64,000 nucleotides of DNA from a virus (taxonomy: Duplodnaviria; Heunggongvirae; Uroviricota; Caudoviricetes; Straboviridae), in the IMG/VR virus record IMGVR_UViG_638275431_000001, positions 19,196 through 83,195 of that record. The stretch is one strand, 5' to 3'. Made by a program: the position numbers and the translations under genes. This document shows positions 1-64,000 of the stretch, in pieces. How positions within the stretch are numbered: position 1 is the stretch's first letter; every line of letters begins with the position of its first letter. The notes beneath the pieces were generated by a model. That model was not told the DNA's origin, did no database searches, and saw only the letters and a list, made by a program, of their open reading frames with translations.

Positions 1-898
1 ATATCCATAAACTTCAAAACATCGGCTTCTACGACAGGCGGAATTTGCGTTCCTGACGGCCACGCAAAACACGCTTCATTGAATGGATTGCGATCACGAA
101 GAGGAATAACCATTACCTTTTCGCCTTCAACAATCTCTGGAATTGATTGGTCAGTTTTTGCAATCCGGTTATATGCAAGGGCTCCTTTCACATGATATGG
201 AGCTCCTTTAATTGGATATCCTGCCGAATCCGCGTTTTTGGCGATATTATTCGCAGAAGACACTGCGGCAATCTCTTGATAATCGATCGTTTTGAATTCA
301 TTCTTGAATTGAATGAAATAATTTTGCAAAGAAGATTCACCTTCTTGCAGCAACCGACGAATTGACTCTTTTAGCGATTTTTGACAAGCCAAAGGAGTGG
401 ATGATCGTTGAGTTTCCAAACCCATGATTTTAAGATGCGGTTCTGCGTATCGAGTGCCTTCCATGTCGTAGACATTTAGTGCATATCTTTTCTTACCAGT
501 CCAAAACCCGCCAATCCCATCCGAACCAAGTGGAGCTCCAAATATGGCCTCACGATCCATTAACAACAAATGGTGATCATTATTCATATATTTTTCAAGT
601 TCTTTATAGGACTCGTCAATATATGGTTCAAGCCTCTTTTGACCCAAGTTGTCCAAAAAGTCAATCAAGTGATTGGTATCTTTGAATTTTTCAATTCCTA
701 CTTTATTGACAACTGCTTCCATGTTGAGATACACCGAGTCAGTATCAATATAACACACATAATCAACATTAGTTGTTTTGACGAGATTGTTGATATATTC
801 GTTCAGTTTACGCTCAATCCACCGAATAGCCAATTGACCGTAAGTTGTAATAGCTTCAGCATTTCGCAAATCGTAGAATCGGAAGAAGTTGTTACCCA
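1..898 (-). CDS. 43: DNA polymerase gp43B, 3' exon (partial; continues past the window start). Translation GNNFFRFYDLRNAEAITTYGQLAIRWIERKLNEYINN...YIDTDSVYL...KKRYALNVYDMEG...EPHLKIMGLETQ matches T4 gp43 residues ~560 onward
   Basis: Manual translation of the minus strand from 896 downward; the T4 gp43 DTDS motif C region is present. The ORF finder lists no ATG-initiated ORF here because the exon has no start codon and is fed by splicing. Confidence 0.8.
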
Positions 899-1245
899 CA
901 TGTTATTCGCCTAGGGTCGTTAATCCTAGACCGCGGATTATGCTTCACAGCATTAACTCGCAGCTATATGTTGCCATATATGTTTAGACTATATTATATA
1001 CCTTTTCGGTATCCCGGCGCTTCCACTCACTTGAGTGTACTCTACTCGGTTCAACATATGTTGCCTTTCGATAGTCGTTGCACCTTCTTGTTAGCCCTGC
1101 TTTGGAGGCTTTGGTGTTATTACTCGACAAACCATTTCTGGTAACACCTTTTACATCGCGTTCATACTAACAAGCTTGGCTCAGGATTGTCTCATTGAGA
1201 TTTCCCCTGAGTTCACCGGGTTTAACGTGCGCCTGGGTTAGTTTA
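899..1245 (-). mobile_element. ORF-less group I intron inside 43B (~347 nt)
   Basis: No ORF in any frame. P7-like pairing cgACTAtcg...aTATAGTCtaaac resembles the R/S elements of T4 td-type introns. A P1 helix can form between the exon end GUGCGU and an internal guide GGCGCAC, giving a U-G at the 5' splice site. The intron ends in G (...aacatG). The predicted splice restores ...SLYGAL|GNNFFRFYDL in frame. Confidence 0.7.
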
Positions 1246-1414
1246 ACGCACCATAAAGCGAGTTGATCAAAATTTTGCGATTAAGTTGATTTGTGTTGCG
1301 CTTTTGTTCTTCTTTTTCACAAGACACAATTACTTTTTGAAGTTCGTCATTTGACAGAGTATTCAGGTATTCAAGTTCAGCGTCATTAAAATCACGAAAT
1401 AATTCAAGTTCCAT
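1246..1414 (-). CDS. 43: DNA polymerase gp43B 5' exon (MELELFRDFNDAELEYLNTLSNDELQKVIVSCEKEEQKRNTNQLNRKILINSLYGAL, motif A region). An in-frame ATG at 1438 overlaps the HEG 3' end. The ATG at 1414 has RBS AAGGA
   Basis: Aligns to T4 gp43 VERYVKF...ANTNQLNRKILINSLYGALG. A stop codon follows LYGAL(N) at the intron boundary. Confidence 0.75.
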
Positions 1415-1416
1415 TG

Positions 1417-2223
1417 TTAATCCTTCTTTTGCTTGCATTTATCAAAATGCCAACGTTTCATCGCGTGCGAGACACCTTCTTTCAAACAATGTGGGCATTG
1501 TATCATAACCCGTGGCAATTTATTCCAACGTGCTTTTGCTGATGCTGATAGCAATTCCTTTGTTTCGCGCGACAATGTAACACCTAGACGTGACATAATA
1601 AAACTCGTGCTGCTTCGGCCACGCTCAGCTTGCTTAAGTCGCATCTCGGGTGTCCATGCGTCAGATAATGCCTTTTTATGTGTTTCTTTAAATTTAATGC
1701 CTTTCAAAACAGAGTCGTTTTGTTCGTAAAATTGTCGTAATGACATTTTGCGTTTTTCTATCGTTTCTGCTGAATCCTTTGAACCAATCCGAGCGGCCGA
1801 AGCTTTTTTGAAATTTTCTATTGACGATTTGCGACAGCGCTCACTAGATTTGCGCGACTCACTGACTGACTTTGAATGTTTCTTTTTATCATTCGCTGAA
1901 CAATAACGCATCCAATTATTATCACCCTTTGTATCAATGTGAGACCAGCCTCCCTTTCCGCCAATAGCCATGTTATACGTTTCGGGCATATCAACAAAAT
2001 AGGCATCAACGATTTCCGATTCAACGAAATATGCTAACTCTTCGCAATCAAATTCCGCTAAAATTTCTCGATCAAAATTTGAAATACCATATTTCGTGAT
2101 AGCATGTCGTATAGCACGGCCACTGCCCATATACGGATCAGTTTCAATGTTATCAGATTTGTGAACGCCGACATAGTATCGGCCGTTCAGCTTGTTTGTT
2201 ACTTTATAAAGATACCACATCAT
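1417..2223 (-). CDS. Free-standing GIY-YIG homing endonuclease (seg-like), inserted between the 43A and 43B cistrons
   Basis: N-terminal YLYKVTNKLNGRYYVGVH...GSGRAIRHAIT...NMAIGGKGG GIY-YIG module; basic C-terminal DNA-binding region; RBS GAGGAG 5 nt upstream. Confidence 0.8.
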   Translation of the reverse strand: MMWYLYKVTNKLNGRYYVGVHKSDNIETDPYMGSGRAIRHAITKYGISNFDREILAEFDCEELAYFVESEIVDAYFVDMPETYNMAIGGKGGWSHIDTKGDNNWMRYCSANDKKKHSKSVSESRKSSERCRKSSIENFKKASAARIGSKDSAETIEKRKMSLRQFYEQNDSVLKGIKFKETHKKALSDAWTPEMRLKQAERGRSSTSFIMSRLGVTLSRETKELLSASAKARWNKLPRVMIQCPHCLKEGVSHAMKRWHFDKCKQKKD

Positions 2224-2231
2224 TTCTCCTC

Positions 2232-2253
2232 GGGGTTATTTTATCATAACCCC
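2232..2253 (-). promoter_or_regulatory. Intercistronic untranslated hairpin (ggggtta..taacccc) followed by RBS GAGGAG, between 43A and the HEG
   Basis: Perfect 6-7 bp inverted repeat with a 10-nt loop seen in the sequence, placed between the 43A stop and the HEG start. Confidence 0.5.
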
Positions 2254-2264
2254 GTCTTCTGTAA

Positions 2265-3761
2265 TCAATGGTCTGTTTTAATTCCGCGAGAAGCCAGAAT
2301 TTTCTTAATTGCTTCCTGATTTCGAATTGCAGCTAGCATCATCTTTTTCTCGGATTTACGTTGGAGAAATACTTTTTCAGTTTCAGTTGGCAGTACCCCG
2401 GTGACTCCTTTCTTATACATCATACCGTTCGGTGCGCAACTGAATTTATCTGAGGGTTTAGGAGCAACGCCAGATATATAGTCTTCAATCCTTGCAGGAG
2501 AAAACATCCCTGCGATCATCTCAGGACTAATGTTCAACAATCTGAGGATAGATGGATACAAAGATGTTAAGTCAAAGCTCATGCCATATCGATACGCACC
2601 AGGAACAGGTTCTTTTACGTATGCTCCAGGGAAACTTTGCTTTGGACTAGCTTTCATCATTGGAATAACTACATTTTTCTCAACAAGCGAATTGAAAATG
2701 ATAGAATCCCAAACTTTGATAGTTCCTAGTACATCCTCGAAACGAATTTTCGCGTAATAGCAAAGAGACAGAATAAGATCAATAAAGCATCGACGGCCAT
2801 CGATCAACAGAATAATATCCGTATCTCGCACGCAGTAATCGACATATCGCTGGTGATCTGCTGCTCGGAACTTATTAATTGGGCCATCATATTCCAATTT
2901 GTCTGCTTTAACTTCACGGTATCCGACATTGCCCAATTTATAGTCAGGCATAACAGTGAAACTGAACTTTTTGAAAACATCCATATAATCCATTAGTGCA
3001 ACACCATGGATACGATAGATCGTTTTTTCACCGTACATATTTGTAATTGTTTTTGAGCTGATCTTGCCGTATGGGCTTAATTGGTTAGCTGCACTTTCAC
3101 CCAAGATGTTGATAATTCGAGTGATAATGTACGGAATATCGAAACCTTCGCTGTTCCAACCAAACACCAAATCAGGGGTAGATGATTTCCATAGTTGAAT
3201 ATAGTTGAGAAGAAGATCAATTTCAGTGTCGAATGGCATGTAAACGACATTGTCAAGAATATATTTGTCCAAAACAGACTTAGATGGGTCCCAATGGCCT
3301 ACATCTTTAACAAGGTCAAAAATGTAATATGTCTTTTTGCCCTCGTGCAAACGCACATGGGAAATCATATCAATTTCATATTTTGCAAATTTGGGATCAG
3401 GGAATTCTGGAGCTGTTACTTCGATATCGACTACATCAATAATGACATTGTCACGATCAAAATCAATAACTCCGCGATAATTATCGGAGATGTAGGAAAT
3501 GCAATAGTCGTCCATACCCATGGCGTCTTGGCCAATTTCGGCCATTCGTTTCTGCCATTGCTTTGCTTCCCAAATGTTTTCATGCTTCTTCGGTACGCAA
3601 AAACGTCCATAGATGTCTTTGTGCTTTGTCTCTACACCTGGGGCGGCATGATGAAAGAGTGTCGGCTGATAGTTCGTTTTTCGCGATAGTCTTACACCGT
3701 CTTTAACGTAACGCTCAAAAACGGTATTTCCAATAACTTCGATGTTCGTGTAATGCTGCAT
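2265..3761 (-). CDS. 43: DNA polymerase gp43A (N-terminal exonuclease domain plus part of the polymerase domain, 498 aa). It ends where 43B picks up
   Basis: Collinear with T4 gp43 residues 1-~500 (FDIEV, YMPFD, HQRYVDYCVRD, SFPGA, FDLTSLYPSI, KKILASRG). Confidence 0.9.
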   Translation of the reverse strand: MQHYTNIEVIGNTVFERYVKDGVRLSRKTNYQPTLFHHAAPGVETKHKDIYGRFCVPKKHENIWEAKQWQKRMAEIGQDAMGMDDYCISYISDNYRGVIDFDRDNVIIDVVDIEVTAPEFPDPKFAKYEIDMISHVRLHEGKKTYYIFDLVKDVGHWDPSKSVLDKYILDNVVYMPFDTEIDLLLNYIQLWKSSTPDLVFGWNSEGFDIPYIITRIINILGESAANQLSPYGKISSKTITNMYGEKTIYRIHGVALMDYMDVFKKFSFTVMPDYKLGNVGYREVKADKLEYDGPINKFRAADHQRYVDYCVRDTDIILLIDGRRCFIDLILSLCYYAKIRFEDVLGTIKVWDSIIFNSLVEKNVVIPMMKASPKQSFPGAYVKEPVPGAYRYGMSFDLTSLYPSILRLLNISPEMIAGMFSPARIEDYISGVAPKPSDKFSCAPNGMMYKKGVTGVLPTETEKVFLQRKSEKKMMLAAIRNQEAIKKILASRGIKTDH

Positions 3762-3800
3762 AATATATCCTTCTAAATGGCCTCAACAGAGGCCATTTCA

Positions 3801-4157
3801 TTAACCAAATTTATACTTCGCGATAAGCTGCCATTCACACTTTTGCTTGTGGCTAATAACTCTAAAATTATTGTGAGTTGACAATTCAATAGGAGTTAGT
3901 ATTTTACACAAATTCCATGACTGAAGCAACGAAGCAATATTATTTCGTCTAGAAATATCTTCTTCGGAAATTGATACTGGTAGACCATCTAGTTTCAGCA
4001 TTTCCTTGAAATGAACAATGAAATATTTGCCTTGCTTTTGAAGAATATGGCAGCTTTGATAAAGTTTCTTTTCTTTATTAGAAGCAATGCCAATTCGTGT
4101 AAGTGTTTCAGCAATTTTCAGAAAATCATCAGGATGATTGATATCGATTTGGATCAT
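3801..4157 (-). CDS. regA: RegA translational repressor
   Basis: PDDFLKIAETLTRIGIASNKEKKLYQSCHILQK...YFIVHFKEM...NNFRVISHKQK matches T4 RegA. Confidence 0.9.
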   Translation of the reverse strand: MIQIDINHPDDFLKIAETLTRIGIASNKEKKLYQSCHILQKQGKYFIVHFKEMLKLDGLPVSISEEDISRRNNIASLLQSWNLCKILTPIELSTHNNFRVISHKQKCEWQLIAKYKFG

Positions 4158-4166
4158 AAGAAAACC

Positions 4167-4766
4167 TTAGAATTTTTTAGCCAACTTAAGCATCTGCGTT
4201 TGATCTTTTGCTGTTTTCGCAACAGTTTTAACAAATGCTGGAGTTACAATAAATTTGTGATTTTTCAGAAAATCATTCAAAGTGTTTCGCCTTTGCATGA
4301 TTTGCATATACATCTTTGCGGTGTGCAAATCAACGTTATTCGCTGCTTGTATAACGGCAATATAAAGCTTTTCATCGATTGATTCATCTAGTTTAGGCCA
4401 TTTGCCGTAAATTTTGCCTTTTCTTATAGATGACACCAGGTAATTGTATTGTGCTTGGGCCGGCAATGCTGTCAGAAGATTCATGACGTATGCCGAATAT
4501 AGCGTTTCGGCATGCATCGAAAGAGCATTATTGATAAACCATGCCGGGTAATCACTATTTGATACACATTTTTCCGTTTTGTTGTAAGTGATATCATCCA
4601 ACAATGCGAATGCATTGTTTTCGGCAGGTTCTTTGAACATATCAGCTAATGCTGATACGGCATCCCAATCTTTCGATTTCCAAGCAATTTCATGCTCGTT
4701 GAGTTGCTCATCATCACCCATAAGGAAATTCAAATTCATATCGAACTCCTTACAGCCAGTTACCAT
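4167..4766 (-). CDS. 62: Clamp-loader small subunit gp62
   Basis: QLNEHEIAWKSKDWDAV...KMYMQIMQ similarity to T4 gp62. Overlaps the gene 44 stop, consistent with translational coupling. Confidence 0.8.
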   Translation of the reverse strand: MVTGCKEFDMNLNFLMGDDEQLNEHEIAWKSKDWDAVSALADMFKEPAENNAFALLDDITYNKTEKCVSNSDYPAWFINNALSMHAETLYSAYVMNLLTALPAQAQYNYLVSSIRKGKIYGKWPKLDESIDEKLYIAVIQAANNVDLHTAKMYMQIMQRRNTLNDFLKNHKFIVTPAFVKTVAKTAKDQTQMLKLAKKF

Positions 4767-5715
4767 GGAATTCTACGGCAAGCTGAACGAACATATATTG
4801 AACATGAATCTCGATATTTGCAGCTTGACCAAACAGTTGGTTGTTTTCACCGATAATTTCGTACATGCGAATTTTTGCCGGACCATTAACGAGCGGGTAC
4901 AATGCATTGCATAGACGTTCAACAAAACCAGCGTAATCAGTCGTGTATTGACCAGCCATTGCACGAAGCGATTTCAAATCTTTAGCTTTAAGTGCATCAA
5001 TGACTTGTTCGATATCGTTGCGGGTATTGAGAACCAGACTCAGAATACCGCTGTCAATTTTACCTTCGGATGCATAGAAATCCATCTCGTTGACAGTTTT
5101 ACGGAAATCAGGGAAGTTCTTTTTAACCAAAGCGGCAATAACTTTGCGATCTTCAACTTCGATATTTTCAGCATCACAAATTGCTTCGGCACGAACAATC
5201 ATCTGTTTCATCATATTGACTTTATCAGATTGATCGGCTTTACCAAATTGAATAACACGACACCGTGATTGAAGTGCTGGAATAATTCCACCCAAATCAT
5301 TCGCAGTAATGATAAATGTGCAATTTTTGGAATGAGCTTCCATGAATGAGCGAAGATGACGCTGAGAATCTGCAAGACCCGCTCGATCAAATTCATCGAT
5401 GATAATTACTTTTCCACCTGCTGCCATAGTTTTAGAGCTTGCAAATGGAGTCATAACATCGCGAACAAAATCAATTTTTGCGTCTGCGCCGTTAACGAAC
5501 AAAAACTCGGCTTCAACTTCTGATACCAGAGCTTTGGCGACGGTAGTTTTACCTGTGCCTGGGGAAGGAGAATGAAGAATAATGTTGGGGATACGACCAG
5601 ATTTGACGATAGATTTGAAAATCTTTTTGTCATATTCTGGCAAAATGCATTCATCGATTGTTCCTGGACGATATTTGTTTTCAAACATGAATTCGCCGGC
5701 ATTAACTGTCAACAT
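4750..5715 (-). CDS. 44: Clamp-loader ATPase gp44 (AAA+)
   Basis: Walker A SPSPGTGKTTVAKAL, Walker B IIIDEFDR, SRC motif QSRC. Confidence 0.9.
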   Translation of the reverse strand: MLTVNAGEFMFENKYRPGTIDECILPEYDKKIFKSIVKSGRIPNIILHSPSPGTGKTTVAKALVSEVEAEFLFVNGADAKIDFVRDVMTPFASSKTMAAGGKVIIIDEFDRAGLADSQRHLRSFMEAHSKNCTFIITANDLGGIIPALQSRCRVIQFGKADQSDKVNMMKQMIVRAEAICDAENIEVEDRKVIAALVKKNFPDFRKTVNEMDFYASEGKIDSGILSLVLNTRNDIEQVIDALKAKDLKSLRAMAGQYTTDYAGFVERLCNALYPLVNGPAKIRMYEIIGENNQLFGQAANIEIHVQYMFVQLAVEFHGNWL

Positions 5716-5729
5716 ATTAAAATTCCTCT

Positions 5730-5757
5730 CAAAAGAAAGCGGGCTTTTACACCCGCA
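5730..5757 (-). terminator. Intercistronic hairpin (gcgggtgtaaaagcccgc) plus U-run between genes 45 and 44. Likely attenuator or terminator ahead of the gene 44 RBS GAGAGGAA
   Basis: Stem-loop followed by a T-rich run on the minus strand. Confidence 0.4.
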
Positions 5758-5777
5758 TTATATCACACCAGAATTTA

Positions 5778-6449
5778 TTAGAAGTCGTGCTTTGAAGATG
5801 TTTCAAGGACAAATACGTATGCGGTATTAATTCCCTGGAATTGAGCAGCGCCCTTGGAAGAAATATTGATTTTGTAATCGGCAACAACGACACTGACGTT
5901 TTCAAGGTTGATAACGAAACTGAAGTTGTTGGTGCCTTCATATGGACAGACTGTCAAAGAATATCGGGTTCGTGCATTATCACCGTCTTCGACTGCAAAC
6001 GCATCAATAACGATATGATCGTTGCGATTAGTAATCGCGATACGGTCTGCGCCAACTGCCCGAGAGATTTTGAGAATTTCTGTCAAATCTTCGGCTTTCA
6101 GATCAAACTCTACATCAGCCGGAGGCATACGCAGTCGTTGCTTCGGTACCACGATGACCGAAGATTCAGCATCAGGCAGATTTACTTTCGCACGACCATT
6201 TTGGATGACAATTTCCCCGTTTGAGAGATTGATGTCAGAACCTTCACCCAGCTGACCAAGAATTGACAGGAAATTAGGAAGGTCATAGATGTTCAGCTCA
6301 GAATCAATTTCATCTGCGATTGTAGCTTCAGCGTATGCAACACCATTTACCGACTTTGTCATGATGAAATTGCCAGGGGTAAGTCGCAGAGATGGATTGA
6401 TAGCTGCAAAATTCTTCATTACGGACAGTGTTTCTTTTGTAAGTTTCAT
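5778..6449 (-). CDS. 45: Sliding clamp gp45
   Basis: MKLTKETLSVMKNFAAINPSL...FIMTKSVNG..AYAEA...TSSKHDF aligns end-to-end with T4 gp45. Confidence 0.9.
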   Translation of the reverse strand: MKLTKETLSVMKNFAAINPSLRLTPGNFIMTKSVNGVAYAEATIADEIDSELNIYDLPNFLSILGQLGEGSDINLSNGEIVIQNGRAKVNLPDAESSVIVVPKQRLRMPPADVEFDLKAEDLTEILKISRAVGADRIAITNRNDHIVIDAFAVEDGDNARTRYSLTVCPYEGTNNFSFVINLENVSVVVADYKINISSKGAAQFQGINTAYVFVLETSSKHDF

Positions 6450-6502
6450 TTCATATTCCTTTCAGTATTTGAAATATTATAACACAACTACGATATAGCT
6501 TA

Positions 6503-6856
6503 TTAGTAATCTGCCATGACAGTCTGAGCAGCTTGAATAATCAGTTCGTCAGTGTCGTATTGGAATTGTTTGGCCAGTACTTTTTTGTCATTCATTCCTT
6601 TAACATGATATCCGCCATTGACCAGAATGCTTTCTCGACGGCGTACGAGCAAATCGATATACGTGTCTCGAACCATTTTATCAATTTCGGCATATAGTTC
6701 GAACCGAATTTTCTGTTCAAGAGCTTGCAGTTGGTTTGCACGAATATCGCTGATAAATGATACCCAGGCTTTTCGGATTTTAACTGAATTTTCGAACACG
6801 TTATCGCTCATCGGGCGGATATCGGCTGGTACAAAAACAACGGCTTGATTACGCAT
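6503..6856 (-). CDS. rpbA: RpbA-like (RNA polymerase binding protein A); assigned by position between 45 and 45.2
   Basis: Synteny with the T4 45-rpbA-45.2-46 order; size is similar. Confidence 0.45.
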   Translation of the reverse strand: MRNQAVVFVPADIRPMSDNVFENSVKIRKAWVSFISDIRANQLQALEQKIRFELYAEIDKMVRDTYIDLLVRRRESILVNGGYHVKGMNDKKVLAKQFQYDTDELIIQAAQTVMADY

Positions 6857-6916
6857 ACATATTCCTCAGTGTGTTTATAACGAACATTCTAATATAATTT
6901 CTATTCACGCAAATCA

Positions 6917-7102
6917 TTAGTCGAAAATTTCAACTAAACTGTAATAAGCATGACGATTTGATTTCAACTTGCGGATATCTTCTTCGCTGAAGACCTGTTT
7001 TAAGTCATCATCAGTGACAATCAAACTAACATGACTATTTTCATCGGTTAAATTATAACTCCTTATTTCAGGAGCAGTTGTTGGAAGATTATAAAACATC
7101 AA
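6917..7102 (-). CDS. 45.2: gp45.2-like small protein
   Basis: 61 aa; TAPEI...DDDLKQVFSEEDIRKLK resembles T4 45.2; synteny. Confidence 0.5.
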   Translation of the reverse strand: MMFYNLPTTAPEIRSYNLTDENSHVSLIVTDDDLKQVFSEEDIRKLKSNRHAYYSLVEIFD

Positions 7103-8801
7103 AAATTACCTCATTCATTACGCTAGTTCTCCCTAGCTTTGACATTACAATGTGTCTGTCAAATTTCTGAGGATCGTGTTCTCCATGCGAAATGATAAAC
7201 ACGTTGGCTTTCATGTTTTCTATAATTGAAAACACTGAGCGTTGCGCATCATCATCAGAAGGACCGTCAAATACTTCATCCATAAACAGCGCATTAACAT
7301 CTACGCCAGAAACTTCAGATGCTAAATCGCGCCAAGCAAACATGACAGCCATGTCAATACGAGCTTTTTCGCCTTGAGAAAAACTGTTATAACTGAATGT
7401 GCTTCTTCCTGAAGATTTTATTACTTCTTTAAATTCAGAATCAAGAGTAAATCCAAAATCTGCATCCATTATATCAAGATAATGAGAGATGCGATTATTG
7501 AAATACGGAATATAACGGGCCATGATGACAGCTTTAATTCCCGAATCCTTCAAAAGATCAGCTATCAAAGACCTACGATGCTTCTCTTTTTCTAAATCAG
7601 ACTTAGCACTAATTTTTAGACGTAGGTTATTCCCGAGTTGGTCGATTTCCGATGTGTAATCTGTTCTTTCATCCTGCAGACGCTCGATTGCAGCTTTTGC
7701 AGCTTTTGCTTGGTTAACATAAAGAGCAATAGACTGTTTTTCGTTGTTTAACTTATTCTGAAGATCACGGAAATTAACAGTTGCTTCATTGAACTCTATC
7801 ATTTTTTGGTTGAGTTCATTTATACGAATATCGGCTTTATCAAGTTGACCTTGGATCTGCGACATTTTATCACGCAATTTCACTAGCAGTTCAGGATCGT
7901 CAAATTGTTGCATGCATGTTGGACACGTTCCACCATCTTCATGCATATGAGCAATACCGGAAAATTGTTCATGTTGCGCTGCGGCTTTTGCTCTAGCCAT
8001 TGTAAACTTGCCAAGATCGGATGCAGGGGAATCAGGCATCACGAATTCTGTAATTTGCGTTGTGAGCAAATCAATAGCCGACTTGATTTCTTTTGCTTTT
8101 TCGCGAGCGGTGTCATATACTGCCTGGTGGTCGGATATAGCAGCAGCATTGGATGCATTAGAGTTATTCTGGTGATCCTGGTATGTTTTCAGTTGTGAGT
8201 TTATATGGTTTATTTCCATATCAACTGAAGTGATATCCTGGTTTAACTCTTTAATCCTGGTTTTATTGATTTTATCCATTTGAGCTAAGACGGATACTTC
8301 CAGCAAATCTTCCACCAGTTTGCGCCTTTCTGGTGCTTTTAGTTGCATAAATGGCGTATATCCAGCAGTGCCCAAAACAACTATCTGTTTAAAACTGGTA
8401 GAATTCATTCCAATCATTTCTTCGAAATATGACTGAAAATCTTTAACTGATGCTGCAGCATCTATAGCCACACCGTCACAAGTTATCGAAAACTTATTAG
8501 GCTTAATTCCACGTGTAATGTGATAAATCTTTTCTTCGTATTCCAACCAAAGTTCCACTAACAAATTTTTGCCAGTGTTTTCATTCAGCAGTTGGTTTTT
8601 TGTAATATCTCGAAAAGGTTTACCGAATAACGCAAAATAAATTGCCTCCAACATTGTCGATTTTCCGGCACCATTTTTACCAGTACACAACGTTTTAGCA
8701 TACTTGTTAAGCGACATATCGATAGGATCATCGCCCACAGACATGATGTTTTTATAGCGAACTCGAATAAATCCAAGCTGCTTCTTTTTAATTTCAATCA
8801 T
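7089..8801 (-). CDS. 46: Recombination nuclease subunit gp46 (Rad50/SbcC-like ATPase)
   Basis: N-terminal Walker A GKNGAGKST, coiled-coil middle, C-terminal signature/Walker B FMDEVFDG..H. Confidence 0.9.
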   Translation of the reverse strand: MIEIKKKQLGFIRVRYKNIMSVGDDPIDMSLNKYAKTLCTGKNGAGKSTMLEAIYFALFGKPFRDITKNQLLNENTGKNLLVELWLEYEEKIYHITRGIKPNKFSITCDGVAIDAAASVKDFQSYFEEMIGMNSTSFKQIVVLGTAGYTPFMQLKAPERRKLVEDLLEVSVLAQMDKINKTRIKELNQDITSVDMEINHINSQLKTYQDHQNNSNASNAAAISDHQAVYDTAREKAKEIKSAIDLLTTQITEFVMPDSPASDLGKFTMARAKAAAQHEQFSGIAHMHEDGGTCPTCMQQFDDPELLVKLRDKMSQIQGQLDKADIRINELNQKMIEFNEATVNFRDLQNKLNNEKQSIALYVNQAKAAKAAIERLQDERTDYTSEIDQLGNNLRLKISAKSDLEKEKHRRSLIADLLKDSGIKAVIMARYIPYFNNRISHYLDIMDADFGFTLDSEFKEVIKSSGRSTFSYNSFSQGEKARIDMAVMFAWRDLASEVSGVDVNALFMDEVFDGPSDDDAQRSVFSIIENMKANVFIISHGEHDPQKFDRHIVMSKLGRTSVMNEVIFDVL

Positions 8802-9871
8802 GATGCAATAGCCTCAGCATAAAGTTCATTTGCCATAATTACGATTGCTTCTTTATGTTCTGCACCGATACCGGAATTTGCGACACTGTCGGCGAATAAA
8901 CCCATTATCGTCATCGAACTACCAGAAGTATCCATAGATGAAACAGCAAGAGTTTCACCGTCATCGGTTATATCAGATGAAGAATCAACTTCAATTTTGG
9001 CAGATTTGTTGATAGTTCTCAAATCATGAACAATTTTAGACAGAAGAAATTCAACTTTTGTCAAGCCTTCATCAACTTCATTAGCAATCAAACGAACAGA
9101 ACAACCAGAGCACTCTCGAATTTCTTCTATTGTAACACCAGGATAAGTCAGTCGTCTGTGCCATGTTTTGGAATTCGGAATAAATTCAAATTCGCGGGTT
9201 TCTGTGTCAAGAACCCAGAAACCGCGAGGGTCATCTTCATCACCGGCTGTAATCGTATAAGGAGTGCCGATGTAGTGAATATTTTCACCACCTGATTGAG
9301 TATGAAAATGTCCAGAGACAACTTTTTCATACTTTTTCAAAAAATCTCCACTGTATCCCGAACTCGGGATATTTTTGTAGAAATAAAATCCGCTTAGTTC
9401 CCAATGACCAAGACACCATGGGGATTCTGATTTTTTGATAAACTCAAAAATGTCCGATGCATTTTCTTTACACAGCCACGGAATAAGGTCAATGTCTATG
9501 TGTTCGAATTTAACGGTGGTTGGAGAATCGATAACAACATAAACATCGTCTTTGCCTAAAATCTCTGTCACGCTATTAGGGTGAATTTTGTCCTTCAACA
9601 TTAAGTCATGGTTACCCACAATAACATAGCATGTTATCCCTGCTTCTCTAAGCAGTGTCGTTATTTTAGTTCTAACAAACCGCATTGTTCGTTGTGTTAC
9701 AGCTTTGCGAACATCAAAGAAATCTCCCGATTGAAGCCATTGGGTTATCCCATTAGCTTTTGAATAAGCAATGGCTTGCTCGATGGAAGAAAGAATTATA
9801 TTTTCGTGCCATGGGTCATCTTCCTTTACCCCAATATGCAAATCACCTAGAAATAGAGTTTTCATAATCAC
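8798..9871 (-). CDS. 47: Recombination nuclease subunit gp47 (Mre11/SbcD-like phosphoesterase)
   Basis: MKTLFLGDLHIG, GNHD, GHFH metallophosphatase motifs; start overlaps the gene 46 stop (ATGA). Confidence 0.9.
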   Translation of the reverse strand: MIMKTLFLGDLHIGVKEDDPWHENIILSSIEQAIAYSKANGITQWLQSGDFFDVRKAVTQRTMRFVRTKITTLLREAGITCYVIVGNHDLMLKDKIHPNSVTEILGKDDVYVVIDSPTTVKFEHIDIDLIPWLCKENASDIFEFIKKSESPWCLGHWELSGFYFYKNIPSSGYSGDFLKKYEKVVSGHFHTQSGGENIHYIGTPYTITAGDEDDPRGFWVLDTETREFEFIPNSKTWHRRLTYPGVTIEEIRECSGCSVRLIANEVDEGLTKVEFLLSKIVHDLRTINKSAKIEVDSSSDITDDGETLAVSSMDTSGSSMTIMGLFADSVANSGIGAEHKEAIVIMANELYAEAIAS

Positions 9872-9994
9872 CCTTCTTTAAATTTGAACCTTTATAATCA
9901 GTGCCTTATTCGCTTTTCTGAAGATGATCATACGAATGGTGGAAGTTTATCCATTCGGTAAGCCAAATAAGTAACAAACGTACTCAATAGATAC

Positions 9995-10018
9995 AAAAAT
10001 AGGCTCCGTGGAGCCTAT
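9995..10018 (-). terminator. Rho-independent terminator (aggctccgtggagcct plus U-run)
   Basis: Hairpin plus T-run on the minus strand downstream of ORF 10026..10370. Confidence 0.55.
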
Positions 10019-10025
10019 TATATCA

Positions 10026-10370
10026 TTAACTATTCACACTAGCATTAAAGGCTTTAGCCATGTCAACAATTTGTTGACGACTAGTTTCAAACATAGTGGT
10101 CATTGCAGAATGAGGAAGTTGCTTTTGCTTGTAAAGGGTACGAAGTTTACTGATAGCGTATGCATACTGTTCTTTATTATTTGCGAATAAAGCTCGTTCA
10201 GCGTGTTTCTTCAGCCGCTTAATTTCTCTCCCGTGCGTTTTAAGATGCTTTGCGGCTTTTTTCTCAGCTTGTTTTTCAAGCTGTTCTTGTAAATCCACGA
10301 GATTTTGGTCATAAACTTCACTCAGAGCTTCTGCACCAGTGCTAAGGTCAACATCGTAATCAGGCGACAT
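10026..10370 (-). CDS. Hypothetical basic/coiled-coil protein (114 aa)
   Basis: ORF with no recognised motif. Confidence 0.4.
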   Translation of the reverse strand: MSPDYDVDLSTGAEALSEVYDQNLVDLQEQLEKQAEKKAAKHLKTHGREIKRLKKHAERALFANNKEQYAYAISKLRTLYKQKQLPHSAMTTMFETSRQQIVDMAKAFNASVNS

Positions 10371-10647
10371 ATGAAATCTCCATTGTCATTGTGTCTACAT
10401 CAATATGCCAATCGAGTTGGCCAGTTTCTACTTCGAACGGCTGCCATGAAATGTTGGCAGGATTTAAAACTACAGGAATATTATAATCCAATAATTGAAG
10501 TTTTACGAAATACGCTAATAATTCTATTTCTCCGCATGTTGAATCAATGATGGGTAAAAGATTAATCTTCAGGGTCGTCTTCATAGAATGAATCCAAATT
10601 AGGAACATCCTCTTTATCTTTCTTTTTAGATTTAAGGGATGATTCAT
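10360..10647 (-). CDS. Hypothetical small protein; probably begins at an internal ATG near 10584 and overlaps the gene 55 3' end
   Basis: ORF only. Confidence 0.25.
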   Translation of the reverse strand: MNHPLNLKRKIKRMFLIWIHSMKTTLKINLLPIIDSTCGEIELLAYFVKLQLLDYNIPVVLNPANISWQPFEVETGQLDWHIDVDTMTMEISYVA

Positions 10648-11080
10648 AGGCTACTAGTTTGCCATGGATGTCTTGGATGAAATTCTCATCAACCAATCGT
10701 GACATATCATCATCATGTTCGTCATACACGTTTGTCAAAAAATAGCGATATTTGATTGCCATTTCGTGTTTTTCGTACTTGATGCGTCCAATAAAGGCAC
10801 GGTAACAAGCCTGTGTGATATAAGCATGAGGGTTTTTGTAATTATCTTCATCGAAATTTATCAAACCCTTTACAACAGCTTCGACTGCATCAGATATCAT
10901 TCCGTCTTTCCAATTTTGCGTATATCCAGCAAATTTGTAATATCCGGTAAAACCTTTGGCAATCTTCATAATGTCTATACCAATTGCATCTGGCATCTTG
11001 ATGTGATGTCCTGCATCACGCATATCTTGTTTCCATTTGCAAATATTCTGGTATAGAACTTCATTGTCAACATATTTCAT
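10562..11080 (-). CDS. 55: Late-transcription sigma factor gp55
   Basis: FTGYYKFAGYTQNWKDGMISDAVEA..KGLINFDEDNYKNPHAYITQACYRAF matches T4 gp55 closely. Confidence 0.9.
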   Translation of the reverse strand: MKYVDNEVLYQNICKWKQDMRDAGHHIKMPDAIGIDIMKIAKGFTGYYKFAGYTQNWKDGMISDAVEAVVKGLINFDEDNYKNPHAYITQACYRAFIGRIKYEKHEMAIKYRYFLTNVYDEHDDDMSRLVDENFIQDIHGKLVAYESSLKSKKKDKEDVPNLDSFYEDDPED

Positions 11081-11140
11081 AGGGCAATTCCTCCTATGAT
11101 TGATTATATCATACTAATAAGCTTGCTAAACTTATTTAAC

Positions 11141-11240
11141 TTTACTGCCTGCAGGTTTTGGCCCTGCCAAAACTTATCCTTTATGGCTTAATAGATATTA
11201 TAACTAAAAGGATAAAAAGATAAGTTCAAGCAAGCTTGAA
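11141..11240. repeat. Composite repeat, copy A: 14-bp inverted arms (aacttatcctttat / ataaaaagataagtt) around a 27-bp AT-rich core containing atattataa, followed by the palindrome TTCAAGCaaGCTTGAA. The second copy is at 51090..51200 with the core inverted
   Basis: Direct comparison of the two intergenic regions. The flanks are direct repeats; the core of B equals the reverse complement of the core of A over ~53 nt. Confidence 0.7.
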
Positions 11241-11365
11241 CCTGGAGCCAGGATTTCTATAATCAACCAGGTTTAAACAAGGTCATTAGACTAATAACCT
11301 ATCATCAAAAATTCCAGATAACCCCAGGGTGATCCCTGTGTTATCATGCGCATACAACAAAGGCC

Positions 11366-12805
11366 TCATGTAGAGGCCTTCTTTTTGGCTTTTTCACGTG
11401 TTTTGATTATCCAGTCCTGGACAATTTCCTGGTCTTCCGCAGAATTGATATCGAGTATTCGCCCAAGTTTTCTCAGCAGATACTTGTATTTGAACCTTTC
11501 TTTCTCGGTCATTTGGTATAGCGCTTGATACGACTCTCGATTTCTTTTTACCTGTTTGTGATTTTCGACTGAATTACCATCACATATCTCAGCGTGCGGC
11601 AAATATCTCAACATGTATTGAGCTAATTTCATATCAGGAACATACAGATTGATGGGTTTTAGCGAATGTTCATTTCGGATATCACATCTTGCGCAAAGTT
11701 GAAATGCGGGTTCAAGATACTTTGAAACTATGTACGCGTCAACCATTGCACTTTCATCTAAGCCTACCGACTTTGCGAGTTCTTTCAAAATCGGAACTTG
11801 CCAAGGTGCCGGATTATACGAAAACATCACAACCACATTAGTATAATCCGAATAGTTGTTTAGACCATGCGGGTTATAAGGAACTTCCGTCCCCTTTGGC
11901 ATTCTTGGCCGATAAGAGTTTCGAGTGTAAATGAAATCGCCATTTACGATTGTATCGAGAGTATTTTCGATGCGAGTGTAATTCGAAATCCCATCTACTT
12001 CCTTGTCGGCTTTGTAACGAGACCAATCATCATCAAACATTACATGAATTTTTACACGAGCAGTTTTAGGATAAACTCGGAAAGCCAACCGCCCAACTAG
12101 CGGAGACTCTTCAAATTCCCATCCGTTAAAATGCTTCATAATCATGCCAGTAAAAGTCTGCTCGAAATTTGCAGAACAGACAGTTATTGACTTGAATTTT
12201 GCCCAATCATCATTTGACGCATCATTCACGTAATAACATTGCGTCACACCTCCCTCTACCGACAGCCTGACAGGGACACCTGTCAGCAGTGCTTTATACA
12301 ATGGAAAAAGTGTTGAATAAATGTCATCGTTTCCTCTAAAGCCATCTATTGCCATTTTTTGGACCGATTTTCGATGTTCATCACGTAACTCTAGTAGTCC
12401 AGTTTCATCTATTTTGCACAATTCGAGTATATGGCTTTCAACTGATGTTGTGAAAGTAAATCGTTCGAAGCTTGTTAATTCTGGAACCTCATCGATATAA
12501 AGATAAAATCTTTTTACAGCATCAATATCTCGAAGGCCCATTAAAGCCGCGTGCGTTATAAAAATCACATCAAATTCTTCGGATGCTTTGATAACTGCTT
12601 CGTGTACCGACTTTTGGCCTTGGCGGTTATCGGTGTCAACTAACTCGCCTTCTCCGCCCAGGCCGACATAGTATTCGAAAGATTGTTTCGATAATTGTCT
12701 AGATATGCTGGCTATAATTGCCTTTTCATTATTTTCAACAATATGGTTTAGAATAGCTGCAGTTTTTCCTGCAGCTGGTATAGCGGAGAGAGTGTAAAGT
12801 TTCAC
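11366..12805 (-). CDS. P-loop NTPase of unknown family (479 aa); Walker A AIPAAGKT, Walker B LYIDEV
   Basis: Motifs seen; no confident family assignment. Its stop overlaps the start of the next ORF. Confidence 0.5.
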   Translation of the reverse strand: MKLYTLSAIPAAGKTAAILNHIVENNEKAIIASISRQLSKQSFEYYVGLGGEGELVDTDNRQGQKSVHEAVIKASEEFDVIFITHAALMGLRDIDAVKRFYLYIDEVPELTSFERFTFTTSVESHILELCKIDETGLLELRDEHRKSVQKMAIDGFRGNDDIYSTLFPLYKALLTGVPVRLSVEGGVTQCYYVNDASNDDWAKFKSITVCSANFEQTFTGMIMKHFNGWEFEESPLVGRLAFRVYPKTARVKIHVMFDDDWSRYKADKEVDGISNYTRIENTLDTIVNGDFIYTRNSYRPRMPKGTEVPYNPHGLNNYSDYTNVVVMFSYNPAPWQVPILKELAKSVGLDESAMVDAYIVSKYLEPAFQLCARCDIRNEHSLKPINLYVPDMKLAQYMLRYLPHAEICDGNSVENHKQVKRNRESYQALYQMTEKERFKYKYLLRKLGRILDINSAEDQEIVQDWIIKTREKAKKKAST

Positions 12806-13377
12806 AGATCCAAAAATTCCTTAAGCCGCTCAATGTCAAACTGATTGTAAAGATTATAACACTCCACACCATGACGCATTGCAAGCTGCCAAGCAGTATT
12901 TGTTCCTCCAGAAACTCCGTTATCCGTTGGAACCGAATAACACACCAAGAATTCTGAAGGTGTTTTCAGATTATAACCCAGAACTTGATACACATTTCGA
13001 GTATGAAGTGCAAGAGCACCACCAGTCAATTTACCTCCTTTGGCGTAAATTGGGTGGACCGTTTTCATGATTTGCTCGGCGTCCCATTTATTGGCGTCTG
13101 GTAAAATGAGGTCGTGACGAGTGTGTTTTGGTTTGAACCGGCCGTTAAACCGTGCCCATGGAACATAAACATCAAACTCTACCGGGCTGTCGATATCCAA
13201 ACTGTCGGCAACTGCTAGAAAACCTTCTTCAAAAGCAGTATCCGCACCATCAGCACCGCCTGAACGTCCGGTATATCCTCGAACAGCAGCAACAGCTGCA
13301 ATATCCTTCATCAAACGACAAATATGATCGGGAGTCTCACGACTCCCGATTCCAGTGTAATAACCCTTGAAATTCAT
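12802..13377 (-). CDS. DprA/Smf-like (SLOG superfamily) Rossmann-fold protein
   Basis: YTGIGSRETP...RGYTGRSGGADGADTAFEEGFLA resembles the DprA Rossmann signature G.GSR ... SG.A.G.D..AH. Confidence 0.45.
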   Translation of the reverse strand: MNFKGYYTGIGSRETPDHICRLMKDIAAVAAVRGYTGRSGGADGADTAFEEGFLAVADSLDIDSPVEFDVYVPWARFNGRFKPKHTRHDLILPDANKWDAEQIMKTVHPIYAKGGKLTGGALALHTRNVYQVLGYNLKTPSEFLVCYSVPTDNGVSGGTNTAWQLAMRHGVECYNLYNQFDIERLKEFLDL

Positions 13378-13444
13378 TTTTAATTATTCCACATAGATAA
13401 ATTTTTGCTAACAGCTTTCTCGACCTGACGGCTATAAATTCTCA

Positions 13445-13699
13445 TTATACAACTCCAACAACATGTGCACCCGCCGGCACTTTAACGGTATTCAGAATGT
13501 AATGAGCATATCGGTGAACTTCATTGTACAATTCGGGGTCATAGCCGTCAGCATGGAAAATGATATCAGCACCAGAAGTAGTGCGTAAAATATGCATTTC
13601 GCAACCACCCGGAGAAACGCGGTCGATATTTTTCAAATCCATAATATAGCGATCAATCGGACCAGCGTGACGGCTTGAAACAATAATTTTGAATTCCAT
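13445..13699 (-). CDS. Hypothetical protein (84 aa; MEFKIIVSS...). The 169-aa ORF reported by the ORF finder is probably an over-extension
   Basis: RBS AGGAA 8 nt before the internal ATG; the long form overlaps the next gene by 190 nt. Confidence 0.35.
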   Translation of the reverse strand: MEFKIIVSSRHAGPIDRYIMDLKNIDRVSPGGCEMHILRTTSGADIIFHADGYDPELYNEVHRYAHYILNTVKVPAGAHVVGVV

Positions 13700-13763
13700 T
13701 GTGATATTCCTCTTTCGGAAGACAGCGAAAGCCTTCAGATACTTTATTTGGGGGCTAAGAAAA

Positions 13764-14102
13764 TTATCGCTTGCTGCCGTACATTTCTTGGCGGATTTTA
13801 CGAGCTTTTCCTTGATATTTCTTGTACGCGTCTTCGGCGACTTGCTTGTAACCTGCGTGTGTAGGAGTGTGGCCGAGCGGTTGAGTGCCGAATTCATCCG
13901 CGATATATTGCACGATAACGCTGCGAATCGCTCGGCGTCCAATTCCAGTAACACCCGCTTCCATCATAGCATCCCATACTGTGTTTTCAACTTTGTCGAT
14001 CATTTGTTCGGTGATTTCACGACCAAGAATATTATCAGTGGTGAATTCGGCGGCAGCGGTGTGTACGGCGAAGTTACGAACAGCAATGAATGCATTAGAC
14101 AT
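13764..14102 (-). CDS. Hypothetical protein (112 aa)
   Basis: ORF only. Confidence 0.35.
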   Translation of the reverse strand: MSNAFIAVRNFAVHTAAAEFTTDNILGREITEQMIDKVENTVWDAMMEAGVTGIGRRAIRSVIVQYIADEFGTQPLGHTPTHAGYKQVAEDAYKKYQGKARKIRQEMYGSKR

Positions 14103-14185
14103 ATTTGAATTCCTCTCTAAAATTTGATTGCTTGTTTCAACTATATTATCTTATCACCGTAAGAATACCTTGTACACTACTTTTA

Positions 14186-14210
14186 TAAAAAAGGCCTCCG
14201 AAGAGGCCTA
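14186..14210 (-). terminator. Rho-independent terminator (aggcctccgaagaggcct plus U-run) after nrdC
   Basis: Hairpin and T-run seen in the sequence. Confidence 0.6.
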
Positions 14211-14483
14211 TGAATCCAGATAATCCAGGAGAGCTTTGGCACCACCAATGTATATCCCATTAACAAAAACCTTGGGAAGCTCCAGGGAACCTTTGGGTTG
14301 ACCTATACGACGCCTGAGCTCATCGATAACGTCTCGTTTGTACTCAAACCCGAGATCAGTTTTAGCATCCTGCAAAACGGTTTTTATGGAATATTCTATG
14401 CCATCTTCTTCAAGACGATTGACAATAAAGTCGCACGCTGGGCATTTGTGCGATTCTGAAACAATTCCGTATATTTCAATCAT
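14208..14483 (-). CDS. nrdC: Glutaredoxin/thioredoxin NrdC-like (CPAC active site)
   Basis: MIEIYGIVSESHKCPACDF...PKVFVNGIYIGGAKALLDYL glutaredoxin fold signature. Confidence 0.75.
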   Translation of the reverse strand: MIEIYGIVSESHKCPACDFIVNRLEEDGIEYSIKTVLQDAKTDLGFEYKRDVIDELRRRIGQPKGSLELPKVFVNGIYIGGAKALLDYLDS

Positions 14484-14820
14484 GCCATTTCTCCGAATAG
14501 ATACAGCTCCATCGGTCTAACGTCGCTTCCGTTGGTTTGATTCTTGTTATTTCTACATCAGGTCTGTAGCCAACTTTTGCTATCCAGCTATAATTGGCTA
14601 TTCCTACTCCAGTTACGACATTGCCGCCGTCTAGCAGTACTCGATACTCCACTCGATAAGCATCGCCTGGACCATTGTATTTCTGTATTTTTTCCAAAAT
14701 ACTGCCTACATGAGTCCCATCATATTCTTTCCCAAAGAAAAGTTTAGGAGGGCGGTTTATTAACTCTTTAGCTTCTTCAAACATCATATCGGAGACTCCC
14801 AAATAAATTTGCGTTTGCAT
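14476..14820 (-). CDS. Hypothetical protein (114 aa)
   Basis: ORF only. Confidence 0.35.
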   Translation of the reverse strand: MQTQIYLGVSDMMFEEAKELINRPPKLFFGKEYDGTHVGSILEKIQKYNGPGDAYRVEYRVLLDGGNVVTGVGIANYSWIAKVGYRPDVEITRIKPTEATLDRWSCIYSEKWHD

Positions 14821-15155
14821 TTACGGCATCGCAAATCGACTACCTTATGTGTCCACGAAACTAGTTGGATTTGATCGGCATCGCAGCACGGACAACGAAA
14901 ATTTTGTTTTGCGACTTCTTTTCTGCGGTCAAGCATTACGTCATATTCATTCGACGCCAAATAATTTGAAATAGTTTTAGCGATATGATCTTCTGAAATA
15001 AGTTCCGATTTGACTCGGCCAGCTTCTTTTTCTTCTACATATGCATTTCGCAATTCCCGCATTCGGGTGTGTTTTGTCGTACGAACAGACCATTCAGCTT
15101 CGCGAATCTGCTTTTGTGCTTCAATATGCATTTCAATATCCACTACATTCTCCAA
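14784..15155 (-). CDS. Hypothetical zinc-ribbon protein (CPCC...CRKC)
   Basis: Two CxxC pairs at the C-terminus. Confidence 0.35.
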   Translation of the reverse strand: MENVVDIEMHIEAQKQIREAEWSVRTTKHTRMRELRNAYVEEKEAGRVKSELISEDHIAKTISNYLASNEYDVMLDRRKEVAKQNFRCPCCDADQIQLVSWTHKVVDLRCRKCKRKFIWESPI

Positions 15156-15342
15156 TTACAAAAATGCCCAGGGTCATTATAACACCTGGGCATAAACTAT
15201 TAACAGCTTCTATTCGTCTGTTTTAGGATTTTCGGATTCATCCTCTTTTTCCGGTTCTGGTGCCGGGATGTCAGTTCTGACGAACTTTTGTTGGACTATG
15301 TATCCTTCCACGGTATACCTCCTCCTATGTGAAAATCCATAT

Positions 15343-16248
15343 TTATTTACTGTGAATTTTCAGGAGATGCTGGTTTCGTTTGAACAATTCGTCGTATGAG
15401 TCACCTGCTCTGACTTGATCGGCGTAAATTTTCACAACGTCACAATAATTTTCCCATGCAAATTCACGGAACCAGCCAGATGTAATAGAAGTGCATACTT
15501 TCTCAAGGGCCATTTGAAAAGCTTTATAGGGTTGAACTTTTCCTGGGAAAGGAATAAGACAGCGTTCCAAAGCCAAAACACAAGATTCTTCATAGACACC
15601 CATCAACCGAATACGACGAGAGCAATTAAAGAATTTTTCTTTTGACGTCATTACTTCAGCACCATCAACCATGTATGATCGATATGCTGGAATACCATCA
15701 ACCGCCACTGCTTCGTGAATTGTGTCATGATCATAGGTGTAGATGTCGTCTTTAAAAAATGCGCCTTTGCCGACGTTAAGCTTCGGATGGCCATAATTCA
15801 GAGATTCTTGTTCACGCTTTTTGAAAATTTCCACGTGTTCAGGCCCCATGACTATACCGAATTCACGCAATTCGTGAATGTGCATCATGGTTTTGATGAA
15901 ATTGCGAGTGTTCTTTTTGAACCGATGAGCCATTTTCACGGCAAGAAGAATTTCAGGGGTGGCGTATACATCTTTACCAGGCACAACATCCATAAGTTTG
16001 TAAATCATCTCATCAGACGAGCCAGGCTGAACAATATATGCTTCGTGATAACAGCATCGAGATTTACCATCACCAACGACGAAAGCTCGAACATTCGGGC
16101 TTTTTACTGCAATAGTCCGGCCTTGCATTCTGGCTTGATATTCGTTCCATTCTTCTTCGTATGCAATGAAGTCATGGTCCATATTTACTGTAGGAGCAAC
16201 AAACGGAATTAGCCTAGCTTGAAAAGCACGAGAGCCAACAATAATCAT
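15343..16248 (-). CDS. Hypothetical protein (301 aa)
   Basis: ORF only; no radical-SAM CxxxCxxC motif, so it is not NrdG. Confidence 0.4.
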   Translation of the reverse strand: MIIVGSRAFQARLIPFVAPTVNMDHDFIAYEEEWNEYQARMQGRTIAVKSPNVRAFVVGDGKSRCCYHEAYIVQPGSSDEMIYKLMDVVPGKDVYATPEILLAVKMAHRFKKNTRNFIKTMMHIHELREFGIVMGPEHVEIFKKREQESLNYGHPKLNVGKGAFFKDDIYTYDHDTIHEAVAVDGIPAYRSYMVDGAEVMTSKEKFFNCSRRIRLMGVYEESCVLALERCLIPFPGKVQPYKAFQMALEKVCTSITSGWFREFAWENYCDVVKIYADQVRAGDSYDELFKRNQHLLKIHSK

Positions 16249-16287
16249 AACAAAATCCTCAAATTAGGGCTCCGAAGAGCCCTTTGA

Positions 16288-16521
16288 CTAGCAATTACTT
16301 TCCATCCAAACGGAGCCATCCGAGTTGACACCGAATGCTTCAGAACCTTCACCATAACAACTGCTTGACAGCCAGTCACTGAAATCAACTTCGTTACCAT
16401 TGATTTCCATGCCATAATCATGTTCTGTTGCCAGCGCTTCAACTTCAACAAGAAGTTTTTGAAGTTGAACTGCCTTTTCTACCAATTCATTAGAACGAGC
16501 CATTTCTTTTCTCCTTAACAC
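16288..16521 (-). CDS. Hypothetical small acidic protein; C-terminus DWLSSSCYGEG...WMESNC is paralogous to the next ORF
   Basis: Shared C-terminal motif with ORF 16515..16826. Confidence 0.35.
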   Translation of the reverse strand: MLRRKEMARSNELVEKAVQLQKLLVEVEALATEHDYGMEINGNEVDFSDWLSSSCYGEGSEAFGVNSDGSVWMESNC

Positions 16522-16826
16522 ATATCAGAGGAACTGAGCCAGTAGCCATTCTCGGTTCCTTGGCCATACTCTTCAGCGCTGCTTTCTGTCCAAAAGTCGT
16601 GACCTTTAGGATAATAGGTACGGCCATATCCATAATCACCAGTCGAGAAGGAAATGCAGAATCGATCAGCAACAGCTTGAGCGATTGATTCAAATTCCTC
16701 AGACATAGAATTCAGTTTGTGGATTGCTTGTTGAGCTTCGGCTTTATCCATTGGGGTTTCCAGGATGGACTTAATATCCTGGAATTTCTTTTCAAAGGTT
16801 TCAATACTTTGCTTAATATCAGACAT
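16515..16826 (-). CDS. Hypothetical small acidic protein (starts MSDIKQS with RBS GAGG); C-terminus GYWLSSSDMC
   Basis: Paralog of ORF 16288..16521. Confidence 0.35.
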   Translation of the reverse strand: MSDIKQSIETFEKKFQDIKSILETPMDKAEAQQAIHKLNSMSEEFESIAQAVADRFCISFSTGDYGYGRTYYPKGHDFWTESSAEEYGQGTENGYWLSSSDMC

Positions 16827-16906
16827 AATAACCTCATTTGGACTGTTTAGTTTGTGCAGATGTATATTAACACACATCTGCACAAATGTAAACAAGTTTT
16901 TAAAAA

Positions 16907-18733
16907 TTATTTCACATGCTTGACACGCGATGAAACCTCGGCTTGTTTGCCTTTATTGAATCCTCTCGCTAGTGGAGCACCGAGATACCCACAAACTCTT
17001 CGGATAACTGACATCTTTGCTGAGTCGTGGTTACCACAGCTCGGGCAACTAAATCCTTTCGAGGTGCATTTGAATTCACCGTCAAAACCGCATTCATAAC
17101 ATTTATCAACAGGTGTGTTTGTTCCAAAATAGGAAAGATTTTCCATCGCGTAATCCCAAATTTGCTCAAGGGCCTCGAGATTGTTTCGCATATTGGGTAG
17201 TTCGACATAGCTGATATGCCCACCTGATGCAATCCAATGGAATTCTTTTTCGGCATCTATTTTGTCATACGGGTTCAACTCGGCATCAACAGGAATATGG
17301 AAGCTATTCGTATACCAATCCTTGTCCGTAATTCCTTCGATAACGCCATATTTCTTGCGATCCAACTGGCAGAATCTGTCGCACAGCGATTCGGACGGAG
17401 TAGAATAAAGGCTAAAGTTCCATCCGGTGTTGAGTTTTGCTTTTGCGCATGAAAAATCGAGATATTTTGCAATCGAAAGCGCAAAATTGCGCGCTTCTAG
17501 ATCACTGGCTGTCGATTTGCCAGTCATAATCAGAGCAGCTTCATAAAGGCCAATATAACCAATTGAAATCGAAGCTCGTTCTTTCAAATGCGACAAAAAC
17601 TCTTCTTCTGGATTAAGATATAGACCAAAGGCCCCTTCAGTGTAGAGAATTGGGGCGGCTTTTGCCTTAGCACCTTCTAGGTGTTTAATTCGTTCAAGAG
17701 ATGCTTCAACTGACAATTCAAAACGTTCTTGCAGCAGTTTAAAGAATGATTCTTGTGATCCGTTTGCTTCGATAGCAATCCGGGGAATATTGACAGAGAC
17801 AACACCTAAATTGTTTCTGCCATCTAGTTCGCCAGACTTTATACCAGCCAAGAAAGACCGGCAACCCATTGGACTAACAGGAGTCTTACTACCAGTGATG
17901 GATCGGTTGTTTTTCGCACTGATAATGTCAGGGTACATTCGCTTGGCTGAACATTCCAGAGCAAGGTGTTTAATTTCATAGTTTGGATCTCCAGGATTTA
18001 AGTTTATACCGGCTTCCATGAACATAACGAGTTTTGGAAATACTGGTGTGATGCCATTCTTTCCAAGACCCTTGATTCGTACTTTCAAAATAGCTTTTTG
18101 AATTTCTTTTTCGAACCAGTTAGTTCCCATCCCAAATGTAATTGTCACGAACGGGGTTTGGCCATTTGTGGTAAACATCGTGTTGACTTCATATTCGAAA
18201 GCTTGCATACCGTCATAGATTTCTTTAGCAGTCATCTCGTACGCATATTTTTCAATTTTCTCGTTGTCGCTGATGAAACTACAGCCGACAGAAAAATGCT
18301 TATTCCACGACATTATGGCGTATGGCGCAAGGACTTGATCAACGTTGGCAAGAGTAGTCCCGCCGTATTGGTGGGAAGAAACCTGCGCAGTAATTTGAGC
18401 CATAATGGCTGAAGCTACACCAAAGGATTTAGGCTCTTCAATTTGGGCATCACCCATTTTGAAGCCATTTTTGAACATTTCTTTGAGATTAACCAAGCAA
18501 CAATTTGTCATTGGAAGAGTAAAAGCATAATCTAGATCGTGAATATGAATATCTCCACTATCATGTGCTTCGATTAAATGAGATGGCAGAATGCTTTTAG
18601 CGTAATCCTTTGAGGAGATAGATGCCATCATATCTCGCATAGTCGGGATAACGTCAGCGTTTTTATTCGCATTTTCGTGATGCAGGCCAGATTGGCCTTC
18701 TACTAATTGCTTTACAAGTGATCGGGTAGTCAT
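16907..18733 (-). CDS. nrdD: Anaerobic ribonucleoside-triphosphate reductase NrdD
   Basis: C-terminal glycyl-radical motif RVCGYLG; 608 aa, similar in size to T4 NrdD. Confidence 0.9.
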   Translation of the reverse strand: MTTRSLVKQLVEGQSGLHHENANKNADVIPTMRDMMASISSKDYAKSILPSHLIEAHDSGDIHIHDLDYAFTLPMTNCCLVNLKEMFKNGFKMGDAQIEEPKSFGVASAIMAQITAQVSSHQYGGTTLANVDQVLAPYAIMSWNKHFSVGCSFISDNEKIEKYAYEMTAKEIYDGMQAFEYEVNTMFTTNGQTPFVTITFGMGTNWFEKEIQKAILKVRIKGLGKNGITPVFPKLVMFMEAGINLNPGDPNYEIKHLALECSAKRMYPDIISAKNNRSITGSKTPVSPMGCRSFLAGIKSGELDGRNNLGVVSVNIPRIAIEANGSQESFFKLLQERFELSVEASLERIKHLEGAKAKAAPILYTEGAFGLYLNPEEEFLSHLKERASISIGYIGLYEAALIMTGKSTASDLEARNFALSIAKYLDFSCAKAKLNTGWNFSLYSTPSESLCDRFCQLDRKKYGVIEGITDKDWYTNSFHIPVDAELNPYDKIDAEKEFHWIASGGHISYVELPNMRNNLEALEQIWDYAMENLSYFGTNTPVDKCYECGFDGEFKCTSKGFSCPSCGNHDSAKMSVIRRVCGYLGAPLARGFNKGKQAEVSSRVKHVK

Positions 18734-19203
18734 TGAATGGCCTTCTTAAATTGCTTTCTGAATTTTTTGACTAAAACAGCTTTTTGATCTTTTTCATCAA
18801 ATTCAAATCCTCGTTCACGTAGTTCTGCCTTCATTTCACTCAAGTTTTTCCGTGAGAAATTTTTGGTCATGTCGGAAACGTAATTCGGGTGTATTGGATT
18901 TTTTGAATGATCTGAATCTACATATTCTAATAGCGATCTCATCCATTGGATGTAATCAACATCCTTTGCCTTTAATCCTGACCGTATAAACTTGTGTTTC
19001 ATTATGCCTTCAAGTAGATTGCATCTACTGCAAAGTAGACCTCGAATCTTTCCGGCATTCGGGCCTTGCAATACGTGATCGTGATCCAAATGCTGTTTAT
19101 TGTATGGACCGTCAAACTCGTTTCCACACAATTTACAACACTTATTTTGTTCTTCAAACAATTTCTGTTTTAATTCATCAGCAGACTTGGAATTTAAGAG
19201 CAT
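18730..19203 (-). CDS. 49: Endonuclease VII gp49 (Holliday-junction resolvase)
   Basis: QNKCCKLCGNEF...HLDHDHVLQGPNAGKIRGLLCSRCNLLEG...RGFEF matches T4 EndoVII. Confidence 0.9.
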   Translation of the reverse strand: MLLNSKSADELKQKLFEEQNKCCKLCGNEFDGPYNKQHLDHDHVLQGPNAGKIRGLLCSRCNLLEGIMKHKFIRSGLKAKDVDYIQWMRSLLEYVDSDHSKNPIHPNYVSDMTKNFSRKNLSEMKAELRERGFEFDEKDQKAVLVKKFRKQFKKAIQ

Positions 19204-19231
19204 AAAGATTCCTCCATATGCTCTTATTTAA

Positions 19232-19630
19232 TTACAAGGTTACGCTGTACTTCACGTTATCGTTATCGGTATATACGATTTCATAGCTGGCAAGGTTTTT
19301 TGGATATTCACCCTCATGGCGTGGCCGCCATAGTGTTTCAACACCATATTTTTCCCATATTTCTATGCTTTCTTCCTCTTCGCAGAAATAACGATAGTAG
19401 TCGGGAATGTCGGTGAAATCGTCCAGACCACCCTTACCGTTTGGGTATCGATTTTTGCATTTTTCCAGGAAAATGGCAAGACGCTCGATTTCAATAGAAG
19501 CTTCGTTTAAATTAACAGCTGGAAGTTCCCAGTGAATCGTTTTATCATCAAACTTGTCGCTGAAGTTGATGGTAACTTTAAACATATTACGTTCATCTTT
19601 TGCTTTGAATTTTCTAAACTTGAGGGTCAT
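19232..19630 (-). CDS. Hypothetical protein (132 aa)
   Basis: ORF only. Confidence 0.35.
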   Translation of the reverse strand: MTLKFRKFKAKDERNMFKVTINFSDKFDDKTIHWELPAVNLNEASIEIERLAIFLEKCKNRYPNGKGGLDDFTDIPDYYRYFCEEEESIEIWEKYGVETLWRPRHEGEYPKNLASYEIVYTDNDNVKYSVTL

Positions 19631-19860
19631 TTTGCCACCATTATAACTTGTTTGGCGTTGTAGTCTATTGTTGCGTTATATATTTTGCCGTGGTGGGCAA
19701 AATATTTTGAATTTCCAATTTCAACTTCTTCTATATCAGGAAATGCCCAATAGATCGTGTTTTTGATTTGTTCATGATCTGTTGACAAAAGATTAACTCT
19801 GATATTGCCACCGATCACTCTGGTGAATTCTTTGGCATGATTATGTATATGCATACACAT
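19627..19860 (-). CDS. Hypothetical protein (77 aa)
   Basis: ORF only. Confidence 0.3.
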   Translation of the reverse strand: MCMHIHNHAKEFTRVIGGNIRVNLLSTDHEQIKNTIYWAFPDIEEVEIGNSKYFAHHGKIYNATIDYNAKQVIMVAK

Positions 19861-20046
19861 TCACATTGCAGGGATTATGGGTAAAATGGATTGATATTCT
19901 TGAAATGACAAATAAACATATTCAACTTGCGGGACAGAAAAAACTGAACGCAATTGGTTGATTGTTTCATTGTTTAGCGGATATTCGTATTGGTCATTAT
20001 TTTCTAGAGCTTTTTTGAATTCATTTCTTGTCAGTTTGATTTGCAT
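19861..20046 (-). CDS. Hypothetical protein (likely start MQIKLTRNEF)
   Basis: ORF only. Confidence 0.25.
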   Translation of the reverse strand: MQIKLTRNEFKKALENNDQYEYPLNNETINQLRSVFSVPQVEYVYLSFQEYQSILPIIPAM

Positions 20047-20281
20047 TACTTTCCCACTCCGCTTTTGACATAACGATATGACCCCATTCAATAGAAACAA
20101 TAAAGAGTCGTAAACGATTTAACTTATACCCGTTGTACATTTGGCCCCAATATGATGGAAGATGTCCGAATTCTCCATCAATTGAAAAATATTTTACCAG
20201 ATATGAATTTTTCCATTCATAGATTATTTTCTTTTTATACAGCCATTCTTGTTCATACCACTTGATAATTTTATTAAACAT
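20021..20281 (-). CDS. Hypothetical protein (86 aa, W/Y-rich)
   Basis: ORF only. Confidence 0.3.
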   Translation of the reverse strand: MFNKIIKWYEQEWLYKKKIIYEWKNSYLVKYFSIDGEFGHLPSYWGQMYNGYKLNRLRLFIVSIEWGHIVMSKAEWESNANQTDKK

Positions 20282-20326
20282 GATTTCTCCAATGTTAAAT
20301 GCCCTCTTCGGAGGGCATTTAAACGA

Positions 20327-21808
20327 TTACTTAATTGCAGTGCGCTGGCGGATTTCAGCCAGATTGCTCTTGAATTTTTGACCTTTTTCAGCGTCATAAT
20401 AACGGACGAATGCATCTTTCGACATAAGTTCAACAAAACCGTCTTTGATGCTTACACCGGACAGCATTTGCCCACCTTCAATAGTTCCTTCGGTATAATA
20501 GCGGCCGTCATCCATGACTCGCAGTTTGAGCTGGCCTTTCTTGGAAGCTTTCCATTCAGCCCCTTTCGGGCATTTGAATACGTCTTTCCATACACCATTG
20601 ATTTTGATAGCAGACATTTTCATGGCCCACTTGCAAGTGTCGCGGTTAACCATTTGCAGAAGACCGCCACCCATGCCGAACGCAATATTCTCTGCAGCCC
20701 CAACCCACGAGCTTTTCATAACAGTCAGAACACGGCCGATAACTTCGGGACCGTCGATGCCATCACCTTGAATAATGCGGCAATGCTTATTCAGAACCTT
20801 GTAGCCCTTGCTGTTGGTTTCATAACCGAAGATTTCACCCAGAGTTTCCAGAGCAAAACTGATATTGTCGATCATATCACCACTGTCAGGTCGAGCGATC
20901 AGAGTACCACCCTTGGTGATGACTTCGTCCTTATAGCTCTCGATTTCACGGATTGCCTTCTTGAAATCAGTAGAGTCATCCACAATGGAATATGCACCAA
21001 CACCAAAGAGTTTAACCGAGTTGAGGTAGGCGTCTTTTTCACGATCGGCACCCCAAGAGGTTACAGTGGAGTGCTCGCGGGCTGGTACAGAGATGCCTGC
21101 CATTTCGGCGCCAAACAGTTGTTTTGCGAAATACAGCGACTCGAAAGTGTCAGTACCCATAGAGTTGTACAGATGAGCACAACCGCCGATTGCAGCAGAT
21201 TCACCAGAACTAACGCCGCGAGAACCAAAATCATGTAGTCGGGTCATCAGCACAAAGTGGAACTCAGGACTGCCTACTTCCAGGTCAGAAGTTTCAATCA
21301 GATGGTGACGAATAGATTTGATGCATTCGCGGCTCAGCGTGGCAACAGTAGAAGTGTACCAAACAGCTCGCAAAATGATTGGCTCAAACCAGCCTGCCAA
21401 CCAAACGAACGGTGCTTTAACGCGAGCAGTCAGCACGACGTTCTTGACTGGGACAACAGTGCCTTCGGGAACAGCATCAATTTGGATGGGCAGACAGCCA
21501 TGCTGTTCTTGATATTGGCGGACTGCTTCCCAACCTTCGCGGTTGAATACGTCTTGGCCGAAGTGAGCCTTGCTCATGGCATCCATTTCGTCAATATCAT
21601 CTTTGGTGATGATTTCTGCAAACTTGGTCAGCAGATATTCCACACCACCGATAACGATTTCATCGAATTTGCCGCCACGGGCTTCGATGTAGAAAACTGC
21701 TTCTTCGGTACCTTCAGGCATCTGGTTCCAATGGGTGATTTTGTAAGAATCAGTCATTGCGATCAGCGGGATACCTTTCACACCTGTAGGTTGACGAATC
21801 ATATTCAT
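20327..21808 (-). CDS. nadV: Nicotinamide phosphoribosyltransferase (NAMPT, NadV)
   Basis: 493 aa, type II PRTase/NAMPT family (GGGLLQ..., DSGD motifs), as in Vibrio phage KVP40 NadV. Confidence 0.85.
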   Translation of the reverse strand: MNMIRQPTGVKGIPLIAMTDSYKITHWNQMPEGTEEAVFYIEARGGKFDEIVIGGVEYLLTKFAEIITKDDIDEMDAMSKAHFGQDVFNREGWEAVRQYQEQHGCLPIQIDAVPEGTVVPVKNVVLTARVKAPFVWLAGWFEPIILRAVWYTSTVATLSRECIKSIRHHLIETSDLEVGSPEFHFVLMTRLHDFGSRGVSSGESAAIGGCAHLYNSMGTDTFESLYFAKQLFGAEMAGISVPAREHSTVTSWGADREKDAYLNSVKLFGVGAYSIVDDSTDFKKAIREIESYKDEVITKGGTLIARPDSGDMIDNISFALETLGEIFGYETNSKGYKVLNKHCRIIQGDGIDGPEVIGRVLTVMKSSWVGAAENIAFGMGGGLLQMVNRDTCKWAMKMSAIKINGVWKDVFKCPKGAEWKASKKGQLKLRVMDDGRYYTEGTIEGGQMLSGVSIKDGFVELMSKDAFVRYYDAEKGQKFKSNLAEIRQRTAIK

Positions 21809-21810
21809 AA

Positions 21811-22467
21811 TTAAGCCCCAATTGAGTTTTTGATAATTTTCATGTTGTCTTCGACTTCTTTACGTAGTGCTTGCAACTTGGCGATTTCACAGTCGATTTC
21901 TTTCAGCCGCTTAGAGCCAAAGTTGAGTGCACCTCGAATTGTGTGAATAGCTTTTCCGATCGCTTCAGAAAAGAAGATGCTTTCGCAAATTTCTTTCTCG
22001 GTTTCGAGATTAACAGGTTCTGCCGATCGTGCCTCTTCGACATTGTTTGCATCTTCAGCAACAGGCTTGACGTGTTCAATTTCGCTCAAGATGATGCTAA
22101 ATTTAACTATTTGATTTCTGCCATTTTCAGAAATATCAATTTTTACAACGGCCCCGTAATGCCTAAGCAGTTCTAGTCTCGCTGCAAAACAATCTGCTTC
22201 AAACACTGTGTTGAGCCAAATAATTCCTTTAACCGTGACGGCGTTTTCGGCATCAACATTAAAGTAGTTTGGTTTGATTTTGGAGATGCCATTGTGTTTA
22301 CCCAGAGCCGATGTGGGCATCAAATTTGGCAAAATATCATTTACCAGCTTCATGAAGTGGTGATAATTTGCCAGCCGTTCAGTTACAGGCTTATAGGTTT
22401 TAAAGCGATTATTGGAAGTATCCCGACGATTTTCCAAAAAGTTCTTAACTGCCGCATAATAATTCAT
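21811..22467 (-). CDS. Hypothetical protein (218 aa)
   Basis: ORF; start overlaps the stop of the upstream peptide. Confidence 0.4.
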   Translation of the reverse strand: MNYYAAVKNFLENRRDTSNNRFKTYKPVTERLANYHHFMKLVNDILPNLMPTSALGKHNGISKIKPNYFNVDAENAVTVKGIIWLNTVFEADCFAARLELLRHYGAVVKIDISENGRNQIVKFSIILSEIEHVKPVAEDANNVEEARSAEPVNLETEKEICESIFFSEAIGKAIHTIRGALNFGSKRLKEIDCEIAKLQALRKEVEDNMKIIKNSIGA

Positions 22468-22613
22468 TCACAAATTCTCGCAATAATGGTTGAACCGATA
22501 ACTGCCATTGCACATCCGAGAACGGCGTAAGCATTTCCGATATACATCGAATAAAACAATGCAAATGACGCTATGTACCCAATGTTGATTGCAGCAGCTT
22601 TGATGGACATTTA
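22467..22613 (-). CDS. Small hydrophobic peptide (48 aa, MSIKAAAINIGYIASFALFYSMYIGNAYAVLGCAMAVIGSTIIARICE), immediately downstream of a PeSL cassette
   Basis: RBS ACGGAGTAATTTAAATG shared with other PeSL copies; below the ORF-finder size cutoff. Confidence 0.4.
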
Positions 22614-22628
22614 AATTACTCCGTTCGT

Positions 22629-22673
22629 TTATTGATGGGAACATTATAACCAATGTTCCCATCACTGTACACT
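22629..22673 (-). promoter_or_regulatory. PeSL-like cassette: sigma70-type promoter (TGTACA-17-TATAAT) overlapping the hairpin TGATGGGAACA..TGTTCCCATCA
   Basis: Read on the minus strand. The GATGGGA...TCCCATC palindrome and downstream RBS are shared with the copies at 24110, 30558 and 47701. Confidence 0.55.
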
Positions 22674-22683
22674 AGCCTTTCAA

Positions 22684-23355
22684 TCAAATATTGAATTTTT
22701 CCGAAAGATAGTCGCGAACATATTGTCGTTTGTTTTGGAGTTTATCTTGCAATTGCGCAAGTTCTCGAGAAAGAACGTCGATTCGTGACTCAAGTGCCGG
22801 GATTTCTTCTAGCAGTTTATCGACACTGATATTATCTCTCATGATATCAATCTCTTCGGTAGTCGCGTAATGAATGTTTTCAGGCTTAAGATGAGCCGGC
22901 TTTGCACGAAGTTCGGTATTCCGACGGTTCCGATAGCGATTCAACACAGGCAAAAATAAATTCATTCCTCTCGCACGAATTTCAATTTCAAGAAGCCGTG
23001 CGAGCATCAATACGCCCTTGTCATTAGAAAACACCAATTCACCAACTCGCGAGACACCTCTCTCATACACGTATACGGTCATGCCGGCGTTGGCTTTACA
23101 CGGTGGAATATGGTTTTCTCTCATAATTCGGTCAATTTTGTGCCAAAACCATGCCGGAATCCTGGCGGTTTTTTGATACGTATTATTCCATGCTGCCGTT
23201 GTTTCAGCATTGAACATTTTGCAAACAAGATTAAGCCAATCGCGATCGTGTTGTTCAGATTGTAAGGTGTTCAAAAAATTGCGAACATGAGCAATGTCGT
23301 TGTGACGTCGGCGTTGGTGTTTACGTTGAGAACGAAGGGTAGATTTTCCACTCAT
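22684..23355 (-). CDS. Hypothetical protein (223 aa)
   Basis: ORF only. Confidence 0.4.
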   Translation of the reverse strand: MSGKSTLRSQRKHQRRRHNDIAHVRNFLNTLQSEQHDRDWLNLVCKMFNAETTAAWNNTYQKTARIPAWFWHKIDRIMRENHIPPCKANAGMTVYVYERGVSRVGELVFSNDKGVLMLARLLEIEIRARGMNLFLPVLNRYRNRRNTELRAKPAHLKPENIHYATTEEIDIMRDNISVDKLLEEIPALESRIDVLSRELAQLQDKLQNKRQYVRDYLSEKFNI

Positions 23356-23645
23356 GCTTTGTCTTCCTTATCGGTAATAACTACAATAGCCTTGGCGCTT
23401 TCGGAAACATAGTCGTCTACCATAAACACTGTGATTTCGTCGGAAACGTGACATTTCCGGAGAATTTCATAGCAGAGCGAACAATCATTTTCGGAAATAC
23501 CCAGCTTGTCATGCAGAAATATAAATCCGTCTTTCACCAGCCAATATTCTTTAGCGAAAATCTCAAGTTCACCGACTTTATTACCGATGAGCGATTCAAC
23601 TTGGAGTTTGCTTTCCAAGTATACTTTAACGATATTCAGTTCCAT
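23352..23645 (-). CDS. Hypothetical protein (97 aa)
   Basis: ORF only. Confidence 0.35.
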   Translation of the reverse strand: MELNIVKVYLESKLQVESLIGNKVGELEIFAKEYWLVKDGFIFLHDKLGISENDCSLCYEILRKCHVSDEITVFMVDDYVSESAKAIVVITDKEDKA

Positions 23646-23843
23646 TTAATGCCCCAAAACGAACATTTTGTTGATAATATTCAACCCAGTTTGGTCAGTT
23701 AAACCAATACCGCCTTTGACAATCATTGTGTCTCATTGTGTCTTTCATATTATCATTGAAGAAATCATCAAAATGCACAGATACGGAATTGACGATTTCT
23801 GTGGAGTTCTGTGCAACCATTTTTGCCATTTCGGCAGCTTTAA

Positions 23844-24095
23844 TCATTTCATCAGTCCCTTTTTCATAAAGAGGAAAGTTGCGCCAGCGATAATACCAAC
23901 AATGAAGATTTTACGAGCCATATCGATATCGCCAATAAAGCACATTGCAGCTCCTACTCCAACGATTCCTACGGTAATACCGGCGGCAATGGTTTCGAAT
24001 CGGGTAATTTTAACCTCTTTGGTTTCTGTCGCTGACTTAACGACACGGCCAACGAAATCCATGGATTGCAGGTTAGTTGATTTAGTGATTTTCAT
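23844..24095 (-). CDS. Small membrane protein (MKITKSTNLQ...; one TM helix). The ORF-finder start at 24137 lies inside the PeSL hairpin
   Basis: RBS AAGGAG 6 nt before the internal ATG. Confidence 0.4.
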   Translation of the reverse strand: MKITKSTNLQSMDFVGRVVKSATETKEVKITRFETIAAGITVGIVGVGAAMCFIGDIDMARKIFIVGIIAGATFLFMKKGLMK

Positions 24096-24109
24096 GATGT
24101 ACTCCTTAG

Positions 24110-24155
24110 TTGATTTGATGGGACTATAGTAAATCATAGTCCCATCAATGTAAAC
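24110..24155 (-). promoter_or_regulatory. PeSL-like cassette (TTTACA-17-TACTAT promoter plus hairpin GATGGGACTAT..ATAGTCCCATC)
   Basis: One of three near-identical copies (24110, 30558, 47701). Confidence 0.55.
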
Positions 24156-24158
24156 CGT

Positions 24159-24404
24159 TTAGTCTACTTTTTCACAAAACTTTTCAAACTCAAAGGAGGT
24201 AAAAGGAAACCAACCTTCTTTCGAAGAAACAATTTCTTCAAGAGTTTTACCATCGAAAATACTTTTAACTTGACTGTGCTTGTTGATTCTGGCAATAAAA
24301 ATTGTGTTTGCGCTGAAACCTACTGCCCAAATGTGGCGGCTGAACCGAGTAGTATACTCAGTCAGCATTTCCTTACTTTTGAATTTAAAGCGAATCAATT
24401 TCAT
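24159..24404 (-). CDS. Hypothetical protein (81 aa)
   Basis: ORF only. Confidence 0.35.
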   Translation of the reverse strand: MKLIRFKFKSKEMLTEYTTRFSRHIWAVGFSANTIFIARINKHSQVKSIFDGKTLEEIVSSKEGWFPFTSFEFEKFCEKVD

Positions 24405-25378
24405 TATTTGCTCTCCAGATATTCTTTCATTGCTTCAGCGTAAACCTGTTCTACAAACGCTTCCCATGGCCCCATGTCCACTTTATCGGGCATTCCATTA
24501 TTTGATGCCTCTTTAGCGGCTGTATCAACATTTTCAACTATTTCTTCGAGGCGTTCTTTAAAAAAAGAAAAAGACAGTTTGCCAGCTTTAACCAGTTTGA
24601 TTTCTTCGGCATCAGCCAATGGATACTTCAAATCGCCAGTTTTGTAAATTTCAAGCAATTGAAGACCGCCTCGCACTGCATGGCTTAGAGCTTTCCAGTC
24701 GATACCTTCATTTGCTTCGGCTTTGCGAGCTCGATCGCCGTATTCGGCCCAGAGCTTGTCGACTGCCCCGCAGAATTCAGTGATCTTAACACCAGCCATG
24801 TACTTACGACCCATCATGGTGTAATACGACATGGTGTCGGGATTTTCTTCAATGTGAGTCCAGAAGCAGAACTCGTTTTGCGGCAGAGGAACTTTGAGGT
24901 CTCGCAGCCTTGGGTTTTCATGAATCTGAAGAGCATCCATGAACTCTTTTACTTCTCGTAATGCGGCTAAACGAGAACCTTTAACACCGTATTTTGCCGC
25001 TTGCTTCATAACATAACCCATATAGGAAGTCATATTGGTCGTGTAGAAAGCAGACCGGTTTTGATGGATATATTGCCAAACAGACGAGTCGGTGATGATT
25101 TTGTCTTTTGGAGAATGCAACATATCCAATGCATAGGTTTCGCCCTTGGCCGCATCCAGGATGAATTGTTGGAGCGAAAACATTTCGATATCAACATCAT
25201 CCTTGCTGTTCTTGGACTTATCGTTGCCAGTTGTGATGGAATAGCTTCTTTTGGCTCGGCCAAGCAGAATATCTTTGGGGTCGGGGATGAAAATGCCTTT
25301 CATATCCAGGTCAGATTCAGGAGTATTGAGGCCGTAAAGATGAGAGCCGTGAAGGCCCTCAAAAACTACTTTTTGCAT
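24404..25378 (-). CDS. Pol-beta superfamily nucleotidyltransferase of unknown specificity (324 aa)
   Basis: GLHGSHLYGLNTPESDLDMKGIF matches the hG[GS]x(9-13)DhD catalytic signature, similar to the AadA/ANT-like N-terminus; alpha-helical C-terminal domain. Confidence 0.5.
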   Translation of the reverse strand: MQKVVFEGLHGSHLYGLNTPESDLDMKGIFIPDPKDILLGRAKRSYSITTGNDKSKNSKDDVDIEMFSLQQFILDAAKGETYALDMLHSPKDKIITDSSVWQYIHQNRSAFYTTNMTSYMGYVMKQAAKYGVKGSRLAALREVKEFMDALQIHENPRLRDLKVPLPQNEFCFWTHIEENPDTMSYYTMMGRKYMAGVKITEFCGAVDKLWAEYGDRARKAEANEGIDWKALSHAVRGGLQLLEIYKTGDLKYPLADAEEIKLVKAGKLSFSFFKERLEEIVENVDTAAKEASNNGMPDKVDMGPWEAFVEQVYAEAMKEYLESK

Positions 25379-25538
25379 AATTTCTACCTTAAGATAATTT
25401 CATGTCATATGCTTTAAGTTGATCACGATCGTTGTGGTTAACGAAAACTGATCTATGATAATCAGCATCCCAAGCAATTAGAGAACCGTCTTCTGCGATG
25501 AATTTAACCACATATCGTTTATCATGATTGTGATCGTC

Positions 25539-26597
25539 CTAGATACCAGTGAAGCGCGAAATGATTTCAGCATGATCGTCAAACATACGGGCCCGATTTC
25601 TCTTGTATTCATGCATTGGCATCCAAAATGCTGCTTTTGCATCATCGTCAGCACGAACTTCGGGCAAACTACCATCGTCATTAGGTTGAAGTACGATATA
25701 ATAAGCAACAGTCGGTTTGCAGAACTCTGCCGTTCTCTTCGGGTGATCAAATACTTCGTGCGCTTTTATAGACCCAATGATTTTTTGACGATCGACATCA
25801 ATCCGAACTTCTTCATACAATTCGCGAATTGCGCAATCACGGAAGGTCTCATTGGAATTCTTGTGACCGCCTGGAAGAGCAAGAGCGCCTTTGCCTGGAG
25901 CATGTTTGCGACTAATAACCAGAATATGGTTGTTGCAAGTTACTACGGCATCTGCAGTATTACAGTTGAGAGCATCAGCGTATGGATAATCTTTAAACTT
26001 TGCAAGTTCATTGTCCCACATCGCACGTTCTTCCATCAAACGGTCGCGTATTTCGGAGCCTTCAGTATTCCAAAATTTCAAGAGAAACGACCGCACTGAC
26101 GGGTTGATAGGGAAATCATCATGGATAGCACCGGTTCGAAGAAATTCGTCACGCATTGGGGTATTTGAGATGTCTTTTCCGTGATTCTGAACGCCCATGC
26201 ATTGAATATGTTCCCACCCGAAGGTTTTGATCCAATAAGAATCTTCATCCTTATCGTATGCAATCATCGCCACCCGCTCACCCGGTTGCTCTCGCGCAGC
26301 TTCACGAACTTCTGTTTGCCAGCGATCTTCATTATAGCGGTAGTCAGGAACATTGCCGAAAACAATTCTTGCCTGTTCGCTAGGAGTGAGATTGTTACTC
26401 ATCCATTCTTTGAACATTCTGATTCGAATCGGCGTTGGAAGCGGGTTGATCGTGTTTGGATAACAATGGGATGACCCAAAGACAACAGCAACAGTTTCTG
26501 CAGTTTGAAGTGCTTTATAAATCAGAATTTCGTGCCCGCGGTGGAAAAAGCTGGAAAAGCGGCCAATAACAACAGCACGATCATAATCATAAACCAT
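25539..26597 (-). CDS. natV: Bifunctional NMN adenylyltransferase / Nudix hydrolase (NatV-like)
   Basis: N-terminal (H/T)xGH motif GRFSSFFHRGH; C-terminal Nudix box GGHKNSNETFRDCAIRELYEEVRI. Confidence 0.8.
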   Translation of the reverse strand: MVYDYDRAVVIGRFSSFFHRGHEILIYKALQTAETVAVVFGSSHCYPNTINPLPTPIRIRMFKEWMSNNLTPSEQARIVFGNVPDYRYNEDRWQTEVREAAREQPGERVAMIAYDKDEDSYWIKTFGWEHIQCMGVQNHGKDISNTPMRDEFLRTGAIHDDFPINPSVRSFLLKFWNTEGSEIRDRLMEERAMWDNELAKFKDYPYADALNCNTADAVVTCNNHILVISRKHAPGKGALALPGGHKNSNETFRDCAIRELYEEVRIDVDRQKIIGSIKAHEVFDHPKRTAEFCKPTVAYYIVLQPNDDGSLPEVRADDDAKAAFWMPMHEYKRNRARMFDDHAEIISRFTGI

Positions 26598-26598
26598 A

Positions 26599-26832
26599 TC
26601 AATAACCTCGACGAATCAGTGTATTAATTTCTATCTGATTTTGACGCCATTCGATGTTAGCGCATCGAACTAATCCTGCCGTGATAAACAAGTCGACAAA
26701 CCAGCCAAGGCCAAACAGACCGCAAGTAAAAAACCAAATAACTCCGGTGACGTAATTTCTGGTGTAGAAACGGTGAATACCAAAAACACCCAGAAAAAAC
26801 CAAAGAACATACGCTAAAGCTGTAGATTTCAT
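26599..26832 (-). CDS. TM2-domain small membrane protein
   Basis: Two TM helices with GIHRFY...GLFGLGWFVD motif. Confidence 0.5.
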   Translation of the reverse strand: MKSTALAYVLWFFLGVFGIHRFYTRNYVTGVIWFFTCGLFGLGWFVDLFITAGLVRCANIEWRQNQIEINTLIRRGY

Positions 26833-27201
26833 TTATACCAACCGTTCAAGACGTTCAAGGCGATTTTCAAGTTTAGACATGCGTTCCCGCAAGGCTGCGT
26901 TTTCGGCGAGCAATTGATCAACATCATTATTTTCCAATATCTTCTGAGATATCTCATGAGCAACATCTTCAGAGCTTACTTCTTCCAAATATTCTTTTAC
27001 TTCGATGGCGAAGAACACAGGAAAATACTCTGGAAACAAAGTAATGCCGTTGATTTCGAAAAAAATCTCGTCGATAGCATCCTGTGACATAGCTGCGTAA
27101 AATGTCTGATCGCATACACTATTAGCAATAGTTTTATTAGTGTCGCTTACAGCAGCAAATTTATGACGAGCTTCAGCAGATTTAAAACGATATCTTTTCA
27201 T
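26833..27201 (-). CDS. Hypothetical coiled-coil protein (122 aa)
   Basis: RBS GGAGGAA; leucine-rich heptads at the C-terminus. Confidence 0.4.
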   Translation of the reverse strand: MKRYRFKSAEARHKFAAVSDTNKTIANSVCDQTFYAAMSQDAIDEIFFEINGITLFPEYFPVFFAIEVKEYLEEVSSEDVAHEISQKILENNDVDQLLAENAALRERMSKLENRLERLERLV

Positions 27202-27240
27202 AATTCCTCCAAATGGCCCCCTAAAGGGGCCACGATCATG

Positions 27241-27633
27241 TCAGTGATACACTTTGTGCGATTTTTGCGCAGGTTTAACAAGTTCTTGAGTAGCAATTAC
27301 TTCATAACCATACGCTTCGAGCTCAGCACATACCGTAATCCAAGGGCCGCGACTCATTGCGAAGTTGACATCCAGAATAATGGTGCCAAAGCGGTCGAAA
27401 TAGCCAAGATCTTTGAACATTTCGGGAGTTGCAGGTTCCACACAAGTAACGATGTCATAGCGGTTTTTGATAGCAGGATTCTGAATACTAAACATGTTAA
27501 CTCGATGTTCCAGCACAGATGGATGTTCTTTGGAAGAAACGATGAGAACTGGATGATTCATTGCTGCCATGTATGCAGATTTGATTGCTTCAGCGGTTTT
27601 ACCTTCACCAGCAGACTTAAGGATAATTTGCAT
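27241..27633 (-). CDS. Small P-loop-like protein (AGEGKT ... ILDV), 130 aa
   Basis: Walker A/B-like motifs; a possible paralog is at 41800..42255. Confidence 0.35.
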   Translation of the reverse strand: MQIILKSAGEGKTAEAIKSAYMAAMNHPVLIVSSKEHPSVLEHRVNMFSIQNPAIKNRYDIVTCVEPATPEMFKDLGYFDRFGTIILDVNFAMSRGPWITVCAELEAYGYEVIATQELVKPAQKSHKVYH

Positions 27634-27742
27634 ATTTTCTCCAATTAGTTATCGCTTCGCGATCGAGCTTCGCTCGAGTTTCTATTTCTAGTTTTTATTC
27701 TAAACCATTGTACTGGTAATATACACCAAAATGGCTAAAGCG

Positions 27743-28054
27743 TTACACAAACTGCCAGCGTGTGCCGTGTTTGCTTTTGTGAGGTTCTACTTCACTCACC
27801 GAAACGATCATTTCGGCGAAACCCATAACGTCTTCGTTGTTTTCGTTGACGAATTGAGCTCTATGCCGCTCAGAATGAATTGCGATAGTATAGCCCATTT
27901 CTTTATGTTCGTAAACAGTGAATTCACGCTCAAATGAAAGCCCATAGGACCACCCAGGTTTGCGCACAATTTTCCAAATAGGCGGAATCTTGAATTCCGA
28001 TGCTTCCACGCCTATTTGTTTCGACAACTTGTCGATTTCCTGATGTATAGGCAT
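27743..28054 (-). CDS. Hypothetical protein (103 aa)
   Basis: ORF only. Confidence 0.35.
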   Translation of the reverse strand: MPIHQEIDKLSKQIGVEASEFKIPPIWKIVRKPGWSYGLSFEREFTVYEHKEMGYTIAIHSERHRAQFVNENNEDVMGFAEMIVSVSEVEPHKSKHGTRWQFV

Positions 28055-28056
28055 TT

Positions 28057-28263
28057 TTAAATCACAATATAGTTGAGTTCAAGATCTTCATAACCATCAT
28101 CGTAATAACAGTCGTTTGTACGCCATTCTTCGGCAGCGGTATCATCTAAGAGGATTTCAACCACCCCGTCGTTCCAGCGCCAGGTTTCAGACCAGATTTT
28201 GCCGTCATACACCCAGACAACTACAAACTGACCATTTTTGGGCATTTCATTAACGTGTTTCAT
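28057..28263 (-). CDS. Hypothetical protein (68 aa)
   Basis: ORF only. Confidence 0.3.
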   Translation of the reverse strand: MKHVNEMPKNGQFVVVWVYDGKIWSETWRWNDGVVEILLDDTAAEEWRTNDCYYDDGYEDLELNYIVI

Positions 28264-28351
28264 TGGTTGTCTCCGTTGGTTGATTATGATAACATTCTAA
28301 ACTCGTTTAACGTAAGAGTACAACCATTTCGAATTTTATTTTAAATGGATA

Positions 28352-28380
28352 CAAAAATGCCCTGGTGTGAACCAGGGCAT
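28352..28380 (-). terminator. Rho-independent terminator (atgccctggtgtgaaccagggcat plus U-run)
   Basis: Hairpin plus T-run. Confidence 0.6.
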
Positions 28381-28385
28381 TCGAA

Positions 28386-28766
28386 TTAGTGCAATGATAG
28401 TTTATACATTGTCATACGACAAAGCTCTTGGATATCATCTGAGGTGTTTTTGAGAACCGTATTAGGTGCACTGGCAGATACTTTTTCTGCCATCTGGGCA
28501 AGCTCGTTGACAAATGACTCAAAGGTTCCATTATAAATGGACAGTCGCGGTCGATATGTAAATCCTGAACCCATATATGATTCAGCGAAAATATCAATCA
28601 ACCCTGGCATATTGTCATAGAAATATTCGTACGCTATATGCTTTTCGTACGACTTTGTCATAAAGTGCGCAGAATGCGCGTATGTGCTTGACATTAAACA
28701 AGCACCAATAAACTCATCAAAAATGCTTGTTTTCCCGGTTACAACATCACCGAATCTTACTTCCAT
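28386..28766 (-). CDS. Hypothetical protein (126 aa)
   Basis: ORF only. Confidence 0.35.
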   Translation of the reverse strand: MEVRFGDVVTGKTSIFDEFIGACLMSSTYAHSAHFMTKSYEKHIAYEYFYDNMPGLIDIFAESYMGSGFTYRPRLSIYNGTFESFVNELAQMAEKVSASAPNTVLKNTSDDIQELCRMTMYKLSLH

Positions 28767-29148
28767 GACCTTCTCTCTTTGTTATGAATGTCTTTGCTTC
28801 AAGATATCCAGTTTGATAACAACTCGAAGAGCATTTAACGGATTTCCATTTATCGTTCAAATGCTCAAGAAATTCAACCGAATTATCTAGAGATGGCACT
28901 ATTTCGTTGCTATACACTATATTTAAAGCGCCGCGCATGTACTCATCATAAGACCCACTTTCAGGGTCCGCCTCTACAAAGTGCATTGAAGCTAAAACCA
29001 ATGCGATTATTGAAAATGTTTTTAACATACGACAAATGGGCCATTGGCCCCTCCTTGATGGTATTAAACAAAGGCAAAGCCTATTTGATGCCTTTGTCTT
29101 TACCGCACACTGGTTTAACCAATATGACAAGGCATCTAGCCAATCCAT
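28747..29148 (-). CDS. Hypothetical secreted/membrane protein (133 aa; hydrophobic segment)
   Basis: ORF only. Confidence 0.35.
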   Translation of the reverse strand: MDWLDALSYWLNQCAVKTKASNRLCLCLIPSRRGQWPICRMLKTFSIIALVLASMHFVEADPESGSYDEYMRGALNIVYSNEIVPSLDNSVEFLEHLNDKWKSVKCSSSCYQTGYLEAKTFITKREGHGSKIR

Positions 29149-29177
29149 GGCTTTATACTCCTATCATATTTAACGCA

Positions 29178-30404
29178 TTATGGAGGGTTTAAATCATCTG
29201 CAGCTTGCCAATTTTCGACTACGTGTGGAATAAATCGACTGTTATTGCCGGTAATTCGGCTATCATCTTCTCTGATACCCAAACCCACAGCATCGCTACC
29301 TACCATCCATACACCAAGCATTGGGTAGCAACCATCGAAATCTTTCCATTCGATATATTCCTGGACGATACGCGGTTCTTCTGCGTAATTGCCATCGGTG
29401 AATTCACTTTCTCCACCATATTCAAAAATATGAACATTGCAACCTTCGCGAGAAAGAAGAGGCTTTGACACCCATTTCGGATTTTCATAAGTGAACAGAT
29501 TAAATCGGTCAAAATCATCTTCCATATACGCTGGAACCAACCACTCACAGTCAGGATAACGCTCATAAAGAAGAACCAAAAGTGCTTTGTTGGAAAGCAT
29601 CATTTTCCAAGTTGGTTCAATAAACCGAGTGTTGCTTCCACCGATGGCTTTGCCAAAATCGTCTTCATACAACCATTCCCATGGATACAGTTTGAAGCAG
29701 GTGTCGATATGTTGGCCTTCAATGTCATAAAAATTACCATCATCACTGAGCTGAATTTCAGCTATATCAAACATTTTGACATTCAGTCCTGCTTCTGAAG
29801 CGGTTTCAGCCATATATGCGATTGTAGCAAAATCATCAACTTGCGTAGTAGCTACAAAGCTGATTTTATCACCAATTGCGTATAAGGTGCTCATATCACG
29901 CCAGTGATTAACCAACGCTTCATGAATTTCGTTAAATTGAAAAGCTTCTTGATGGAATTTTTCGTGTTGATCATTGAACCAATTCCATTGAGAAATTGCA
30001 GATTCAATGAGAATTGTGGGGGTATCGGCATTATATTCGAGAAGCTTGGGTCCGTTTTCGGTCATGATGAAATCAAACCGCCCATAAAGGCCCCATTCAT
30101 CATCTTCCCAGCTTCGCATGATTTGGTCACGAGACTCATATGGGATATTGAACATGTCGAAAATTTCATTTTGTTTCTTGCTGTCGCGTGTAAACAGCCA
30201 TTCTATTGTCTCAAGACACATTTCATGGATTTCGTTTGCAGCTTTCTCGAGTTGCTCTTGCTCTTTGCGAGTGAAAGAGTAATACTTAGGCTGAACCATC
30301 GCTTCGGTCCAATAAGGACCTTCTTCAGTAGTGGTCCACAAAACACCTTCGGAAGTCAACTGTGGCAACCAATCTTTACGAGCTTCAATAGATACGCGTT
30401 TCAT
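29178..30404 (-). CDS. ATP-grasp enzyme of the glutathionylspermidine-synthase family (GspS/YgiC/YjfC-like)
   Basis: EYNADTPT and WVSKPLLSREGCNVHIF motifs typical of the GSP_synth family; 408 aa. Confidence 0.5.
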   Translation of the reverse strand: MKRVSIEARKDWLPQLTSEGVLWTTTEEGPYWTEAMVQPKYYSFTRKEQEQLEKAANEIHEMCLETIEWLFTRDSKKQNEIFDMFNIPYESRDQIMRSWEDDEWGLYGRFDFIMTENGPKLLEYNADTPTILIESAISQWNWFNDQHEKFHQEAFQFNEIHEALVNHWRDMSTLYAIGDKISFVATTQVDDFATIAYMAETASEAGLNVKMFDIAEIQLSDDGNFYDIEGQHIDTCFKLYPWEWLYEDDFGKAIGGSNTRFIEPTWKMMLSNKALLVLLYERYPDCEWLVPAYMEDDFDRFNLFTYENPKWVSKPLLSREGCNVHIFEYGGESEFTDGNYAEEPRIVQEYIEWKDFDGCYPMLGVWMVGSDAVGLGIREDDSRITGNNSRFIPHVVENWQAADDLNPP

Positions 30405-30557
30405 TCTACTTTCTCCAAAACGGCGTCAATCCAAATTCGGTAAGCTTCCTGGTCAGTTTTGCCGGGAATTTTTCCAATGCGTCTGGGCACAAAATGTAAC
30501 CAATTTCAGTTTCACGCCCTTCCCAGTCAACTGCTGGACCGCGGATATTACTCCTTG

Positions 30558-30603
30558 TTGATTTGATGGGCCTAAGTAAATCATAGTCCCATCATTGTAA
30601 ACT
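30558..30603 (-). promoter_or_regulatory. PeSL-like cassette (copy 3)
   Basis: Near-identical to 24110..24155; followed by AAGGAG and a ~150-nt leader to the GspS-like gene. Confidence 0.5.
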
Positions 30604-30614
30604 GCTTTTTGAAA

Positions 30615-31223
30615 TTAACCACCAGAAGAGCCAAAGCCACCGGATTTTCCGAAACCGCCAGATGACATTCTCACCACTGGTTTAGAAGATGCTGCCGGTT
30701 TGGCAAAACTTCCCTTACCGAAGGAAGTTTTGAAAGTGTTTGCACCAATAGAACCTTTTCCAGGAGGAACGTAGGAACCATTCGCGGTGACGAAGCCATT
30801 TCGCCGATCTTCGGATCGGCTTGGTGCATATACTGGCATCGGGCGAGCATTGCTTGACATCATTTGGCCAACAATCATGCCAACCATAGCTGGAACGAAC
30901 ACATCGCTGAAACTGCCGTCGGAATTCTGAATTTGCGTTTGGGTGCATACAGTGCCAGTGCCAGATTCACATGATGTTTGGTCATCGAATTTTGGTGCAG
31001 CTGAGGTGTGTTCATCCTTTGCTTGCTTAAATGCTAGTTGGCATTGCTCCATCGAACCACCACCCAGTTCTTGACATTGCTCTGCCGAAGTCGCGGTGAC
31101 GGTAGGCGTAGATTCTCCGCCGAGACCATTATAAGAAAATGTATCAGACTGTTGCTCGCCACAACCGGAAAGTGCTGCTGCTACGAATGCCGCCATGATG
31201 CCCATTTTCATTTGCTTTTGCAT
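30615..31223 (-). CDS. Lipoprotein with a Gly-rich C-terminus (lipobox LSGC)
   Basis: Signal peptide plus lipobox; GGFGKSGGFGSSGG tail. Confidence 0.5.
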   Translation of the reverse strand: MQKQMKMGIMAAFVAAALSGCGEQQSDTFSYNGLGGESTPTVTATSAEQCQELGGGSMEQCQLAFKQAKDEHTSAAPKFDDQTSCESGTGTVCTQTQIQNSDGSFSDVFVPAMVGMIVGQMMSSNARPMPVYAPSRSEDRRNGFVTANGSYVPPGKGSIGANTFKTSFGKGSFAKPAASSKPVVRMSSGGFGKSGGFGSSGG

Positions 31224-31224
31224 T

Positions 31225-31452
31225 TTATTCTCCGATTGTCAGTGTTTGTTTATTGATTACTTGATTTTTTCGGCAAACAAGAATTTCTTCGCCATTTGGT
31301 GTAATTGCAGTTGCTAACCCATGAGGGCATGCTGAATCAATCGGATTATAAATTTCATTATCTGAAAAAGCCGGTATTGTTATGGCTAACAGAATAGCAA
31401 TAATCGCCACTAATACCATCAATTCGATTAAAGTAAAACCACGGCTAAGCAT
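31225..31452 (-). CDS. Type IV pilin / pseudopilin-like protein (class III signal peptide)
   Basis: MLSRGFTLIELMVLVAIIAILLAI is a canonical prepilin-peptidase site (G|FTLIE) plus hydrophobic helix; 75 aa. Confidence 0.6.
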   Translation of the reverse strand: MLSRGFTLIELMVLVAIIAILLAITIPAFSDNEIYNPIDSACPHGLATAITPNGEEILVCRKNQVINKQTLTIGE

Positions 31453-31479
31453 AATATTCCATTTAACAAGTTATCTTAT

Positions 31480-31505
31480 CAAAATGGGCTCCCGAAGGAG
31501 CCCGA
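31480..31505 (-). terminator. Rho-independent terminator (gggctcccgaaggagccc plus U-run) after the SPFH gene
   Basis: Hairpin plus T-run. Confidence 0.6.
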
Positions 31506-31511
31506 GTTAAA

Positions 31512-32435
31512 TTACTTGGAGCGCATATCCATCAGCATTTGGCCATCATAACCGGCGCCGACCACGGTCTGCGGCACACCACCTTGGTATTTGTTGGCGC
31601 GAATCATTTCGACTTCCAGCTGGCGCCATTTGATCATTTCAGGAGTAATGGTTTTCTGCAGCAGAGTGTTAGCTTCGGCTTCTTTACCAGCGGCGTACAG
31701 TTTAGCATCAGCGTCACGTTCGTTAGCAACAGCGTTTTGTTCACGAGCTTCACGTGCAGCTTCGGCGGTCTTAACCTGCTGTTGTGCCACTTTTTCGGCT
31801 TTATCCAGATCCGCTTGGGCTTGGTTTACGGCTTCTTCACGAATTTTGGTTTGCTCAACCTGGTCTTGAATCAGCTTCGGCAGAGTAATTTCTTGCAGGA
31901 ATACTTCGGTTACTTCATAACCAAACGGCTTGGAATAGTCATTGACTTCAGTTTTGATCATGTCTTGCAGCATGGATTGAGTGGTCGCATCGCCAAACAG
32001 ATCTTGTGCTTTCTTGATGTTTTTACCAGATTCGCGAACGGTACTCTCGAATTTCTTCGCGACGTACTTGTCAATGGCCTGGCGTTCGGTACCGCCATTG
32101 ATACGAACCATTTGGGCTTTATCACCGTCGAATCGCAGCATCAAAGTGATATCGACAGAAGTTTTCAGTTTATCTTGAGAAGGAACTTGTACGTTTGAGA
32201 ATTCCATCTTCAGATCACGAGTTGAATAGGTATCAACTGATGCCAACGGATTGATGATGTTCAGGCCGGGCTGCATGATATTTGGGCTAACTTTACCAAG
32301 GAAAGTAGTAGTTGCAACAGAGCCATCATCAACGACGGTGAAAACGTTGGCCGCCAGAAGCAGTACGCCGGCTACACCAGCACCAATCAGAGCATGTTTA
32401 CGAGTGATTTTCGGAGTTTTGTTCATAGTACGCAT
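31512..32435 (-). CDS. SPFH/Band 7 (prohibitin/HflC-like) membrane protein
   Basis: N-terminal TM helix, SPFH core, Ala/Glu-rich coiled coil (AQADLDKAEKVAQQQVKTAEAAREAREQNA). Confidence 0.65.
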   Translation of the reverse strand: MRTMNKTPKITRKHALIGAGVAGVLLLAANVFTVVDDGSVATTTFLGKVSPNIMQPGLNIINPLASVDTYSTRDLKMEFSNVQVPSQDKLKTSVDITLMLRFDGDKAQMVRINGGTERQAIDKYVAKKFESTVRESGKNIKKAQDLFGDATTQSMLQDMIKTEVNDYSKPFGYEVTEVFLQEITLPKLIQDQVEQTKIREEAVNQAQADLDKAEKVAQQQVKTAEAAREAREQNAVANERDADAKLYAAGKEAEANTLLQKTITPEMIKWRQLEVEMIRANKYQGGVPQTVVGAGYDGQMLMDMRSK

Positions 32436-32455
32436 TATATTTCCTTTTGATTGAA

Positions 32456-32719
32456 TTAGGGTTTTGCAGTTACGATGATATAGCTTTCATTGCGATGAGA
32501 TTCGCACCGAATCTCATATCCAAGAGCTCTTAGATAGTCGACGATATCTCTGGTGTAAATTCCAGGGAATTTATCGCCTGCGAAGGTGATTGTAAAAACT
32601 CGTTTGGAAATCATTTCGTCGGCAACGAATTTTCCAACAGGAGCTAATTTGCGTTTCAACTCTTCAGTGGCAAAAGCTTGGGCAAGTTGAACTTGGGCAA
32701 AAACATCAGAACTTTTCAT
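32456..32719 (-). CDS. Hypothetical protein (87 aa)
   Basis: ORF only. Confidence 0.35.
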   Translation of the reverse strand: MKSSDVFAQVQLAQAFATEELKRKLAPVGKFVADEMISKRVFTITFAGDKFPGIYTRDIVDYLRALGYEIRCESHRNESYIIVTAKP

Positions 32720-32792
32720 GATATGTTTCTCATTTTGTTTAACTTGAGGCTATTCTATACGAAACAGCCTCATTGTAAACAACTTTTTGAAA

Positions 32793-33365
32793 TTATTTTG
32801 AAGATTTTCCCATGTTCCAATGTTTGCGACAGACGGAAATGTATTGGTCATTGCCGCCTATTGACACCCGCGGGCCCCAAATTTTTTTACCATGCTCGTC
32901 AATTCGCATTGTCATGGTGGCTTTTTTACCACACCAACAATTTTCTTGTGTTCTACCTTTTCTTCTGCTAAAACGAGAAGCTGGAATGAGGCGGGGAACA
33001 AGAAGCAATTCGATCAGACAGCAATCCGTAACACATGACAGGAATTTCCAAACAATCGACAATATAGCAAGGTGTTTTACTTGATCAATTGTCAGAAATT
33101 GTGCTTCATCAACCAGAACACAGTGATTTCCATTGATTTCACTTTCGCGGTCAATAATAGCCTTTAGACTATCGTCGCGACTGATCATATGTGCTTTTGC
33201 AGAAATGCCGATTCTTGACGAGACTGTTGAGCCGTCCCGCGTATCGACTGCCGGTTTAAGAATGATTGAATTCATTCCGCGTTCTTTGTAATTGAATGCC
33301 ACTTGAAGCAAATGTGAAGATTTACCAGAATTCATTGCAGCATAATGAAAGTGAAGACTCGCCAT
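32793..33365 (-). CDS. tk: Thymidine kinase. The central ~42 codons are out of register with T4 Tk; homologous residues appear in the other two frames
   Basis: YAAMNSGKS, VLVDEAQFL and C-terminal CWCGKKATM match T4 Tk. Frame 2 gives YIVDCLEIPVMCYGLLSD and frame 3 gives LFPASFQLLVLAEEKVEHKKIV, which match T4 RIVDTYNVPVMAYGLRTD and LFEGSKELLAIADKLIELKAV. Confidence 0.8.
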   Translation of the reverse strand: MASLHFHYAAMNSGKSSHLLQVAFNYKERGMNSIILKPAVDTRDGSTVSSRIGISAKAHMISRDDSLKAIIDRESEINGNHCVLVDEAQFLTIDQVKHLAILSIVWKFLSCVTDCCLIELLLVPRLIPASRFSRRKGRTQENCWCGKKATMTMRIDEHGKKIWGPRVSIGGNDQYISVCRKHWNMGKSSK

Positions 33366-33832
33366 TAACTCATCCCATTAATTCGTTTGAAGATTTCATA
33401 ATTGGTGTGATAAAGGTCGTCAGTGACCTCTTCGCCAAACCAGGAAACTGGTTCAAAATTCGCCGCATCATACGGAGTTTTAAACTCGACTTCAGCATAC
33501 ATTTCACCAGTCGACAAAATATCCAACTCAACAGTGTGATATGAATACCCCGTTTTAACAAACCAACGTTCCTTGACGACGCATTTTGGATGACCCGCAT
33601 CAGCATGAATTTTGTTGATTTCTTCGTGACTTATATCAGTTTCGATTTCTTCGCGCACAAGGCCTTGTCCAGTTTTCACAGTTTTAACGAAAACTTCAGG
33701 GAGGCCTTTTTCCATCACGCTACGATATCGAGCACCTTCGTGATAAAACTGAGCAATTTGCTGTTTTCGAAATGTCACAGACGGCTGAAATGGGAACACT
33801 GGAACAATCCACTTACGTTCGATTTCAAGCAT
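33365..33832 (-). CDS. CYTH-domain protein (CyaB/thiamine-triphosphatase-like triphosphate tunnel metalloenzyme)
   Basis: N-terminal EIERKW signature plus acidic EEIETD...HEE; 155 aa. Confidence 0.55.
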   Translation of the reverse strand: MLEIERKWIVPVFPFQPSVTFRKQQIAQFYHEGARYRSVMEKGLPEVFVKTVKTGQGLVREEIETDISHEEINKIHADAGHPKCVVKERWFVKTGYSYHTVELDILSTGEMYAEVEFKTPYDAANFEPVSWFGEEVTDDLYHTNYEIFKRINGMS

Positions 33833-34160
33833 TCGGTTTTCTCCGATATTGGATGACTTTTACTTCAACCGGAAATACTTCGTCCAGCAAAATTTCATCG
33901 CCGTCATTTTCGTATGGTGTTTCATCTTGCAGTTCGGTTGCACCTTCAGAATAATCAGTTTCGAAATACCGAGTCGTCTCATCGTCAGGACGAGTTACCG
34001 CCAAAATCTGTCGGTAAACCGTAGACCATCGACGCTCGTCATATACTTCTTTTTCAACGCTTTCAATGACAAAAGGCTCAGTAAAGCCCCAATCACCAAT
34101 TTCAACAGTGATTTTGTCTTCGTATGTCATTTCACGCAAAAGATCGGTTGGAAATTTCAT
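33825..34160 (-). CDS. Hypothetical acidic protein (111 aa)
   Basis: ORF only. Confidence 0.35.
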   Translation of the reverse strand: MKFPTDLLREMTYEDKITVEIGDWGFTEPFVIESVEKEVYDERRWSTVYRQILAVTRPDDETTRYFETDYSEGATELQDETPYENDGDEILLDEVFPVEVKVIQYRRKPNA

Positions 34161-34163
34161 TTT

Positions 34164-34364
34164 TTACTCCACTATAACAGTTTGACCGATAAACAGCTGG
34201 CCATTGTGCTTAATTTCATAGTTGACTTTAACACAATCACCAACTTCGCGATATGAGTGGATAATAACGCCGTCCAGGTCAGGACCAAAAAGATGAATGA
34301 AAGCAGCTTCAAACACTTTTTGCATAACCGGGCCGCACTGTTGCCATTTACCTTTAACTTCCAT
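34164..34364 (-). CDS. Hypothetical protein (66 aa)
   Basis: ORF only. Confidence 0.3.
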   Translation of the reverse strand: MEVKGKWQQCGPVMQKVFEAAFIHLFGPDLDGVIIHSYREVGDCVKVNYEIKHNGQLFIGQTVIVE

Positions 34365-34839
34365 CGAATTCTACCACCGTGATATCGATATTTGGGGTAA
34401 CTTCATTGATGATTGCTTCAATTTTGTCCCAATCGCCTCGGGCAAGACCGGCACCTATTTTAGGAATACACATAGTTGGGCGTAAACCAAAATCAACAGT
34501 CTCTTGACACAGTGTATTAACTTCCGCAAAACAAGCTCTAACGGCGTCGTAAGAAAGCATATCGGCAGGATCCCAAAATGTTGCTTGGGTATACATATTG
34601 AAGGCGACCCCATGCTGATCACCGCAGGCGATTGGAGAACCACTGATTGTACCCAACTTTTTACGGTCACCTTCAGTGGTCAATTGATCAAGCTGCCACA
34701 ACTCAGGAAGGCGATTCCGGACTTCTTTTGCAATTCCAGAACCCATTCGGTTAAAAATGTTACAACCGTGAGCAAACATTTGATATTTGCCGGACAAGAA
34801 AAGGCTAATTGCGTTGCCGTGTACATATTCAACAATCAT
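34354..34839 (-). CDS. Macro-domain protein (ADP-ribose binding/processing)
   Basis: FAHGCNIFNRMGSGIAKEV resembles the macro motif VNAAN..L..GGGV..AI; 161 aa. Confidence 0.5.
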   Translation of the reverse strand: MIVEYVHGNAISLFLSGKYQMFAHGCNIFNRMGSGIAKEVRNRLPELWQLDQLTTEGDRKKLGTISGSPIACGDQHGVAFNMYTQATFWDPADMLSYDAVRACFAEVNTLCQETVDFGLRPTMCIPKIGAGLARGDWDKIEAIINEVTPNIDITVVEFDGS

Positions 34840-35276
34840 AGAGTGAATTCTCCTTTGCCGTAAGGTGTAGTAATTGACATAACTTTGCCCATCGGGTTGA
34901 AATCGGGATTATCTTTACGCCAAATAACGATAGCAGAACCAGTCCGAACGTAGTAAACGTTTTGAACAACCCCGTCGAAGCTAATCATAACTCGCTCAGA
35001 CCTAGACAAAATACTGTTGTCAGATCGTGCAGAGTCAATTATCCAATAATCGCTATTGAAAATAATCCCAAGGCAATCATCATGTTTCTGTGTGTATTGC
35101 ATATCACATGAAACCGACAGAGCAGATTCATACTTGCCATTTTCATCGGTGAATTCTTTGATTACTCCAGATTTTTCAGGAAACCAGAACATTTCGTTCA
35201 TATTCGCTGTTACAGGAGCGGCTGCGCCGCAGCCATAAATTGATAGTGCTAAAATAGCTGCTATTGACTTTTTCAT
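34836..35276 (-). CDS. Lipoprotein (lipobox LSIYGC)
   Basis: Signal peptide plus lipobox. Confidence 0.45.
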   Translation of the reverse strand: MKKSIAAILALSIYGCGAAAPVTANMNEMFWFPEKSGVIKEFTDENGKYESALSVSCDMQYTQKHDDCLGIIFNSDYWIIDSARSDNSILSRSERVMISFDGVVQNVYYVRTGSAIVIWRKDNPDFNPMGKVMSITTPYGKGEFTL

Positions 35277-35494
35277 ATTTCACCCTCGTATGCGAGAACA
35301 TCATTGAAATCATAGCTCTGGAAGCCGACACCACTTGAATGAGTCAAGCTATAAACAGTCATTTCCATTTCAGAATCCCAGAGAATGTCAAAACCAAACG
35401 TATTTCCATTGGTGTAATGGATACGATTGAATTCTGTATCTACGGCGTCCACGTATGGACGCCCAGCAATAACAAAAAGATGATATTGATGCAT
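35273..35494 (-). CDS. Hypothetical protein (73 aa)
   Basis: ORF only. Confidence 0.3.
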   Translation of the reverse strand: MHQYHLFVIAGRPYVDAVDTEFNRIHYTNGNTFGFDILWDSEMEMTVYSLTHSSGVGFQSYDFNDVLAYEGEI

Positions 35495-35500
35495 TTTACC

Positions 35501-35752
35501 TCACAGCCAGTATTCCCGAATGAATCTTTCAGTTTCTATGCGGACTTCAGACGAGTTAAAATCGGTATGAAGCATAATTTGGGAATCGTGGGAATCACGA
35601 GTAATCAAAAACTCGTATCCAATAGATTCTTCTGGCATAGCTACGTTCATATCGTAAAGCGAATCGAAAAATCGGCAACCTTCCAATTTAGCACGATCAA
35701 CTTCAACAGTCACAATAACCGCGATACCGAACTTATTGATGATGAATTCCAT
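35501..35752 (-). CDS. Hypothetical protein (83 aa)
   Basis: ORF only. Confidence 0.3.
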   Translation of the reverse strand: MEFIINKFGIAVIVTVEVDRAKLEGCRFFDSLYDMNVAMPEESIGYEFLITRDSHDSQIMLHTDFNSSEVRIETERFIREYWL

Positions 35753-36282
35753 AACTTACTCCACATTTGATTGGTTTGTTTAACTGAGGTTATAGTATCC
35801 CATAGCCTCAAAAATGTAAACATTTGTTGGTGAATAAAGTCCATTCGCTTAAGCTTTTGATTTTTTGTCAAAACACGATCAGCATATCTCAAACCAGTGT
35901 GGTAATTCCAACCTGCATTGTATGAAGCTAAAGCAATTCGAATGTTACCTTTTCGAACCTTGAGCCAGTACGAGAGTTCATCCATAGCCCATTCGGCAGA
36001 AGAACTTTTACGCTCTAAATCCTTTTTCAGATACCAGTGTCTGAACGGAATTCCTCTATTGTCGAGTTTAGATGTAACCGTTGTGTAAAGATTTTGAAAC
36101 ATCCCATATGCATGATGACCCTTTTTATTTCTGCCAGTGTTTATTCCAGCTGATGATTCTTCCCATGCGATAGCGGCGAATAATGTGCCAAGATACCGAT
36201 CGTTCCAGAAATTCGGATTATTGACATCTCGCAATTCTCCCATCAAGTCATAAGCTTTCCCATAGTTGTAAGCATACGACAA
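35710..36282 (-). CDS. Lytic transglycosylase (SLT domain). The N-terminus is unclear: the ORF-finder start is TTG, and protein-like sequence continues upstream without an ATG
   Basis: AIAWEESSAG...HAYGMFQ SLT catalytic motif; the upstream in-frame peptide IVFATHVYAGPGPVQDF lacks a start; an out-of-frame ATG with RBS GGAGGGG is nearby. Confidence 0.5.
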   Translation of the reverse strand: MSYAYNYGKAYDLMGELRDVNNPNFWNDRYLGTLFAAIAWEESSAGINTGRNKKGHHAYGMFQNLYTTVTSKLDNRGIPFRHWYLKKDLERKSSSAEWAMDELSYWLKVRKGNIRIALASYNAGWNYHTGLRYADRVLTKNQKLKRMDFIHQQMFTFLRLWDTITSVKQTNQMWSKLWNSSSISSVSRLL

Positions 36283-36397
36283 ATTGTACTTTTGAGTGTC
36301 CGTAAAATCCTGTACCGGACCCGGACCGGCATAAACATGTGTGGCAAATACGATCCATGAGAATCATCCAATACCCCTCATAACCCCTCCATTTTAA

Positions 36398-36832
36398 TTA
36401 CTTTTCGTAGTCTACCGTTTGGAAGTTAAACGTCGCCGAATTGACTATTGCCATTCGGCATGTCAAAGAAGAACTGTATTCTGATGATGGCGGAATTTTG
36501 GAAGGAGTAATTCCAATCCAAAGCGATCCATTAGTGATTTCTAAGCGAATTGGCCGATATTCTACACCTTCGACCCGTTTTTCGTCAAGATGTGGAGGAT
36601 ACGGAAGAGACATGTATGCGTCAACTTCATGTATTTTTTCCTTCAAACCTTTGATCAAGCTCAGCGTGTCATCGATATTGATATTGCGAAGCAAAAGGTC
36701 ATCTATGAAATGATAAGTGTATTCCAGATGAAAACGGTGGCCATGACCAGAAGCCAACCGAGCTTCTTCGATTTTTCTGTTGATTTCTTTAAACTCTGCT
36801 TCGAGGATTCTCCGAAGTTTGTAGCGATTCAT
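36398..36832 (-). CDS. Hypothetical protein (144 aa)
   Basis: ORF only. Confidence 0.35.
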   Translation of the reverse strand: MNRYKLRRILEAEFKEINRKIEEARLASGHGHRFHLEYTYHFIDDLLLRNINIDDTLSLIKGLKEKIHEVDAYMSLPYPPHLDEKRVEGVEYRPIRLEITNGSLWIGITPSKIPPSSEYSSSLTCRMAIVNSATFNFQTVDYEK

Positions 36833-36902
36833 GATAATACTCCATATGTTATTGATTCAAACTTATTCTAACATGGATTTTTCACGATGTACACCATAAA
36901 AT

Positions 36903-36926
36903 GAAAATGGGCTCCGAAGAGCCCAT
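36903..36926 (-). terminator. Rho-independent terminator (atgggctccgaagagcccat plus U-run)
   Basis: Hairpin plus T-run. Confidence 0.6.
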
Positions 36927-36928
36927 TG

Positions 36929-37159
36929 TTAAATTCCCATTTTTTGCTTCAATTCCACAACGTTTTTCGGAACTCCCGTAAAACGATCAGTTGTTTCTAC
37001 ATTAATCATTGTAGGCAAACCTCGAATTGCGTATTTTGCTGTTAGAGCTATGCCTTCATCAGAATCGACATCAATATATTTATAGTCAACATTTGGCAAG
37101 CATAGGTTTTTACGAGTTTGCAGTTTTGCACACCAGTCAGCGCCGAAAAGATAAATCAT
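36929..37159 (-). CDS. Thioredoxin-fold small protein (no canonical CxxC)
   Basis: MIYLFGADWCAKL..., Trx-like N-terminus; weak. Confidence 0.3.
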   Translation of the reverse strand: MIYLFGADWCAKLQTRKNLCLPNVDYKYIDVDSDEGIALTAKYAIRGLPTMINVETTDRFTGVPKNVVELKQKMGI

Positions 37160-37310
37160 TTATTTTTCCTGTATAATAAGCTATTGCAGCAATTCCTTCC
37201 AAAACAAAGAAAGAAATCACAGTTGAAAGTAATACGTCAATTATATACCCCAAATCCAAAAAGCGGATTGACATAGACAAAAATTGCGCATAAAATTAGT
37301 AGAGCCACAT

Positions 37311-38090
37311 TTATCCTAACAATGAATTAATATCAGGTCGATAATTCTCAAAATATTTGGGTTTTATTTTGGTATCATATTTTGTTGACAACTCATCTGC
37401 GAGTTTGAATTTATCAACAAATCGCCCATCTATAATAGTTATTACGTCCGATATATTAATTTGTTTTAAGAATTTTATTGCCTTTCTCGCCGCTCTTACA
37501 CCTTCGGCATTTTTGGCCTTGACGTCAGGGCGGCTTTGTGTTTCTTTTTGTATTGCCGACATACGCTCGGAATAACCAGGACGGCTATAAAGTTCAGCAT
37601 GTCGCTCAACTCGTTTTTGTCGTTCTTCCGGTCGATTGCATGCAACTCGCATACGGTTGCTGTGCTTTTTAATTTCATCACTGTCTTTATATCGCTTAAT
37701 CATTTTCTGACGTGATGTTTCACGAAATGCTTCTTTTCTCTCATCGGAAGCATACCGTAAAGCATTTCCACCAAAACCACCGTATGCGATATTAGTACAA
37801 TTCGGGTTATCAACCATACTTGAAATTAACAAAATTTCCGCTTCAATCATCTCTTCTTCGGTTGAATGTTCAAACCATTCAACCGATTTTATGCAAGAAA
37901 CACCGTATTTTGATATGGCATTTCTTAAAATTAGTCCAGACCCACAATAGGGGTCCGATAGAGGATTAATATGCGTACTTTTATGCATACCACAATAAAT
38001 TTTCTCACCTGATGATGTTTCAAATTTTGTCACATATGTTCTATAAAAGGGGCTTTCGCCCCTTGCAGTTAGCCCTGGCATGCTAAACAC
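37311..38090 (-). CDS. Second free-standing GIY-YIG homing endonuclease (seg-like), overlapping the 3' end of nrdA by 22 nt
   Basis: FYRTYVTKFETSSGEKIYCGMH...NIAYGGFGGN; paralog of the HEG at 1417..2223. Confidence 0.7.
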   Translation of the reverse strand: MFSMPGLTARGESPFYRTYVTKFETSSGEKIYCGMHKSTHINPLSDPYCGSGLILRNAISKYGVSCIKSVEWFEHSTEEEMIEAEILLISSMVDNPNCTNIAYGGFGGNALRYASDERKEAFRETSRQKMIKRYKDSDEIKKHSNRMRVACNRPEERQKRVERHAELYSRPGYSERMSAIQKETQSRPDVKAKNAEGVRAARKAIKFLKQINISDVITIIDGRFVDKFKLADELSTKYDTKIKPKYFENYRPDINSLLG

Positions 38091-39781
38091 TCCACCTCAC
38101 CAGTTGAAGCCTTAACACCGCGCTCAGAACGCAAATAATAAAGAGATTTCAGGCGAGGGTCATCCATAAACGCCTTATGAACAGACGCAACGACTGATTC
38201 TTTTTCATCGGCAGCGAAGAACAAATTGATAGATTGCGCTTGGTCAATGTGCCGTTGACGAGCTGAAGCAAGACGTATGATTGCATGCTGGTCAATCTCA
38301 TAAGCTGTTTTGAACACCATTTTCTCATGGTCTGTCAAAATATCCAGATGTTGAACAGAACCATTATGATAGGTGGCAATATTTTCCATGAGGTCTTTGA
38401 TTTCTTTATCGGAAAGACGATCGGACAATACTTTAGCCAATACTGGGTTCGAGCGAACAAAATCGCCAGCATTTGATTGTTGGATGAAACTGTTACATAC
38501 GAGAGGCTCAACACCTTGAGATACACCGCCAGCCAATAGAGCAGAACTCATATTTGGAGCAATAGTGATCAAAGTAGCATTACGCATACCAGTTCCAACA
38601 CACCATTCTGGTTCACCGTGCTCTTCCGCTAATTCCCGAGAAGCAGCTTCTGCATAAACCTTGATTTGCGAATAAATGCTATTGTTCAGAATGTGGGCGG
38701 CGCCGGATTCGAACGCGGTATCATTCATTTGGAGATAGGTATGGAAACCCAAAGTGCCAAGACCGAGCGCACGTGCTTTTTCGGTAAATCTGATAGCTTT
38801 ATGAAGAGTGTCATACGGGAGTTTTTTCGCTTTTTCCAAGAATTCTGAGCATACCGAATCAAGGAAACGAACAGCCCATTTGATATCTTCAGCACTAATT
38901 TCATCCCAACGAGCCAGATTCAATGAGCTCAGAATACAGGTAAAAGTATGCATATCGTCAGATGGCAATGCGATTTCGGTGCACAGCTGGCTTGAACGAA
39001 TACGGATACCTGAATTTTTGATTGCTTGTGGAGCAAGATCGTTAGCAATCCAGTTCTTCCACATATAACCCTTACCAGTGCGGGCGCGCATATAAAGCAG
39101 TTCATTCCAGCGTGCCATATATTCAGGATCGCGAGCCAGAAGCTTTTCGTAATCTTCTTTCTCAAATACCCAACCAACGTGGGCAGAAGCTGGGTTTTTC
39201 AGCACATACCCCTGAAGTTCCCAGAAATCACCATGCGAGAAGTCAACGTAACCGGCCCATTCACCGCGTCGGCCAGCAGCTGCAACCTTTGTTTTGGTGT
39301 TAACGAAGTTGTCAAATACAGGAACGAGTCCGTCTGCTTTGTTGTGGCTGGTCGAGATATCGGATCCACGAGGCCGGATGTCTCCAAGATATGACGCAGT
39401 TCCGAAACCGTTTTTAGCGAGCATTGCGACTTCTGTTTGGCCTTCGTAGAAGTCAAGGACACTGTCCCCTACATAACTTCCTGCACAGGAAACAGGCATT
39501 CCACGATCTGTGCCGGTGTTACAGAAAACTGGGGTAGCCATCGCCAGCTTACCGGACCAGAGAAGGTCGAAATAGCGCTCTTCAGCTTCTGGCCGGATAT
39601 CATGCTTTGCAAGTGTTGAAGCGACTCGCCGGAATGCACCACGAACGGTTTCTCCTTTGTACTGATAATTTTTCAGGAACATTGAATAACCTTGTGTGGT
39701 GAACCAGGTAGGAATTTCGCCAATAGATTGCAGGTGTTTGCGCTCAGCTGACAGGGATTCGAATTTGGAAATTTTAGACAT
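38069..39781 (-). CDS. nrdA: Class I ribonucleotide reductase large subunit (NrdA-like, short form with no ATP cone)
   Basis: VFCNTG (Cys225 equivalent), SSQLCTEIA (N/C/E catalytic triad), LYYLRSE (YY), C-terminal ECLAC pair; 570 aa. Confidence 0.8.
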   Translation of the reverse strand: MSKISKFESLSAERKHLQSIGEIPTWFTTQGYSMFLKNYQYKGETVRGAFRRVASTLAKHDIRPEAEERYFDLLWSGKLAMATPVFCNTGTDRGMPVSCAGSYVGDSVLDFYEGQTEVAMLAKNGFGTASYLGDIRPRGSDISTSHNKADGLVPVFDNFVNTKTKVAAAGRRGEWAGYVDFSHGDFWELQGYVLKNPASAHVGWVFEKEDYEKLLARDPEYMARWNELLYMRARTGKGYMWKNWIANDLAPQAIKNSGIRIRSSQLCTEIALPSDDMHTFTCILSSLNLARWDEISAEDIKWAVRFLDSVCSEFLEKAKKLPYDTLHKAIRFTEKARALGLGTLGFHTYLQMNDTAFESGAAHILNNSIYSQIKVYAEAASRELAEEHGEPEWCVGTGMRNATLITIAPNMSSALLAGGVSQGVEPLVCNSFIQQSNAGDFVRSNPVLAKVLSDRLSDKEIKDLMENIATYHNGSVQHLDILTDHEKMVFKTAYEIDQHAIIRLASARQRHIDQAQSINLFFAADEKESVVASVHKAFMDDPRLKSLYYLRSERGVKASTGEVECLACQG

Positions 39782-39833
39782 TAAAGCACCTTGATGTGAA
39801 AAGATTGCCCTGGTTTACCAGGGCAGAATTATT

Positions 39834-40832
39834 TTACCAGCAATCAGAGAAACCTTCTCGGTTCCAATTGATGTTGTATTCCGAACCTGAGCCAGTGAAG
39901 AAATCATGGAATTTCTTGGCATTAATGGTGCGATAGAACCAATCAGCGATAGGGTTATTTTCGATTTCGAAAATGGGCTCATAACCAAGATTTTCAAGGC
40001 AAAGATTAATTCGAGATTTGACAAAAACTCGTAGCTCGTCAGCAGTTATACCATCGATCGGTTCAGCGAAAACGAGATCGATAATGCCAGACTCGTGATC
40101 AAATACCTGACGTGCCATGTTGATAATGTCATTTTTCAGTTTTGCCCGAACATCTTCGCCGTATTTTTCTTTCATTTCGCGACACAGTGTTTGAAACAAC
40201 ATCGCACCGCCGATCGAGTGATGATGCTCATCGGCAACTGAAAGGTCAACACCGCGACAAATATTTCGCATCAAATCTTTTCCGCATTCTTGGGCTTGGA
40301 AATGCTTGAGGAATGCGAAACTGGAATAAAGAACGGCACCTTCAATAAATGTGAAAGCTGCAAAAGATTTGGCGTCATCGGGGTCATTGACTGATTTACC
40401 AACAAATTGAATACGACGAGATAGTTCCTCACTTTCTTTCCAAGAAGTGTAGAAAGCCTCGTCATCCAGATAAAGAACTTCATTGACTTTGTTATAAAAG
40501 GGTGCATGAGAATTACCTTCAACGGCCGAGAATAGAGTGGCCATGCGGTTGATTTCAGGCCTTCCGAAAGTGTGGGCAATGCGGCCTGACCAATAATCTT
40601 CGCCAACCTTGCGCTCATAAATGGTAAAAAGTTTTAGAACTGTAGTGATTCCGTTCAATTCGCCGGGCGTCAGCTTAGTCCGCAAATCTTGGATATCATT
40701 ATCAACTACAGGCTCGTCCCATGGCCAAAATGCATGCATTTGTTCATCGGCAAGTTTACCAAACTCGGGGTATTTGATAATCCAACCTTCTTGTGATTGG
40801 TACATCGGTAGAGTTTTATATAGATCGTGCAT
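39834..40832 (-). CDS. nrdB: Class I ribonucleotide reductase small subunit (NrdB-like)
   Basis: Di-iron ligand helices (EGNSH..., FIEGAVLYSSFAF, SVADEHHH); C-terminus ...DFF-like tail. Confidence 0.75.
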   Translation of the reverse strand: MHDLYKTLPMYQSQEGWIIKYPEFGKLADEQMHAFWPWDEPVVDNDIQDLRTKLTPGELNGITTVLKLFTIYERKVGEDYWSGRIAHTFGRPEINRMATLFSAVEGNSHAPFYNKVNEVLYLDDEAFYTSWKESEELSRRIQFVGKSVNDPDDAKSFAAFTFIEGAVLYSSFAFLKHFQAQECGKDLMRNICRGVDLSVADEHHHSIGGAMLFQTLCREMKEKYGEDVRAKLKNDIINMARQVFDHESGIIDLVFAEPIDGITADELRVFVKSRINLCLENLGYEPIFEIENNPIADWFYRTINAKKFHDFFTGSGSEYNINWNREGFSDCW

Positions 40833-40841
40833 TAAAATTCC

Positions 40842-41090
40842 TTAAAATGTGGTGGGTTTGGCTACGGCTCGAGTGAGTGCCATAAAACCTTGTTGGAGAT
40901 GATCTTCCGCAATTTGTACCCATCGACCATCAGTGCCTGGTAAATTGCCAATATCTTCAACAAGTTCTTTAATTACTTCAGCTCGCGATTTAATCACGTT
41001 CATTGCCGCAATTTCATCTTTGTCTAAGTCGCGGTAGCCTTTAATCATTTTGTGTTGATTATCCATTAAAGAATTCCTCAGTTTTATCAA
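40842..41090 (-). CDS. Hypothetical protein (82 aa)
   Basis: ORF only. Confidence 0.35.
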   Translation of the reverse strand: MIKLRNSLMDNQHKMIKGYRDLDKDEIAAMNVIKSRAEVIKELVEDIGNLPGTDGRWVQIAEDHLQQGFMALTRAVAKPTTF

Positions 41091-41511
41091 TGCTTGAACT
41101 TATTATACTTTTGCTTCTCTTGGCACCGATATAATAAGCAGTAAATTCGTGTGGTTTTGAAAAGCCTGTTTTTGAATAAAGCGCTGTCCGAATACAGTCA
41201 ATTGACAGCTCAGTCACAAAAATTATAACGGGAGGCCTGTTTAGTAATTCGAAATGCATTTTATCACGACAAAACGATAACGTATCAAGCATCCTGGCTT
41301 TATTTTCACTACGTCCCCGTAATTGGGCTATTTTATCACGATCTGCTACTATCAGTGCTCCGCCCGGGAGTTGATCGTAAGATAATTTATGAACTTGGCA
41401 TGCCGTTGAAATTAGACTTGAAGTTTTTATGATTTTTAGTGGGTCTGAATCGGTCGACCTGTTTTGATGCGATTTCATAATTTCAGACAGCATACATTGC
41501 CTCAAAAACAA
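41059..41511 (-). CDS. Hypothetical protein (150 aa)
   Basis: ORF only. Confidence 0.35.
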   Translation of the reverse strand: MFLRQCMLSEIMKSHQNRSTDSDPLKIIKTSSLISTACQVHKLSYDQLPGGALIVADRDKIAQLRGRSENKARMLDTLSFCRDKMHFELLNRPPVIIFVTELSIDCIRTALYSKTGFSKPHEFTAYYIGAKRSKSIISSSIDKTEEFFNG

Positions 41512-41534
41512 AAATAGCCTCCAAAGAGGCTATT
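41505..41534 (-). terminator. Rho-independent terminator (atagcctccaaagaggctat plus U-run)
   Basis: Hairpin plus T-run. Confidence 0.6.
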
Positions 41535-41543
41535 TGAGAAATT

Positions 41544-41720
41544 ACTCACCATTCAGTTGAATGACATCAGCTTCCAGTTTCACAGTGTCCTTGATCGGGA
41601 AGCGAGTTCCGATCGGCATCATTGCGTCAGCGCTGTTGATTACATGGAAATATGAGCCGATTTGTTGAACAGACAGTTGGCCAAAACCGAAATTTACCAG
41701 ATGAGTTACGTTAGACATTA
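41544..41720 (-). CDS. Small protein (58 aa, MSNVTHLVNFGFGQLSVQQIGSYFHVINSADAMMPIGTRFPIKDTVKLEADVIQLNGE)
   Basis: Manual translation; below the ORF-finder cutoff; terminator directly downstream. Confidence 0.35.
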
Positions 41721-41799
41721 TGTTTTCCCGATTGGATGTTTGTTTTGTTTATGTGAACATACTAACATCCAATCTCAACAGTTAAACATAAAGCAGAAA

Positions 41800-42255
41800 T
41801 CAAGTCATAATCACGAACTCGACACCATGTGTACCTGCCCAGTCGTAGATTTCTTGACGGTGATGCCGAGATGTAAGTGTGTATTCGCTTTCATCAATCA
41901 TCAGGAATTTGACACATGGGCAGTGATTAGTGAGCTCAGACATGGTTGATATTTGGATGTCTCCACGCCAAGGACCTAATACCATATCTTTAACATGTCG
42001 TTTGTTTGCCGGGTTCATTGTGATTAACCGCACACCACCTTGGGCAACCAATTCATTAGCCAGCTGGATCAACCCGGAGGTCTTACCGGTTATTCGACCT
42101 AGGTTGAGATGAATCGTCCGGTGTTCTCGAAGAAAACTTGACTTAGGCTGGTACAGTTCCTGCGAACAACCAGCTGGGAAGTTGTCATAAGCCCTGTTGA
42201 TAGCCTCAACGAAGAAGGTTTTGTAATTAAAAAATCGTTCTTTTACAATAGACAT
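41800..42255 (-). CDS. Small P-loop-like protein (GRITGKTSG ... LMIDE), 151 aa
   Basis: Walker A/B-like motifs. Confidence 0.35.
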   Translation of the reverse strand: MSIVKERFFNYKTFFVEAINRAYDNFPAGCSQELYQPKSSFLREHRTIHLNLGRITGKTSGLIQLANELVAQGGVRLITMNPANKRHVKDMVLGPWRGDIQISTMSELTNHCPCVKFLMIDESEYTLTSRHHRQEIYDWAGTHGVEFVIMT

Positions 42256-42291
42256 ACTTGTCTCCTTAACGGCCTGCAGGCCAGTGGGTAC

Positions 42292-42316
42292 TAAAAAGGC
42301 TCCTTAGAGGAGCCCG
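42292..42316 (-). terminator. Rho-independent terminator (ggctccttagaggagcc plus U-run)
   Basis: Hairpin plus T-run. Confidence 0.55.
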
Positions 42317-42330
42317 TTGTTTAATTTCGC

Positions 42331-42618
42331 TTAATACGACGTTTCAACATATCGTAATATCGATCCCATCGCGATACGTTGCTGTTCCATGAGGAACTTC
42401 TCGTCGACATCAAGTGTTTTGAAAATATCTGATTCATTAATGAACTTCGCCAGTGCCTCCAGGCGCACACCCAATTCACTCAGCTCATCTTGCATTCGTT
42501 GCACATATGACATATCATTAACCCTAGTAAATTGACCTGAGCAATTCCTGGCGTTTGCGCCTGATCTTTTGCTCTTCAGTGAGCTGTTCTTCAGGAACTT
42601 GCTCCTTGGTAACGCCAA
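42331..42618 (-). CDS. Hypothetical protein (start uncertain; possibly MSYVQRMQDELSELG...)
   Basis: ORF; overlaps the alternative-frame ORF 42524..42730. Confidence 0.3.
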   Translation of the reverse strand: MALPRSKFLKNSSLKSKRSGANARNCSGQFTRVNDMSYVQRMQDELSELGVRLEALAKFINESDIFKTLDVDEKFLMEQQRIAMGSILRYVETSY

Positions 42619-42744
42619 TGGTTTTGCGAGGACCGATATTGTTCCATAAGCTGAGAAATTTTACCAGTTCCCGTGGCCGCCGTGTGCGGCCACCCGGGGC
42701 CCTCAGGAGCATGAGATTTTCGGGCATCATGCCATTATTTCTCG

Positions 42745-42814
42745 AAAAAGGGTAGTCCTATGGGATTGGACCGATGGCCAGCGACTTAGAAGGTTGCTGC
42801 TCTATCCTGCTGAG
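42745..42814 (-). pseudogene. tRNA-Arg(UCU)-like sequence with intact D-arm and anticodon loop but a non-canonical T-arm and acceptor 3' strand; probable pseudo-tRNA
   Basis: ggtccct-ta-GCTCagcaggataGAGC-a-gcaaccTTCTAAgtcgc..., then ggtccaatccc where GGTTCGAATCC is expected, and no strand complementary to the acceptor. Confidence 0.35.
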
Positions 42815-42831
42815 CTAAGGGACCATAGTGA

Positions 42832-42855
42832 CTAAAAAGCCGCATTCAAGCGGCT
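42832..42855 (-). terminator. Rho-independent terminator (gccgcattcaagcggc plus U-run) after the NADAR gene
   Basis: Hairpin plus T-run. Confidence 0.55.
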
Positions 42856-42875
42856 CGGAGACGTTCGCGTATCCG

Positions 42876-43298
42876 TTAGAGATTTGAACAAAATTCTTGC
42901 TCGGTCAATACAGTTTCACTCTTTTTGCTTTTTCCCCATTTGAGGGGAGTAAATGAGGAATTATGGGTAGCAAGAATCGCTCTCTGGAAACCAGCGTTCT
43001 TTGACATCTCATCGAATGCACGATTTATCAGTTCGGTATAAGCTTCATGCTGTCGATGTATCGGTTGGCCTTTCCAATAAAGGAGTTGATCTCTCCACCA
43101 ATTCTTTTTCTTTCCCTTGAATTTGGCAGTTTTTCCGACCAATGTACAAACATGCTCTTGCATTTCTGGAGATTTGAACTTCAGCGATTGCAGAAATCCT
43201 TCCATAGATGCGCATCGGATGCCATCTATGAAAAACTCGTGCGGGGCAAAGTTGCTGAGGGCACATGACGGCCATGCCGAACCAGATCCGATTTCCAT
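42876..43298 (-). CDS. NADAR-domain protein (YbiA/DUF1768 family; N-glycosidase acting on ADP-ribose conjugates)
   Basis: LSNFAPHEFFIDGIRCASMEGFLQSLKF ... AILATHNSSF match the DUF1768/NADAR signature (SNF..F...G..F.S.EH.FQA.KF). Confidence 0.6.
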   Translation of the reverse strand: MEIGSGSAWPSCALSNFAPHEFFIDGIRCASMEGFLQSLKFKSPEMQEHVCTLVGKTAKFKGKKKNWWRDQLLYWKGQPIHRQHEAYTELINRAFDEMSKNAGFQRAILATHNSSFTPLKWGKSKKSETVLTEQEFCSNL

Positions 43299-43397
43299 AA
43301 TATATCCCTCAAAAGTGGTGGGTTCTGCTGATATCGAAACAGCATCATCAGGATGACTAGCAACCTACGGTCTTCCCATTAAACGAAGAACCCAAAT

Positions 43398-43473
43398 TGG
43401 TGGCCCTCGCGGGAATCTAACCCGCCTTACCCCAGTTATGAGCTGGACACATTCACAGACTGTGCAGAGGGCC
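43398..43473 (-). tRNA. tRNA (anticodon CAU; Met or Ile2/k2C); T-loop TTAGATT is atypical
   Basis: Manual cloverleaf: acceptor ggccctc/gagggcc, anticodon loop cuCAUaa, encoded CCA. Confidence 0.55.
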
Positions 43474-43680
43474 TAGAGACGAAAAAGCCCGTAACGGTCG
43501 ATTGACAAGTCATGGGGCGTTGTTTTAATTAGGACGCTTGCTAGGGTCTCGAACCCATCACGAATATACGCACGTGTAGACTGCCAGACAACAGGTACTT
43601 AGTAAGCTACTTTAAGGTTCCGGTTCGCGACCCTTTCCCGTATTTTGCTATTTTCCCACGTCTAAGCAAGCGATTGAAGT

Positions 43681-43757
43681 TGGATGCGACGAACGGATTC
43701 GAACCGTTGATTTTCGGGATATGAGCCCGACGAGGACGACCTCTCCTCTACGTCGCA
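43681..43757 (-). tRNA. tRNA-Met(CAU)
   Basis: Acceptor tgcgacg/cgtcgca, D gagg/cctc, anticodon loop cuCAUau, T-loop TTCGAAT, CCA. Confidence 0.65.
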
Positions 43758-43779
43758 TTTGAATCTTGAAAATTTAGAG

Positions 43780-43852
43780 CGGAGCCACCGAGGATCGAAC
43801 TCGGTGCTATCCCGTGACAGGGGATTATTTTAACCGTATAAACTATGGCTCC
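43780..43852 (-). tRNA. tRNA-Asp(GUC)
   Basis: Acceptor ggagcca/tggctcc, anticodon stem atccc/gggat, loop cuGUCac, T-loop TTCGATC. Confidence 0.65.
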
Positions 43853-43929
43853 GCTCTAAACTCTGTTTTGGTATGAGTTAATCATATCACTCATTGGGAA
43901 GTTTGAAACAATGTGCTTCAGGATGCATT

Positions 43930-44017
43930 TGGCGGAGAAGGAGAGATTCGAACTCTCGAAACCTTTCGGTTTACTTCCTTAGCAGGGAAGCGATTTCAGC
44001 CGCTCATCCACTTCTCC
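43930..44017 (-). tRNA. tRNA-Ser(GCU), long variable arm
   Basis: Acceptor ggagaag/cttctcc, anticodon loop cuGCUaa, variable arm aaaccgaaaggttt, CCA. Confidence 0.65.
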
Positions 44018-44024
44018 TAAAATT

Positions 44025-44100
44025 TGGTAGTGGATATTGGGATCGAACCAATGCGCTCTCGATTATCGGTCGAGTGCTCTACCTACTGAGCTAATCCACT
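44025..44100 (-). tRNA. tRNA-Ile(GAU) (position 33 is C, atypical)
   Basis: Acceptor agtggat/atccact, D gctc/gagc, anticodon loop ccGAUaa, CCA. Confidence 0.5.
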
Positions 44101-44102
44101 AT

Positions 44103-44178
44103 TGGCATGACATCAAGGATTCGAACCCTGGCCGCACGGTTTTGGAGACCGGCATGCTACCGCTAACACCAATGTCAT
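44103..44178 (-). tRNA. tRNA-Trp(CCA)
   Basis: Acceptor atgacat/atgtcat, anticodon loop cuCCAaa, T-loop TTCGAAT, CCA. Confidence 0.6.
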
Positions 44179-44333
44179 ATTGAAACGATCTGGGCGCACC
44201 ATTTCCAGACAAAACCTCGTCGGAGGCCAAGGGCCAGCTAGATATGATACAGGCCGACGCCCTCGTCATATCCAGATGGTCTTCCCTTTTACTTAACGAA
44301 CGGGTCCGAAGAAGTCCGTTCCTTTGTATTTAT

Positions 44334-44519
44334 TTAGCGATTGAGTCTTGAGATACAAAAATATGGATAAGTACCGTCAATGGCCACCAAAGCACCGGCA
44401 AAAGCAGAGCCAATCAAATTACCCGCAATTCCGGAAGGGGAGTCTGAATATCGCTTGTAATCGCCCACGAAAGAGCAAATAAAGAAGATAACACGCATAA
44501 CTTGATAAGCAAACAACAT
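44334..44519 (-). CDS. Small membrane protein (61 aa) embedded in the tRNA cluster
   Basis: RBS GAGGAAAA; two hydrophobic segments. Confidence 0.4.
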   Translation of the reverse strand: MLFAYQVMRVIFFICSFVGDYKRYSDSPSGIAGNLIGSAFAGALVAIDGTYPYFCISRLNR

Positions 44520-44542
44520 AATATTTTCCTCATTTAAAAATT

Positions 44543-44618
44543 TGGAGCCAATTGTCAGATTCGAACTGACGACCTACGTATTACAAATACGTTGCACCTA
44601 CCGCTGTGCTAAATTGGC
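44543..44618 (-). tRNA. tRNA-Thr(UGU)
   Basis: Acceptor gccaatt/aattggc, anticodon loop uuUGUaa, T-loop TTCGAAT, CCA. Confidence 0.65.
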
Positions 44619-44878
44619 AATTAACCAATTCTTCAAACACTCTCCCTAACGCTGCAGCTCGGGACTGAGATTTTCTGTTTTTAACGTGGGGATGTCTCGG
44701 CCGCCACATAAACAAGAGTGTTTGAAGAATTGGAGTCAGGGCCTTACGGATGTGACTCAATTCTTCAGCTTGCGCGGTTCTGGATAACCGCATCACTGGG
44801 ATAGTGCCAGGAGAGGATTTTACCGCATTCGACGACTTTACGGACTTGGTTTGCAACCAAGTATCCGCTTACGTAATT

Positions 44879-44957
44879 TGGTCCGTGTGGAAGGGATTCG
44901 AACCTTCGACTTTCTGGCCCCAAACCAGACGACCTAACCTGACTAGCCTACACACGG
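44879..44957 (-). tRNA. tRNA-Pro(UGG); D-arm pairing imperfect
   Basis: Acceptor ccgtgtg/cacacgg, anticodon stem tctgg/ccaga, loop uuUGGgg, CCA. Confidence 0.5.
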
Positions 44958-45201
44958 ATTAAATTTGGCACCCCGTCTATACTTCCTCGTTTCACCGCGC
45001 AAAATGACGGGAGTGACTACTGAAGTTTTGTCCGAGGATTTTACGGGACGTCTCCCGATTTCTCTTGTTAAAGCCGGTCATCTAAGTGCCGGAGACAATA
45101 CGGTTGTCCAACTCACGGGCTCCAGTCACGGCGCAATAATGGACAGTGCATCAACCAGGGGTGCGAAACTGACTAGGAGTCTAGAGCCCTGTGACTTGTG
45201 T

Positions 45202-45277
45202 TGGAGCGAATAATCGGGATCGAACCGATGACATTCTGCTTGGAAGGCAGAAGCTCTACCAACTGAGCTATATTCGC
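45202..45277 (-). tRNA. tRNA-Gly(UCC)
   Basis: Acceptor gcgaata/tattcgc, D gctc/gagc, anticodon loop cuUCCaa, T-loop TTCGATC, CCA. Confidence 0.7.
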
Positions 45278-45301
45278 AAAATAATCTATTTACTGCAAAA
45301 C

Positions 45302-45391
45302 TGGTGGATACTGATGGATTCGAACCATCTTGTTTACCCTGAGGGAACGGATTTACAGTCCGCCGCTGGCCGCGGTCGTAGCCGAGTATCC
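45302..45391 (-). tRNA. tRNA-Tyr(GUA), long variable arm
   Basis: Acceptor ggatact/agtatcc, anticodon loop cuGUAaa, long variable arm, CCA. Confidence 0.6.
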
Positions 45392-45403
45392 ATAAAGTTG
45401 ATT

Positions 45404-45486
45404 TTGGCGGTGATGGTTGGAGTCGAACCAACGTAGAGTTTCCTCGCCGGTTAACAGCCGGCCGCATGGCCGTTATGCTACATCAC
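45404..45486 (-). tRNA. tRNA-Asn(GUU) with an unusually long (13-nt) variable region
   Basis: Acceptor ggtgatg/catcacc, D gcat/atgc, anticodon stem gccgg/ccggc, loop cuGUUaa, CCA. Confidence 0.55.
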
Positions 45487-45566
45487 CCCAAAATCAACTT
45501 GTTTTAATCGATGAGACAATAATATCTCATTTCCAGCAACTCTGAACAATATGCTTCAGAATTAAT

Positions 45567-45649
45567 GGGTGCTGGTAGGATTCGAACCTACGATACGCTT
45601 TCGTATGTCCTGCATTAGGACCGCCTTAAGCCGCTCGGCTCACAGCACC
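45567..45649 (-). tRNA. tRNA-like gene with long variable arm (Leu/Ser class architecture). The anticodon arm folds as a 5-bp stem with only a 5-nt loop (aatgc), so the identity is uncertain and it may be non-functional
   Basis: Acceptor ggtgctg/cagcacc, T-arm gtagg-TTCGAAT-cctac, variable hairpin atacg-aaag-cgtat; no encoded CCA. Confidence 0.4.
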
Positions 45650-45655
45650 TCAATT

Positions 45656-45749
45656 TGGAGGAAGATATCCGATTCGAACGGATGGACCGTATTCCTACGA
45701 TCGCCGGTTTTCAAGACCGGTGCCTTAAACCAACTCGGGCCAATCTTCC
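45656..45749 (-). tRNA. tRNA-Ser(UGA), long variable arm
   Basis: Acceptor ggaagat/atcttcc, anticodon stem ccggt/accgg, loop cuUGAaa, CCA. Confidence 0.65.
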
Positions 45750-45940
45750 AGAATTCTTTTCGAATCTAAACACTTCCTGCGTCACTAAGATGAGAGTTCT
45801 GTCCACTTAAGGCTTGCTCCAGGAAAACCATGGCTTTTCACCATTTATCCCATTCAAGACTGAATGCGTGTTTTGATTCGATAAGTTAATAATATCTTAT
45901 TTCCAAAGCGTGTAAACAATATGCTTTAGAAATTTGAATT

Positions 45941-46025
45941 TGGTGCAAGTAGTGGGACTCGAACCCACAATCCCGAAGGCGGGAGGTTTTAAGCCTCCAG
46001 TGTATACCAATTCCACCATACTTGC
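45941..46025 (-). tRNA. tRNA-Leu(UAA), long variable arm
   Basis: Acceptor gcaagta/tacttgc, anticodon stem ggagg/cctcc, loop cuUAAaa, T-loop TTCGAGT, CCA. Confidence 0.65.
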
Positions 46026-46170
46026 ATAATAACGCCAGGTGCTCGGGTCTATGCTTCCCCGTTTACCGATAGCCCAGTCCATCCGCCGTAACTTAATCGG
46101 TTCAGTATTAAGGATGTAACCGCTTCGCTTCCTTACCAGCATCGCACCGACCTTTTGTTATTTGGCATAT

Positions 46171-46428
46171 CTATTTATGGGTGCCTGGTATGTGAATTAT
46201 TGACCTAGAACCACACCCAGGGCAACCAGGTTGTCTATACGATAATCCTTTCACTTTCTGCCATGAGCAATCCCTGATTGTCCAGGGTTTTCCACAGCCC
46301 CAACAAATGTTTTCGATGTCGCGAAGACGTTCCGAATATCGATCGATATCGCGGTTTTCTTTTTTCATGACTAACCTATTCCATTTTCCTACCAACATAT
46401 GACGGGCGATAACTTCAGAACGTTTCAT
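46171..46428 (-). CDS. Hypothetical Cys-rich protein (85 aa; CWGCG...CPGCG)
   Basis: ORF; two CxxC-like pairs. Confidence 0.35.
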   Translation of the reverse strand: MKRSEVIARHMLVGKWNRLVMKKENRDIDRYSERLRDIENICWGCGKPWTIRDCSWQKVKGLSYRQPGCPGCGSRSIIHIPGTHK

Positions 46429-46434
46429 AATAAA

Positions 46435-46668
46435 TCACGTTTCAGTAACTACGATATCAGCAGTCTCATCAACTTCTTCGCCACGCTTTCGAGAATAATA
46501 CGGGTATCTGAAATCGACCCCATCGCCTTTGATGCCTTCGTCGTGCCATGCTTCCATGAGATGCTGTTCACCTGAATTGCTCATATAAGAAATGAACCAT
46601 TCTTTTAGATGAGCAGGCAATTTTACAACAACAGTTTCCATTTCAAATCTCCTGGGCTCGGCTCTCAA
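46435..46668 (-). CDS. Hypothetical protein (77 aa)
   Basis: ORF only. Confidence 0.3.
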   Translation of the reverse strand: MRAEPRRFEMETVVVKLPAHLKEWFISYMSNSGEQHLMEAWHDEGIKGDGVDFRYPYYSRKRGEEVDETADIVVTET

Positions 46669-46888
46669 GTTCTTTTTCTAAAAGAGTTTTGCAGAAATTC
46701 CAGACAAACGTTTCTTTTCCGTTGTAGATATCTTGATCAAATGGGCACAGACCCCAATGCACAGTTGATTTAAATGGAATATCCAATATATCATCGTCCC
46801 ATGAATCACAATTAGCGGACAACCAATCCTTTAAGGATTGGCATGATTTGAACGTCTTTTCTTTACCAGCCGGGGAGATAGTTTTCAT
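46643..46888 (-). CDS. Hypothetical protein (81 aa)
   Basis: ORF only. Confidence 0.3.
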   Translation of the reverse strand: MKTISPAGKEKTFKSCQSLKDWLSANCDSWDDDILDIPFKSTVHWGLCPFDQDIYNGKETFVWNFCKTLLEKELESRAQEI

Positions 46889-47060
46889 TTTTTATATTCT
46901 CAAATTTCACCAAAGTTCAATCTTTAGCCCAAACAGTGTCACCACTGGGGTGTTACACTTGTAACAAATTTGACACTTGGAATAGGGGTATCTACTGAAA
47001 TATCGATGGCTGCAAGCGGGGGCTATCCCAGCGCCCAAATCAACACCATCATACCACCGA

Positions 47061-47366
47061 TTATTGGGCATATTTTGTTCCATAACGGTAACCGGTCATA
47101 AGACCAACGCGATAACCAACATCGAAAATTCCATAGTTGTAAAATGTGTCAGAATAAGCCAACTGAACCGAAGGTTTATTAATCGAGTTTTTCGACGTAT
47201 ATACTACTGAAAAGTTGTCAATTTCGACCCCTACCGCCGGATGTTTTTCATTCAGTTCATCATTTTCGTAATGTTTTGAAAAACCGCCAATTAACAAATT
47301 GGCTGAATCTGCGATTGCGTAAAAAGATGCAAAAGCAAAAGCCAAAACTAAAACAAGTTTTTTCAT
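47061..47366 (-). CDS. Secreted small protein (signal peptide MKKLVLVLAFAFASFYAIA)
   Basis: Signal peptide; Tyr/Gly-rich C-terminus. Confidence 0.4.
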   Translation of the reverse strand: MKKLVLVLAFAFASFYAIADSANLLIGGFSKHYENDELNEKHPAVGVEIDNFSVVYTSKNSINKPSVQLAYSDTFYNYGIFDVGYRVGLMTGYRYGTKYAQ

Positions 47367-47472
47367 TTTACCTCCTTCGGTATTAGTATTTCAGCACGTG
47401 TTATTGATTCCTCCACGGCCAATTCTGACAATGGGTATTATAGTCAACCCATTGTCAAAATTGTGTTGTTTC

Positions 47473-47685
47473 TCACAGAGTGTATTGATGTTCTGCTGCT
47501 ACTTCACGAGCAATCTTTTCCATATTGCGGAATTGTGCCGTGTCGTGTTTAAAGGTGCAATCAGTGACTTTGCCATCTTTAAACATGATATAGCAATGAA
47601 ATCCTTGAGTTTTATGACCGCGAATCATGTCAACCTTTGTAATACCGTTAACTTTCGCGATATGTTGCGGGTGATAGATTTTCAT
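47473..47685 (-). CDS. Hypothetical protein (70 aa) downstream of a PeSL cassette
   Basis: RBS ACGGAGTAATTTAAATG identical to the other PeSL-associated start. Confidence 0.4.
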   Translation of the reverse strand: MKIYHPQHIAKVNGITKVDMIRGHKTQGFHCYIMFKDGKVTDCTFKHDTAQFRNMEKIAREVAAEHQYTL

Positions 47686-47700
47686 TTAAATTACTCCGTG

Positions 47701-47747
47701 TTGATTTGATGGGACTATCATAAAACATAGTCCCATCAATGTAAACT
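47701..47747 (-). promoter_or_regulatory. PeSL-like cassette (copy 4; TTTACA-17-TATGAT promoter plus hairpin)
   Basis: Near-identical to the 24110 and 30558 copies. Confidence 0.55.
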
Positions 47748-48012
47748 ACTTTTTGTAAATTTTATCGACTACTACTTTGACGTAAATGAATTCAATTAGC
47801 TTCCATAGCAAGAAAAGAACTACGGGTAGCCATGCGGCAGCAATGGTTCCATAAATCTGCACAGACGATAGACTTTTTGCTGGAAACTTCGAGTCGGGCT
47901 TTCCTCGCCGCCATTCGTCAAAGAATGCATAACCATGCAGCAAAACATATACAATCAGTGCAACAGCTGTGTATTGAACGCTAGCTGCAAATAATTCAAA
48001 TAAAAATTGCAT
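47746..48012 (-). CDS. Small membrane protein (88 aa, two TM helices)
   Basis: Hydrophobic segments. Confidence 0.4.
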   Translation of the reverse strand: MQFLFELFAASVQYTAVALIVYVLLHGYAFFDEWRRGKPDSKFPAKSLSSVQIYGTIAAAWLPVVLFLLWKLIEFIYVKVVVDKIYKK

Positions 48013-48503
48013 TAGATAACCTTAATTTTAACAAGATGTAATTCTGGAACAACGTATTCAGACGGATTATACCCGATTTCAATAGTCTCGACCACACGAA
48101 TAAAATCGAAGTCATACTGTTTGGCATAACCGGTGATGTTTTCTTTCATCATTTTGCAGAAATTGTCATGGCTGAATGAATTTGTATAATCGCCATCAAG
48201 GGGGTCATACATATCTGGTGTCAACCCTAGATAGTGTTTGAATTGCAAAGACAAATGCATATTTTCTACAAAAATCTCAAACAAATCAACGGCCATCTCA
48301 GGATTATAGTCTTTGTTGCCATAACCTTTATTCTCGATGCCATGACATGACTCGAAAATCGGTTTGATTTTCTCAAAGAATTCGATATCTTTCATTGGCC
48401 TGCCAGTATGGATGACGTCAGCGTAATCATCGCCGTCATTTTCCCAGGAAGTGATTTTAATGACGTATCCTTCTGGAATTACAGTTCCGGGTGCGAATTT
48501 CAT
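48012..48503 (-). CDS. Hypothetical protein (163 aa)
   Basis: ORF only. Confidence 0.4.
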   Translation of the reverse strand: MKFAPGTVIPEGYVIKITSWENDGDDYADVIHTGRPMKDIEFFEKIKPIFESCHGIENKGYGNKDYNPEMAVDLFEIFVENMHLSLQFKHYLGLTPDMYDPLDGDYTNSFSHDNFCKMMKENITGYAKQYDFDFIRVVETIEIGYNPSEYVVPELHLVKIKVI

Positions 48504-48607
48504 TTTCTATACCTCAAGATCACGTTCAGTAAGACGACCACCATATTCACACCAGACTTTAACCAACTCTGATGTTTTCGTATGTAAAAATGCTTCTTGC
48601 TGATCTG

Positions 48608-48817
48608 TCATTTATTTTTTCCAATTGTATCTGTGTAAACATGAAACGGAACAATGTAGCTGCATAATGCAGTTGTCAATACAAATCCGCATTTTTGGCC
48701 TATTGACCAAACAAAATTCCATCGGAATGTCGATGTTGTATACTTTATAGCGTTAATAGCCAAAACTGTGCATGCCGCTAAATACACGATCGCAAAATAA
48801 AACAAAAAGGTTTCCAT
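48608..48817 (-). CDS. Small membrane protein (69 aa)
   Basis: Hydrophobic. Confidence 0.35.
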   Translation of the reverse strand: METFLFYFAIVYLAACTVLAINAIKYTTSTFRWNFVWSIGQKCGFVLTTALCSYIVPFHVYTDTIGKNK

Positions 48818-48834
48818 AACTTCTCCGTATAGTT

Positions 48835-48861
48835 ACAAAAATGCCCTCCGAAGAGGGCATT
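48835..48861 (-). terminator. Rho-independent terminator (atgccctccgaagagggcat plus U-run)
   Basis: Hairpin plus T-run. Confidence 0.6.
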
Positions 48862-48867
48862 TGAAAA

Positions 48868-49074
48868 TTATTCAGCAGCTTCGACAGCTTCACCCAGAAG
48901 GCGAGGTTCATGAACAACAACATCAACCAGTTCACTACGAACTTCAGCAACTACTACACGTTTTTCGCCTTCACCTTTGACGAGGGCAGTGAAAACAGGG
49001 CCTACTTCAACAGAAACAGCACGGCCGGATACAGTCAGGGTAGAACCAGTGGACAGAATTACTTGCTTTTGCAT
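48868..49074 (-). CDS. Hypothetical protein (68 aa)
   Basis: ORF only. Confidence 0.35.
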   Translation of the reverse strand: MQKQVILSTGSTLTVSGRAVSVEVGPVFTALVKGEGEKRVVVAEVRSELVDVVVHEPRLLGEAVEAAE

Positions 49075-49179
49075 TTTATTTTCCTTAAGTTTGATTAGTT
49101 TTCATTTCTGAACAACGTTTTGTTCATGAATTCATAGTACATCAATTTTCGTAGCTTTGAACATTAACTGTTTTTTGCT

Positions 49180-49617
49180 TTAATCTTGGCGTAATTCTTC
49201 CACATATTCATGTGTTGTTACGATAGGGAAGTCATATGATCCTTCATACTTAAGAGGACCAATGTCTTTTGCAATCGTGATGTGAGGAATGTATTCGTCA
49301 AAATCATGTGCTGACGAGCCAAGGATCTGGCCGTACGCGTGTCGTTTTTGCATGTACGGAGAATCATATGCCAGAACAAGAAAATTCTTTTCTGGAGTTT
49401 CAAAAATTCTCAGATAGCAACTGTCAGCCAAATGTTCAGGCGAATCATCTGGGATAAATGGAACATATACTCTGCTATAAACGATAGTAGAATGAAGTTC
49501 GTCTCGAGGAACAGGATTTGGCAATCTCAGTTCTTCTTGAATACGCTGGATAAAATCCAGCGTTTCATCACTAAATTTACAAGCAACGTATGTTCCTACG
49601 AAGCTGTCTGTAAACAT
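49180..49617 (-). CDS. 57B: 2H phosphoesterase at the position of T4 57B (Acb1, anti-CBASS cyclic-oligonucleotide phosphodiesterase)
   Basis: Two H-x-[TS]-x motifs (HSTIVYS, HITIAK); 145 aa; immediately upstream of 57A and gene 1, as in T4. Confidence 0.6.
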   Translation of the reverse strand: MFTDSFVGTYVACKFSDETLDFIQRIQEELRLPNPVPRDELHSTIVYSRVYVPFIPDDSPEHLADSCYLRIFETPEKNFLVLAYDSPYMQKRHAYGQILGSSAHDFDEYIPHITIAKDIGPLKYEGSYDFPIVTTHEYVEELRQD

Positions 49618-49850
49618 TATTCTTCTACCACTTCGACTTCTTGAGAAGGAACCAGAGCTTCTACTGCTTCTACAATAGAAGAAAGGGTAATACTATCTTC
49701 GCCATCAGCCGGAGTCACACCCACAATTTGGACGATTTTGGTGAGGGCATCTGAAAATTCTTTTGCTTGTTGTTGAGTAGCAACAAGTTGCTCGCTCAGA
49801 TCAAAAACTCGAATTTTCAGGGAAGCGATGGTTTGTTGTTCTGCGTTCAT
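49617..49850 (-). CDS. 57A: gp57A tail-fibre assembly chaperone
   Basis: 77 aa coiled-coil with acidic tail (...SSIVEAVEALVPSQEVEVVEE), similar to T4 gp57A; synteny. Confidence 0.7.
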   Translation of the reverse strand: MNAEQQTIASLKIRVFDLSEQLVATQQQAKEFSDALTKIVQIVGVTPADGEDSITLSSIVEAVEALVPSQEVEVVEE

Positions 49851-50530
49851 TTTATATCCTTAGGGTTTAGTGTTTTTACGAAATTGTTAACGGATTCATG
49901 CAAATCTTCAAGCGTTCCAGTATTATCAATTACATGATCACCAGAACGAATAGGAAGACCTGCTTCGGTGGAATGAGTATCTACTGAATCAGTATGACGA
50001 ATAATATGAGCAACTACTGCTCCCAATTCTCGCATTTCTGACATTTCGTGGTCTTGTCGACAGTCAGTAACAACGACATTTTCGTGATTCAATAGGAAAT
50101 TTTCTAGATATTGCAACCATATACGTTTATTTATTGCGCAACCAATGTCAGTTCCAAATGTTTGCATCAGTCGGCGAATTGACCATGCTTTTTTATTTCC
50201 GAGAACTGCTTCTGAAATAATTCCAGTATGTGCATATGTGTAATCGATTTGTTGGTCATCACACACAAGCATCCATGCAGATCGCATAATTCTAAAAACA
50301 TCTGAATTAGAAATGGGCAAAATATTTTCACGGTCATAACCAAGACCGTTAAAATCATTCATATTAAAATATTGGACAAACATCGGCAATCGATTGTCAT
50401 CTCGGATTGCACGATATAGGAAAGTCTTGATAGGTTCTGCTAAAGCGTACTTATGAAAACCTTCTTTTTCCAATAGATCGCCTACTGTGTCTTTTCCACA
50501 TCTCTTTTTCGCCGATAATGCAATTATCAT
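49847..50530 (-). CDS. 1: dNMP kinase gp1
   Basis: MIIALSAKKRCGKDT ... DCRQDHEM ... TEAGLPIRSGD match T4 gp1. Confidence 0.85.
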   Translation of the reverse strand: MIIALSAKKRCGKDTVGDLLEKEGFHKYALAEPIKTFLYRAIRDDNRLPMFVQYFNMNDFNGLGYDRENILPISNSDVFRIMRSAWMLVCDDQQIDYTYAHTGIISEAVLGNKKAWSIRRLMQTFGTDIGCAINKRIWLQYLENFLLNHENVVVTDCRQDHEMSEMRELGAVVAHIIRHTDSVDTHSTEAGLPIRSGDHVIDNTGTLEDLHESVNNFVKTLNPKDIK

Positions 50531-50532
50531 TG

Positions 50533-51060
50533 TTATACTCTCAAAGGTCGTATTAATTCACCATCTTTTTCAATTTCAAAATATTTGAAGAAAAAGGTAA
50601 TTGTAAATGTCACAGAAACATCGCCATCCTCAGTGTAAGAATACTCTATTTCACCGATTTCAGATGGCCAAGCACCATGATAATTGAATGAGGCAATTAT
50701 ATCACGCTTGGAGTTATTAAGAACATGAAGCGTTATTGCTGGCGGTTGATTAACAGTTCCCCACATAGTAGGAGTTTGCCGAGCATAGTCGTTCAATGAA
50801 AGCATCCATCTGTACATTTCGGTATATGCTTCAAAATCCTCATCAAGCAATACTCGAACGATCAACGGATCAAATTCGGTTGTTGTACTGGGAACGTTTT
50901 GTCTAGCAGTTCCCTGAGAATTTAACGGCATTTCTGTTGGAGGTATACGAAAACCTGGTATTGATGCTGATTGCACGTTCATGAGCATGGTCTTAATACC
51001 AGCAGATGACGGTATATCAAGCGTAAAGTTAGTAATATTCGATTGATTGTTTAAAGCCAT
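50533..51060 (-). CDS. 3: gp3 tail-sheath stabiliser/terminator (assigned by synteny and size)
   Basis: 175 aa, between genes 1 and 2 as in T4. Confidence 0.5.
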   Translation of the reverse strand: MALNNQSNITNFTLDIPSSAGIKTMLMNVQSASIPGFRIPPTEMPLNSQGTARQNVPSTTTEFDPLIVRVLLDEDFEAYTEMYRWMLSLNDYARQTPTMWGTVNQPPAITLHVLNNSKRDIIASFNYHGAWPSEIGEIEYSYTEDGDVSVTFTITFFFKYFEIEKDGELIRPLRV

Positions 51061-51089
51061 TGTAAAACTCCATAAAAATTAAAACCTGT

Positions 51090-51200
51090 TTACAGGGTTT
51101 GAGCTTGCTCAAAACTTATCTTTTTATCCTTTTAGTTATAATATCTATTAAGCCATAAAGGATAAAAATGAATGATTCAAGCAAGCCTTGAATCCTGGCA
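51090..51200. repeat. Composite repeat, copy B (see 11141..11240): same flanks, core inverted
   Basis: Direct comparison. Confidence 0.7.
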
Positions 51201-51286
51201 AGCCAGTAACCTTTATATAACCGGATGCATACAGGGTTTAACCGGAATCACCCTGCTAAACTTGTTACGTCGAGATATATGGTTTA

Positions 51287-52153
51287 TTAATCCATAAAAT
51301 AAAATGGCCCAGACGAAGTCCAGGCCATTACCATTAAGCACGTGGCCCATACCTTTTTGGCAGAGTATCGTTTGCCTTTCGACATAAATTGCTGCAGCGG
51401 CATGTAAATGACATTCACCCAGTCGCTAGGTTTCACTTCTAGCATTGAACCTTTTAAATGAGCTGGTAGGTATGCTTTTATCATGACGTCGGAACCATTC
51501 ATTCCTTTAACATTCGACCAATTTATTTTCAGAGTCGTTTTATTGGAGAGTCGTTCGGTGCTTGCATAATTTTTTAGCAATTCTTCTAAAAAGCTTTGTC
51601 TAGCTTTTGGAGGAATATAATGCAGGTTTAAGCCATACATTAAGGGGCCTGATGAAGATGTGCCTATTCCCAAAAATAAAATTAGCGGGAATCTATCCCA
51701 ATATTCGAGAGTATCTTTGTGCTTTGCATCATATGCAAAAGTGTAAATTCTCCCTGGTTTCGGGTTTGATACCATGTGACCGCGAATTGATTTTTTGACA
51801 GTATCATTGAACCATTTTTGAGATTTATTATTGTTTGCTGCTCCAGTATCAGCTGCTCTAGAACGCAGTTGACTTCTGAAGTCATTTATCATGACCAATG
51901 CTTTCTCGCGTGCATTTAATTTTGCTTTATTTTTTAGACTTTCGACTTCTATGGCAATATCAATTTGCATTGCGAATTTAAGCATAGTCCGTCTAAACGT
52001 GTCATAATTTAGACCCTTTGATTTTGCAAAATCCTTTCCTGATACGCCTTTGGATTTTGCTTCTCTCCATTCTATTCCCAATGTTACCCATTGGTTTCTT
52101 GACTTTTTCTGTGGAGCTTCATTGACATAGTCAAAAATCATTATCCTCTCCAT
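51287..52153 (-). CDS. 2: gp2 DNA end-protector (by synteny and size)
   Basis: 288 aa, between genes 3 and 4. Confidence 0.5.
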   Translation of the reverse strand: MERIMIFDYVNEAPQKKSRNQWVTLGIEWREAKSKGVSGKDFAKSKGLNYDTFRRTMLKFAMQIDIAIEVESLKNKAKLNAREKALVMINDFRSQLRSRAADTGAANNNKSQKWFNDTVKKSIRGHMVSNPKPGRIYTFAYDAKHKDTLEYWDRFPLILFLGIGTSSSGPLMYGLNLHYIPPKARQSFLEELLKNYASTERLSNKTTLKINWSNVKGMNGSDVMIKAYLPAHLKGSMLEVKPSDWVNVIYMPLQQFMSKGKRYSAKKVWATCLMVMAWTSSGPFYFMD

Positions 52154-52623
52154 CCAAAATGAGTTCTAAGCGAATTTTCAGTTATTATCTTGAAATTCCA
52201 ACCTTTTTCCATACAAAGGGCATTAGCAGCTTTCCACTTATCTGTATTCACTTGCCATGTGTACATTTCTGCCATAAATTGCTTTTTAGCTTTCGCAGTA
52301 TTCGTAGACTTCATTTGGGGAGGTCTGCATTCCTTTTCGGGTTTTACTTCGAACAGGAATACTTGACCGTTTGACATTTTGACCCAAAAATCCATGAAAT
52401 ATCTTCGTCTTTTTCCATCAGCATTCGAAAAATATGGGATTATTACTTCTTCAGAATTCCATGCTATAACCGATGGTGACTGGTCGAAAAATTTCATGGC
52501 CCAAGCCTCCCAGCTTGAGCGATACGTTATTTTATCAACATTGCCTTTATATTTCCCAATGTTCTTTGGTCTAAATTTTCCAGAATATGCCATATCATTT
52601 AGCCTTCTTACAGTTGGTGCCAT
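52141..52623 (-). CDS. 4: gp4 head-completion protein
   Basis: 160 aa; YRSSWEAWAMKFFD...; synteny. Confidence 0.6.
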   Translation of the reverse strand: MAPTVRRLNDMAYSGKFRPKNIGKYKGNVDKITYRSSWEAWAMKFFDQSPSVIAWNSEEVIIPYFSNADGKRRRYFMDFWVKMSNGQVFLFEVKPEKECRPPQMKSTNTAKAKKQFMAEMYTWQVNTDKWKAANALCMEKGWNFKIITENSLRTHFGWRG

Positions 52624-53299
52624 GCCACCGATTATGATTTCCTCGGTTGGTCACAATTCCACAATGTTCGCATTCGTATCTTATAGAATTTTTAGCAGAT
52701 TCGCTCATGCGCTTTCTAACTTCGGGTGAGCTCAATATCTTTTTTAGATTTGTTTTTTGCTCATCCGACCTCTTTTGGCCTTTGTTGGCCTTGGATATTT
52801 TATTTTTCCACTCGTCAGTTATTTCGCGATTGGCAAGTTTGCTTTTGTGTTCTTCGCTCAGAGGTTTACCCTTTAGAGCTTTAGATAAATTAGCTCGGTG
52901 TTCGTCAGACCTAGCAGGCGGTTTTTTACCCAACAGGCTTTTAGATATATTAGCGCGAGTTTCATCCGATCTCTTTCTACCAGTATGAAACTTTACCGAT
53001 GTTTCCACAGCTCTTTTTCGAACCCATTCAAACTGCTTATTATTTGCATTAGCACTACCCATCAATATTTTTGCAGCATGCGATATGCTATGATTGTCTG
53101 GGAAAATTTTAACCAACAACTGATGAGCAACAAAGTGTTCAGACGCTGTCAAAAATACCAGATTGTCAGAGTGATTTGACCCGCCAAGACACTTTGGCAC
53201 TATGTGATGCCTTTCAACATAAAACTCTATATCAGATCTTATGTTTCCTCTTTTTCTTCCCTTTAACATCAGATCATCGTAAATTTTTTGATAATTCAT
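52595..53299 (-). CDS. Free-standing HNH homing endonuclease (mobE/I-HmuI-like) with NUMOD3-type repeats
   Basis: ERHHIVPKCLGGSNHSDNLVFLTASEH HNH core; repeated RSDE(T/H/Q)RANLSKxLKGK modules; C-terminal Cys/His cluster. Confidence 0.75.
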   Translation of the reverse strand: MNYQKIYDDLMLKGRKRGNIRSDIEFYVERHHIVPKCLGGSNHSDNLVFLTASEHFVAHQLLVKIFPDNHSISHAAKILMGSANANNKQFEWVRKRAVETSVKFHTGRKRSDETRANISKSLLGKKPPARSDEHRANLSKALKGKPLSEEHKSKLANREITDEWKNKISKANKGQKRSDEQKTNLKKILSSPEVRKRMSESAKNSIRYECEHCGIVTNRGNHNRWHGTNCKKAK

Positions 53300-53302
53300 T
53301 TT

Positions 53303-53809
53303 TTAAATGTCCTTACTTATACCTCTATTTACATAATCACGTAAATTATTTGCCCATACACTCCATTCTCCAACAACCTTTTGTGTATACGTCTTGCTTA
53401 TCACGTATCTAGCTGGTTCACTTGAAGGATTACCTGGCTCAGTTGGCGTAATAACGTCGTATGTTAAAACAACAAGGTATGAATATTCTTTTTCCATTAC
53501 TCTTGGCGCAAGAAAAGAATACAAATCGGCCGTTTGTGGATCAGGCAAATCTTCCCATTTATTTGCAGTTTCTCTTTCGCCAGATTTGAGACGATAAGAA
53601 AGACCTCCGTCGAGAACAAAAACTCCAGTGTATTGCCCGGAAAAAGAGTTGGCCGTCACGGTAATTCCAGCGTTTTGGTCTACTGGATTAACGGAAATAG
53701 AAACCAGGGTTGCCCCTGGTTCAGTTAAGTTTGCGCTAAATGTCTGCGATACTGTTTCATTTTCCCTTTTAACCGGCAAAACGGCTGATGCTGGCAATAT
53801 ATTTGACAT
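53303..53809 (-). CDS. Hypothetical structural-module protein downstream of gene 5 (position of T4 5.1-5.3)
   Basis: ORF; synteny only. Confidence 0.35.
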   Translation of the reverse strand: MSNILPASAVLPVKRENETVSQTFSANLTEPGATLVSISVNPVDQNAGITVTANSFSGQYTGVFVLDGGLSYRLKSGERETANKWEDLPDPQTADLYSFLAPRVMEKEYSYLVVLTYDVITPTEPGNPSSEPARYVISKTYTQKVVGEWSVWANNLRDYVNRGISKDI

Positions 53810-53812
53810 GAA

Positions 53813-55567
53813 TTACCGCAAGTTTATTCTAGAACCATCAATTGAGAATGTTCCTTGTGCAACATCGGATACTTGGGCCGACTGTCTATTCCAATTACCA
53901 GAAACATCATCTGTTCTACTTCCTCCAACTTCAGTAGAAAAATTTCCTCCAATTTTCAGAGTGTAATTTCCATCAATCGTGTTAAAACAGTCACCCATAA
54001 CTTTAATATCGGCATTTCCATCAACATCTGCACTTAGATTTCCTTTTACTAACGCTGATGAATTTCCGGTGACATACTGATTGACATTACCTTCTACTCG
54101 CTCGTCAACATTCCCACGAACGAATTGGGTAGCATTTCCAGATATTGTGCTATTAGAATCACCTTGAACAAAAATATCAGCATCCCCGTCGACAACGATC
54201 TTGAGTTTTCCACCGATATGAACATTCCCATCGTTCTTAACAATGTAGAAATCATCGCCAATAATTTTCGTGACTTTTGTTCCATCAGGATGTATTTCTT
54301 CAAACGTACCCGTTCGATGATATGTTCTTATGCGTTCATGTCCGGGTGTATCATCAAATTCCTGGATGTGACCAGACTCACTTTCATACACTTTGTTATA
54401 TGGATATACGGCCGAGTAAGGTGATTCAGGCTCGGTGAACGAGGGAGCTTGGGCGGTTGATGATACACTCGCCGTTTTGAACATTCTCATCGTCCGCAAT
54501 GATGGCGCAGATCCTTGTGACCCACCGTATGGCACCAAGTTTCCATTTCTTATGACTTCTGACACACGACGAGCTCGTGATGGAGTTTGTCTAGCCCATA
54601 ACGAATCGAGAGCAGCATCAGCCGCGTTATCGTATTGGCCTAGTGCTAAGTATCCGAGCATCATATTAAAATCTGCTACACCACCAACACCCATTTGGAA
54701 CGTCATATTGACAATAGCCATTTTACGAGTATCGTCTAGCATCGAATATACCGGGCCGACCTTGGAATTGCTTGATATGCTAGAATAGACGCTGGAAAGA
54801 TCGCGTTCAAACAGCATAGAGCATTCTTCTTCGGTTATTCTCCCATTAACCTGCCTGCCTACTTGTTGACTGAGCAATTGGTTTATTCTTGTCATATTTC
54901 TAGTTTTTTCGTGAACTATCAAATGACCTATTCCAACAGTTGGATATCCTTCACTGTCCCAATAAACCGATACACGAATACCTTCGTCATAACGTAGCAT
55001 ATCCTCTATTGTTACGTCTGGATCTGGATTTGGGTATATTTCGTCATTGGGTGTTCTATCTGCACCTTGTGCAACATCTCGGTTGAGATTTTGATCTTCT
55101 ACGACAACTGGAACAATTTGGTTTTCTTTTACAATTTGGCCTGGTGAAATTTTTATTTCTTTTCCACCTCTAGCCAAAATATTCACATCTGAACCGACGT
55201 GCCGAGGATATTCTCTTGATGGGTCAGAGAAACCTTTATTGAAATCAGGCATCATTGGATATATACCTGGATATGTCCCGAGAACTAGGCCATTTTGATA
55301 AAATTCATCCAAGAAAATTCCGTATACATGTGTGCCAGTGACAATACCTACTGGAGCCTGGCCTACACCCGAAACTGACGCTGATGTTACAGGCATGCCT
55401 ACTGACATCCACAGCAAATCCTCGGTTGCTAAACCATAGTCGTCTGCTCTAACCTTTTGTTCCGGGTGAATACCGTGGACACGCACTCTCACCCTTCCTA
55501 ACATGTACGGATCCTGACGATCTTCTACGACGCCAGTAAAAAATCTATCAAGTGCCTTTTTTAACAT
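53813..55567 (-). CDS. 5: gp5 baseplate hub with lysozyme domain and C-terminal beta-helix spike
   Basis: EGIRVSVYWDSEGYPTVGIGHLIV T4-lysozyme motif; C-terminal VxGxxxxx octapeptide repeats. Confidence 0.9.
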   Translation of the reverse strand: MLKKALDRFFTGVVEDRQDPYMLGRVRVRVHGIHPEQKVRADDYGLATEDLLWMSVGMPVTSASVSGVGQAPVGIVTGTHVYGIFLDEFYQNGLVLGTYPGIYPMMPDFNKGFSDPSREYPRHVGSDVNILARGGKEIKISPGQIVKENQIVPVVVEDQNLNRDVAQGADRTPNDEIYPNPDPDVTIEDMLRYDEGIRVSVYWDSEGYPTVGIGHLIVHEKTRNMTRINQLLSQQVGRQVNGRITEEECSMLFERDLSSVYSSISSNSKVGPVYSMLDDTRKMAIVNMTFQMGVGGVADFNMMLGYLALGQYDNAADAALDSLWARQTPSRARRVSEVIRNGNLVPYGGSQGSAPSLRTMRMFKTASVSSTAQAPSFTEPESPYSAVYPYNKVYESESGHIQEFDDTPGHERIRTYHRTGTFEEIHPDGTKVTKIIGDDFYIVKNDGNVHIGGKLKIVVDGDADIFVQGDSNSTISGNATQFVRGNVDERVEGNVNQYVTGNSSALVKGNLSADVDGNADIKVMGDCFNTIDGNYTLKIGGNFSTEVGGSRTDDVSGNWNRQSAQVSDVAQGTFSIDGSRINLR

Positions 55568-55575
55568 TATGCACC

Positions 55576-56115
55576 TTAAACCTTTTCCATTTCACGTATC
55601 ATGTCGTTTAGGAACGAGTTGATATCAGCTTCGCTAATTATCAGAATTTTTCGTTTCTGCTCATTGACAGCAGATTGAGCTTCAAGGGAATCAACGGCCC
55701 GAAGTGCTCCAATGTATTGAATATGTGATCTAGATGTATCTCCAGCATCATACCAATGTCTCGGGAAATCTGGGTCTTCTACCAAATTCCAATACTTTTC
55801 ACCGTTGGCATCAACATGATATACGGCCTTATTTTCTGGATATTGTTGCTGCGCGTAATCATATGCAGCATCTTGTGTTGTTATCCATCCGTAAAATGGG
55901 TCATATACATCGTTACGCATTAGCAAAACCCAATATAGCTGTTGATTACCATAAAGCTCATGTGCCAACATTTCAGGTCTTGTTGAACCATTTATCCAAT
56001 ACACTTCAGGCTTGTATTTTACGATAACACGATTAAAATACGCTCTGTAATTCTTAAAAATATCAGTAGTAGATTTACCCTGATAATCTATTGGGTCAAA
56101 AAATGAAAAAATCAT
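55576..56115 (-). CDS. 53: gp53 baseplate wedge
   Basis: MIFSFFDPIDY...GNQQLYWVLLMRNDVYDPFYGWITTQDAAY...EADINSFLNDMIREMEK aligns with T4 gp53. Confidence 0.85.
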   Translation of the reverse strand: MIFSFFDPIDYQGKSTTDIFKNYRAYFNRVIVKYKPEVYWINGSTRPEMLAHELYGNQQLYWVLLMRNDVYDPFYGWITTQDAAYDYAQQQYPENKAVYHVDANGEKYWNLVEDPDFPRHWYDAGDTSRSHIQYIGALRAVDSLEAQSAVNEQKRKILIISEADINSFLNDMIREMEKV

Positions 56116-56189
56116 ATAGTTACACTCCTGTTTATTTTATTTAATGCCTCCCGGGAGCTCTTAAATAGAATCACATAGGAGGGCCTTTT
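56116..56189. promoter_or_regulatory. Divergent intergenic region between gene 53 (minus) and 5.4 (plus) with late-promoter-like TAAATA boxes (cTTAAATAg on plus; cATTAAATAaaa on minus)
   Basis: Resembles the T4 late promoter TATAAATA; weak. Confidence 0.3.
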
Positions 56190-56483
56190 ATGCCTGGATT
56201 GACATACGATATGGCTTGGACGACTGGCCATGACACATATCCTCCTACACAAATACAAGCCACGCAGGGAAAAGTTTTTGTTGACGGTATAAAGGTCGTC
56301 GTTGAAGGCGACAGAATAATACCTCATCGAAACACTGTTGAGCCTTATGATGTTCATGACGGCTACGTTATTCCCACTACGGCGAAGGTTTTTGTTGGTG
56401 GAAAACCCGCAGTATCAATTGGTGATCCAATATCTTGCGGAGACACAATTGCACAATCATCTAGTAAGGTGTTTATACGATGA
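56190..56483 (+). CDS. 5.4: gp5.4 PAAR-repeat spike-tip protein
   Basis: 97 aa; PAAR-like repeats; same size as T4 gp5.4. Confidence 0.75.
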   Translation: MPGLTYDMAWTTGHDTYPPTQIQATQGKVFVDGIKVVVEGDRIIPHRNTVEPYDVHDGYVIPTTAKVFVGGKPAVSIGDPISCGDTIAQSSSKVFIR

Positions 56484-58363
56484 AATTGAAAACAAATATC
56501 CCAGATATTTTTAAAGGCGCTACCTTTGACGAAATCAAGAGCGACTTAATTGACTGGTTAGGTAACCAGGATGAATTTAAAGATTATGACTTTACTGGTT
56601 CAAGATTAAACGTTTTAACCGATTTGCTGGCATATTGCACACTCTATATTCAGCAATTTTCAAACTCAGCATTATTCGAGAGTTTTATCCGAACCGCTGT
56701 ATTAAGAAGTTCAGTTGTTCAACATGCTCAGGACATGGGATATATGCCAGATTCTCGTACTGCTTCTAGTACGACTTTACTGCTCAAAGCGACAAACCCG
56801 TTGAATCCTACCAGCATTCGTATTCCGAGAGGAACTAAATTCGTTGGTACGGTGGAACGTACTGATAACTACCCATTCGTTACTCTTGACGATGTTACAA
56901 TAATTCGTGGTCAGAATAATACTTACGAATCCCTTGTAAACGTGTACCAAGGACGAATAGTTCGAACTGAGTTGAAATTTGATGGAATTAGTCAAATTTT
57001 GATTCGTGACCCCAATATCGACAGATCTAAAGTTCGTGTATGGGTAGATGGTTCGCCATGGGTCGATTGGACTAATAATTCAATGGTTGATATTTCGGGT
57101 GCTTCCAACGTATTTTATATGCGTGAGACCATCGACCAGACCACTGAAATATTCTTTGGCGAAGGTGAAGCTAGCACCGAAATCGCAGGCGGGGCTCTTG
57201 TAGCAAATTACATTGGCGGGCTCAAACCGAATATTGGATCAACAATTGTGATCGAATATTTGAGCACTCGAGGTGAGCCAGCAAATGGGTCAAGAGATTT
57301 CGCATATACTGATACTCTTCAAAATATCGTCATAACTGATCTGATTGAGAATCCGACTGATGACGCCGATTATGTGGGTACTCAGGGCGGCGGTGATCCC
57401 GAAGACATCGAAAGAATCCGCGAACTTGCCCCGGTTATGAGAGAATCTCAGCGCAGATGTGTCACTGCAACCGATTGCGAGTCATTTGTCTCTCACAAGT
57501 TCGGTTCAATTGTTCAAGCCGTTCAGTGCTTCACTGACAGTGAGAAAAGAGGATACGCGTTCATCGCTATTAAGCCAAAGCAAGGGCTTAGATTAACAAC
57601 TGTCCAAAAAGAAGACATTGAAAATTATTTGTCACAATATAATCTCGCGCCTATTACCCCTGCAGTAATAGACCCAAATTATATGTACATCAAGTCAAAA
57701 ATCAAAGTGACATATAACCTTTCAGAATTGTATAACTCTGAAGAATGGCTTCGCGGGCAAATAATTGATTCTATTGACCGCTATTACACTGATGAAGTTG
57801 AAATTTTCAACAAAAACTTCTCTAAATCAAAGATGTTAACTCGTGTAGATTCGTCGGATGATTCTATTATCGGCTCTTCTGCTGAAATATCTCTTGTTAG
57901 GGAAGCAGATAATTTCTTCAAAACTCCAATGGCTGGAATATCTTTCCAGAATGCTATTTCTAAGGGGTCAGTCAATAGTTCTACAATCAACTTCACAAAG
58001 AATAACGTAACGTATGAAGTTAATTACGTTTCTACATCACAAACTGATAAAATTCTGATTGGGCCATTTGCTAATGGCGATATTCCTACATCAGAGTACT
58101 CTGGTAATGATTTCACAAAAACAACAGTGGGTGGAAGAAACAAGTATTACGAGGTCGGAACAGTAGATTACGCTCTCAACGTTATAAACTTTGACCTTGG
58201 TATTTTACCTGTACCAGCAGAATCATTTGCTGGAGCATATATAGAAATAGAAGCATTACCAGTTGATGACACTATCTTTGCGAAAGATGGAACTCTTATC
58301 GTATTTGAGAATGATTTACGTCAACAGTACACTGCTATTACTCTTGAAGCAATTTCACAATAA
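56480..58363 (+). CDS. 6: gp6 baseplate wedge
   Basis: 627 aa; synteny 5.4-6-7-8; T4 gp6-like. Confidence 0.8.
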   Translation: MKLKTNIPDIFKGATFDEIKSDLIDWLGNQDEFKDYDFTGSRLNVLTDLLAYCTLYIQQFSNSALFESFIRTAVLRSSVVQHAQDMGYMPDSRTASSTTLLLKATNPLNPTSIRIPRGTKFVGTVERTDNYPFVTLDDVTIIRGQNNTYESLVNVYQGRIVRTELKFDGISQILIRDPNIDRSKVRVWVDGSPWVDWTNNSMVDISGASNVFYMRETIDQTTEIFFGEGEASTEIAGGALVANYIGGLKPNIGSTIVIEYLSTRGEPANGSRDFAYTDTLQNIVITDLIENPTDDADYVGTQGGGDPEDIERIRELAPVMRESQRRCVTATDCESFVSHKFGSIVQAVQCFTDSEKRGYAFIAIKPKQGLRLTTVQKEDIENYLSQYNLAPITPAVIDPNYMYIKSKIKVTYNLSELYNSEEWLRGQIIDSIDRYYTDEVEIFNKNFSKSKMLTRVDSSDDSIIGSSAEISLVREADNFFKTPMAGISFQNAISKGSVNSSTINFTKNNVTYEVNYVSTSQTDKILIGPFANGDIPTSEYSGNDFTKTTVGGRNKYYEVGTVDYALNVINFDLGILPVPAESFAGAYIEIEALPVDDTIFAKDGTLIVFENDLRQQYTAITLEAISQ

Positions 58364-58389
58364 GGGCCTAACGGCCCTTTGGAGATTTT

Positions 58390-61300
58390 ATGATCATAAA
58401 AGCACCGGCCGTAACGAGCCTTAAAATCAAAATTTTATCGGCGAATCAAGTATATTTGACTTGGGACGATGTAGGTTCAAATTTTTACTATATTGTCGAA
58501 CTTCTTCAGACTAGAGCAGGGTATGGAACCAGTTGGGGTCAATTAGGTGTAACATCGGTCGAAGAATGGTTTGAAGACACATCTATACAAGCAGACACTT
58601 ATTACAAAATGCGAGTTCGCGTTTCTGGAAAAGGATTTGAGATGTCTGATTGGGTAGAAACTGAGGAGTTTCAAACCTTTTCGGAAAATGCCTACTACAT
58701 TTCTGCCATGAAAGAATTCACACCTGCTGCTTCCTTCGTGAGAGAAAAGTTCTCTAAAAACAACGAAAATTACGTCAATTTCAATACTGATGTAATTATG
58801 GCTTCGTTAATGAGCGAAGATTTCGTTTTCAGCAATCAGTTTACTGATGCGACGAATCTTTATGACAAAATAGTTTCAAATGAAAACTATCACGAAATAC
58901 AAGGCTTTATTGAGCCAGTGTGTGTTGACAAAAACAGAACAATGCTAGCTGAAATTGACGATGTGTTGTATCTATTTGAGCGTTTTCAGCCAATGGCCAA
59001 AGTGTCAAATGACAAAGGGCAAAACTGGAAATATTACAAAGCTTTCAATGGACGTGTCGGCAACCCGGTTAGTAGAACAGTAACATATCAATCTAGCACT
59101 ACTACATATCTTCTTGGATATGAAAACATCTATTACGGCCGTCGGGCAAATGACGCCAGATGGTCAGCTGATGACGTCAGATTTAGCTCAGATAGTGTGA
59201 CATTCTCAAAAACCGGCGATGAACTGAATCTTGGCTTTAATGTTGAAATATTCAACTCATACGCTCGGCTTCCTGGTGATATTTTTAGGAAGGGAGAAGC
59301 TATTGCTGCTGATGACGATTGGGTATATGTGGCAGCTAGAAATAAGTTGCGCAGAATCAAAACATCTAATGCGCCAATTGATAATGATCCAGGTAGTCCG
59401 ACATTTGGCGAGAAACTTTTTGACCCAACCGCTTTCAATATAACAACAAACGCACGGGCTGTTACGAAAAAGCTTGATACATTCAATGGCAAGCTTTATG
59501 CTTTGATTACCGGTGTAGTTACTCAAGCCGGTCTTGACCCAACAAAGCCTGAAAATGTTGTTCATGATCCAGTAGCAGGTGTCTATGAATTTGACGGTTC
59601 TTCGTGGAAAAAAGTATTTGGCATAGGTGAAGACCATGCCTGGATATCGCACGACTATAGCAATATGTCGACTAATGGAGAAGAGGTATTTGTTTCTCAA
59701 ATAAACTTCAAATATCCTGGTACTTTGCCTGATACCGATTTGCCAGCTAGATATGACAATGTGTTTGAAGCTGTAAAGTATGAATTAGCACCCGGCTATA
59801 ATTCTGACATTCCAATTCATATGGGTACTTTCCGCATCAATGCAGACGATCCAGTATGGAAACTCGGACCACAACAATACTATAATGAGGCAGCATTCAA
59901 CTGGATGGGCCGCTCCGGTACAAGATGCTGGATAACAAATAATGATCGTGTTCTTGTGGTTTACCCAAAAATCGAATATTCATTCTCTATCGACAACGAA
60001 GGAACAGAAAGTGACAAAAGGGTAAACAGAGAAACTTACAACAAAGGTGTTGTAACACTGCACGCAAATAACGTATACTTTACCGGTTTCAAACAATATG
60101 CCAATGGGGTACTTTTCCATAAAAATACTGGCGAAATAATTGGGTATTATGAATTCCCATACCGGGTAAGAAATACTACATCCGTTTTCTGGAAGCCGGC
60201 CAACGTCATGATGGTAGCTGAGCTCCGCAATCAAGAACGTGAAGTTCCATGGACACCCGCACCATTCGTCGGATTAAAGGATCCTGACCTTCAGCCACTT
60301 GTTACTAAAATGATGCCTGAAAGTTATTTGGACGAAGATACCAATTTTGGTGCATTTGCGAAATATTATCTGCAATTCTTGTCGGACGGAAACGGGACGT
60401 ATTACAACAAATTGCTCAATTTGATAAAAAACAAATACCCTCGCGAGCAATATGCATATGAATATCTTTGGTCAGAAGTTTTAAAAAGAAACATCTATTT
60501 GGATGAAGCTAAGCGAGATTCTGTCGCAAGATTTTTTGAATCTCGGGCCTACGATTTTTATTCCACAAAAGGGGTTGAACAATCATATAAATTCCTTTTT
60601 AAATTGCTTTATAATGAAGATGTTGAAATCGACATCGAGTCAAAGCATGGAATAGAATATGACATCGTAGTTTATTCAACCAACATAAGCCAAGATATTG
60701 TTGGAAGAACCATATATACTCCTACAGGACGTGCAAACGTCACATACGTGGATCGTGAGTACGTTGAAGGCCAATTGAAATGGAGAATAACCATTCACAA
60801 TATGATTGGTAAATTCTTTGAAGGCCAGCAAATAAAATCCGAAACTAGTTCGTTCGTAGGTGAAATATTGGTAGGGGTTAGAGGAAAGGAGCTTATGAGC
60901 GATTCGATTGACTATATCAATCGAGGTAGATCATATTACACCATGACTATAAAGTCAACTCTTCCGGCGTCTAGATATACGCAAGATGTTCTCCGTTTTG
61001 TCCATCCAGTTGGTTTTGGATTTGTTGGAATAACACTTCTCACGATGTTCATCAATTCCGGCTTATCGATGAAACATGTAGAAACTATCATCGATAATTT
61101 GAAAACGTATCGATGGGATGCTGGTTACCCAACTGAGCAATATGATCGCGTAGCCAAATTGGACGTTGACGGGAATATTGAGCATGATTCCATCACTGGA
61201 GAAGCTTTGTACTTAGTTGGTCCAAATGCCGGGGAACCATTTGTTCCTCCTCCTGAATATGACACTGAAGAAGCATCATGGCTAGGAAAACTGCCGTCGG

Positions 61301-61446
61301 AACGAAGATTCAATATGAGCCCGTTATTTGACCAGTCTGCTGTAACGTTCTCACATTTCAGACGTTTGGTAGAAAAAAGGCTAAAAGATGACGCTGGAAA
61401 TCCGCGTGACCAACAAAATCCAACACAGGTAAAAATAGATGAGTAA
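58390..61446 (+). CDS. 7: gp7 baseplate wedge
   Basis: 1018 aa (T4 gp7 is 1032 aa); synteny. Confidence 0.8.
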   Translation: MIIKAPAVTSLKIKILSANQVYLTWDDVGSNFYYIVELLQTRAGYGTSWGQLGVTSVEEWFEDTSIQADTYYKMRVRVSGKGFEMSDWVETEEFQTFSENAYYISAMKEFTPAASFVREKFSKNNENYVNFNTDVIMASLMSEDFVFSNQFTDATNLYDKIVSNENYHEIQGFIEPVCVDKNRTMLAEIDDVLYLFERFQPMAKVSNDKGQNWKYYKAFNGRVGNPVSRTVTYQSSTTTYLLGYENIYYGRRANDARWSADDVRFSSDSVTFSKTGDELNLGFNVEIFNSYARLPGDIFRKGEAIAADDDWVYVAARNKLRRIKTSNAPIDNDPGSPTFGEKLFDPTAFNITTNARAVTKKLDTFNGKLYALITGVVTQAGLDPTKPENVVHDPVAGVYEFDGSSWKKVFGIGEDHAWISHDYSNMSTNGEEVFVSQINFKYPGTLPDTDLPARYDNVFEAVKYELAPGYNSDIPIHMGTFRINADDPVWKLGPQQYYNEAAFNWMGRSGTRCWITNNDRVLVVYPKIEYSFSIDNEGTESDKRVNRETYNKGVVTLHANNVYFTGFKQYANGVLFHKNTGEIIGYYEFPYRVRNTTSVFWKPANVMMVAELRNQEREVPWTPAPFVGLKDPDLQPLVTKMMPESYLDEDTNFGAFAKYYLQFLSDGNGTYYNKLLNLIKNKYPREQYAYEYLWSEVLKRNIYLDEAKRDSVARFFESRAYDFYSTKGVEQSYKFLFKLLYNEDVEIDIESKHGIEYDIVVYSTNISQDIVGRTIYTPTGRANVTYVDREYVEGQLKWRITIHNMIGKFFEGQQIKSETSSFVGEILVGVRGKELMSDSIDYINRGRSYYTMTIKSTLPASRYTQDVLRFVHPVGFGFVGITLLTMFINSGLSMKHVETIIDNLKTYRWDAGYPTEQYDRVAKLDVDGNIEHDSITGEALYLVGPNAGEPFVPPPEYDTEEASWLGKLPSERRFNMSPLFDQSAVTFSHFRRLVEKRLKDDAGNPRDQQNPTQVKIDE

Positions 61447-62425
61447 TTTCTATCGTGCTATTGTTACTAGCAAATTCAGAACAAAGAATCTGCTTAACTT
61501 TTACGACATGGTGGGCGATGAGCCCACCAAAAATACAATATATGCAACATTCGGCCGGGACACTCCTTGGTCAACTAACGAAACTGATGTAGGATTTGCC
61601 CCGCCTTATCCAAACGATTCCATTGATGGTATTGTTGACATGTGGACAAACATGTTAGGAGCAGTAAAAATTGATAAATCTTTGCTTGATGCTATAATCC
61701 CACGAAAAGATTGGGGAGATATCAGATACGATAACCCCAAGACATTTTTCATTGATGACATAGTAGTAGTAAACTCTGCAACATATAACCGTACGGACAG
61801 TTCAGTTGGTTGGATGATTTATCGTTGTGCCGATGTTCCTTCTATTGGGTCATGCTCTATATCAGGGATAGATGACAAGATCGAGTGTATTACGATCGGC
61901 GGAAAATGGACAGCAACTCATGAATCCGTTGAGCCTCCTCGTGGGACTGCTATGGCAATCGACATGGGTGATGGTTATGTGTGGGAATATTTGTACACTA
62001 TTCCGCCCGATGTATCAATAAACAGATGCACAAATGAACATATTGTTGTGCCTTTCCCGGATGAACTTTCGGACGATCCTGCCAGGTGGGGGTATGAAAA
62101 TGCTATTCTATGGTATCCAGATAAGTTAGACCTAATTTACCGGGTTAAAGTAGACACACTCCGATTCAGAGCGTATATGGACTCAATATACTTCCCTGAG
62201 GCATCACTCCCAGGCAACACCGGTTTTCGCCAGATGAGCATAATCATCAACCCATTGGTTAAAAAATCTGCTCCAGCAGACCCAGATGAAAAGGCGATAT
62301 TGGCAGCATATAAACCCAACGAATTGGAAAAAGATTCGGGTGAAATGATATACATGGAAAACAGACAGCTTATCACTCGAGCTCTCGACCAGACAGAAGA
62401 AATCAATATCATTTTCTCATTTTAA
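61439..62425 (+). CDS. 8: gp8 baseplate wedge
   Basis: 328 aa (T4 gp8 is 334 aa); synteny. Confidence 0.75.
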   Translation: MSNFYRAIVTSKFRTKNLLNFYDMVGDEPTKNTIYATFGRDTPWSTNETDVGFAPPYPNDSIDGIVDMWTNMLGAVKIDKSLLDAIIPRKDWGDIRYDNPKTFFIDDIVVVNSATYNRTDSSVGWMIYRCADVPSIGSCSISGIDDKIECITIGGKWTATHESVEPPRGTAMAIDMGDGYVWEYLYTIPPDVSINRCTNEHIVVPFPDELSDDPARWGYENAILWYPDKLDLIYRVKVDTLRFRAYMDSIYFPEASLPGNTGFRQMSIIINPLVKKSAPADPDEKAILAAYKPNELEKDSGEMIYMENRQLITRALDQTEEINIIFSF

Positions 62426-62434
62426 GGAACACAA

Positions 62435-63292
62435 ATGTTACAATCTACTAAAAAGAGAATTGACGTAGGCATTATAGGTAATCCTTCAACCGGTGATATA
62501 CTCTATGACGGGGGTGTCAAACTCAATCAGGTTATTGATGCGCTTTATAACACATTTGGCGATTATAGACTTTATTCGTCAGCTTCTGAAGGAGCTGACT
62601 CTCAAATTATTCACGCCACTGGATATTACCAGAAATTATCCCGGCAGTATTATGCTGGAAATACGCTAGATATTGGTTCTATGCATGATGCAGACACATC
62701 TGGTGGGGCATTGACTATGACCCTGCCGAATGCAAAGCTTGGGGAAGGTTGCATCTTTATAAATAGTAATGGATCAATTTCTCCCTCGAATCCTCTCATA
62801 ATTCGCCCGCAAGCTGGTGAAAGTATTTTGGGAGCATCTGGCTCTCTTACTGTAACATCTCCATATGCAAGAGTTTTTGTCTGGTGTACAAAGAACGAAG
62901 GATCAGAAAGATATTGGGAATACGGAATAACCCCAATGTTTGGAAATTCCCTTATGCCAGTTGAAAAAACCATTTTAGCTACAACTACCGCAACTAATAT
63001 TCGTATTGCTGGTAAAAACGAATATTCTGCGATAAAGTTGATGGTTGCTGCCCGAAATACTGCCGGTACAGTTTTTAAAAATTCAGAATTCCTAATATCG
63101 GTAGATACTGTTACAAATGCAGTTTTAAATACTGAGTATGCTGTTCTTAAGAATACATCTAACGAATTGTATGAAATTCGTTTCTTTATTGGTGTAGGTG
63201 ATAACGTCTACGCTGAAGTAAAATCTCTCAGTGGGCAAATACGCTTTTCAATAAAAGCCATTGACACAATTAATATTGGGGCAACATCATAA
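62435..63292 (+). CDS. 9: gp9 baseplate wedge / long-tail-fibre socket
   Basis: 285 aa (T4 gp9 is 288 aa); synteny. Confidence 0.75.
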   Translation: MLQSTKKRIDVGIIGNPSTGDILYDGGVKLNQVIDALYNTFGDYRLYSSASEGADSQIIHATGYYQKLSRQYYAGNTLDIGSMHDADTSGGALTMTLPNAKLGEGCIFINSNGSISPSNPLIIRPQAGESILGASGSLTVTSPYARVFVWCTKNEGSERYWEYGITPMFGNSLMPVEKTILATTTATNIRIAGKNEYSAIKLMVAARNTAGTVFKNSEFLISVDTVTNAVLNTEYAVLKNTSNELYEIRFFIGVGDNVYAEVKSLSGQIRFSIKAIDTINIGATS

Positions 63293-64000
63293 TGGAAATA
63301 ATCAAAATCGGAAACGTTGTTGATGATGGCCAAGGCGATTATCTCCGCCGTGGTGGGCAAAAGGTCAATAACAACTTTACCGAACTCTATTCACAACTGG
63401 GCGACGGAGATCGCCCATTCGCTGCAGGCGCGTGGAAAAATCATTCGGTAGGAGCTCTTTCTCCATTATTTGGAGATTCATGGGCAATAAACACCTCCGC
63501 TGGTTCTATTACTGTCAATTTGCCTAAAGGATCTGTTTCCGACTACAATAAAGCAATAAAATTGCGAGATGTGTGGGGCACATGGGCAAGCCAAAACGTA
63601 ATTTTGGTTGCTGCTTCGGGAGATACGTTAAAGGGTTCACCAAATCCTCGTAATCTTGACAAAAATTTGATGGACGTTGAGCTTGTATATTGTTCGCCGG
63701 GCAGATGGGAATACGTAGAGAACAAGCGTGTTGATAAAATTACAACATCTGATTTGAGTACTGTTGCCAAAAAAGAAATAGTCGTGGCTGTTGATGGTCA
63801 AACCGATTTTCCTAATGTGTTCGGGACAACAAATTACAATATTGCAAACCTCGAAGTCTATCTACGCGGTAACTTGCTGTATTACGGCGACGCTTTAAAC
63901 GAAAACTCGAACTATGGATCTATCGACCCAGCCAATTCGACATCAGTGCTGCCATTAGATGGTAGAAGTATTCGAATTCGTGATATTGACATCAAAAAGG
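63293..64000 (+). CDS. 10: gp10 baseplate wedge (5' part; continues past the window end)
   Basis: MEIIKIGNVVDDGQGDYLRRGGQKVNNNFTELYSQLGDGDRPFAAGAWK matches the T4 gp10 N-terminus. Confidence 0.85.

Follow-up and report, generated by a model that had tools for sequence, protein, structure and literature searches.

Collaborative (trans) homing is very probably the best explanation for how a split DNA polymerase gene, a free-standing GIY-YIG homing endonuclease gene (HEG), and a group I intron without an ORF move in the virus examined here. This mechanism had been proposed from a sequence-only reading, and it is supported by its agreement with existing annotation, the literature, covariation within the intron, an I-TevI-like fold in the endonuclease, a mosaic block in the genome, and the pairing of HEG and intron subtypes. 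The locus lies at one end of the window, by which we mean the whole 64,000-nucleotide stretch that was analyzed, and is 100% identical over 3.8 kb to the Aeromonas phage 25 records DQ529280, NC_008208, and AY303350. It is gene 43 of that phage, which encodes a T4-type family B replicative DNA polymerase. The two-cistron polymerase gene with its free-standing HEG and ORF-less group I intron has already been published and annotated. GenBank labels 43A, a GIY-YIG endonuclease, and a 43B "split by group IA2 intron," and the gene is treated in Petrov et al. 2006 (J Mol Biol 361:46) and Petrov, Ratnayaka & Karam 2010 (J Mol Biol 395:457). The collaborative-homing reading of the phage 25 locus is a rediscovery and no new idea. 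What our analysis may add to the published record is a co-conversion block relative to the later-sequenced phage AhMtk13a, along with the finding that E. coli phage G2285 has the cassette. The locus consists of the following features:

2265 to 3761, minus strand: 43A, N-terminal subunit of the family B polymerase, 498 aa (open reading frame list; 43A in GenBank)
2226 to 2254, minus strand: hairpin and ribosome-binding site, published as "IC-UTS" (predicted fold; review PMC2988022)
1417 to 2223, minus strand: GIY-YIG HEG, named helc25 or seg43(25), an 807-nt open reading frame (GenBank annotation)
1246 to 1414, minus strand: 43B exon 1, 169 nt (open reading frame; junction mapped exactly against the intron-less alleles of Aes012 and AhMtk13a)
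899 to 1245, minus strand: ORF-less group I intron, 347 nt, subgroup IA, labeled IA2 in GenBank (Rfam, covariation, GenBank)
1 to 898, minus strand: 43B exon 2, which runs off the start of the window and leaves 108 nt of the gene outside it (GenBank CDS join)

A split polymerase gene and a free-standing endonuclease gene

By alignment, the polymerase is made up of two cistrons, 43A and 43B, with the boundary between them at the fingertip. The 43A cistron ends with a clean TGA stop; within it lie the exonuclease domain and the initial half of the fingers, as well as motif A, which reads DLTSLYPS (Pfam DNA_pol_B_exo1, 2e-19; DNA_pol_B, 5e-11); residues 3-511 of T4 and RB69 gp43 align to it with E values of 1e-149 to 1e-153. 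The second cistron begins at an ATG at 1414, two bases past the HEG stop. The fingertip's second half is encoded by its exon 1, which also holds motif B (K47...NSLYG55) and aligns to RB69 gp43 residues 519-570, with K47, N51, Y54, and G55 corresponding to RB69 K560, N564, Y567, and G568. Exon 2 supplies the palm and thumb together with motif C (YIDTDS), and its part of the spliced translation aligns to residues 571-867 (E 1.4e-135). After splicing, 43B is 391 aa long, reads SLYGAL-GNNFFRFYDL across the predicted junction, and aligns to RB69 gp43 without gaps at that point. Jointly, 43A and spliced 43B span residues 3-867 of RB69 and T4 gp43 with no overlap (43B, 512/519-867), which supports two cistrons of a single family B polymerase. 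The fingertip has been described as the split point of the polymerase (PMC3061061), and according to a review the two phage 25 products co-purify with polymerase activity (PMC2988022). The 43A and 43B fragments would assemble into an active enzyme, as the literature reports.

The sequence bears out all coordinates and structural features given by the sequence-only reading, including the 498-aa 43A cistron with its clean stop, the hairpin plus ribosome-binding site behind it, the new start of 43B, and the resumption of coding at GNNFFRFYDL. Two of its labels are wrong. Exon 1 had been described as 56 codons ending after SLYGAL, an imprecise count since Leu57 is a split codon (T|TG; TTA if unspliced, TTG if spliced), so that the exon holds 56 codons to SLYGA plus the first base of Leu57. 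In addition, the intron had been placed at motif A. That motif lies in 43A, and the intron interrupts the gene two codons past the YG of motif B; as mapped by sequence, its insertion point lies just after the first base of the Leu codon that follows this motif (KxxxNSLYGA-L).

Between the cistrons, a 9-bp stem (CGGGGUUAU/AUAACCCCG, 2254..2246 with 2239..2231, span 2254..2231) closes a GAUAAA loop and abuts a GAGGAG ribosome-binding site at 2231..2226. The hairpin folds at -19.3 kcal/mol (z -2.67), a value that none of 200 shuffles equaled. All 17 relatives have the GAUAAA loop after the 43A stop, on stems that covary, and in each case it immediately precedes the ribosome-binding site of the next cistron. 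In phage 25, the hairpin and ribosome-binding site drive the HEG, which is of the Seg type and sits inserted between the hairpin and 43B.

The 807-bp GIY-YIG gene was also correctly identified by the earlier reading as an open reading frame, but its start at 2223 is likely one codon too early. The GenBank entry and all homologues begin at the second ATG, at 2220, giving a protein of 267 aa that starts with MWY, and this is likely the true start. The product matches PHROG 314 ("homing endonuclease") at 3.4e-47. Its scores against PF01541 (15.0; cut-off 22.6), PF19835 (19.3-19.6; cut-off 25), and TIGR01453 (26.8; cut-off 56) fall below threshold; within the family, seven of seven members match PF19835 and six of seven match PF01541, the best at an E value of about 2e-4. 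The family assignment is supported by structure prediction. An AF2 model of residues 1-90 (pLDDT 94-97) has the order beta-beta-alpha-beta-alpha-alpha, and its top and sole meaningful PDB match in Foldseek is the I-TevI catalytic domain (1ln0_A/B, probability 1.00, TM 0.61-0.63 across 91-93 columns when normalized to the target); the match ranked after it has an E value of 1.7. The N-terminal domain is thus modeled with the GIY-YIG alpha/beta catalytic fold of I-TevI. Among 22 homologues, Y5 and Y16-V-G18 are invariant, and E67 and Y82-N83 are invariant or nearly so. A basic residue (R/K38) follows the GSG motif and is, by alignment, the putative equivalent of the catalytic Arg, and the profile runs in register with I-TevI (IYQIKN...KVYVG...YN). 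The protein also has a conserved C-terminal CPHC...HFDxC motif, and NUMOD3 repeats are present in homologues. A review associates this HEG, seg43(25), with the split gene 43 (PMC2988022).

A group I intron without an ORF

The 347 nt between the 43B exons form a group I intron, as had been surmised from td-like P7 elements, a U-G pair at the splice site, and a terminal G. Each of these elements was located, along with all helices of the conserved core, namely P3-P4-P5-P6, P7-P8-P9, and the P3/P7 pseudoknot; a P2 was not discernible in the phage 25 intron. The elements are:

1251..1246 (exon) with 1232..1227 (guide), minus strand: P1, GUGCGU/GCGCAC, with U1246·G1232 at the 5' splice site
1238..1234 (ACCCA) with exon 2 898..894 (UGGGU), minus strand: P10, directly 5' of the P1 guide
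1220..1214 with 1019..1013, minus strand: P3, by helix mapping, as for all helices down to P9.2
1210..1205 with 1186..1181, minus strand: P4
1200..1197 with 1193..1190, minus strand: P5
1180..1178 with 1084..1082, minus strand: P6
1076..1072 (GACUA) with 991..987 (UAGUC), minus strand: P7
1071..1046, minus strand: P7.1
1037..1024, minus strand: P7.2
1012..998, minus strand: P8
980..965, minus strand: P9
963..931, minus strand: P9.1
929..911, minus strand: P9.2
899, minus strand: terminal G, at the intron end ...AACAUG
1096..1171, minus strand: P6 extension (P6a/b), 76 nt (alignment columns 96-171)

Scoring against the group I covariance model, which the earlier reading had suggested as a check, gave 64.2 bits for Rfam RF00028 (gathering score 50, E 1.5e-15), with homologues at 68.8-83.6 bits; the match (1292..964) is offset from the true intron, taking in 47 bases of the 5' exon and missing P9.1 and P9.2 (963..899). 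The splice sites are fixed because P1, with its U·G pair, and P10 both pair with the exons. Compensatory changes convert P1 from GUGCGU/GCGCAC to GGAGCUU/GAGCUCC in type-B introns, and P10 reads ACUUG/UAGGU in phiAS4-type introns and ACUCG/UGGGU in G2285. Across 65 pairs in 12 related introns, 97% of cells were paired compared with 29-50% in slid controls, and 17 pairs changed on both sides compared with 0-2, although the shuffle statistics overstate independence because the relatives are closely related. Both-side changes occur in P3, P6, P8, and P9, while P4 and P7 give no covariation evidence because they are invariant. Furthermore, P7.1 and P7.2 covary (CAAC/GUUG, CAGC/GCUG, CGG/CCG; CACUC/GAGUG and CACCC/GGGUG), and their position, after P7's 5' strand and ahead of P3's 3' strand, places the intron in subgroup IA; IA2 is GenBank's label. 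A review classes 25.g43B as a group I intron. Stops interrupt the intron in each of its three frames and leave no ORF of endonuclease size, the longest being 48 aa from a TTG start, and the unspliced 43B frame reads ...SLYGALN before a stop at 1240..1238. In 2010, Petrov and colleagues reportedly obtained self-splicing of this intron in vitro.

It is possible that the intron once carried its own endonuclease. Under this scenario, the intron lost an ORF that lay in one of its peripheral loops, P6 for instance, and is now mobilized by a newly arrived free-standing HEG, so that the locus would represent a stage of decay and replacement and not the precursor of a composite intron. This alternative has been raised in the literature on collaborative homing loci (PMC10448857). 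It concerns the origin of the system and is compatible with collaborative homing as its mechanism. P6 is a common site for intron ORFs, and it is here that phage 25 and UP87 carry the 76-nt extra segment, whose base stem (CUUGUUAG/CUAACAAG) was found in the predicted fold. HNH ORFs occur inside distantly similar introns of other phages, and the HEG of Aes517 has decayed by truncation. Yet the extension has no second copy within the window and no detectable similarity to endonuclease genes or to anything else in the phage collection, it is too short to judge, and the other 11 of 13 introns have just a 3- to 4-bp P6a hairpin at this position. A member of the intron family with an internal ORF was not found. 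We therefore regard such a turnover as unlikely.

Joint movement of endonuclease gene and intron

With collaborative homing, the endonuclease would act on co-infecting relatives whose 43B alleles have no intron, cutting near the site of intron insertion, which in alleles such as those of AhMtk13a and Aes012 reads ...GGTGCTCTTGGTAA... The genome of phage 25 itself would be spared because the intron interrupts the target site. Recombinational repair off the phage 25 allele would then copy the intron, the flanking exon, and often the HEG into the recipient, and splicing would restore ...SLYGAL|GNNFFRFYDL, with the guide pairing to the last six bases of exon 1 and the first five of exon 2. The intron encodes no endonuclease, and the HEG stands apart from it as a gene that ends 171 nt upstream; reviews describe 25.g43B as lacking its own HEG and "predicted" to use the free-standing one.

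The distribution of the two elements is consistent with this mechanism. An identical intron site is found in 13 Aeromonas-group alleles, which retain the architecture with intact exon reading frames, and in the E. coli phages G2285 and PSD2002. All eight HEG-bearing phages have the intron, and none of at least 11 intron-less phages has the HEG (Fisher 0.003, for lineages that are not independent), as expected if the intron guards against self-cleavage. The target of the endonuclease is accordingly predicted, from sequence comparison, to coincide with the intron site, making intron-plus alleles immune. Six phages have the intron without the HEG, indicating that the two are not obligately linked. 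Where both are present, HEG subtypes pair one to one with intron subtypes.

The idea that HEG and intron move together gained further support from a comparison with AhMtk13a, a HEG-less and intron-less relative whose backbone is otherwise nearly identical to that of phage 25. The comparison delimits one feature:

723 to 2286, minus strand: mosaic (co-conversion) block

This block reaches from ~22 nt before the end of 43A, through the hairpin, HEG, exon 1, and intron, to a point ~175 nt into exon 2. Inside it, 73 of 371 comparable nucleotides differ (19.7%), compared with 13 of 2193 outside (0.6%; Fisher P 1.2e-50). As a sequence pattern, the block shows recombination without pointing to which nuclease initiated it, and it is consistent with the joint inheritance, by co-conversion, of HEG, intron, and flanking exon.

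An argument can be made that the HEG homes independently by ordinary "intronless homing," with a target at some unrelated site such as the place between the hairpin and 43B where it is itself inserted, and that the intron hitch-hikes passively in long co-conversion tracts. The HEG stop is only 171 nt from the intron, well within the ~1.5-kb mosaic block, and the 5' haplotype of exon 1 tracks HEG type, which would be expected around the HEG's own insertion site. An HNH HEG fills the same intercistronic slot in the intron-less phage 50AhydR13PP, and a review describes the mobilization of the intron by the HEG as "predicted." Nevertheless, the HEG-plus alleles are all intron-plus, and this HEG occurs in no intron-less allele. 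Moreover, the HEG-less, intron-plus phages Aes151, Aes144, and AS-gz show the HEG-less haplotype in exon 1 up to about nt 100 and the intron-linked haplotype from there on, on the intron side. Breakpoints within exon 1 suggest tracts that start near the intron site, and are as expected of a conversion tract ending short of the HEG; they look like footprints of trans-mobilization of the intron without the HEG. The phage 25 HEG is also said, in the 2010 work of Petrov and colleagues, to cleave intron-free homologues of the 43B site specifically. Independent homing is accordingly quite improbable.

Finally, the notion that the locus is a product of faulty sequencing or assembly, or that the polymerase gene has decayed, with neither splicing nor subunit assembly, has nothing in its favor beyond the interrupted reading frame and is scarcely credible, as it is ruled out by comparative data: three records agree, including an independently deposited 7.5-kb clone, 13 related alleles share the architecture with intact exon frames, the RB69 gp43 alignment is gap-free across the junction, the intervening RNA has compensatory base changes, and the phage has no other replicative polymerase.

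Comparable systems and a possible transferable cassette

The phage 25 locus has counterparts among other phages. In T7-like phages such as T3, a group I intron that lacks an ORF and lies within the DNA polymerase gene also has a free-standing HEG adjacent to it, but the polymerase is of family A and encoded by one cistron, whereas that of phage 25 is of family B and encoded by two (Bonocora & Shub 2009, Curr Biol 19:223). In cyanophage S-PM2, a psbA intron is associated with the free-standing F-CphI and the host protein is unsplit (Zeng, Bonocora & Shub 2009, Curr Biol 19:218); F-CphI has an Endo VII-type catalytic motif (PMC6083498). As in phage 25, the free-standing mobE of T4 trans-mobilizes a nearby intron that has no working endonuclease, but MobE belongs to the HNH enzymes and the intron, which lies in nrdB, keeps a truncated HEG, the defunct I-TevIII (Wilson & Edgell 2009, PMC2790892). 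The terminase intron of Vibrio phage ICP1, for which collaborative homing has been discussed, has a HEG beside the upstream exon; unlike in phage 25, this HEG is of the T5orf172 type and the host gene is the large terminase (Barth et al. 2023, PMC10448857). The T4 td intron resembles that of phage 25 in its IA2 type, its GACUA/UAGUC P7, and its association with a GIY-YIG endonuclease. I-TevI, however, is encoded within the td intron, whereas the phage 25 HEG lies outside, 171 nt upstream of an intron without a discernible P2. The HEG of the T7-like systems reportedly belongs to the HNH family, in contrast to the GIY-YIG enzyme here.

Beyond Aeromonas phages, the E. coli Mosigvirus G2285 carries the whole cassette; in its relatives, the gene is unsplit. 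G2285 shares the split point and has a hairpin plus ribosome-binding site, a HEG that is 40% identical, an Aeromonas-like exon 1, and an intron at the same base; among 311 related records, most of the searched cassette stretch occurs only in G2285. In the E. coli Dhakavirus PSD2002, the gene is unsplit and holds only the intron. With about even chances, the hairpin, the HEG, exon 1, and the intron could constitute one transferable cassette that crosses genera and makes the unsplit polymerase into which it homes a two-subunit enzyme. In 2010, Petrov and colleagues are said to have proposed these elements as an integrated system for the lateral transfer of polB material. A genus-crossing cassette would at best add natural examples to that proposal.

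Organization of the gene 43 locus

Three records of Aeromonas phage 25 (AY303350.2, DQ529280.1, and NC_008208.1) match the reverse complement of window positions 1..3800 with 100% identity. GenBank divides the stretch into 43A (DNA polymerase, N-terminal half), a GIY-YIG endonuclease, and 43B. The homing endonuclease gene (HEG) is listed there as helc25, "not conserved in bacteriophage 44RR2.8t," and 43B as a CDS in two pieces, "split by group IA2 intron; C-terminal fragment," whose lengths of 1523 nt with the intron and 1176 nt without it agree with the junctions that we mapped. Reviews of T4-related phages already describe the locus. One of them gives the endonuclease the name seg43(25), describes the unusual hairpin upstream of the HEG, and states that the phage 25 43A and 43B products co-purify with polymerase activity present (PMC2988022). 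The primary publication on the locus is by Petrov, Ratnayaka, and Karam (2010, J Mol Biol 395:457).

Features of gene 43 in the window
3761..2265, minus strand: 43A, an ORF of 498 aa with a TGA stop
2254..2246 / 2239..2231, minus strand: 9-bp hairpin, abutting GAGGAG at 2231..2226
2223 or 2220 (adjacent ATGs) to 1417, minus strand: HEG ORF, likely start 2220
1414, minus strand: start of 43B, two bases past the HEG stop
T1246 and T898, minus strand: end of exon 1 and start of exon 2, from alignment with the intron-less, HEG-less Aes012
1245..899, minus strand: intron, a 347-nt insertion relative to the Aes012 allele

The observation first made from sequence is real, and its interpretation is correct save for a motif label and a codon count. 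As had been read, 43A stops cleanly, a hairpin and ribosome-binding site (RBS) follow it, and 43B has its own start behind the endonuclease gene. The intervening RNA is indeed ORF-less: unspliced 43B reads ...INSLYGALN and stops at 1240..1238, and the intron has stops in all frames, its longest ORF being 48 aa from a TTG start. The insertion is placed by alignment with the Aes012 allele, which reads ...TATGGTGCTCTT/GGTAACAAC... across the junction, and in the spliced product, SLYGAL-GNNFFRFYDL, coding resumes where it had been expected to. Because exon 1 ends at T1246 and exon 2 begins at T898, the Leu57 codon is split T/TG. Exon 1 had been described as 56 codons ending exactly after SLYGAL; the 56 complete codons stand, while the exon carries one more base and does not end after SLYGAL. 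The HEG probably starts at 2220, since all homologues begin MWY, and exon 2 extends 108 nt beyond the window start.

The intron had also been assigned to the motif A codons, which proved wrong: motif A (DLTSLYPS) lies in 43A, whose alignment spans residues 3-511 of T4 and RB69 gp43. Spliced 43B aligns without gaps to RB69, such that K47, N51, Y54, and G55 correspond to K560, N564, Y567, and G568 of motif B (KxxxNSxYG), and it is here that the intron sits. The roles of RB69 K560 and N564 have been described (PMC3061061).

A hairpin follows the 43A stop in all relatives (n = 17), with a loop of UAUGAUAAAAUA or close variants and with stems that differ between lineages and remain complementary. 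Immediately 3' of it there is always the RBS for whichever cistron follows, 43B where the HEG is absent and the HEG where it is present; in phage 25, the HEG is inserted between the hairpin and 43B. In Escherichia coli phage G2285, a hairpin and a GGAGG likewise precede the HEG. The element is the published intercistronic untranslated sequence. It acts neither as terminator nor as RBS trap; in phage 25 it has no U-tract and does not sequester the RBS.

The intron and the endonuclease

The intron matches Rfam RF00028 at 64.2 bits, above the gathering score of 50, and the 64-kb window has no other group I intron. The limits of that match (1292..964) are offset and were rejected as intron boundaries on the basis of intron-less alleles and P1/P10. 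Homologous introns at the identical site were gathered from 12 other phages, and that of PSD2002 was added from a separate search. Helices of the phage 25 intron were mapped onto an alignment of 12 distinct introns, including its own; AS-gz (identical to Aes144) and PSD2002 (found later) were left out. We scored 65 pairs in P1 (part), P3, P4, P5, P6, P7, P7.1, P7.2, P8 (outer), P9, P9.1, and P9.2. MAFFT puts three exon bases of P1 and the inner pairs of P8 out of register; for P8, the outer three pairs alone were counted, and P1 and P10 were tabulated from raw sequences outside the alignment.

Standard pairs occupied 97.0% of cells (65 pairs, 12 introns), compared with 29-50% in slid controls whose 3' partners had been moved by 1-3 columns. 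Both-sided changes affected 17 pairs versus 0-2 in these controls, and the observed covariation score was matched by none of 500 shuffles. P4 and P7, the latter with the GACUA/UAGUC elements recognized earlier, never vary, so their evidence is neutral. The predicted P1 with a U-G splice site was also recovered: GUGCGU pairs with GCGCAC with a U·G at the splice site, and exon 2 UGGGU pairs in P10 with ACCCA, directly 5' of the guide. P1 is GGAGCUU with GAGCUCC in "type B" introns, and P10 is UAGGU with ACUUG in the phiAS4 subgroup. Since the pairings differ by intron type, the guide covaries with synonymous exon differences. The presence of P7.1 and P7.2 assigns the intron to subgroup IA; we looked for P2 in the phage 25 intron and did not find it.

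A 76-nt extension of P6 (1171..1096, minus strand) is found in phage 25 and UP87 alone and is identical in both. Because UP87 has this extension yet otherwise carries a "type B" intron, the introns are themselves mosaics. The extension folds no better than shuffles (z -1.3). As a candidate repeated or mobile mini-element it was discarded, having no second copy in the window and UP87 as its sole match in the phage collection.

For the HEG protein, GIY-YIG matches in Pfam and NCBIfam were sub-threshold and, for that reason, were not taken as proof of membership. PHROG 314 ("homing endonuclease") matched at 3.4e-47. A single-sequence search of the PDB returned spurious matches of the RACK1 and Hsc70 type (E of 0.1 or worse), and a family-profile search ranked I-TevI first, at E 0.28. 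With PDB sequence matches at these levels, a fold search was needed to settle the family. In an AlphaFold2 model built on the database-homologue alignment, residues 1-90 had a pLDDT of 94-97, and Foldseek against the PDB returned the I-TevI catalytic domain (1ln0) as the sole meaningful match (probability 1.00; target-normalised TM 0.61-0.63; next match E 1.7). In addition, Y5, Y16-V-G18, a basic residue at 38, E67, and Y82-N83 are conserved in an alignment of seven gene-43-associated homologues, which also have NUMOD3-like repeats and an invariant C-terminal CPHC...HFDxC, and the core residues are kept across 22 database homologues. The modelled I-TevI fold, along with the conserved motifs, leads us to accept the product, as originally proposed, as a predicted GIY-YIG member at the level of fold and motifs.

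No T4-type late promoter (TATAAATA), as found for I-TevI, was present near the HEG or within 35 kb. A SNORA30 match inside the gene (1492..1585, plus strand) was attributed to chance (E 0.13, with 22.9 bits where the gathering score is 90). Elsewhere in the window, nrdA is directly followed downstream by another free-standing endonuclease gene of the GIY-YIG (Seg-like) kind (37311..38081, minus strand); this gene is annotated PHG25p101nc, "not conserved in 44RR2.8t," and its N-terminal domain is 36% identical to that of the gene-43 HEG. The window also contains a cluster of 13 tRNA genes (42753..46025, minus strand), the same number as in the review table for phage 25.

Distribution among related phages

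HEG family members between 43A and 43B (percentages are identity to phage 25)
Phage 25: reference; intron present
Aes002: 92%; intron present
Aes120: 48%; intron present
phiAS4 and Aes508: 46%; intron present
Aes512: 41.5%; intron present
Aes517: truncated; intron present
E. coli phage G2285: 40%; intron present

All eight HEG-bearing phages in the phage collection have the intron, and this HEG occurs in none of at least 11 intron-less relatives (Fisher 0.003, for lineages that are not independent). UP87, Aes151, Aes144, AS-gz, Aes516, and PSD2002 have the intron without a member of this HEG family. Intron-less junctions read GGTGCTCTTGGTAA in Aes012, GGTGCTCTTGGCAAT in avDM3/ZHF, and GGGTGTTTGGGTAAC in IME13/50AhydR13PP. 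The latter two phages have SLYGCL (GGGTGTT/TGGGTAAC) in place of SLYGAL, and in 50AhydR13PP exon 2 shows 0/175 differences from phage 25 over its initial 175 nt, and the 43A/43B gap holds an HNH endonuclease gene. This type of allele could reflect precise intron loss or resistance to cleavage.

Other relatives are rearranged further. In phiAS4 (340-1914), the 43A stop is lost and the ORF continues into the HEG gene, and Aes517 (1777-2268) has a truncated HEG; both resemble stages in the decay or rearrangement of the cassette. In Aes144, AS-gz, Aes516, Aes517, Aes508, and Aes512, a split intein interrupts 43B once more, at the codons for motif C (YIDTDS), 161 nt downstream from the intron site, in most cases with a VSR-like endonuclease ORF between the intein halves. 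A single polymerase gene can thus combine a cistron split, HEG, intron, and split intein.

Most of the searched cassette stretch was present in 1 of 311 related records, that of G2285.

Gene 43 features in two E. coli phages
MK327933 (Mosigvirus vB_EcoM_G2285), 1416-5217: three-part cassette, same as phage 25
1416-2936: 43A, 506 aa, stop at the same fingertip position
2992-3813: HEG, 273 aa as annotated (277 aa from an in-frame upstream ATG), 40% identical to that of phage 25
3813: 43B ATG, overlapping the HEG stop
After GGTGCGT at 3981: group I intron, 232 nt, 83.6 bits
OK335775 (Dhakavirus PSD2002), about 2550-2778: closely related intron at the identical motif-B base

Exon 1 of G2285 ends ...NSLYGAL, with the junction GGTGCGT/...G/TGGGTAAC and exon 2 starting TGGGTAAC; in its record, a misc_feature stands for the polymerase, with the remark "unable to determine intron/exon boundaries." Gene 43 of PSD2002 is unsplit and lacks the HEG; its record enters it as two separate "DNA polymerase" CDSs. 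An intron in an unsplit gene shows that the intron does not depend on the cistron split, and the two arrangements together make split, HEG, and intron separable. From these comparisons, the full three-part module appears to have passed from one phage genus to another as well, which agrees with the reported proposal of lateral transfer of polB sequence.

Outside one block, phage 25 differs from AhMtk13a, a relative without HEG or intron, at 13 of 2193 positions. Within it, 73 of 371 positions differ (P 1.2e-50), counted over the final 27 nt of 43A, all of exon 1, and the initial 175 nt of exon 2. The divergent block covers window 2286..723, with the hairpin, HEG, and intron inside. Since divergence is concentrated in this block, phage 25 consists of an AhMtk13a-like backbone with one imported segment, or else one segment was replaced in AhMtk13a.

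Probable spread of the intron and significance of the locus

Building on the anatomy, RNA structure, endonuclease fold, recombination block, and HEG-intron association documented here, the published account is best supported, and we regard it as very probably correct: PolB has two subunits, the IA intron is self-splicing, and a GIY-YIG endonuclease of the Seg type spreads the intron. The endonuclease would cleave intron-less alleles, and cleavage would spread the intron, flanking exon sequence, and often the HEG too, with 43A and 43B acting as a two-subunit PolB. For cleavage specificity, splicing, and subunit assembly, we infer or draw on the literature. In the primary paper, from 2010, Petrov, Ratnayaka, and Karam reportedly found that the phage 25 intron self-splices in vitro and that the HEG product specifically cleaves intron-free 43B homologues; they are also said to have proposed that the polB insertions work as one integrated system by which polB sequence is transferred laterally. 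According to the literature, the majority of decisive experiments on phage 25 have already been done.

A variant on the origin of the system, in which the free-standing HEG replaced a lost intronic one, is compatible with this mechanism, and such replacement has been discussed for other loci (PMC10448857); for gene 43, we consider it unlikely. The main rival, in which the HEG homes to a site of its own and carries the intron along as a passive passenger, seems to us slightly less probable still. Bearing on it is exon 1, where the first ~100 nt follow HEG type and the last ~69 nt follow intron type. Over those last ~69 nt, phage 25 shows no differences from Aes151, and likewise Aes144 and AS-gz, and exon 2 is near-identical over its first 175 nt in several intron-plus alleles despite 3-8% difference in 43A. 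HEG-less intron-plus alleles change haplotype near exon 1 nt 100, a pattern that a conversion tract begun near the intron site and ended short of the HEG would produce. The switch fits trans-mobilisation of the intron by the HEG, and does not thereby prove which nuclease was responsible for the break. An artefact or pseudogene reading of gene 43 is excluded by the comparative data.

Spread of the intron by a Seg-type endonuclease is not a new proposal for this locus, which has been known, annotated, and experimentally studied for more than 15 years. Since it has been in the literature and GenBank since 2006-2010, nothing new in biology follows from our finding, which serves as a positive control: architecture and mechanism were correctly recovered from raw sequence alone. 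There are modest additions for specialists, namely the co-conversion block and its sharp edges relative to AhMtk13a, the matching of HEG subtypes to intron subtypes, the cassette in G2285, where the record leaves the gene unresolved, and the intron in the unsplit gene of PSD2002. More generally, gene 43 is a textbook-grade natural case of three kinds of selfish or insertional element (a cistron split, a free-standing HEG, and an ORF-less self-splicing intron) meeting in one essential gene. The locus shows the modularity of a family B polymerase, and it illustrates a possible origin of mobile introns through collaborative homing.

Follow-up and report, generated by a model that had tools for sequence, protein, structure and literature searches.

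Every characterised member of the DprA/ShosA clade of SLOG proteins binds ssDNA and RecA, and ShosA is the DprA-like antitoxin that accompanies the toxin ShosT in ShosTA (PsyrTA), an abortive-infection system. A role as ssDNA binders has been proposed for jumbo-phage DprA/SLOG proteins (Iyer et al. 2021, PMC7824862). Viral SLOG domains, chiefly YpsA-like ones and not those of the DprA clade, have been predicted to sense or degrade ADP-ribose (ADPr)-derived immune signals (Iyer et al. 2022, PMC9503650), and the idea of a phage SLOG protein directed against ADP-ribose-based immunity is thus already in the literature as a prediction. NARP1-AP (Adps-Namat-Macro) is a published operon for NAD+ reconstitution. 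NARP1 loci contain embedded Macro/Adpp (a phosphatase) and RyDEP (a glycosidase), which convert ADPr derivatives to ADPR, and Table S1 of the Osterman et al. 2026 preprint lists the PAK_P operons under NARP1, with Macro present. A preliminary description of the locus considered here suggested that a small phage SLOG protein might act as a decoy for ADPR-derived signals or as a recombination mediator, and held that neither role had been described for T4-like phages; given the two Iyer et al. papers and the DprA-like label that the protein carries in RefSeq, this was overstated.

The window, a 64,000-nucleotide stretch of DNA, corresponds to Aeromonas phage 25 (NC_008208, 100% identity). On its minus strand, PHG25ORF050c (12802..13377) encodes a 191-aa stand-alone SLOG (Rossmannoid) protein of the DprA clade that belongs to phrog_768 (E = 6e-66), and PHG25ORF049c (11366..12805) encodes a 479-aa SF2 helicase-like ATPase with a predicted XPD/DinG-like topology and no Fe-S cluster, which belongs to phrog_2467 (E = 1e-198), the family that also holds SPβ YonV. 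The motifs GIGSRETP and RSGGADGADTAFEEG occupy residues 9-16 and 38-52 of the smaller protein, and AIPAAGKT and LYIDEV residues 8-15 and 102-107 of the larger one. Neither ORF is a chance occurrence, since the proteins have 589 and 107 homologs, respectively, in a large protein database, match their PHROG families strongly and give high-confidence fold predictions. Both ORFs, their sizes, these motifs and a 4-nt overlap between the genes (GTGA, 12802..12805, minus strand) are genuine, as first described. The order had been reversed, with the NTPase said to end inside the start of the 191-aa ORF; it is the 191-aa ORF that lies upstream, and its TGA stop falls in the GTG start of the helicase ORF.

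The flanking genes lie on the same strand. Gene 55, encoding the late sigma factor (10562..11080), is the conserved downstream neighbour of the helicase; the earlier placement of the pair next to gene 55 therefore holds for the helicase and not for the SLOG gene. Upstream is gp55.2 (DUF7570; 13764..14102; Pfam PF24454, E = 1e-26), the gene that in other T4-like phages usually sits directly before the helicase. Between gp55.2 and the SLOG gene, and in the phage 25/44RR clade only, an 84-aa ORF with no assigned function, PHG25ORF051c (13445..13699; phrog_10266, E = 4e-53), has been inserted; it has no counterpart in two related loci, L110 and L111, where DUF7570 abuts the SLOG gene. A terminator-like hairpin followed by a T-run (AGGTTCAAGCTTGCTTGAACTT then ATCTTTTTAT; 11222..11243, minus strand) is found 3′ of the helicase stop and 5′ of gene 55, and probably ends a transcription unit composed of 55.2, ORF051c, SLOG and helicase. 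A second terminator-like hairpin (AGGCCTCTTCGGAGGCCT then TTTTTATAAA; 14192..14209, minus strand), between nrdH and gp55.2, is the probable upstream boundary of that unit. A scan for sigma-70 promoters returned 13 sites, which is not above expectation (9.3 ± 3.2 in shuffled sequence).

Members of phrog_768 are encoded by about 1,000 sequenced phages (~2%), among them the therapeutic Pseudomonas phages PAK_P1 to PAK_P4. The 191-aa protein is predicted to adopt a three-layer alpha/beta Rossmannoid fold like that of solved SLOG members, and its Gly-rich and polar pocket loops are conserved: G11-S12-R13, S39-G40, D46 and G157-G158-T159 are invariant among 67 SLOG sequences, which upholds the initial assignment to a SLOG/DprA-type Rossmann fold. 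The full conserved pocket set consists of GSRETP, RSGGAxGAD, H108, H125-x-R127-N128-x-x-Q131, GGTxT and N175, and within it the invariant polar residues R38, H108, H125, Q131 and N175 are absent from DprA. Residues that contact DNA in HpDprA are partly retained. R13 aligns with HpDprA R52 and R127/N128 with R143/N144, all invariant in the 67 sequences, and the position of R170 is V, W, I or Y in the SLOG family and never basic. The protein is a single domain, with neither a SAM domain nor a C-terminal winged-helix (DML1-like) domain.

Database searches placed the protein near DprA, below the usual thresholds. The Pfam model DNA_processg_A (PF02481) scored 11.8 bits against a gathering cutoff of 29.6 for the phage 25 protein; weak matches to it were found in 63 of 67 members (best E = 2.6e-6), all of them under threshold. 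A PADLOC search gave a weak match to PsyrA/ShosA (E = 0.01) that covers the N-terminal motifs only. PDB sequence searches with both proteins and with the family profiles returned nothing significant, the sole marginal hit being an N-terminal DprA match, and an NCBIfam search gave zero matches. The LOG signature PGGxGTxxE was not found in the SLOG family, in which the corresponding loop is GGTxTA and lacks a conserved acidic residue. The list of the 25 Pfam families that the 67 members matched most often reaches down to a family with one matching member and does not include LOG, and among the matches listed no member matched the YpsA or LOG models. Net charge and pI were dropped as discriminators of ssDNA binding, as true DprA domains range from net -4 to +5.

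Genes of NAD+ and ADP-ribose metabolism recur around the SLOG genes. Within 5 kb, Macro genes were found in 10 of 46 SLOG lineages, Prs/Adps-like genes in 6 and Nampt/Namat-like genes in 6; one or another of these is present in 13 lineages, and 33 have no NAD/ADPr neighbour. Macro, Adps-like and Namat/Nampt-like genes are nevertheless the commonest recurring neighbours. The gene order is Adps-Namat-Macro-x-x-SLOG in PAK_P2, SLOG-Adps-Namat in the T4-like locus L053 and Adps-Namat-x-SLOG in L044/L045, and homologs in these, in L075 and in others lie in or beside an Adps-Namat(-Macro) operon. The Prs-like/Nampt-like neighbour pair of the PAK_P phages is the published NARP1 (Adps/Namat) and not Prs/Nampt. 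Because loci with tight Macro/NARP1 adjacency come mainly from related Pseudomonas myoviruses, the number of independent NAD/ADPr events is perhaps 4-6. Phage 25 itself has no Adps-like gene in the window, and its SLOG gene is not located in a NARP1 or NARP1-AP operon; a NAMPT-type NadV lies ~7 kb and a Macro-like gene ~21 kb from it, all in one early region. The ADPR-related suggestion made at the outset thus gains from the NARP1-AP or other Macro/Nampt genes beside homologs in 13 of 46 lineages, and finds no adjacent gene of this kind in phage 25.

We favour a NAD+/ADP-ribose counter-defence role for the SLOG protein, to which we assign a probability of roughly 40%. Its single strongly conserved pocket would bind, and might also process, a ligand that contains phosphoribose and derives from NAD+ or ADP-ribose. 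The protein would be an accessory factor in counter-defence or NAD+ economy, like those that cluster with NARP1-AP (Adps-Namat-Macro), rather than a partner of the helicase or a core recombination mediator. Ligand sequestration and hydrolysis may both be accommodated. This role is preferred because Macro, Adps and Namat neighbours recur in 13 of 46 lineages in differing gene orders, because the invariant polar set has no DprA counterpart and the third DNA-contact arginine is always replaced by a hydrophobic residue, because the early region of phage 25 also contains NadV and a Macro-like gene, and because roles of this kind were predicted for viral SLOG domains by Iyer et al. 2022 (PMC9503650). 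Counting against it, the structure of the family and the order of its motifs place it nearest to DprA and ShosA, R13 and R127 (two of the three arginines that contact DNA) are invariant, and the SLOG gene of phage 25 is not adjacent to NAD genes, as is the case for the 33 lineages without such a neighbour. LOG-type N-glycosidase chemistry is unsupported, since the PGGxGTxxE signature is absent; a LOG-like phosphoribohydrolase supplying ribose-5-phosphate to Prs/Nampt was rejected for want of the LOG catalytic motif and because the PAK_P neighbour pair is Adps/Namat. A more specific proposal, which we put forward tentatively and consider rather unlikely as it stands, is that phrog_768 is an accessory of phage NAD+ reconstitution that binds or cleaves a molecule which host immunity derives from ADPR, for example a cADPR isomer or a different modified ADPR. 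If so, the protein would silence an immune signal or, like Adpp and RyDEP, supply NARP1 with ADPR, and the DprA branch of the SLOG fold would not be limited to ssDNA binding. No experiments on the phrog_768 family were found in the literature.

The close rival to the counter-defence role, possible though somewhat doubtful, is that the Rossmann domain acts as DprA does. It would use the GSR and RN arginines to bind ssDNA and would modulate a recombinase, either RecA of the host or UvsX of the phage, so as to serve as an additional recombination mediator or to protect ssDNA while the phage replicates. Its motifs are collinear with those of DprA, the counterparts of HpDprA R52 and R143/N144 never vary, and 63 of 67 members show the weak Pfam resemblance described above. 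Moreover, ShosA, itself a divergent DprA-like protein, uses these residues to bind ssDNA and RecA, the jumbo-phage proposal is of the same kind, and in phage 25 the gene sits amid replication and recombination genes (46/47, 49, nrd and a helicase). Against these points stand the failure of every member to reach the Pfam DprA threshold, the missing SAM and C-terminal winged-helix domains, the third contact position that is never basic, and a family-specific invariant His/His/Gln/Asn set without DprA counterpart. The gene is also a sporadic, lineage-specific insertion whose recurrent neighbours are NAD/ADPr genes, not recombinases. T4-like phages already possess UvsY and gp32, which also counts against an additional mediator.

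The larger protein, whose family was initially given as unclear, retains the P-loop motifs then noted and can now be assigned to an SF2 helicase/translocase fold of XPD/DinG-like topology without an Fe-S domain. In the model, two RecA-like lobes carry SF2 motifs I, II and VI, and the segment inserted between motifs II and III may be Arch-like; the ~90 residues that separate Walker A from Walker B contain no inserted domain. No 4Fe-4S cluster domain with four conserved Cys was found in the family, in which C130 and C371 are the only invariant cysteines. A viral-library search matched only unnamed or generic helicase proteins. In T4-like phages, the phrog_2467 helicase occupies a slot between gp55.2 (DUF7570) and gp55 in 241 phage records, and among 28 loci examined for neighbours DUF7570 lies immediately upstream of the helicase homolog in 16 and a gp55 homolog downstream in 20.

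It is possible in principle that the two proteins form a module in which SLOG, as a ligand or ssDNA sensor or loader, controls the helicase, as the sporadic SLOG-helicase fusions of phages might suggest. The overlap and the co-transcription are genuine, and adjacency with the same overlap is kept down to ~50% SLOG and ~61% helicase identity in L110 and L111. A divergent phrog_2467 member (neighbour cluster c182) also lies 1-3 genes downstream of SLOG in the non-T4 contigs L042 and L048, and SLOG fusions to SF1 helicases and nucleases are sporadically reported by Iyer et al. 2022 (PMC9503650). The adjacency is rare, however. A tblastn-based test is blind to divergent helicases and was repeated with HMMs in both directions and on 69 further loci. 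The SLOG gene was found within 5 kb of the helicase in 3 of 28 T4-like helicase loci (tblastn; HMM) and in 1 of 69 loci of the divergent branch (HMM), giving 4 of 97 overall; conversely, a phrog_2467 helicase lies within 5 kb of SLOG in 3 of 46 SLOG lineages. Close relatives of the L042 helicase (L117-L119) have no SLOG gene nearby. Several genomes that carry both genes have them 40-120 kb apart: the separation is ~94-123 kb in vB_Eco_TB34 and in Aeromonas phages Ah1 and Ahp1_CNU-2021, and ~43 kb between SLOG and a divergent-branch helicase homolog in Aeromonas phage 4L372XY. As adjacency stays rare in the HMM re-test, a functional module is still rejected, less decisively than after tblastn, and we consider it improbable.

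Synteny indicates how the pairing arose. DUF7570 is the usual upstream partner of the helicase, and in L110 and L111 it immediately precedes the SLOG-helicase pair; the gene orders point to DUF7570-helicase-gp55 as ancestral, with SLOG inserted in phage 25/44RR and L110/L111. The SLOG gene entered the helicase slot once, in one Aeromonas-phage sub-lineage, and adjacency is confined to this T4-like sub-lineage and two other contigs. The overlap is not specific to the pair, because in other phages the start of the helicase ORF overlaps the stop of whatever gene precedes it: with DUF7570 the overlap is 4 nt in 6 loci and 1 nt in 4 loci, and with another family it is 4 nt in 2 loci. The translational coupling proposed at first is thus real as an overlap and is a property of the helicase start; the functional SLOG-NTPase pair built upon it is not borne out. 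The absence of linkage, like the synteny, the families and the folds as modelled, is an established result, and the two genes would best be regarded as independent accessory genes whose co-transcription and coupling reflect genome compaction only.

Least probable of all, and a purely inferential reading, is a mimic of ShosA that would bind ssDNA and host RecA and replace the antitoxin under host expression shut-off, leaving ShosT harmless: such a surrogate is conceivable because ShosA acts without touching ShosT, the counterparts of its essential R139 and R234 are invariant, the gene lies in accessory, anti-defence-rich regions and PADLOC finds the weak N-terminal resemblance, but the protein resembles ShosA no more closely than it does ordinary DprA, and it lacks both the SAM domain of ShosA and the C-terminal helix on which stability and dimerisation depend.

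If the SLOG family acts on ADP-ribose-derived molecules, it would be a widespread new component in the phage-bacteria arms race over NAD+, and the database label "DNA recombination-mediator", propagated without evidence, would be corrected. If it instead binds ssDNA or RecA, it would represent a minimal DprA domain for manipulating recombination or RecA-dependent defences such as ShosTA. The slot beside gene 55 in the 241 T4-like records can be annotated now as a previously unannotated SF2 helicase related to SPβ YonV. As a two-gene system, the pair is ordinary, its coupling mirroring genome compaction and not function.

Compared with known systems, the helicase-like protein differs from XPD/Rad3/DinG SF2 helicases, including CasDinG of type IV CRISPR systems, in lacking the 4-Cys Fe-S domain, in having DEVP instead of DEAH as motif II and in being much shorter at 479 aa, and the phage 25 protein matches no PDB or Pfam helicase at the sequence level. 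The SLOG protein differs from DprA/Smf (PF02481) and ShosA/PsyrA in its length of just 191 aa, in its sub-threshold Pfam score and in the absence of SAM and C-terminal DNA-binding domains; a hydrophobic residue replaces the third contact arginine, R38, H108, H125, Q131 and N175 are extra invariant residues, and the gene is stand-alone and sporadic, with NAD/ADPr neighbours in place of competence or recombination genes. In contrast to the viral SLOG domains of Iyer et al. [quoted passage not shown] SLOG has not been reported as a part of NARP1 and in phage 25 is not adjacent to NAD genes, unlike the accessories of NARP1-AP; like Adpp and RyDEP of that system, it is found a few genes or less away from Adps-Namat(-Macro) in Pakpunavirus/Otagovirus-like phages and in several further lineages.

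The window comes from Aeromonas phage 25 (100% identity to NC_008208 across 2.7 kb). The 191-aa SLOG protein is encoded by PHG25ORF050c (12802..13377, minus strand) and the 479-aa helicase-like ATPase by PHG25ORF049c (11366..12805, minus strand), and 4 nt (GTGA when read along the coding strand) are shared by both ORFs, the SLOG stop lying within the GTG start of the helicase gene. The preliminary description had the span, the quoted motifs and this overlap right, but reversed the order: the SLOG gene is the upstream member, and the helicase gene, downstream of it, is the neighbor of gene 55. Two terminator-like hairpins, 14209..14192 and 11243..11222 (both minus strand), bracket the genes for gp55.2, ORF051c, SLOG and helicase, suggesting that these are transcribed as a single unit. 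Just past the latter hairpin and upstream of gene 55, AAGCTTATTAGTATGATATAAT (about 11089..11110, minus strand) resembles, by eye only, a T4 middle promoter with a MotA-box-like element and a -10 TATAAT. This arrangement suggests that gene 55 is transcribed apart from the helicase gene.

The helicase/gene-55 intergenic region also contains one copy (11174..11226, abutting the hairpin) of a 53-bp exact inverted repeat whose other copy lies about 40 kb away (51113..51165). In phage-25-like records the 2.7-kb query matches about 6 places per genome, and intergenic 'repeatA' elements are annotated in the 44RR and 31 records. A 301-aa ORF with DUF7277 (E 1e-19) and DUF7275 (E 3e-70) matches (15343..16248, minus strand) is conserved among phage-25-like phages.

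Both proteins belong to kinds already known. The SLOG protein matches phrog_768, "DprA-like DNA recombination-mediator protein" (E 6e-66), a name that RefSeq already uses for it, and its family spans 1,023 phage records, far more than the T4-type helicase (241 records, all T4-like). Among 67 family members, Pfam DprA is matched weakly by 63, LDcluster4 by 14 and YAcAr by 2; LOG and YpsA are absent from the 25 most-matched Pfam families listed. The AlphaFold model, with the 67-sequence alignment as input, is very confident (pLDDT 96.4). When the family was compared by hhalign with a five-sequence DprA/ShosA alignment rebuilt from E. coli smf and PDB alignments, motifs were collinear (P 8e-5). 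For the phage 25 protein itself, Pfam gives only a sub-threshold DprA score (11.8 bits vs. a cutoff of 29.6). Invariant polar residues particular to the family are R38, H108, H125, Q131 and N175. LOG-type glycosidase chemistry is not supported, as the catalytic motif is absent.

Clustering of genes around 80 SLOG loci, counted as 46 lineages, identified Macro domain (10/46), Prs-like (6/46) and Nampt-like (6/46) genes as the most recurrent neighbors, with at least one of the three nearby in 13 lineages. Arrangements vary from lineage to lineage: Adps-Namat-Macro-x-x-SLOG in PAK_P2, SLOG-Adps-Namat at a T4-like locus (L053), and Adps-Namat-x-SLOG at L044/L045. In a 2026 preprint, Osterman et al. 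list the PAK_P operons as NARP1 accompanied by the Macro phosphatase Adpp and mention no SLOG or DprA gene. Within NARP1 loci, Adpp (same preprint) and RyDEP are other genes whose products convert ADPR derivatives to ADPR. In the T4-like Pantoea phage Phynn, the SLOG homolog follows RNA ligase, with ADP-ribosyltransferase and NAMPT genes nearby. Phage 25 itself carries NAD/ADPr-handling genes, NadV (20327..21808) and a 161-aa Macro-like ORF (34354..34839, minus strand), neither adjacent to the SLOG gene; no Adps-like gene was found in the window. The Macro-like ORF is about 31% identical to Macro (Adpp-like) proteins beside NARP1 operons of other phages.

The Phynn homolog (L113, MN038175 23783..24364) is labelled 'RNA ligase' and its start overlaps the end of the adjacent true RNA ligase gene; the label looks like a mis-annotation, apparently carried over from that gene. 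Enterobacter phages EC-W1 and Entb_46 likewise have SLOG next to RNA ligase 2. At eight SLOG loci in phages of about 83–90 kb (L038-L043, L047, L049), a variable hotspot 1–2 genes downstream of SLOG holds, in related phages, an HNH-type endonuclease-like ORF (neighbor cluster c181), another variable ORF (c57) or a divergent helicase (c182).

We favor, with a probability of roughly 0.4, an accessory NAD+/ADPr-linked counter-defence role, in which the SLOG protein would bind or process a ligand. Viral SLOG domains, mainly of the YpsA-like clade, have been predicted to sense or degrade ADPr-derived signals, and Macro/NADAR neighborhoods noted (Iyer et al. 2022, PMC9503650). The recurrence of DprA-clade SLOG genes beside NARP1-AP operons is apparently unreported and makes a concrete biochemical test worthwhile. 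A close rival, possible but less probable, is a DprA-like binder of ssDNA or RecA; phage DprA/SLOG proteins have been read as extra ssDNA binders (Iyer et al. 2021, PMC7824862). The arginines reported to contact ssDNA in DprA and ShosA correspond to HpDprA R52, R143 and R170 (PMC12961424). R13 aligns with R52, R127/N128 with R143/N144, and position 163, a variable hydrophobic residue, with R170; since R13 and R127 are invariant and position 163 is never basic, two of the three contact positions are kept. The annotation and both proposed roles are already in databases and the computational literature, and the statement that neither role had been described for T4-like phages overstates the novelty; experimental work on phrog_768 was not found in the literature.

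A genuine SLOG-helicase module, for which the gene overlap would speak, is improbable, and the two are not a functional pair: adjacency is rare in both directions, and the helicase gene makes the overlap with other upstream genes as well. Among 28 viral-contig loci of the T4-type helicase gene, a gp55 homolog lies downstream of it in 20, and DUF7570, the family of phage 25 gp55.2, immediately upstream in 16. A SLOG gene adjoins it at only 3 of the 28, by tblastn and by HMM, the latter reaching divergent helicases. Two further divergent metagenomic T4-like contigs have the order DUF7570-SLOG-helicase. This distribution points to one insertion into the 55.2/55 slot in one sub-lineage, a history apparently unreported. 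Conversely, any phrog_2467 (helicase family) member lies ≤5 kb from SLOG in only 3/46 SLOG lineages, and a SLOG gene lies ≤6 kb from a divergent-branch helicase at only 1/69 loci. The genes are about 94–123 kb apart in vB_Eco_TB34, Ah1 and Ahp1_CNU-2021, and a divergent-branch homolog in 4L372XY is about 43 kb from SLOG. A 4-nt or 1-nt overlap joins the helicase to any upstream gene, and the supposed translational coupling of the pair arises as a side effect of genome compaction. In most T4-like phages the DUF7570 stop overlaps the helicase start (4 nt in 6 loci, 1 nt in 4; gp55.2 at 13764..14102, minus strand). As the usual upstream gene, DUF7570 is a more plausible functional partner for the helicase than SLOG. 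Least probable of all is that the SLOG protein mimics ShosA.

The NTPase, whose family had been left unclear, is now placed in phrog_2467 (E 1e-198; annotated unknown function), with an SF2-like helicase fold assignment that is apparently unreported for this YonV-like family. It had no match by sequence in Pfam, NCBIfam or PDB; Pfam DEAD is matched by 22 of 64 homologs, and its neighbors in a viral structure library are unnamed phage proteins. Its invariant elements include Walker A at G13-K14-T15, Walker B at D105-E106, a SAN/TxTG segment resembling motif III and the motif VI-like residues Q369, R373 and R377, and the protein is therefore predicted to be an active ATPase. The family extends past T4-like phages in a divergent branch (L116-L184), all annotated hypothetical, from SPβ (yonV, NC_001884 67250..68467), phi3T, and Acinetobacter, Pseudoalteromonas, Staphylococcus and Fusobacterium phages. 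Overall, phrog_2467 is a broad family of phage SF2-like ATPases. Compared with XPD, the phage 25 helicase is without the four-cysteine Fe-S module and has an insertion of about 90–100 residues at the Arch-domain site.

Follow-up and report, generated by a model that had tools for sequence, protein, structure and literature searches.

Aeromonas phage 25 carries a known NAD+ reconstitution gene pair and a T4-type NrdC.11 nucleotidyltransferase that probably acts in RNA 3'-end repair

Introduction

NAD+ reconstitution pathway 2 (NARP2) has been published for Vibrio phage KVP40 and consists of a nicotinamide phosphoribosyltransferase (Nampt, NadV) and a protein with Nmnat and Nudix domains (NatV). 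The two KVP40 NARP2 genes alone cancel type I Thoeris and DSR2 defence in a heterologous host. In this pathway, NadV converts nicotinamide and PRPP to NMN, and the NMNAT domain of NatV adenylylates NMN to NAD+. The two enzymes together refill the NAD+ pool emptied by NAD-depleting defences.

RlaP, or RNA-ligase-associated Pol-beta, is a family of nucleotidyltransferases (NTases) whose name reflects its association with RNA ligases. The RlaPs of Pseudomonas fluorescens and P. aeruginosa, the only ones for which this activity has been shown, add 1-2 NMPs to the 3'-OH of RNA. Fragments, rRNA and full-length tRNA are all labelled, and the choice of NTP matters little. Damaged tRNA is favoured, and the 3' end of the 5' tRNA half is a better substrate than the mature 3' end, whereas DNA, protein and small molecules tested as cell extracts are not acted on. 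The RlaP family network places T4 NrdC.11 in its cluster 5. The nrdC.11 gene is deletable in T4, and was present in 6/6 early T4-like genomes, as against 3/6 for the NAD pair. The restoration of a lost nucleotide against RloC-type nucleases is a proposal of the literature.

Results

The window, which is the whole stretch of 64,000 nucleotides that was analysed, matches the genome of the T4-like Aeromonas phage 25 (NC_008208) at 100%. The nadV (20327..21808, 493 aa), natV (25539..26597, 352 aa) and 324-aa NTase (24404..25378) genes are all intact, real ORFs on the minus strand, with the coordinates given in the preliminary description. A stretch of 3.7 kb that holds nine annotated genes separates nadV from natV. 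The description of the NTase gene as flanked by, or wedged between, the two NAD genes was overstated. It does adjoin natV, as the 160-bp gap is filled by a single 40-aa minus-strand ORF (PHG25ORF075c, 25389..25511), but 2.6 kb and seven small annotated minus-strand ORFs (21811..24404) separate it from nadV. A Pfam scan of PHG25ORF075c gave no match. Five of the seven small ORFs were scanned with zero Pfam matches, and matched only phage families without an assigned function (phrog_14624, 9809, 10168, 10090 and 17516); the block of seven is outside both functional units, the NAD pair and the NTase gene. No minus-strand terminator-like site was found in 20000-27400, and therefore the co-transcription of the NTase gene with natV is possible.

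NadV, annotated as such in NC_008208, matches the Pfam families NAMPT_N (E 6e-26) and NAPRTase (E 5e-39) as well as phrog_448 (E 6e-155), and its score against NCBIfam NF006629 (432 bits) passes the equivalog cutoff of 405. It shares 49% identity with the homologue from a KVP40-like Vibrio phage. NatV is a bifunctional NMN adenylyltransferase/Nudix protein of the ADP-ribose pyrophosphatase type, with an end-to-end match to NF003786 (E 3e-64) whose 217 bits lie under the equivalog cutoff of 397, and with a Pfam NUDIX match (E 4e-18). The motifs HRGH (19-22) and ISNTPMR (143-149) and the Nudix box (244-266) are kept, and a phage assigned to the species Schizotequatrovirus KVP40 has a NatV that is 36% identical over 98% of the length. 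The phage 25 pair is the published NARP2 pathway, with nadV and natV encoding its enzymes 1 and 2; its activity and anti-defence effect are predicted here. Therefore, the two-enzyme NAD+ route recognised in the preliminary description holds, and was already known.

The 324-aa NTase, introduced as uncharacterised, is already annotated in the deposited record as nrdC.11, nucleotidyltransferase. It matches phrog_388 (E 1e-119) and Pfam PF10127 (RlaP; 53.2 bits, gathering cutoff 23), the latter across residues 3-133 only, corresponding to profile positions 19-142 of 249. PF10127 was carried by 120/120 homologues among the matches listed. The reported hG[GS]x10DxD signature is present as HGS-x10-DLD at residues 10-25, followed by DVDIE at 61-65. 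Across 76 homologues, G11, S12, D23 and D25 never vary, and the conservation of D61 and D63 is at least 90%. In the AF2 model (pLDDT 93.4), the catalytic residues sit where strands 24-31 and 62-68 begin. The same model contradicts the earlier statement that no partner domain is obvious, since the Pol-beta-fold N-terminal NTase domain is followed by a mostly helical C-terminal domain of about 190 residues, which presumably binds the substrate. When the NrdC.11 profile was compared with 12 canonical RlaPs (hhalign), only columns 7-133 aligned (probability 94%, E 1.4e-7), and nothing in the C-terminal half. NrdC.11 therefore represents a distinct, divergent RlaP subfamily.

The phage 25 protein is the orthologue of T4 NrdC.11 and occupies an ancestral T4-like slot. 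The two proteins are 52% identical over the full length (BLASTP, E 2e-118, residues 3-320 versus 2-334), NrdC.11 is the sole significant match in the T4 genome, and the gene order 49 ... nrdC.11 ... rI.-1 ... tk ... tk.4 is common to both phages. The T4 genome also encodes PseT and RnlA. At other places in its genome, phage 25 carries pseT, rnlA and one more RNA ligase gene, and its PseT and RnlA are 41% and 43% identical to those of T4. No RNA ligase or end-healing gene neighbours nrdC.11 in this window or in T4, where pseT and rnlA lie at a distance of about 80 kb.

More distant relatives of NrdC.11, at 33-43% identity, have RNA ligase or end-healing genes as neighbours (viral loci L069 and L084-L086; bacterial loci L096, L136, L137, L140, L146 and L173). 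In one viral cassette the relative (39% identical) comes after an HD-phosphatase/kinase and an Rnl1-type ligase, and in another the relative (43% identical) comes before an RNA ligase and a PNKP. The bacterial relatives adjoin a Pnkp ligase domain, a T4-type PNKP, an RnlA-like gene, a Ro60-like gene or a canonical RlaP. The canonical RlaP is often the next gene downstream, and such tandems suggest that the two proteins are non-redundant and may differ in activity.

Discussion

The region is interpreted, with moderate confidence, as a variable early-gene region that holds two unrelated accessory functions: the known NARP2 pathway and an independent T4-type NrdC.11, for which the addition of NMPs to RNA 3' ends in tRNA repair, together with PseT and RnlA, is the likeliest role. 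The gene identities, T4 orthology, synteny, distribution and RNA-repair neighbourhoods of the relatives, on which this interpretation is based, were observed in the present analysis. From the analogy with the Pseudomonas enzymes we infer that the NrdC.11 subfamily may have RlaP activity and a role in tRNA repair. In the proposed sequence of events, a host RloC-type anticodon nuclease would cut a tRNA and excise one nucleotide, and phage PseT would heal the cut ends. NrdC.11 would then put back the missing nucleotide, adding one or a few NMPs to the RNA 3'-OH without a template, and RnlA, a ligase that requires both a 3'-OH and a 5'-phosphate, would reseal the tRNA. The nucleotide-restoring step would be relevant only against RloC-type nucleases, because these also excise a nucleotide.

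NrdC.11 could also act on RNA 3' ends outside anticodon-loop repair, for example in the repair or tagging of CCA ends, in transcript tailing or in RNA marking during host takeover. The broad RNA labelling and low NTP specificity of the Pseudomonas RlaPs are consistent with such a role, as are the distance of nrdC.11 from pseT and rnlA, to which it is not adjacent in T4-like phages, the C-terminal domain unlike that of canonical RlaP, and the clustered 13 tRNA genes of phage 25 itself. However, close relatives are found in cassettes with a ligase and a kinase/phosphatase, which argues for break repair and not tailing, and the preference of characterised RlaPs is for the 3' end of the 5' half. 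This explanation is considered unlikely.

A further explanation is that the NTase is a non-RNA enzyme, either of the kanamycin-nucleotidyltransferase/MNT type acting on a small molecule or protein, or a HalB-like maker of short oligonucleotides, serving for example as a decoy for host defence. Structural matches to such enzymes are weak, with TM <0.3 and 13-15% identity, and are explained by a common Pol-beta fold together with a helical domain. NrdC.11 had zero sequence matches to solved structures and zero matches to defence-system models. The AadA/ANT and CD-NTase folds put forward in the preliminary description were checked, and neither a close fold and sequence likeness to ANT(4')/KNTase or AadA nor a sequence or fold similarity to CD-NTase or cGAS-like proteins was found. 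By sequence the protein belongs to PF10127, and its relatives lie in an RNA-repair context. A non-RNA enzyme is considered improbable.

The preliminary description had suggested that the NTase might share the metabolite pool of NadV and NatV. The NAD+ counter-defence module would then have a third component, whose substrate for adenylylation or another modification would be an NAD precursor, ADP-ribose or a defence signalling nucleotide. The NTase gene comes right after natV in the direction of transcription, with no terminator-like site between, which is compatible with this role. Moreover, among 80 viral loci, natV was located within 10 kb of the NTase gene in 10 (1.5-4 kb upstream), a NadV-like gene in 11 (mostly downstream) and both in 3. 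In Aeromonas, RB16/Klebsiella-type, Aeh1-type and KVP40-type phages, nrdC.11 has natV or a NadV-like gene a few kb away, with natV 4.6 kb from the NTase gene in a KVP40-type phage. Of the two findings that the description itself would have held against its idea, the first was made, as the protein clusters with an RNA-acting NTase family, and the second, that the genes never co-occur, was not. However, no NAD gene was found within 10 kb of the NTase gene in 62 of the 80 loci, and the order, distance and intervening genes differ among lineages. T4 and most T4-like phages keep NrdC.11 without NadV or NatV; neither was found in the whole T4 genome (168,903 bp; best E 0.18 and 1.4), although nrdC.11 is in the same slot there. 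NrdC.11 occurs in 1,533 phage records and NatV in 425 (607 versus 10 for Escherichia phages), and NadV-like genes are common in phages of Staphylococcus, Mycobacterium and Pseudomonas, genera that are not among the ten commonest host genera of NrdC.11. In Aeh1, RB43 and Klebsiella phages, nadV and natV are themselves widely separated, and in Stenotrophomonas phage Moby they form a tight natV-nadV unit closed by an annotated terminator, with the NTase absent within 10 kb. In addition, NARP2 is a functional two-gene set in a heterologous host, and characterised RlaPs act on RNA and not on extract small molecules, DNA or protein. The cellular relatives repeatedly adjoin RNA-repair genes and essentially never NAD genes; near the bacterial relatives, two phage-like contigs aside, no NatV and one NadV-like gene were found. 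A role of the NTase in the NAD+ module is therefore very improbable, and the loose linkage of natV or nadV to nrdC.11 across T4-like lineages is best explained by shared synteny.

It is equally doubtful that the recurrent proximity of these genes in T4-like lineages, which diverge as far as KVP40-type and Aeromonas phages, reflects a real functional coupling, in which RNAs damaged or ADP-ribosylated through NAD-consuming host defences might be substrates for repair or modification by the NTase, or the NTase might make a defence-neutralising oligonucleotide, or that, separately, the bacterial tandem of an NrdC.11-like protein and canonical RlaP is a two-enzyme unit with an undescribed division of labour. 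The idea of an oligonucleotide product was prompted by the weak structural resemblance of NrdC.11 to Hailong HalB.

Compared with known systems, the NAD genes of phage 25 resemble KVP40 NARP2 in the two enzyme families, domain make-up, catalytic motifs and a T4-like phage as carrier; NAD+ production from nicotinamide and defence override are shown for the KVP40 genes only, and are predicted for the phage 25 pair. Unlike the compact unit of phage Moby, the pair is split by the intervening genes. The NTase agrees with T4 NrdC.11 (T4p095, NP_049709) in length class (324 versus 336 aa), in its position between gene 49 and rI.-1/tk and in Pfam family. The immediate neighbours differ, being nrdC.10 and mobD in T4 and natV and small ORFs in phage 25, where nrdC.10 sits elsewhere in the genome. 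With the Pseudomonas RlaPs, NrdC.11 shares the Pol-beta core GS...DxD with a third Asp, the order of an N-terminal NTase and a C-terminal helical domain, and the family association with RNA ligases. However, the Pseudomonas proteins belong to network cluster 1a and are encoded between rtcB and rtcA, whereas NrdC.11 of cluster 5 exceeds them in length by about 60-70 residues and carries a beta-hairpin insert at approximately 171-194, and its presumed ligase partner is RnlA, a 5'-phosphate ligase, instead of RtcB. Finally, the classical T4 repair of tRNA by PseT and Rnl1 against PrrC runs without an NTase; phage 25 has the orthologues of both enzymes, and their steps would flank the one proposed for NrdC.11.

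Results

The region from 20327 to 26597 is 100% identical to the T4-like Aeromonas phage 25 (NC_008208/DQ529280; Straboviridae, Tulanevirus; subtracting 19,195 from a record position gives the window position), and every gene in it lies on the minus strand. The gene nadV (20327-21808, minus strand) encodes a 493-aa protein with NAMPT_N and NAPRTase domains; this protein scores 432 bits on the NCBIfam equivalog model, above the cutoff of 405, and hits phrog_448 ('nicotinamide phosphoribosyl transferase', E 6e-155). The product of natV (25539-26597, minus strand), a 352-aa bifunctional NMN adenylyltransferase/Nudix protein, aligns end to end (E 3e-64); despite this full-length alignment its score falls under the strict equivalog cutoff of the bifunctional NMNAT/Nudix model. 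The HxGH (HRGH, 19-22) and ISxTxxR (143-149) motifs and the Nudix box (244-266) are retained. The identity to homologues from KVP40-type Vibrio phages is 49% for NadV and 36% for NatV. PADLOC returned no match for NadV and, for NatV, a weak and uninformative PDC-S07 match by the Nudix domain only. In the published NAD+ reconstitution pathway 2 (NARP2), nadV and natV of KVP40 are by themselves enough to cancel type I Thoeris and DSR2 defence and to raise NAD+. Domains, motifs and KVP40 homology agree with the two-enzyme phage NAD+ route named in the preliminary description, which is already published, and the phage 25 pair would be a textbook example of it. The pair itself is also already known, with nadV named in the RefSeq record and the NMNAT/Nudix gene annotated in relatives. 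A 77-aa TM2-domain membrane protein (26599-26832, minus strand) is encoded immediately upstream of natV, with a one-base gap.

The 324-aa nucleotidyltransferase (NTase) encoded at 24404-25378 (minus strand) had been presented as uncharacterised, but it is no orphan. It is annotated as nrdC.11 in NC_008208, aligns over its full length with T4 NrdC.11 (52% identity, E 2e-118), matches phrog_388 (E 1e-119) and scores 53 bits on Pfam PF10127, the RNA-ligase-associated Pol-beta NTase family (RlaP), where the cutoff is 23. The reported hG[GS]x10DxD signature is genuine: HGS-x10-DLD occupies residues 10-25 and DVDIE residues 61-65, and among 76 homologues G11, S12, D23 and D25 never vary and D61/D63 hardly do. 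The family is large, with 3,631 cluster representatives (50% identity) at E <= 1e-3 and 838 at <= 1e-30. In the AlphaFold model (pLDDT 93.4), an N-terminal Pol-beta NTase domain is followed by a largely helical C-terminal domain of ~190 residues, into which a beta-hairpin is inserted at ~171-194. Only the N-terminal 120-130 residues resemble canonical RlaP (hhalign probability 94%, E 1.4e-7); the C-terminal domain, which is predicted to face the substrate, differs from that of canonical RlaP. Sequence searches of solved structures with the NTase, its 76-sequence profile and the canonical RlaP profile gave nothing meaningful, PADLOC returned no match, and the BFVD viral structure search recovered other phage and giant-virus nucleotidyltransferases, none of them functionally annotated. 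A GlnE-type assignment was considered and rejected; the CD-NTase assignment was rejected for want of sequence or fold similarity, and that of an aminoglycoside NTase for want of close similarity in fold and sequence.

The NTase had been described as wedged into the NAD+ pathway. It does lie between nadV and natV, but only loosely, as nine annotated genes separate the pair; a 40-aa ORF stands between the NTase and natV, and seven ORFs between the NTase and nadV. The gene order in phage 25 (49 ... nadV ... nrdC.11 - natV ... rI.-1 ... tk ... tk.4) follows that in T4 (49 ... nrdC ... nrdC.10 - nrdC.11 - mobD ... rI.-1 - rI ... tk ... tk.4). The NTase therefore occupies an ancestral T4-like slot and its position is explained by synteny, while the NAD genes sit in the variable flanks, which in T4 hold other cargo. 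Promoter-like sites between 20000 and 27400 (20 vs 15.9 +/- 4.4 in shuffled sequence) and terminator-like sites (6 vs 6.2) showed no excess, and the scan is thus uninformative on operon structure.

Several other features of the window were recorded. A full-length glutathionylspermidine synthase homologue (29178-30404, minus strand; PF03738, E 3e-118), an unusual metabolic gene in a phage, lies between the rI-like gene and tk. The tk.4 homologue (34354-34839, minus strand) is annotated with an A1pp/macro (ADP-ribose-related) motif, and the Pfam scan gave no match for it at E <= 1e-3; if it is truly a macro domain, it would be a further ADP-ribose-handling gene near the NAD genes. The annotation splits gene 43, which encodes DNA polymerase (window 1-3761, record 19087-22956), into 43A and 43B, places a homing endonuclease gene in between and also records a group I intron. 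The tRNA cluster (42750-46025, minus strand) contains 13 tRNA genes according to ARAGORN, which called a second tRNA-Met (43398-43473) missing from the RefSeq feature table and did not call the annotated tRNA-His with AUG anticodon (about 45567-45649).

The co-occurrence of the NTase with the NAD genes proved partial. In 80 IMG/VR NTase loci, covering up to 10 kb per side, natV lay 1.5-4 kb upstream of nrdC.11 in 10 (L007, L021, L023, L025, L032, L039, L040, L059, L068, L070) and a NadV-like gene, mostly downstream, lay within 10 kb in 11 (L007, L059-L062, L068 and others), five of these being only 25-29% identical; both were near in three, but neither was found in 62. In a KVP40-type phage, the NTase (30% identical) is 4.6 kb from natV, in reversed order (L092, 4407-5342 against 10001-11014). 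In Stenotrophomonas phage Moby, natV-nadV form a compact unit with an annotated terminator behind it, and no NTase occurs within 10 kb. The NatV single-protein query of viral contigs found just two close relatives, and the converse test, for NatV loci without the NTase, comprises two hand-picked genomes, Moby and one KVP40-type phage. Of 50,697 phage records, 1,533 contain a NrdC.11 homologue (607 of them Escherichia phages), 425 contain NatV (10 of them Escherichia phages) and 2,013 a NadV-like protein; many of the last are Staphylococcus, Mycobacterium and Pseudomonas phages, genera outside the top ten NrdC.11 hosts. By tblastn, the complete T4 genome contains NrdC.11 (E 2e-101), PseT and RnlA, and neither NadV (best E 0.18) nor NatV (best E 1.4). 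Earlier, nrdC.11 was reported in all six T4-like genomes compared and the NAD pair in three of the six, widely separated in Aeh1 and RB43 (Nolan et al., 2006).

RNA-repair genes were found beside NrdC.11-like NTases. Two kinds of compact RNA-repair cassette occur on uncultivated viral contigs. That of L084-L086 (about 1700-5270 in L086) runs from an HD-phosphatase/P-loop kinase through an Rnl1-type ligase to the NTase (39% identical); that of L069 (9965-13182) has the NTase first (43% identical), an RNA ligase next and a T4-type PNKP last. Phage 25 itself carries pseT, rnlA and another RNA ligase in other parts of its genome. Of 80 genome loci from bacteria and archaea (NTases 32-41% identical, save 49-53% in two phage-like contigs), nine had recognisable RNA-repair genes within 6 kb of the NTase, among them Pnkp ligase domains, T4-type PNKP, and an RnlA-like and a Ro60-like gene. 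A canonical full-length RlaP accompanied the NTase in 23 of the 80 (tblastn), immediately downstream in 13; the arrangement of NTase (~6001-6950) and RlaP paralogue (~6950-7800) is seen in L101, L114, L119, L130, L139, L146, L147, L154, L159, L160, L168 and L172, and in many bacterial MAG loci such a full-length paralogue (PF10127, E 4e-75) directly follows the NTase. The two phage-like contigs aside, NatV was absent near the NTase across the genome loci and a NadV-like gene occurred once, within 6 kb in L125 (Acholeplasmataceae MAG, NTase 1219-2115). The two contigs, L094 and L095, filed as bacterial assemblies (one contig from a Bacilli MAG, 43 kb long, the other from Flagellimonas marina CGMCC 1.15774, 178,077 bp long), carry NTases 53% and 49% identical and also NatV, and look like T4-like phage genomes, not host DNA.

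Discussion

The preliminary description caught something real but overstated it. Its reading of the NAD+ pair is correct and already published. Action of the NTase on the same metabolite pool as NadV and NatV is not supported, as T4 keeps the NTase without either enzyme and 62 of the 80 viral loci have no NAD gene within 10 kb; nor is its membership in the NAD+ pathway supported. The linkage in several T4-like lineages is nevertheless a real pattern. Because order, spacing and intervening genes differ among these lineages and T4-like genomes are strongly syntenic, it is read as inherited linkage through shared synteny or as an insertion hot spot. The negative lesson is that sitting between two pathway genes in a plastic early region is not evidence of shared function, since the NTase is simply in its ancestral slot.

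The gene neighbourhoods support an RNA-repair context for the NrdC.11 subfamily itself. RlaP proteins, originally described by Burroughs and Aravind (2016, cited in later papers), were predicted to restore nucleotides missing from damaged RNA ends before ligation. According to a December 2025 preprint, two RlaPs from Pseudomonas use Mn2+ to extend an RNA 3'-OH by one or two NMPs, favour the 3' end of the 5' half of cleaved tRNA, are inactive on DNA or protein, and raise the aminoacylation of repaired tRNA that had lost a nucleotide. By analogy, PseT would heal broken tRNA ends, NrdC.11 would refill the missing nucleotide, and RnlA would then seal the RNA. RnlA requires a 3'-OH and the RlaP reaction leaves one, which would make the order that we infer chemically coherent. 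T4 survives the loss of nrdC.11-mobD.3, and this tolerance fits an accessory counter-defence role without telling which.

In this region two accessory functions of known kinds are neighbours in a plastic stretch of a T4-like genome. As a system it offers nothing new, because NARP2 is published and the public phage record already carries annotations for all three genes. What value remains is in the NrdC.11 subfamily, which over 1,500 sequenced phages carry, T4 among them, and which is dispensable under laboratory conditions. The viral cassettes of ligase and kinase/phosphatase and the bacterial pairing with RlaP make the tRNA-repair hypothesis directly testable. The bacterial pairing suggests a two-NTase unit, and its tandem arrangement argues that NrdC.11-like and canonical RlaP enzymes may not be interchangeable. 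In the December 2025 preprint, T4 NrdC.11 falls into a network cluster (cluster 5) separate from that of the characterised Pseudomonas RlaPs.
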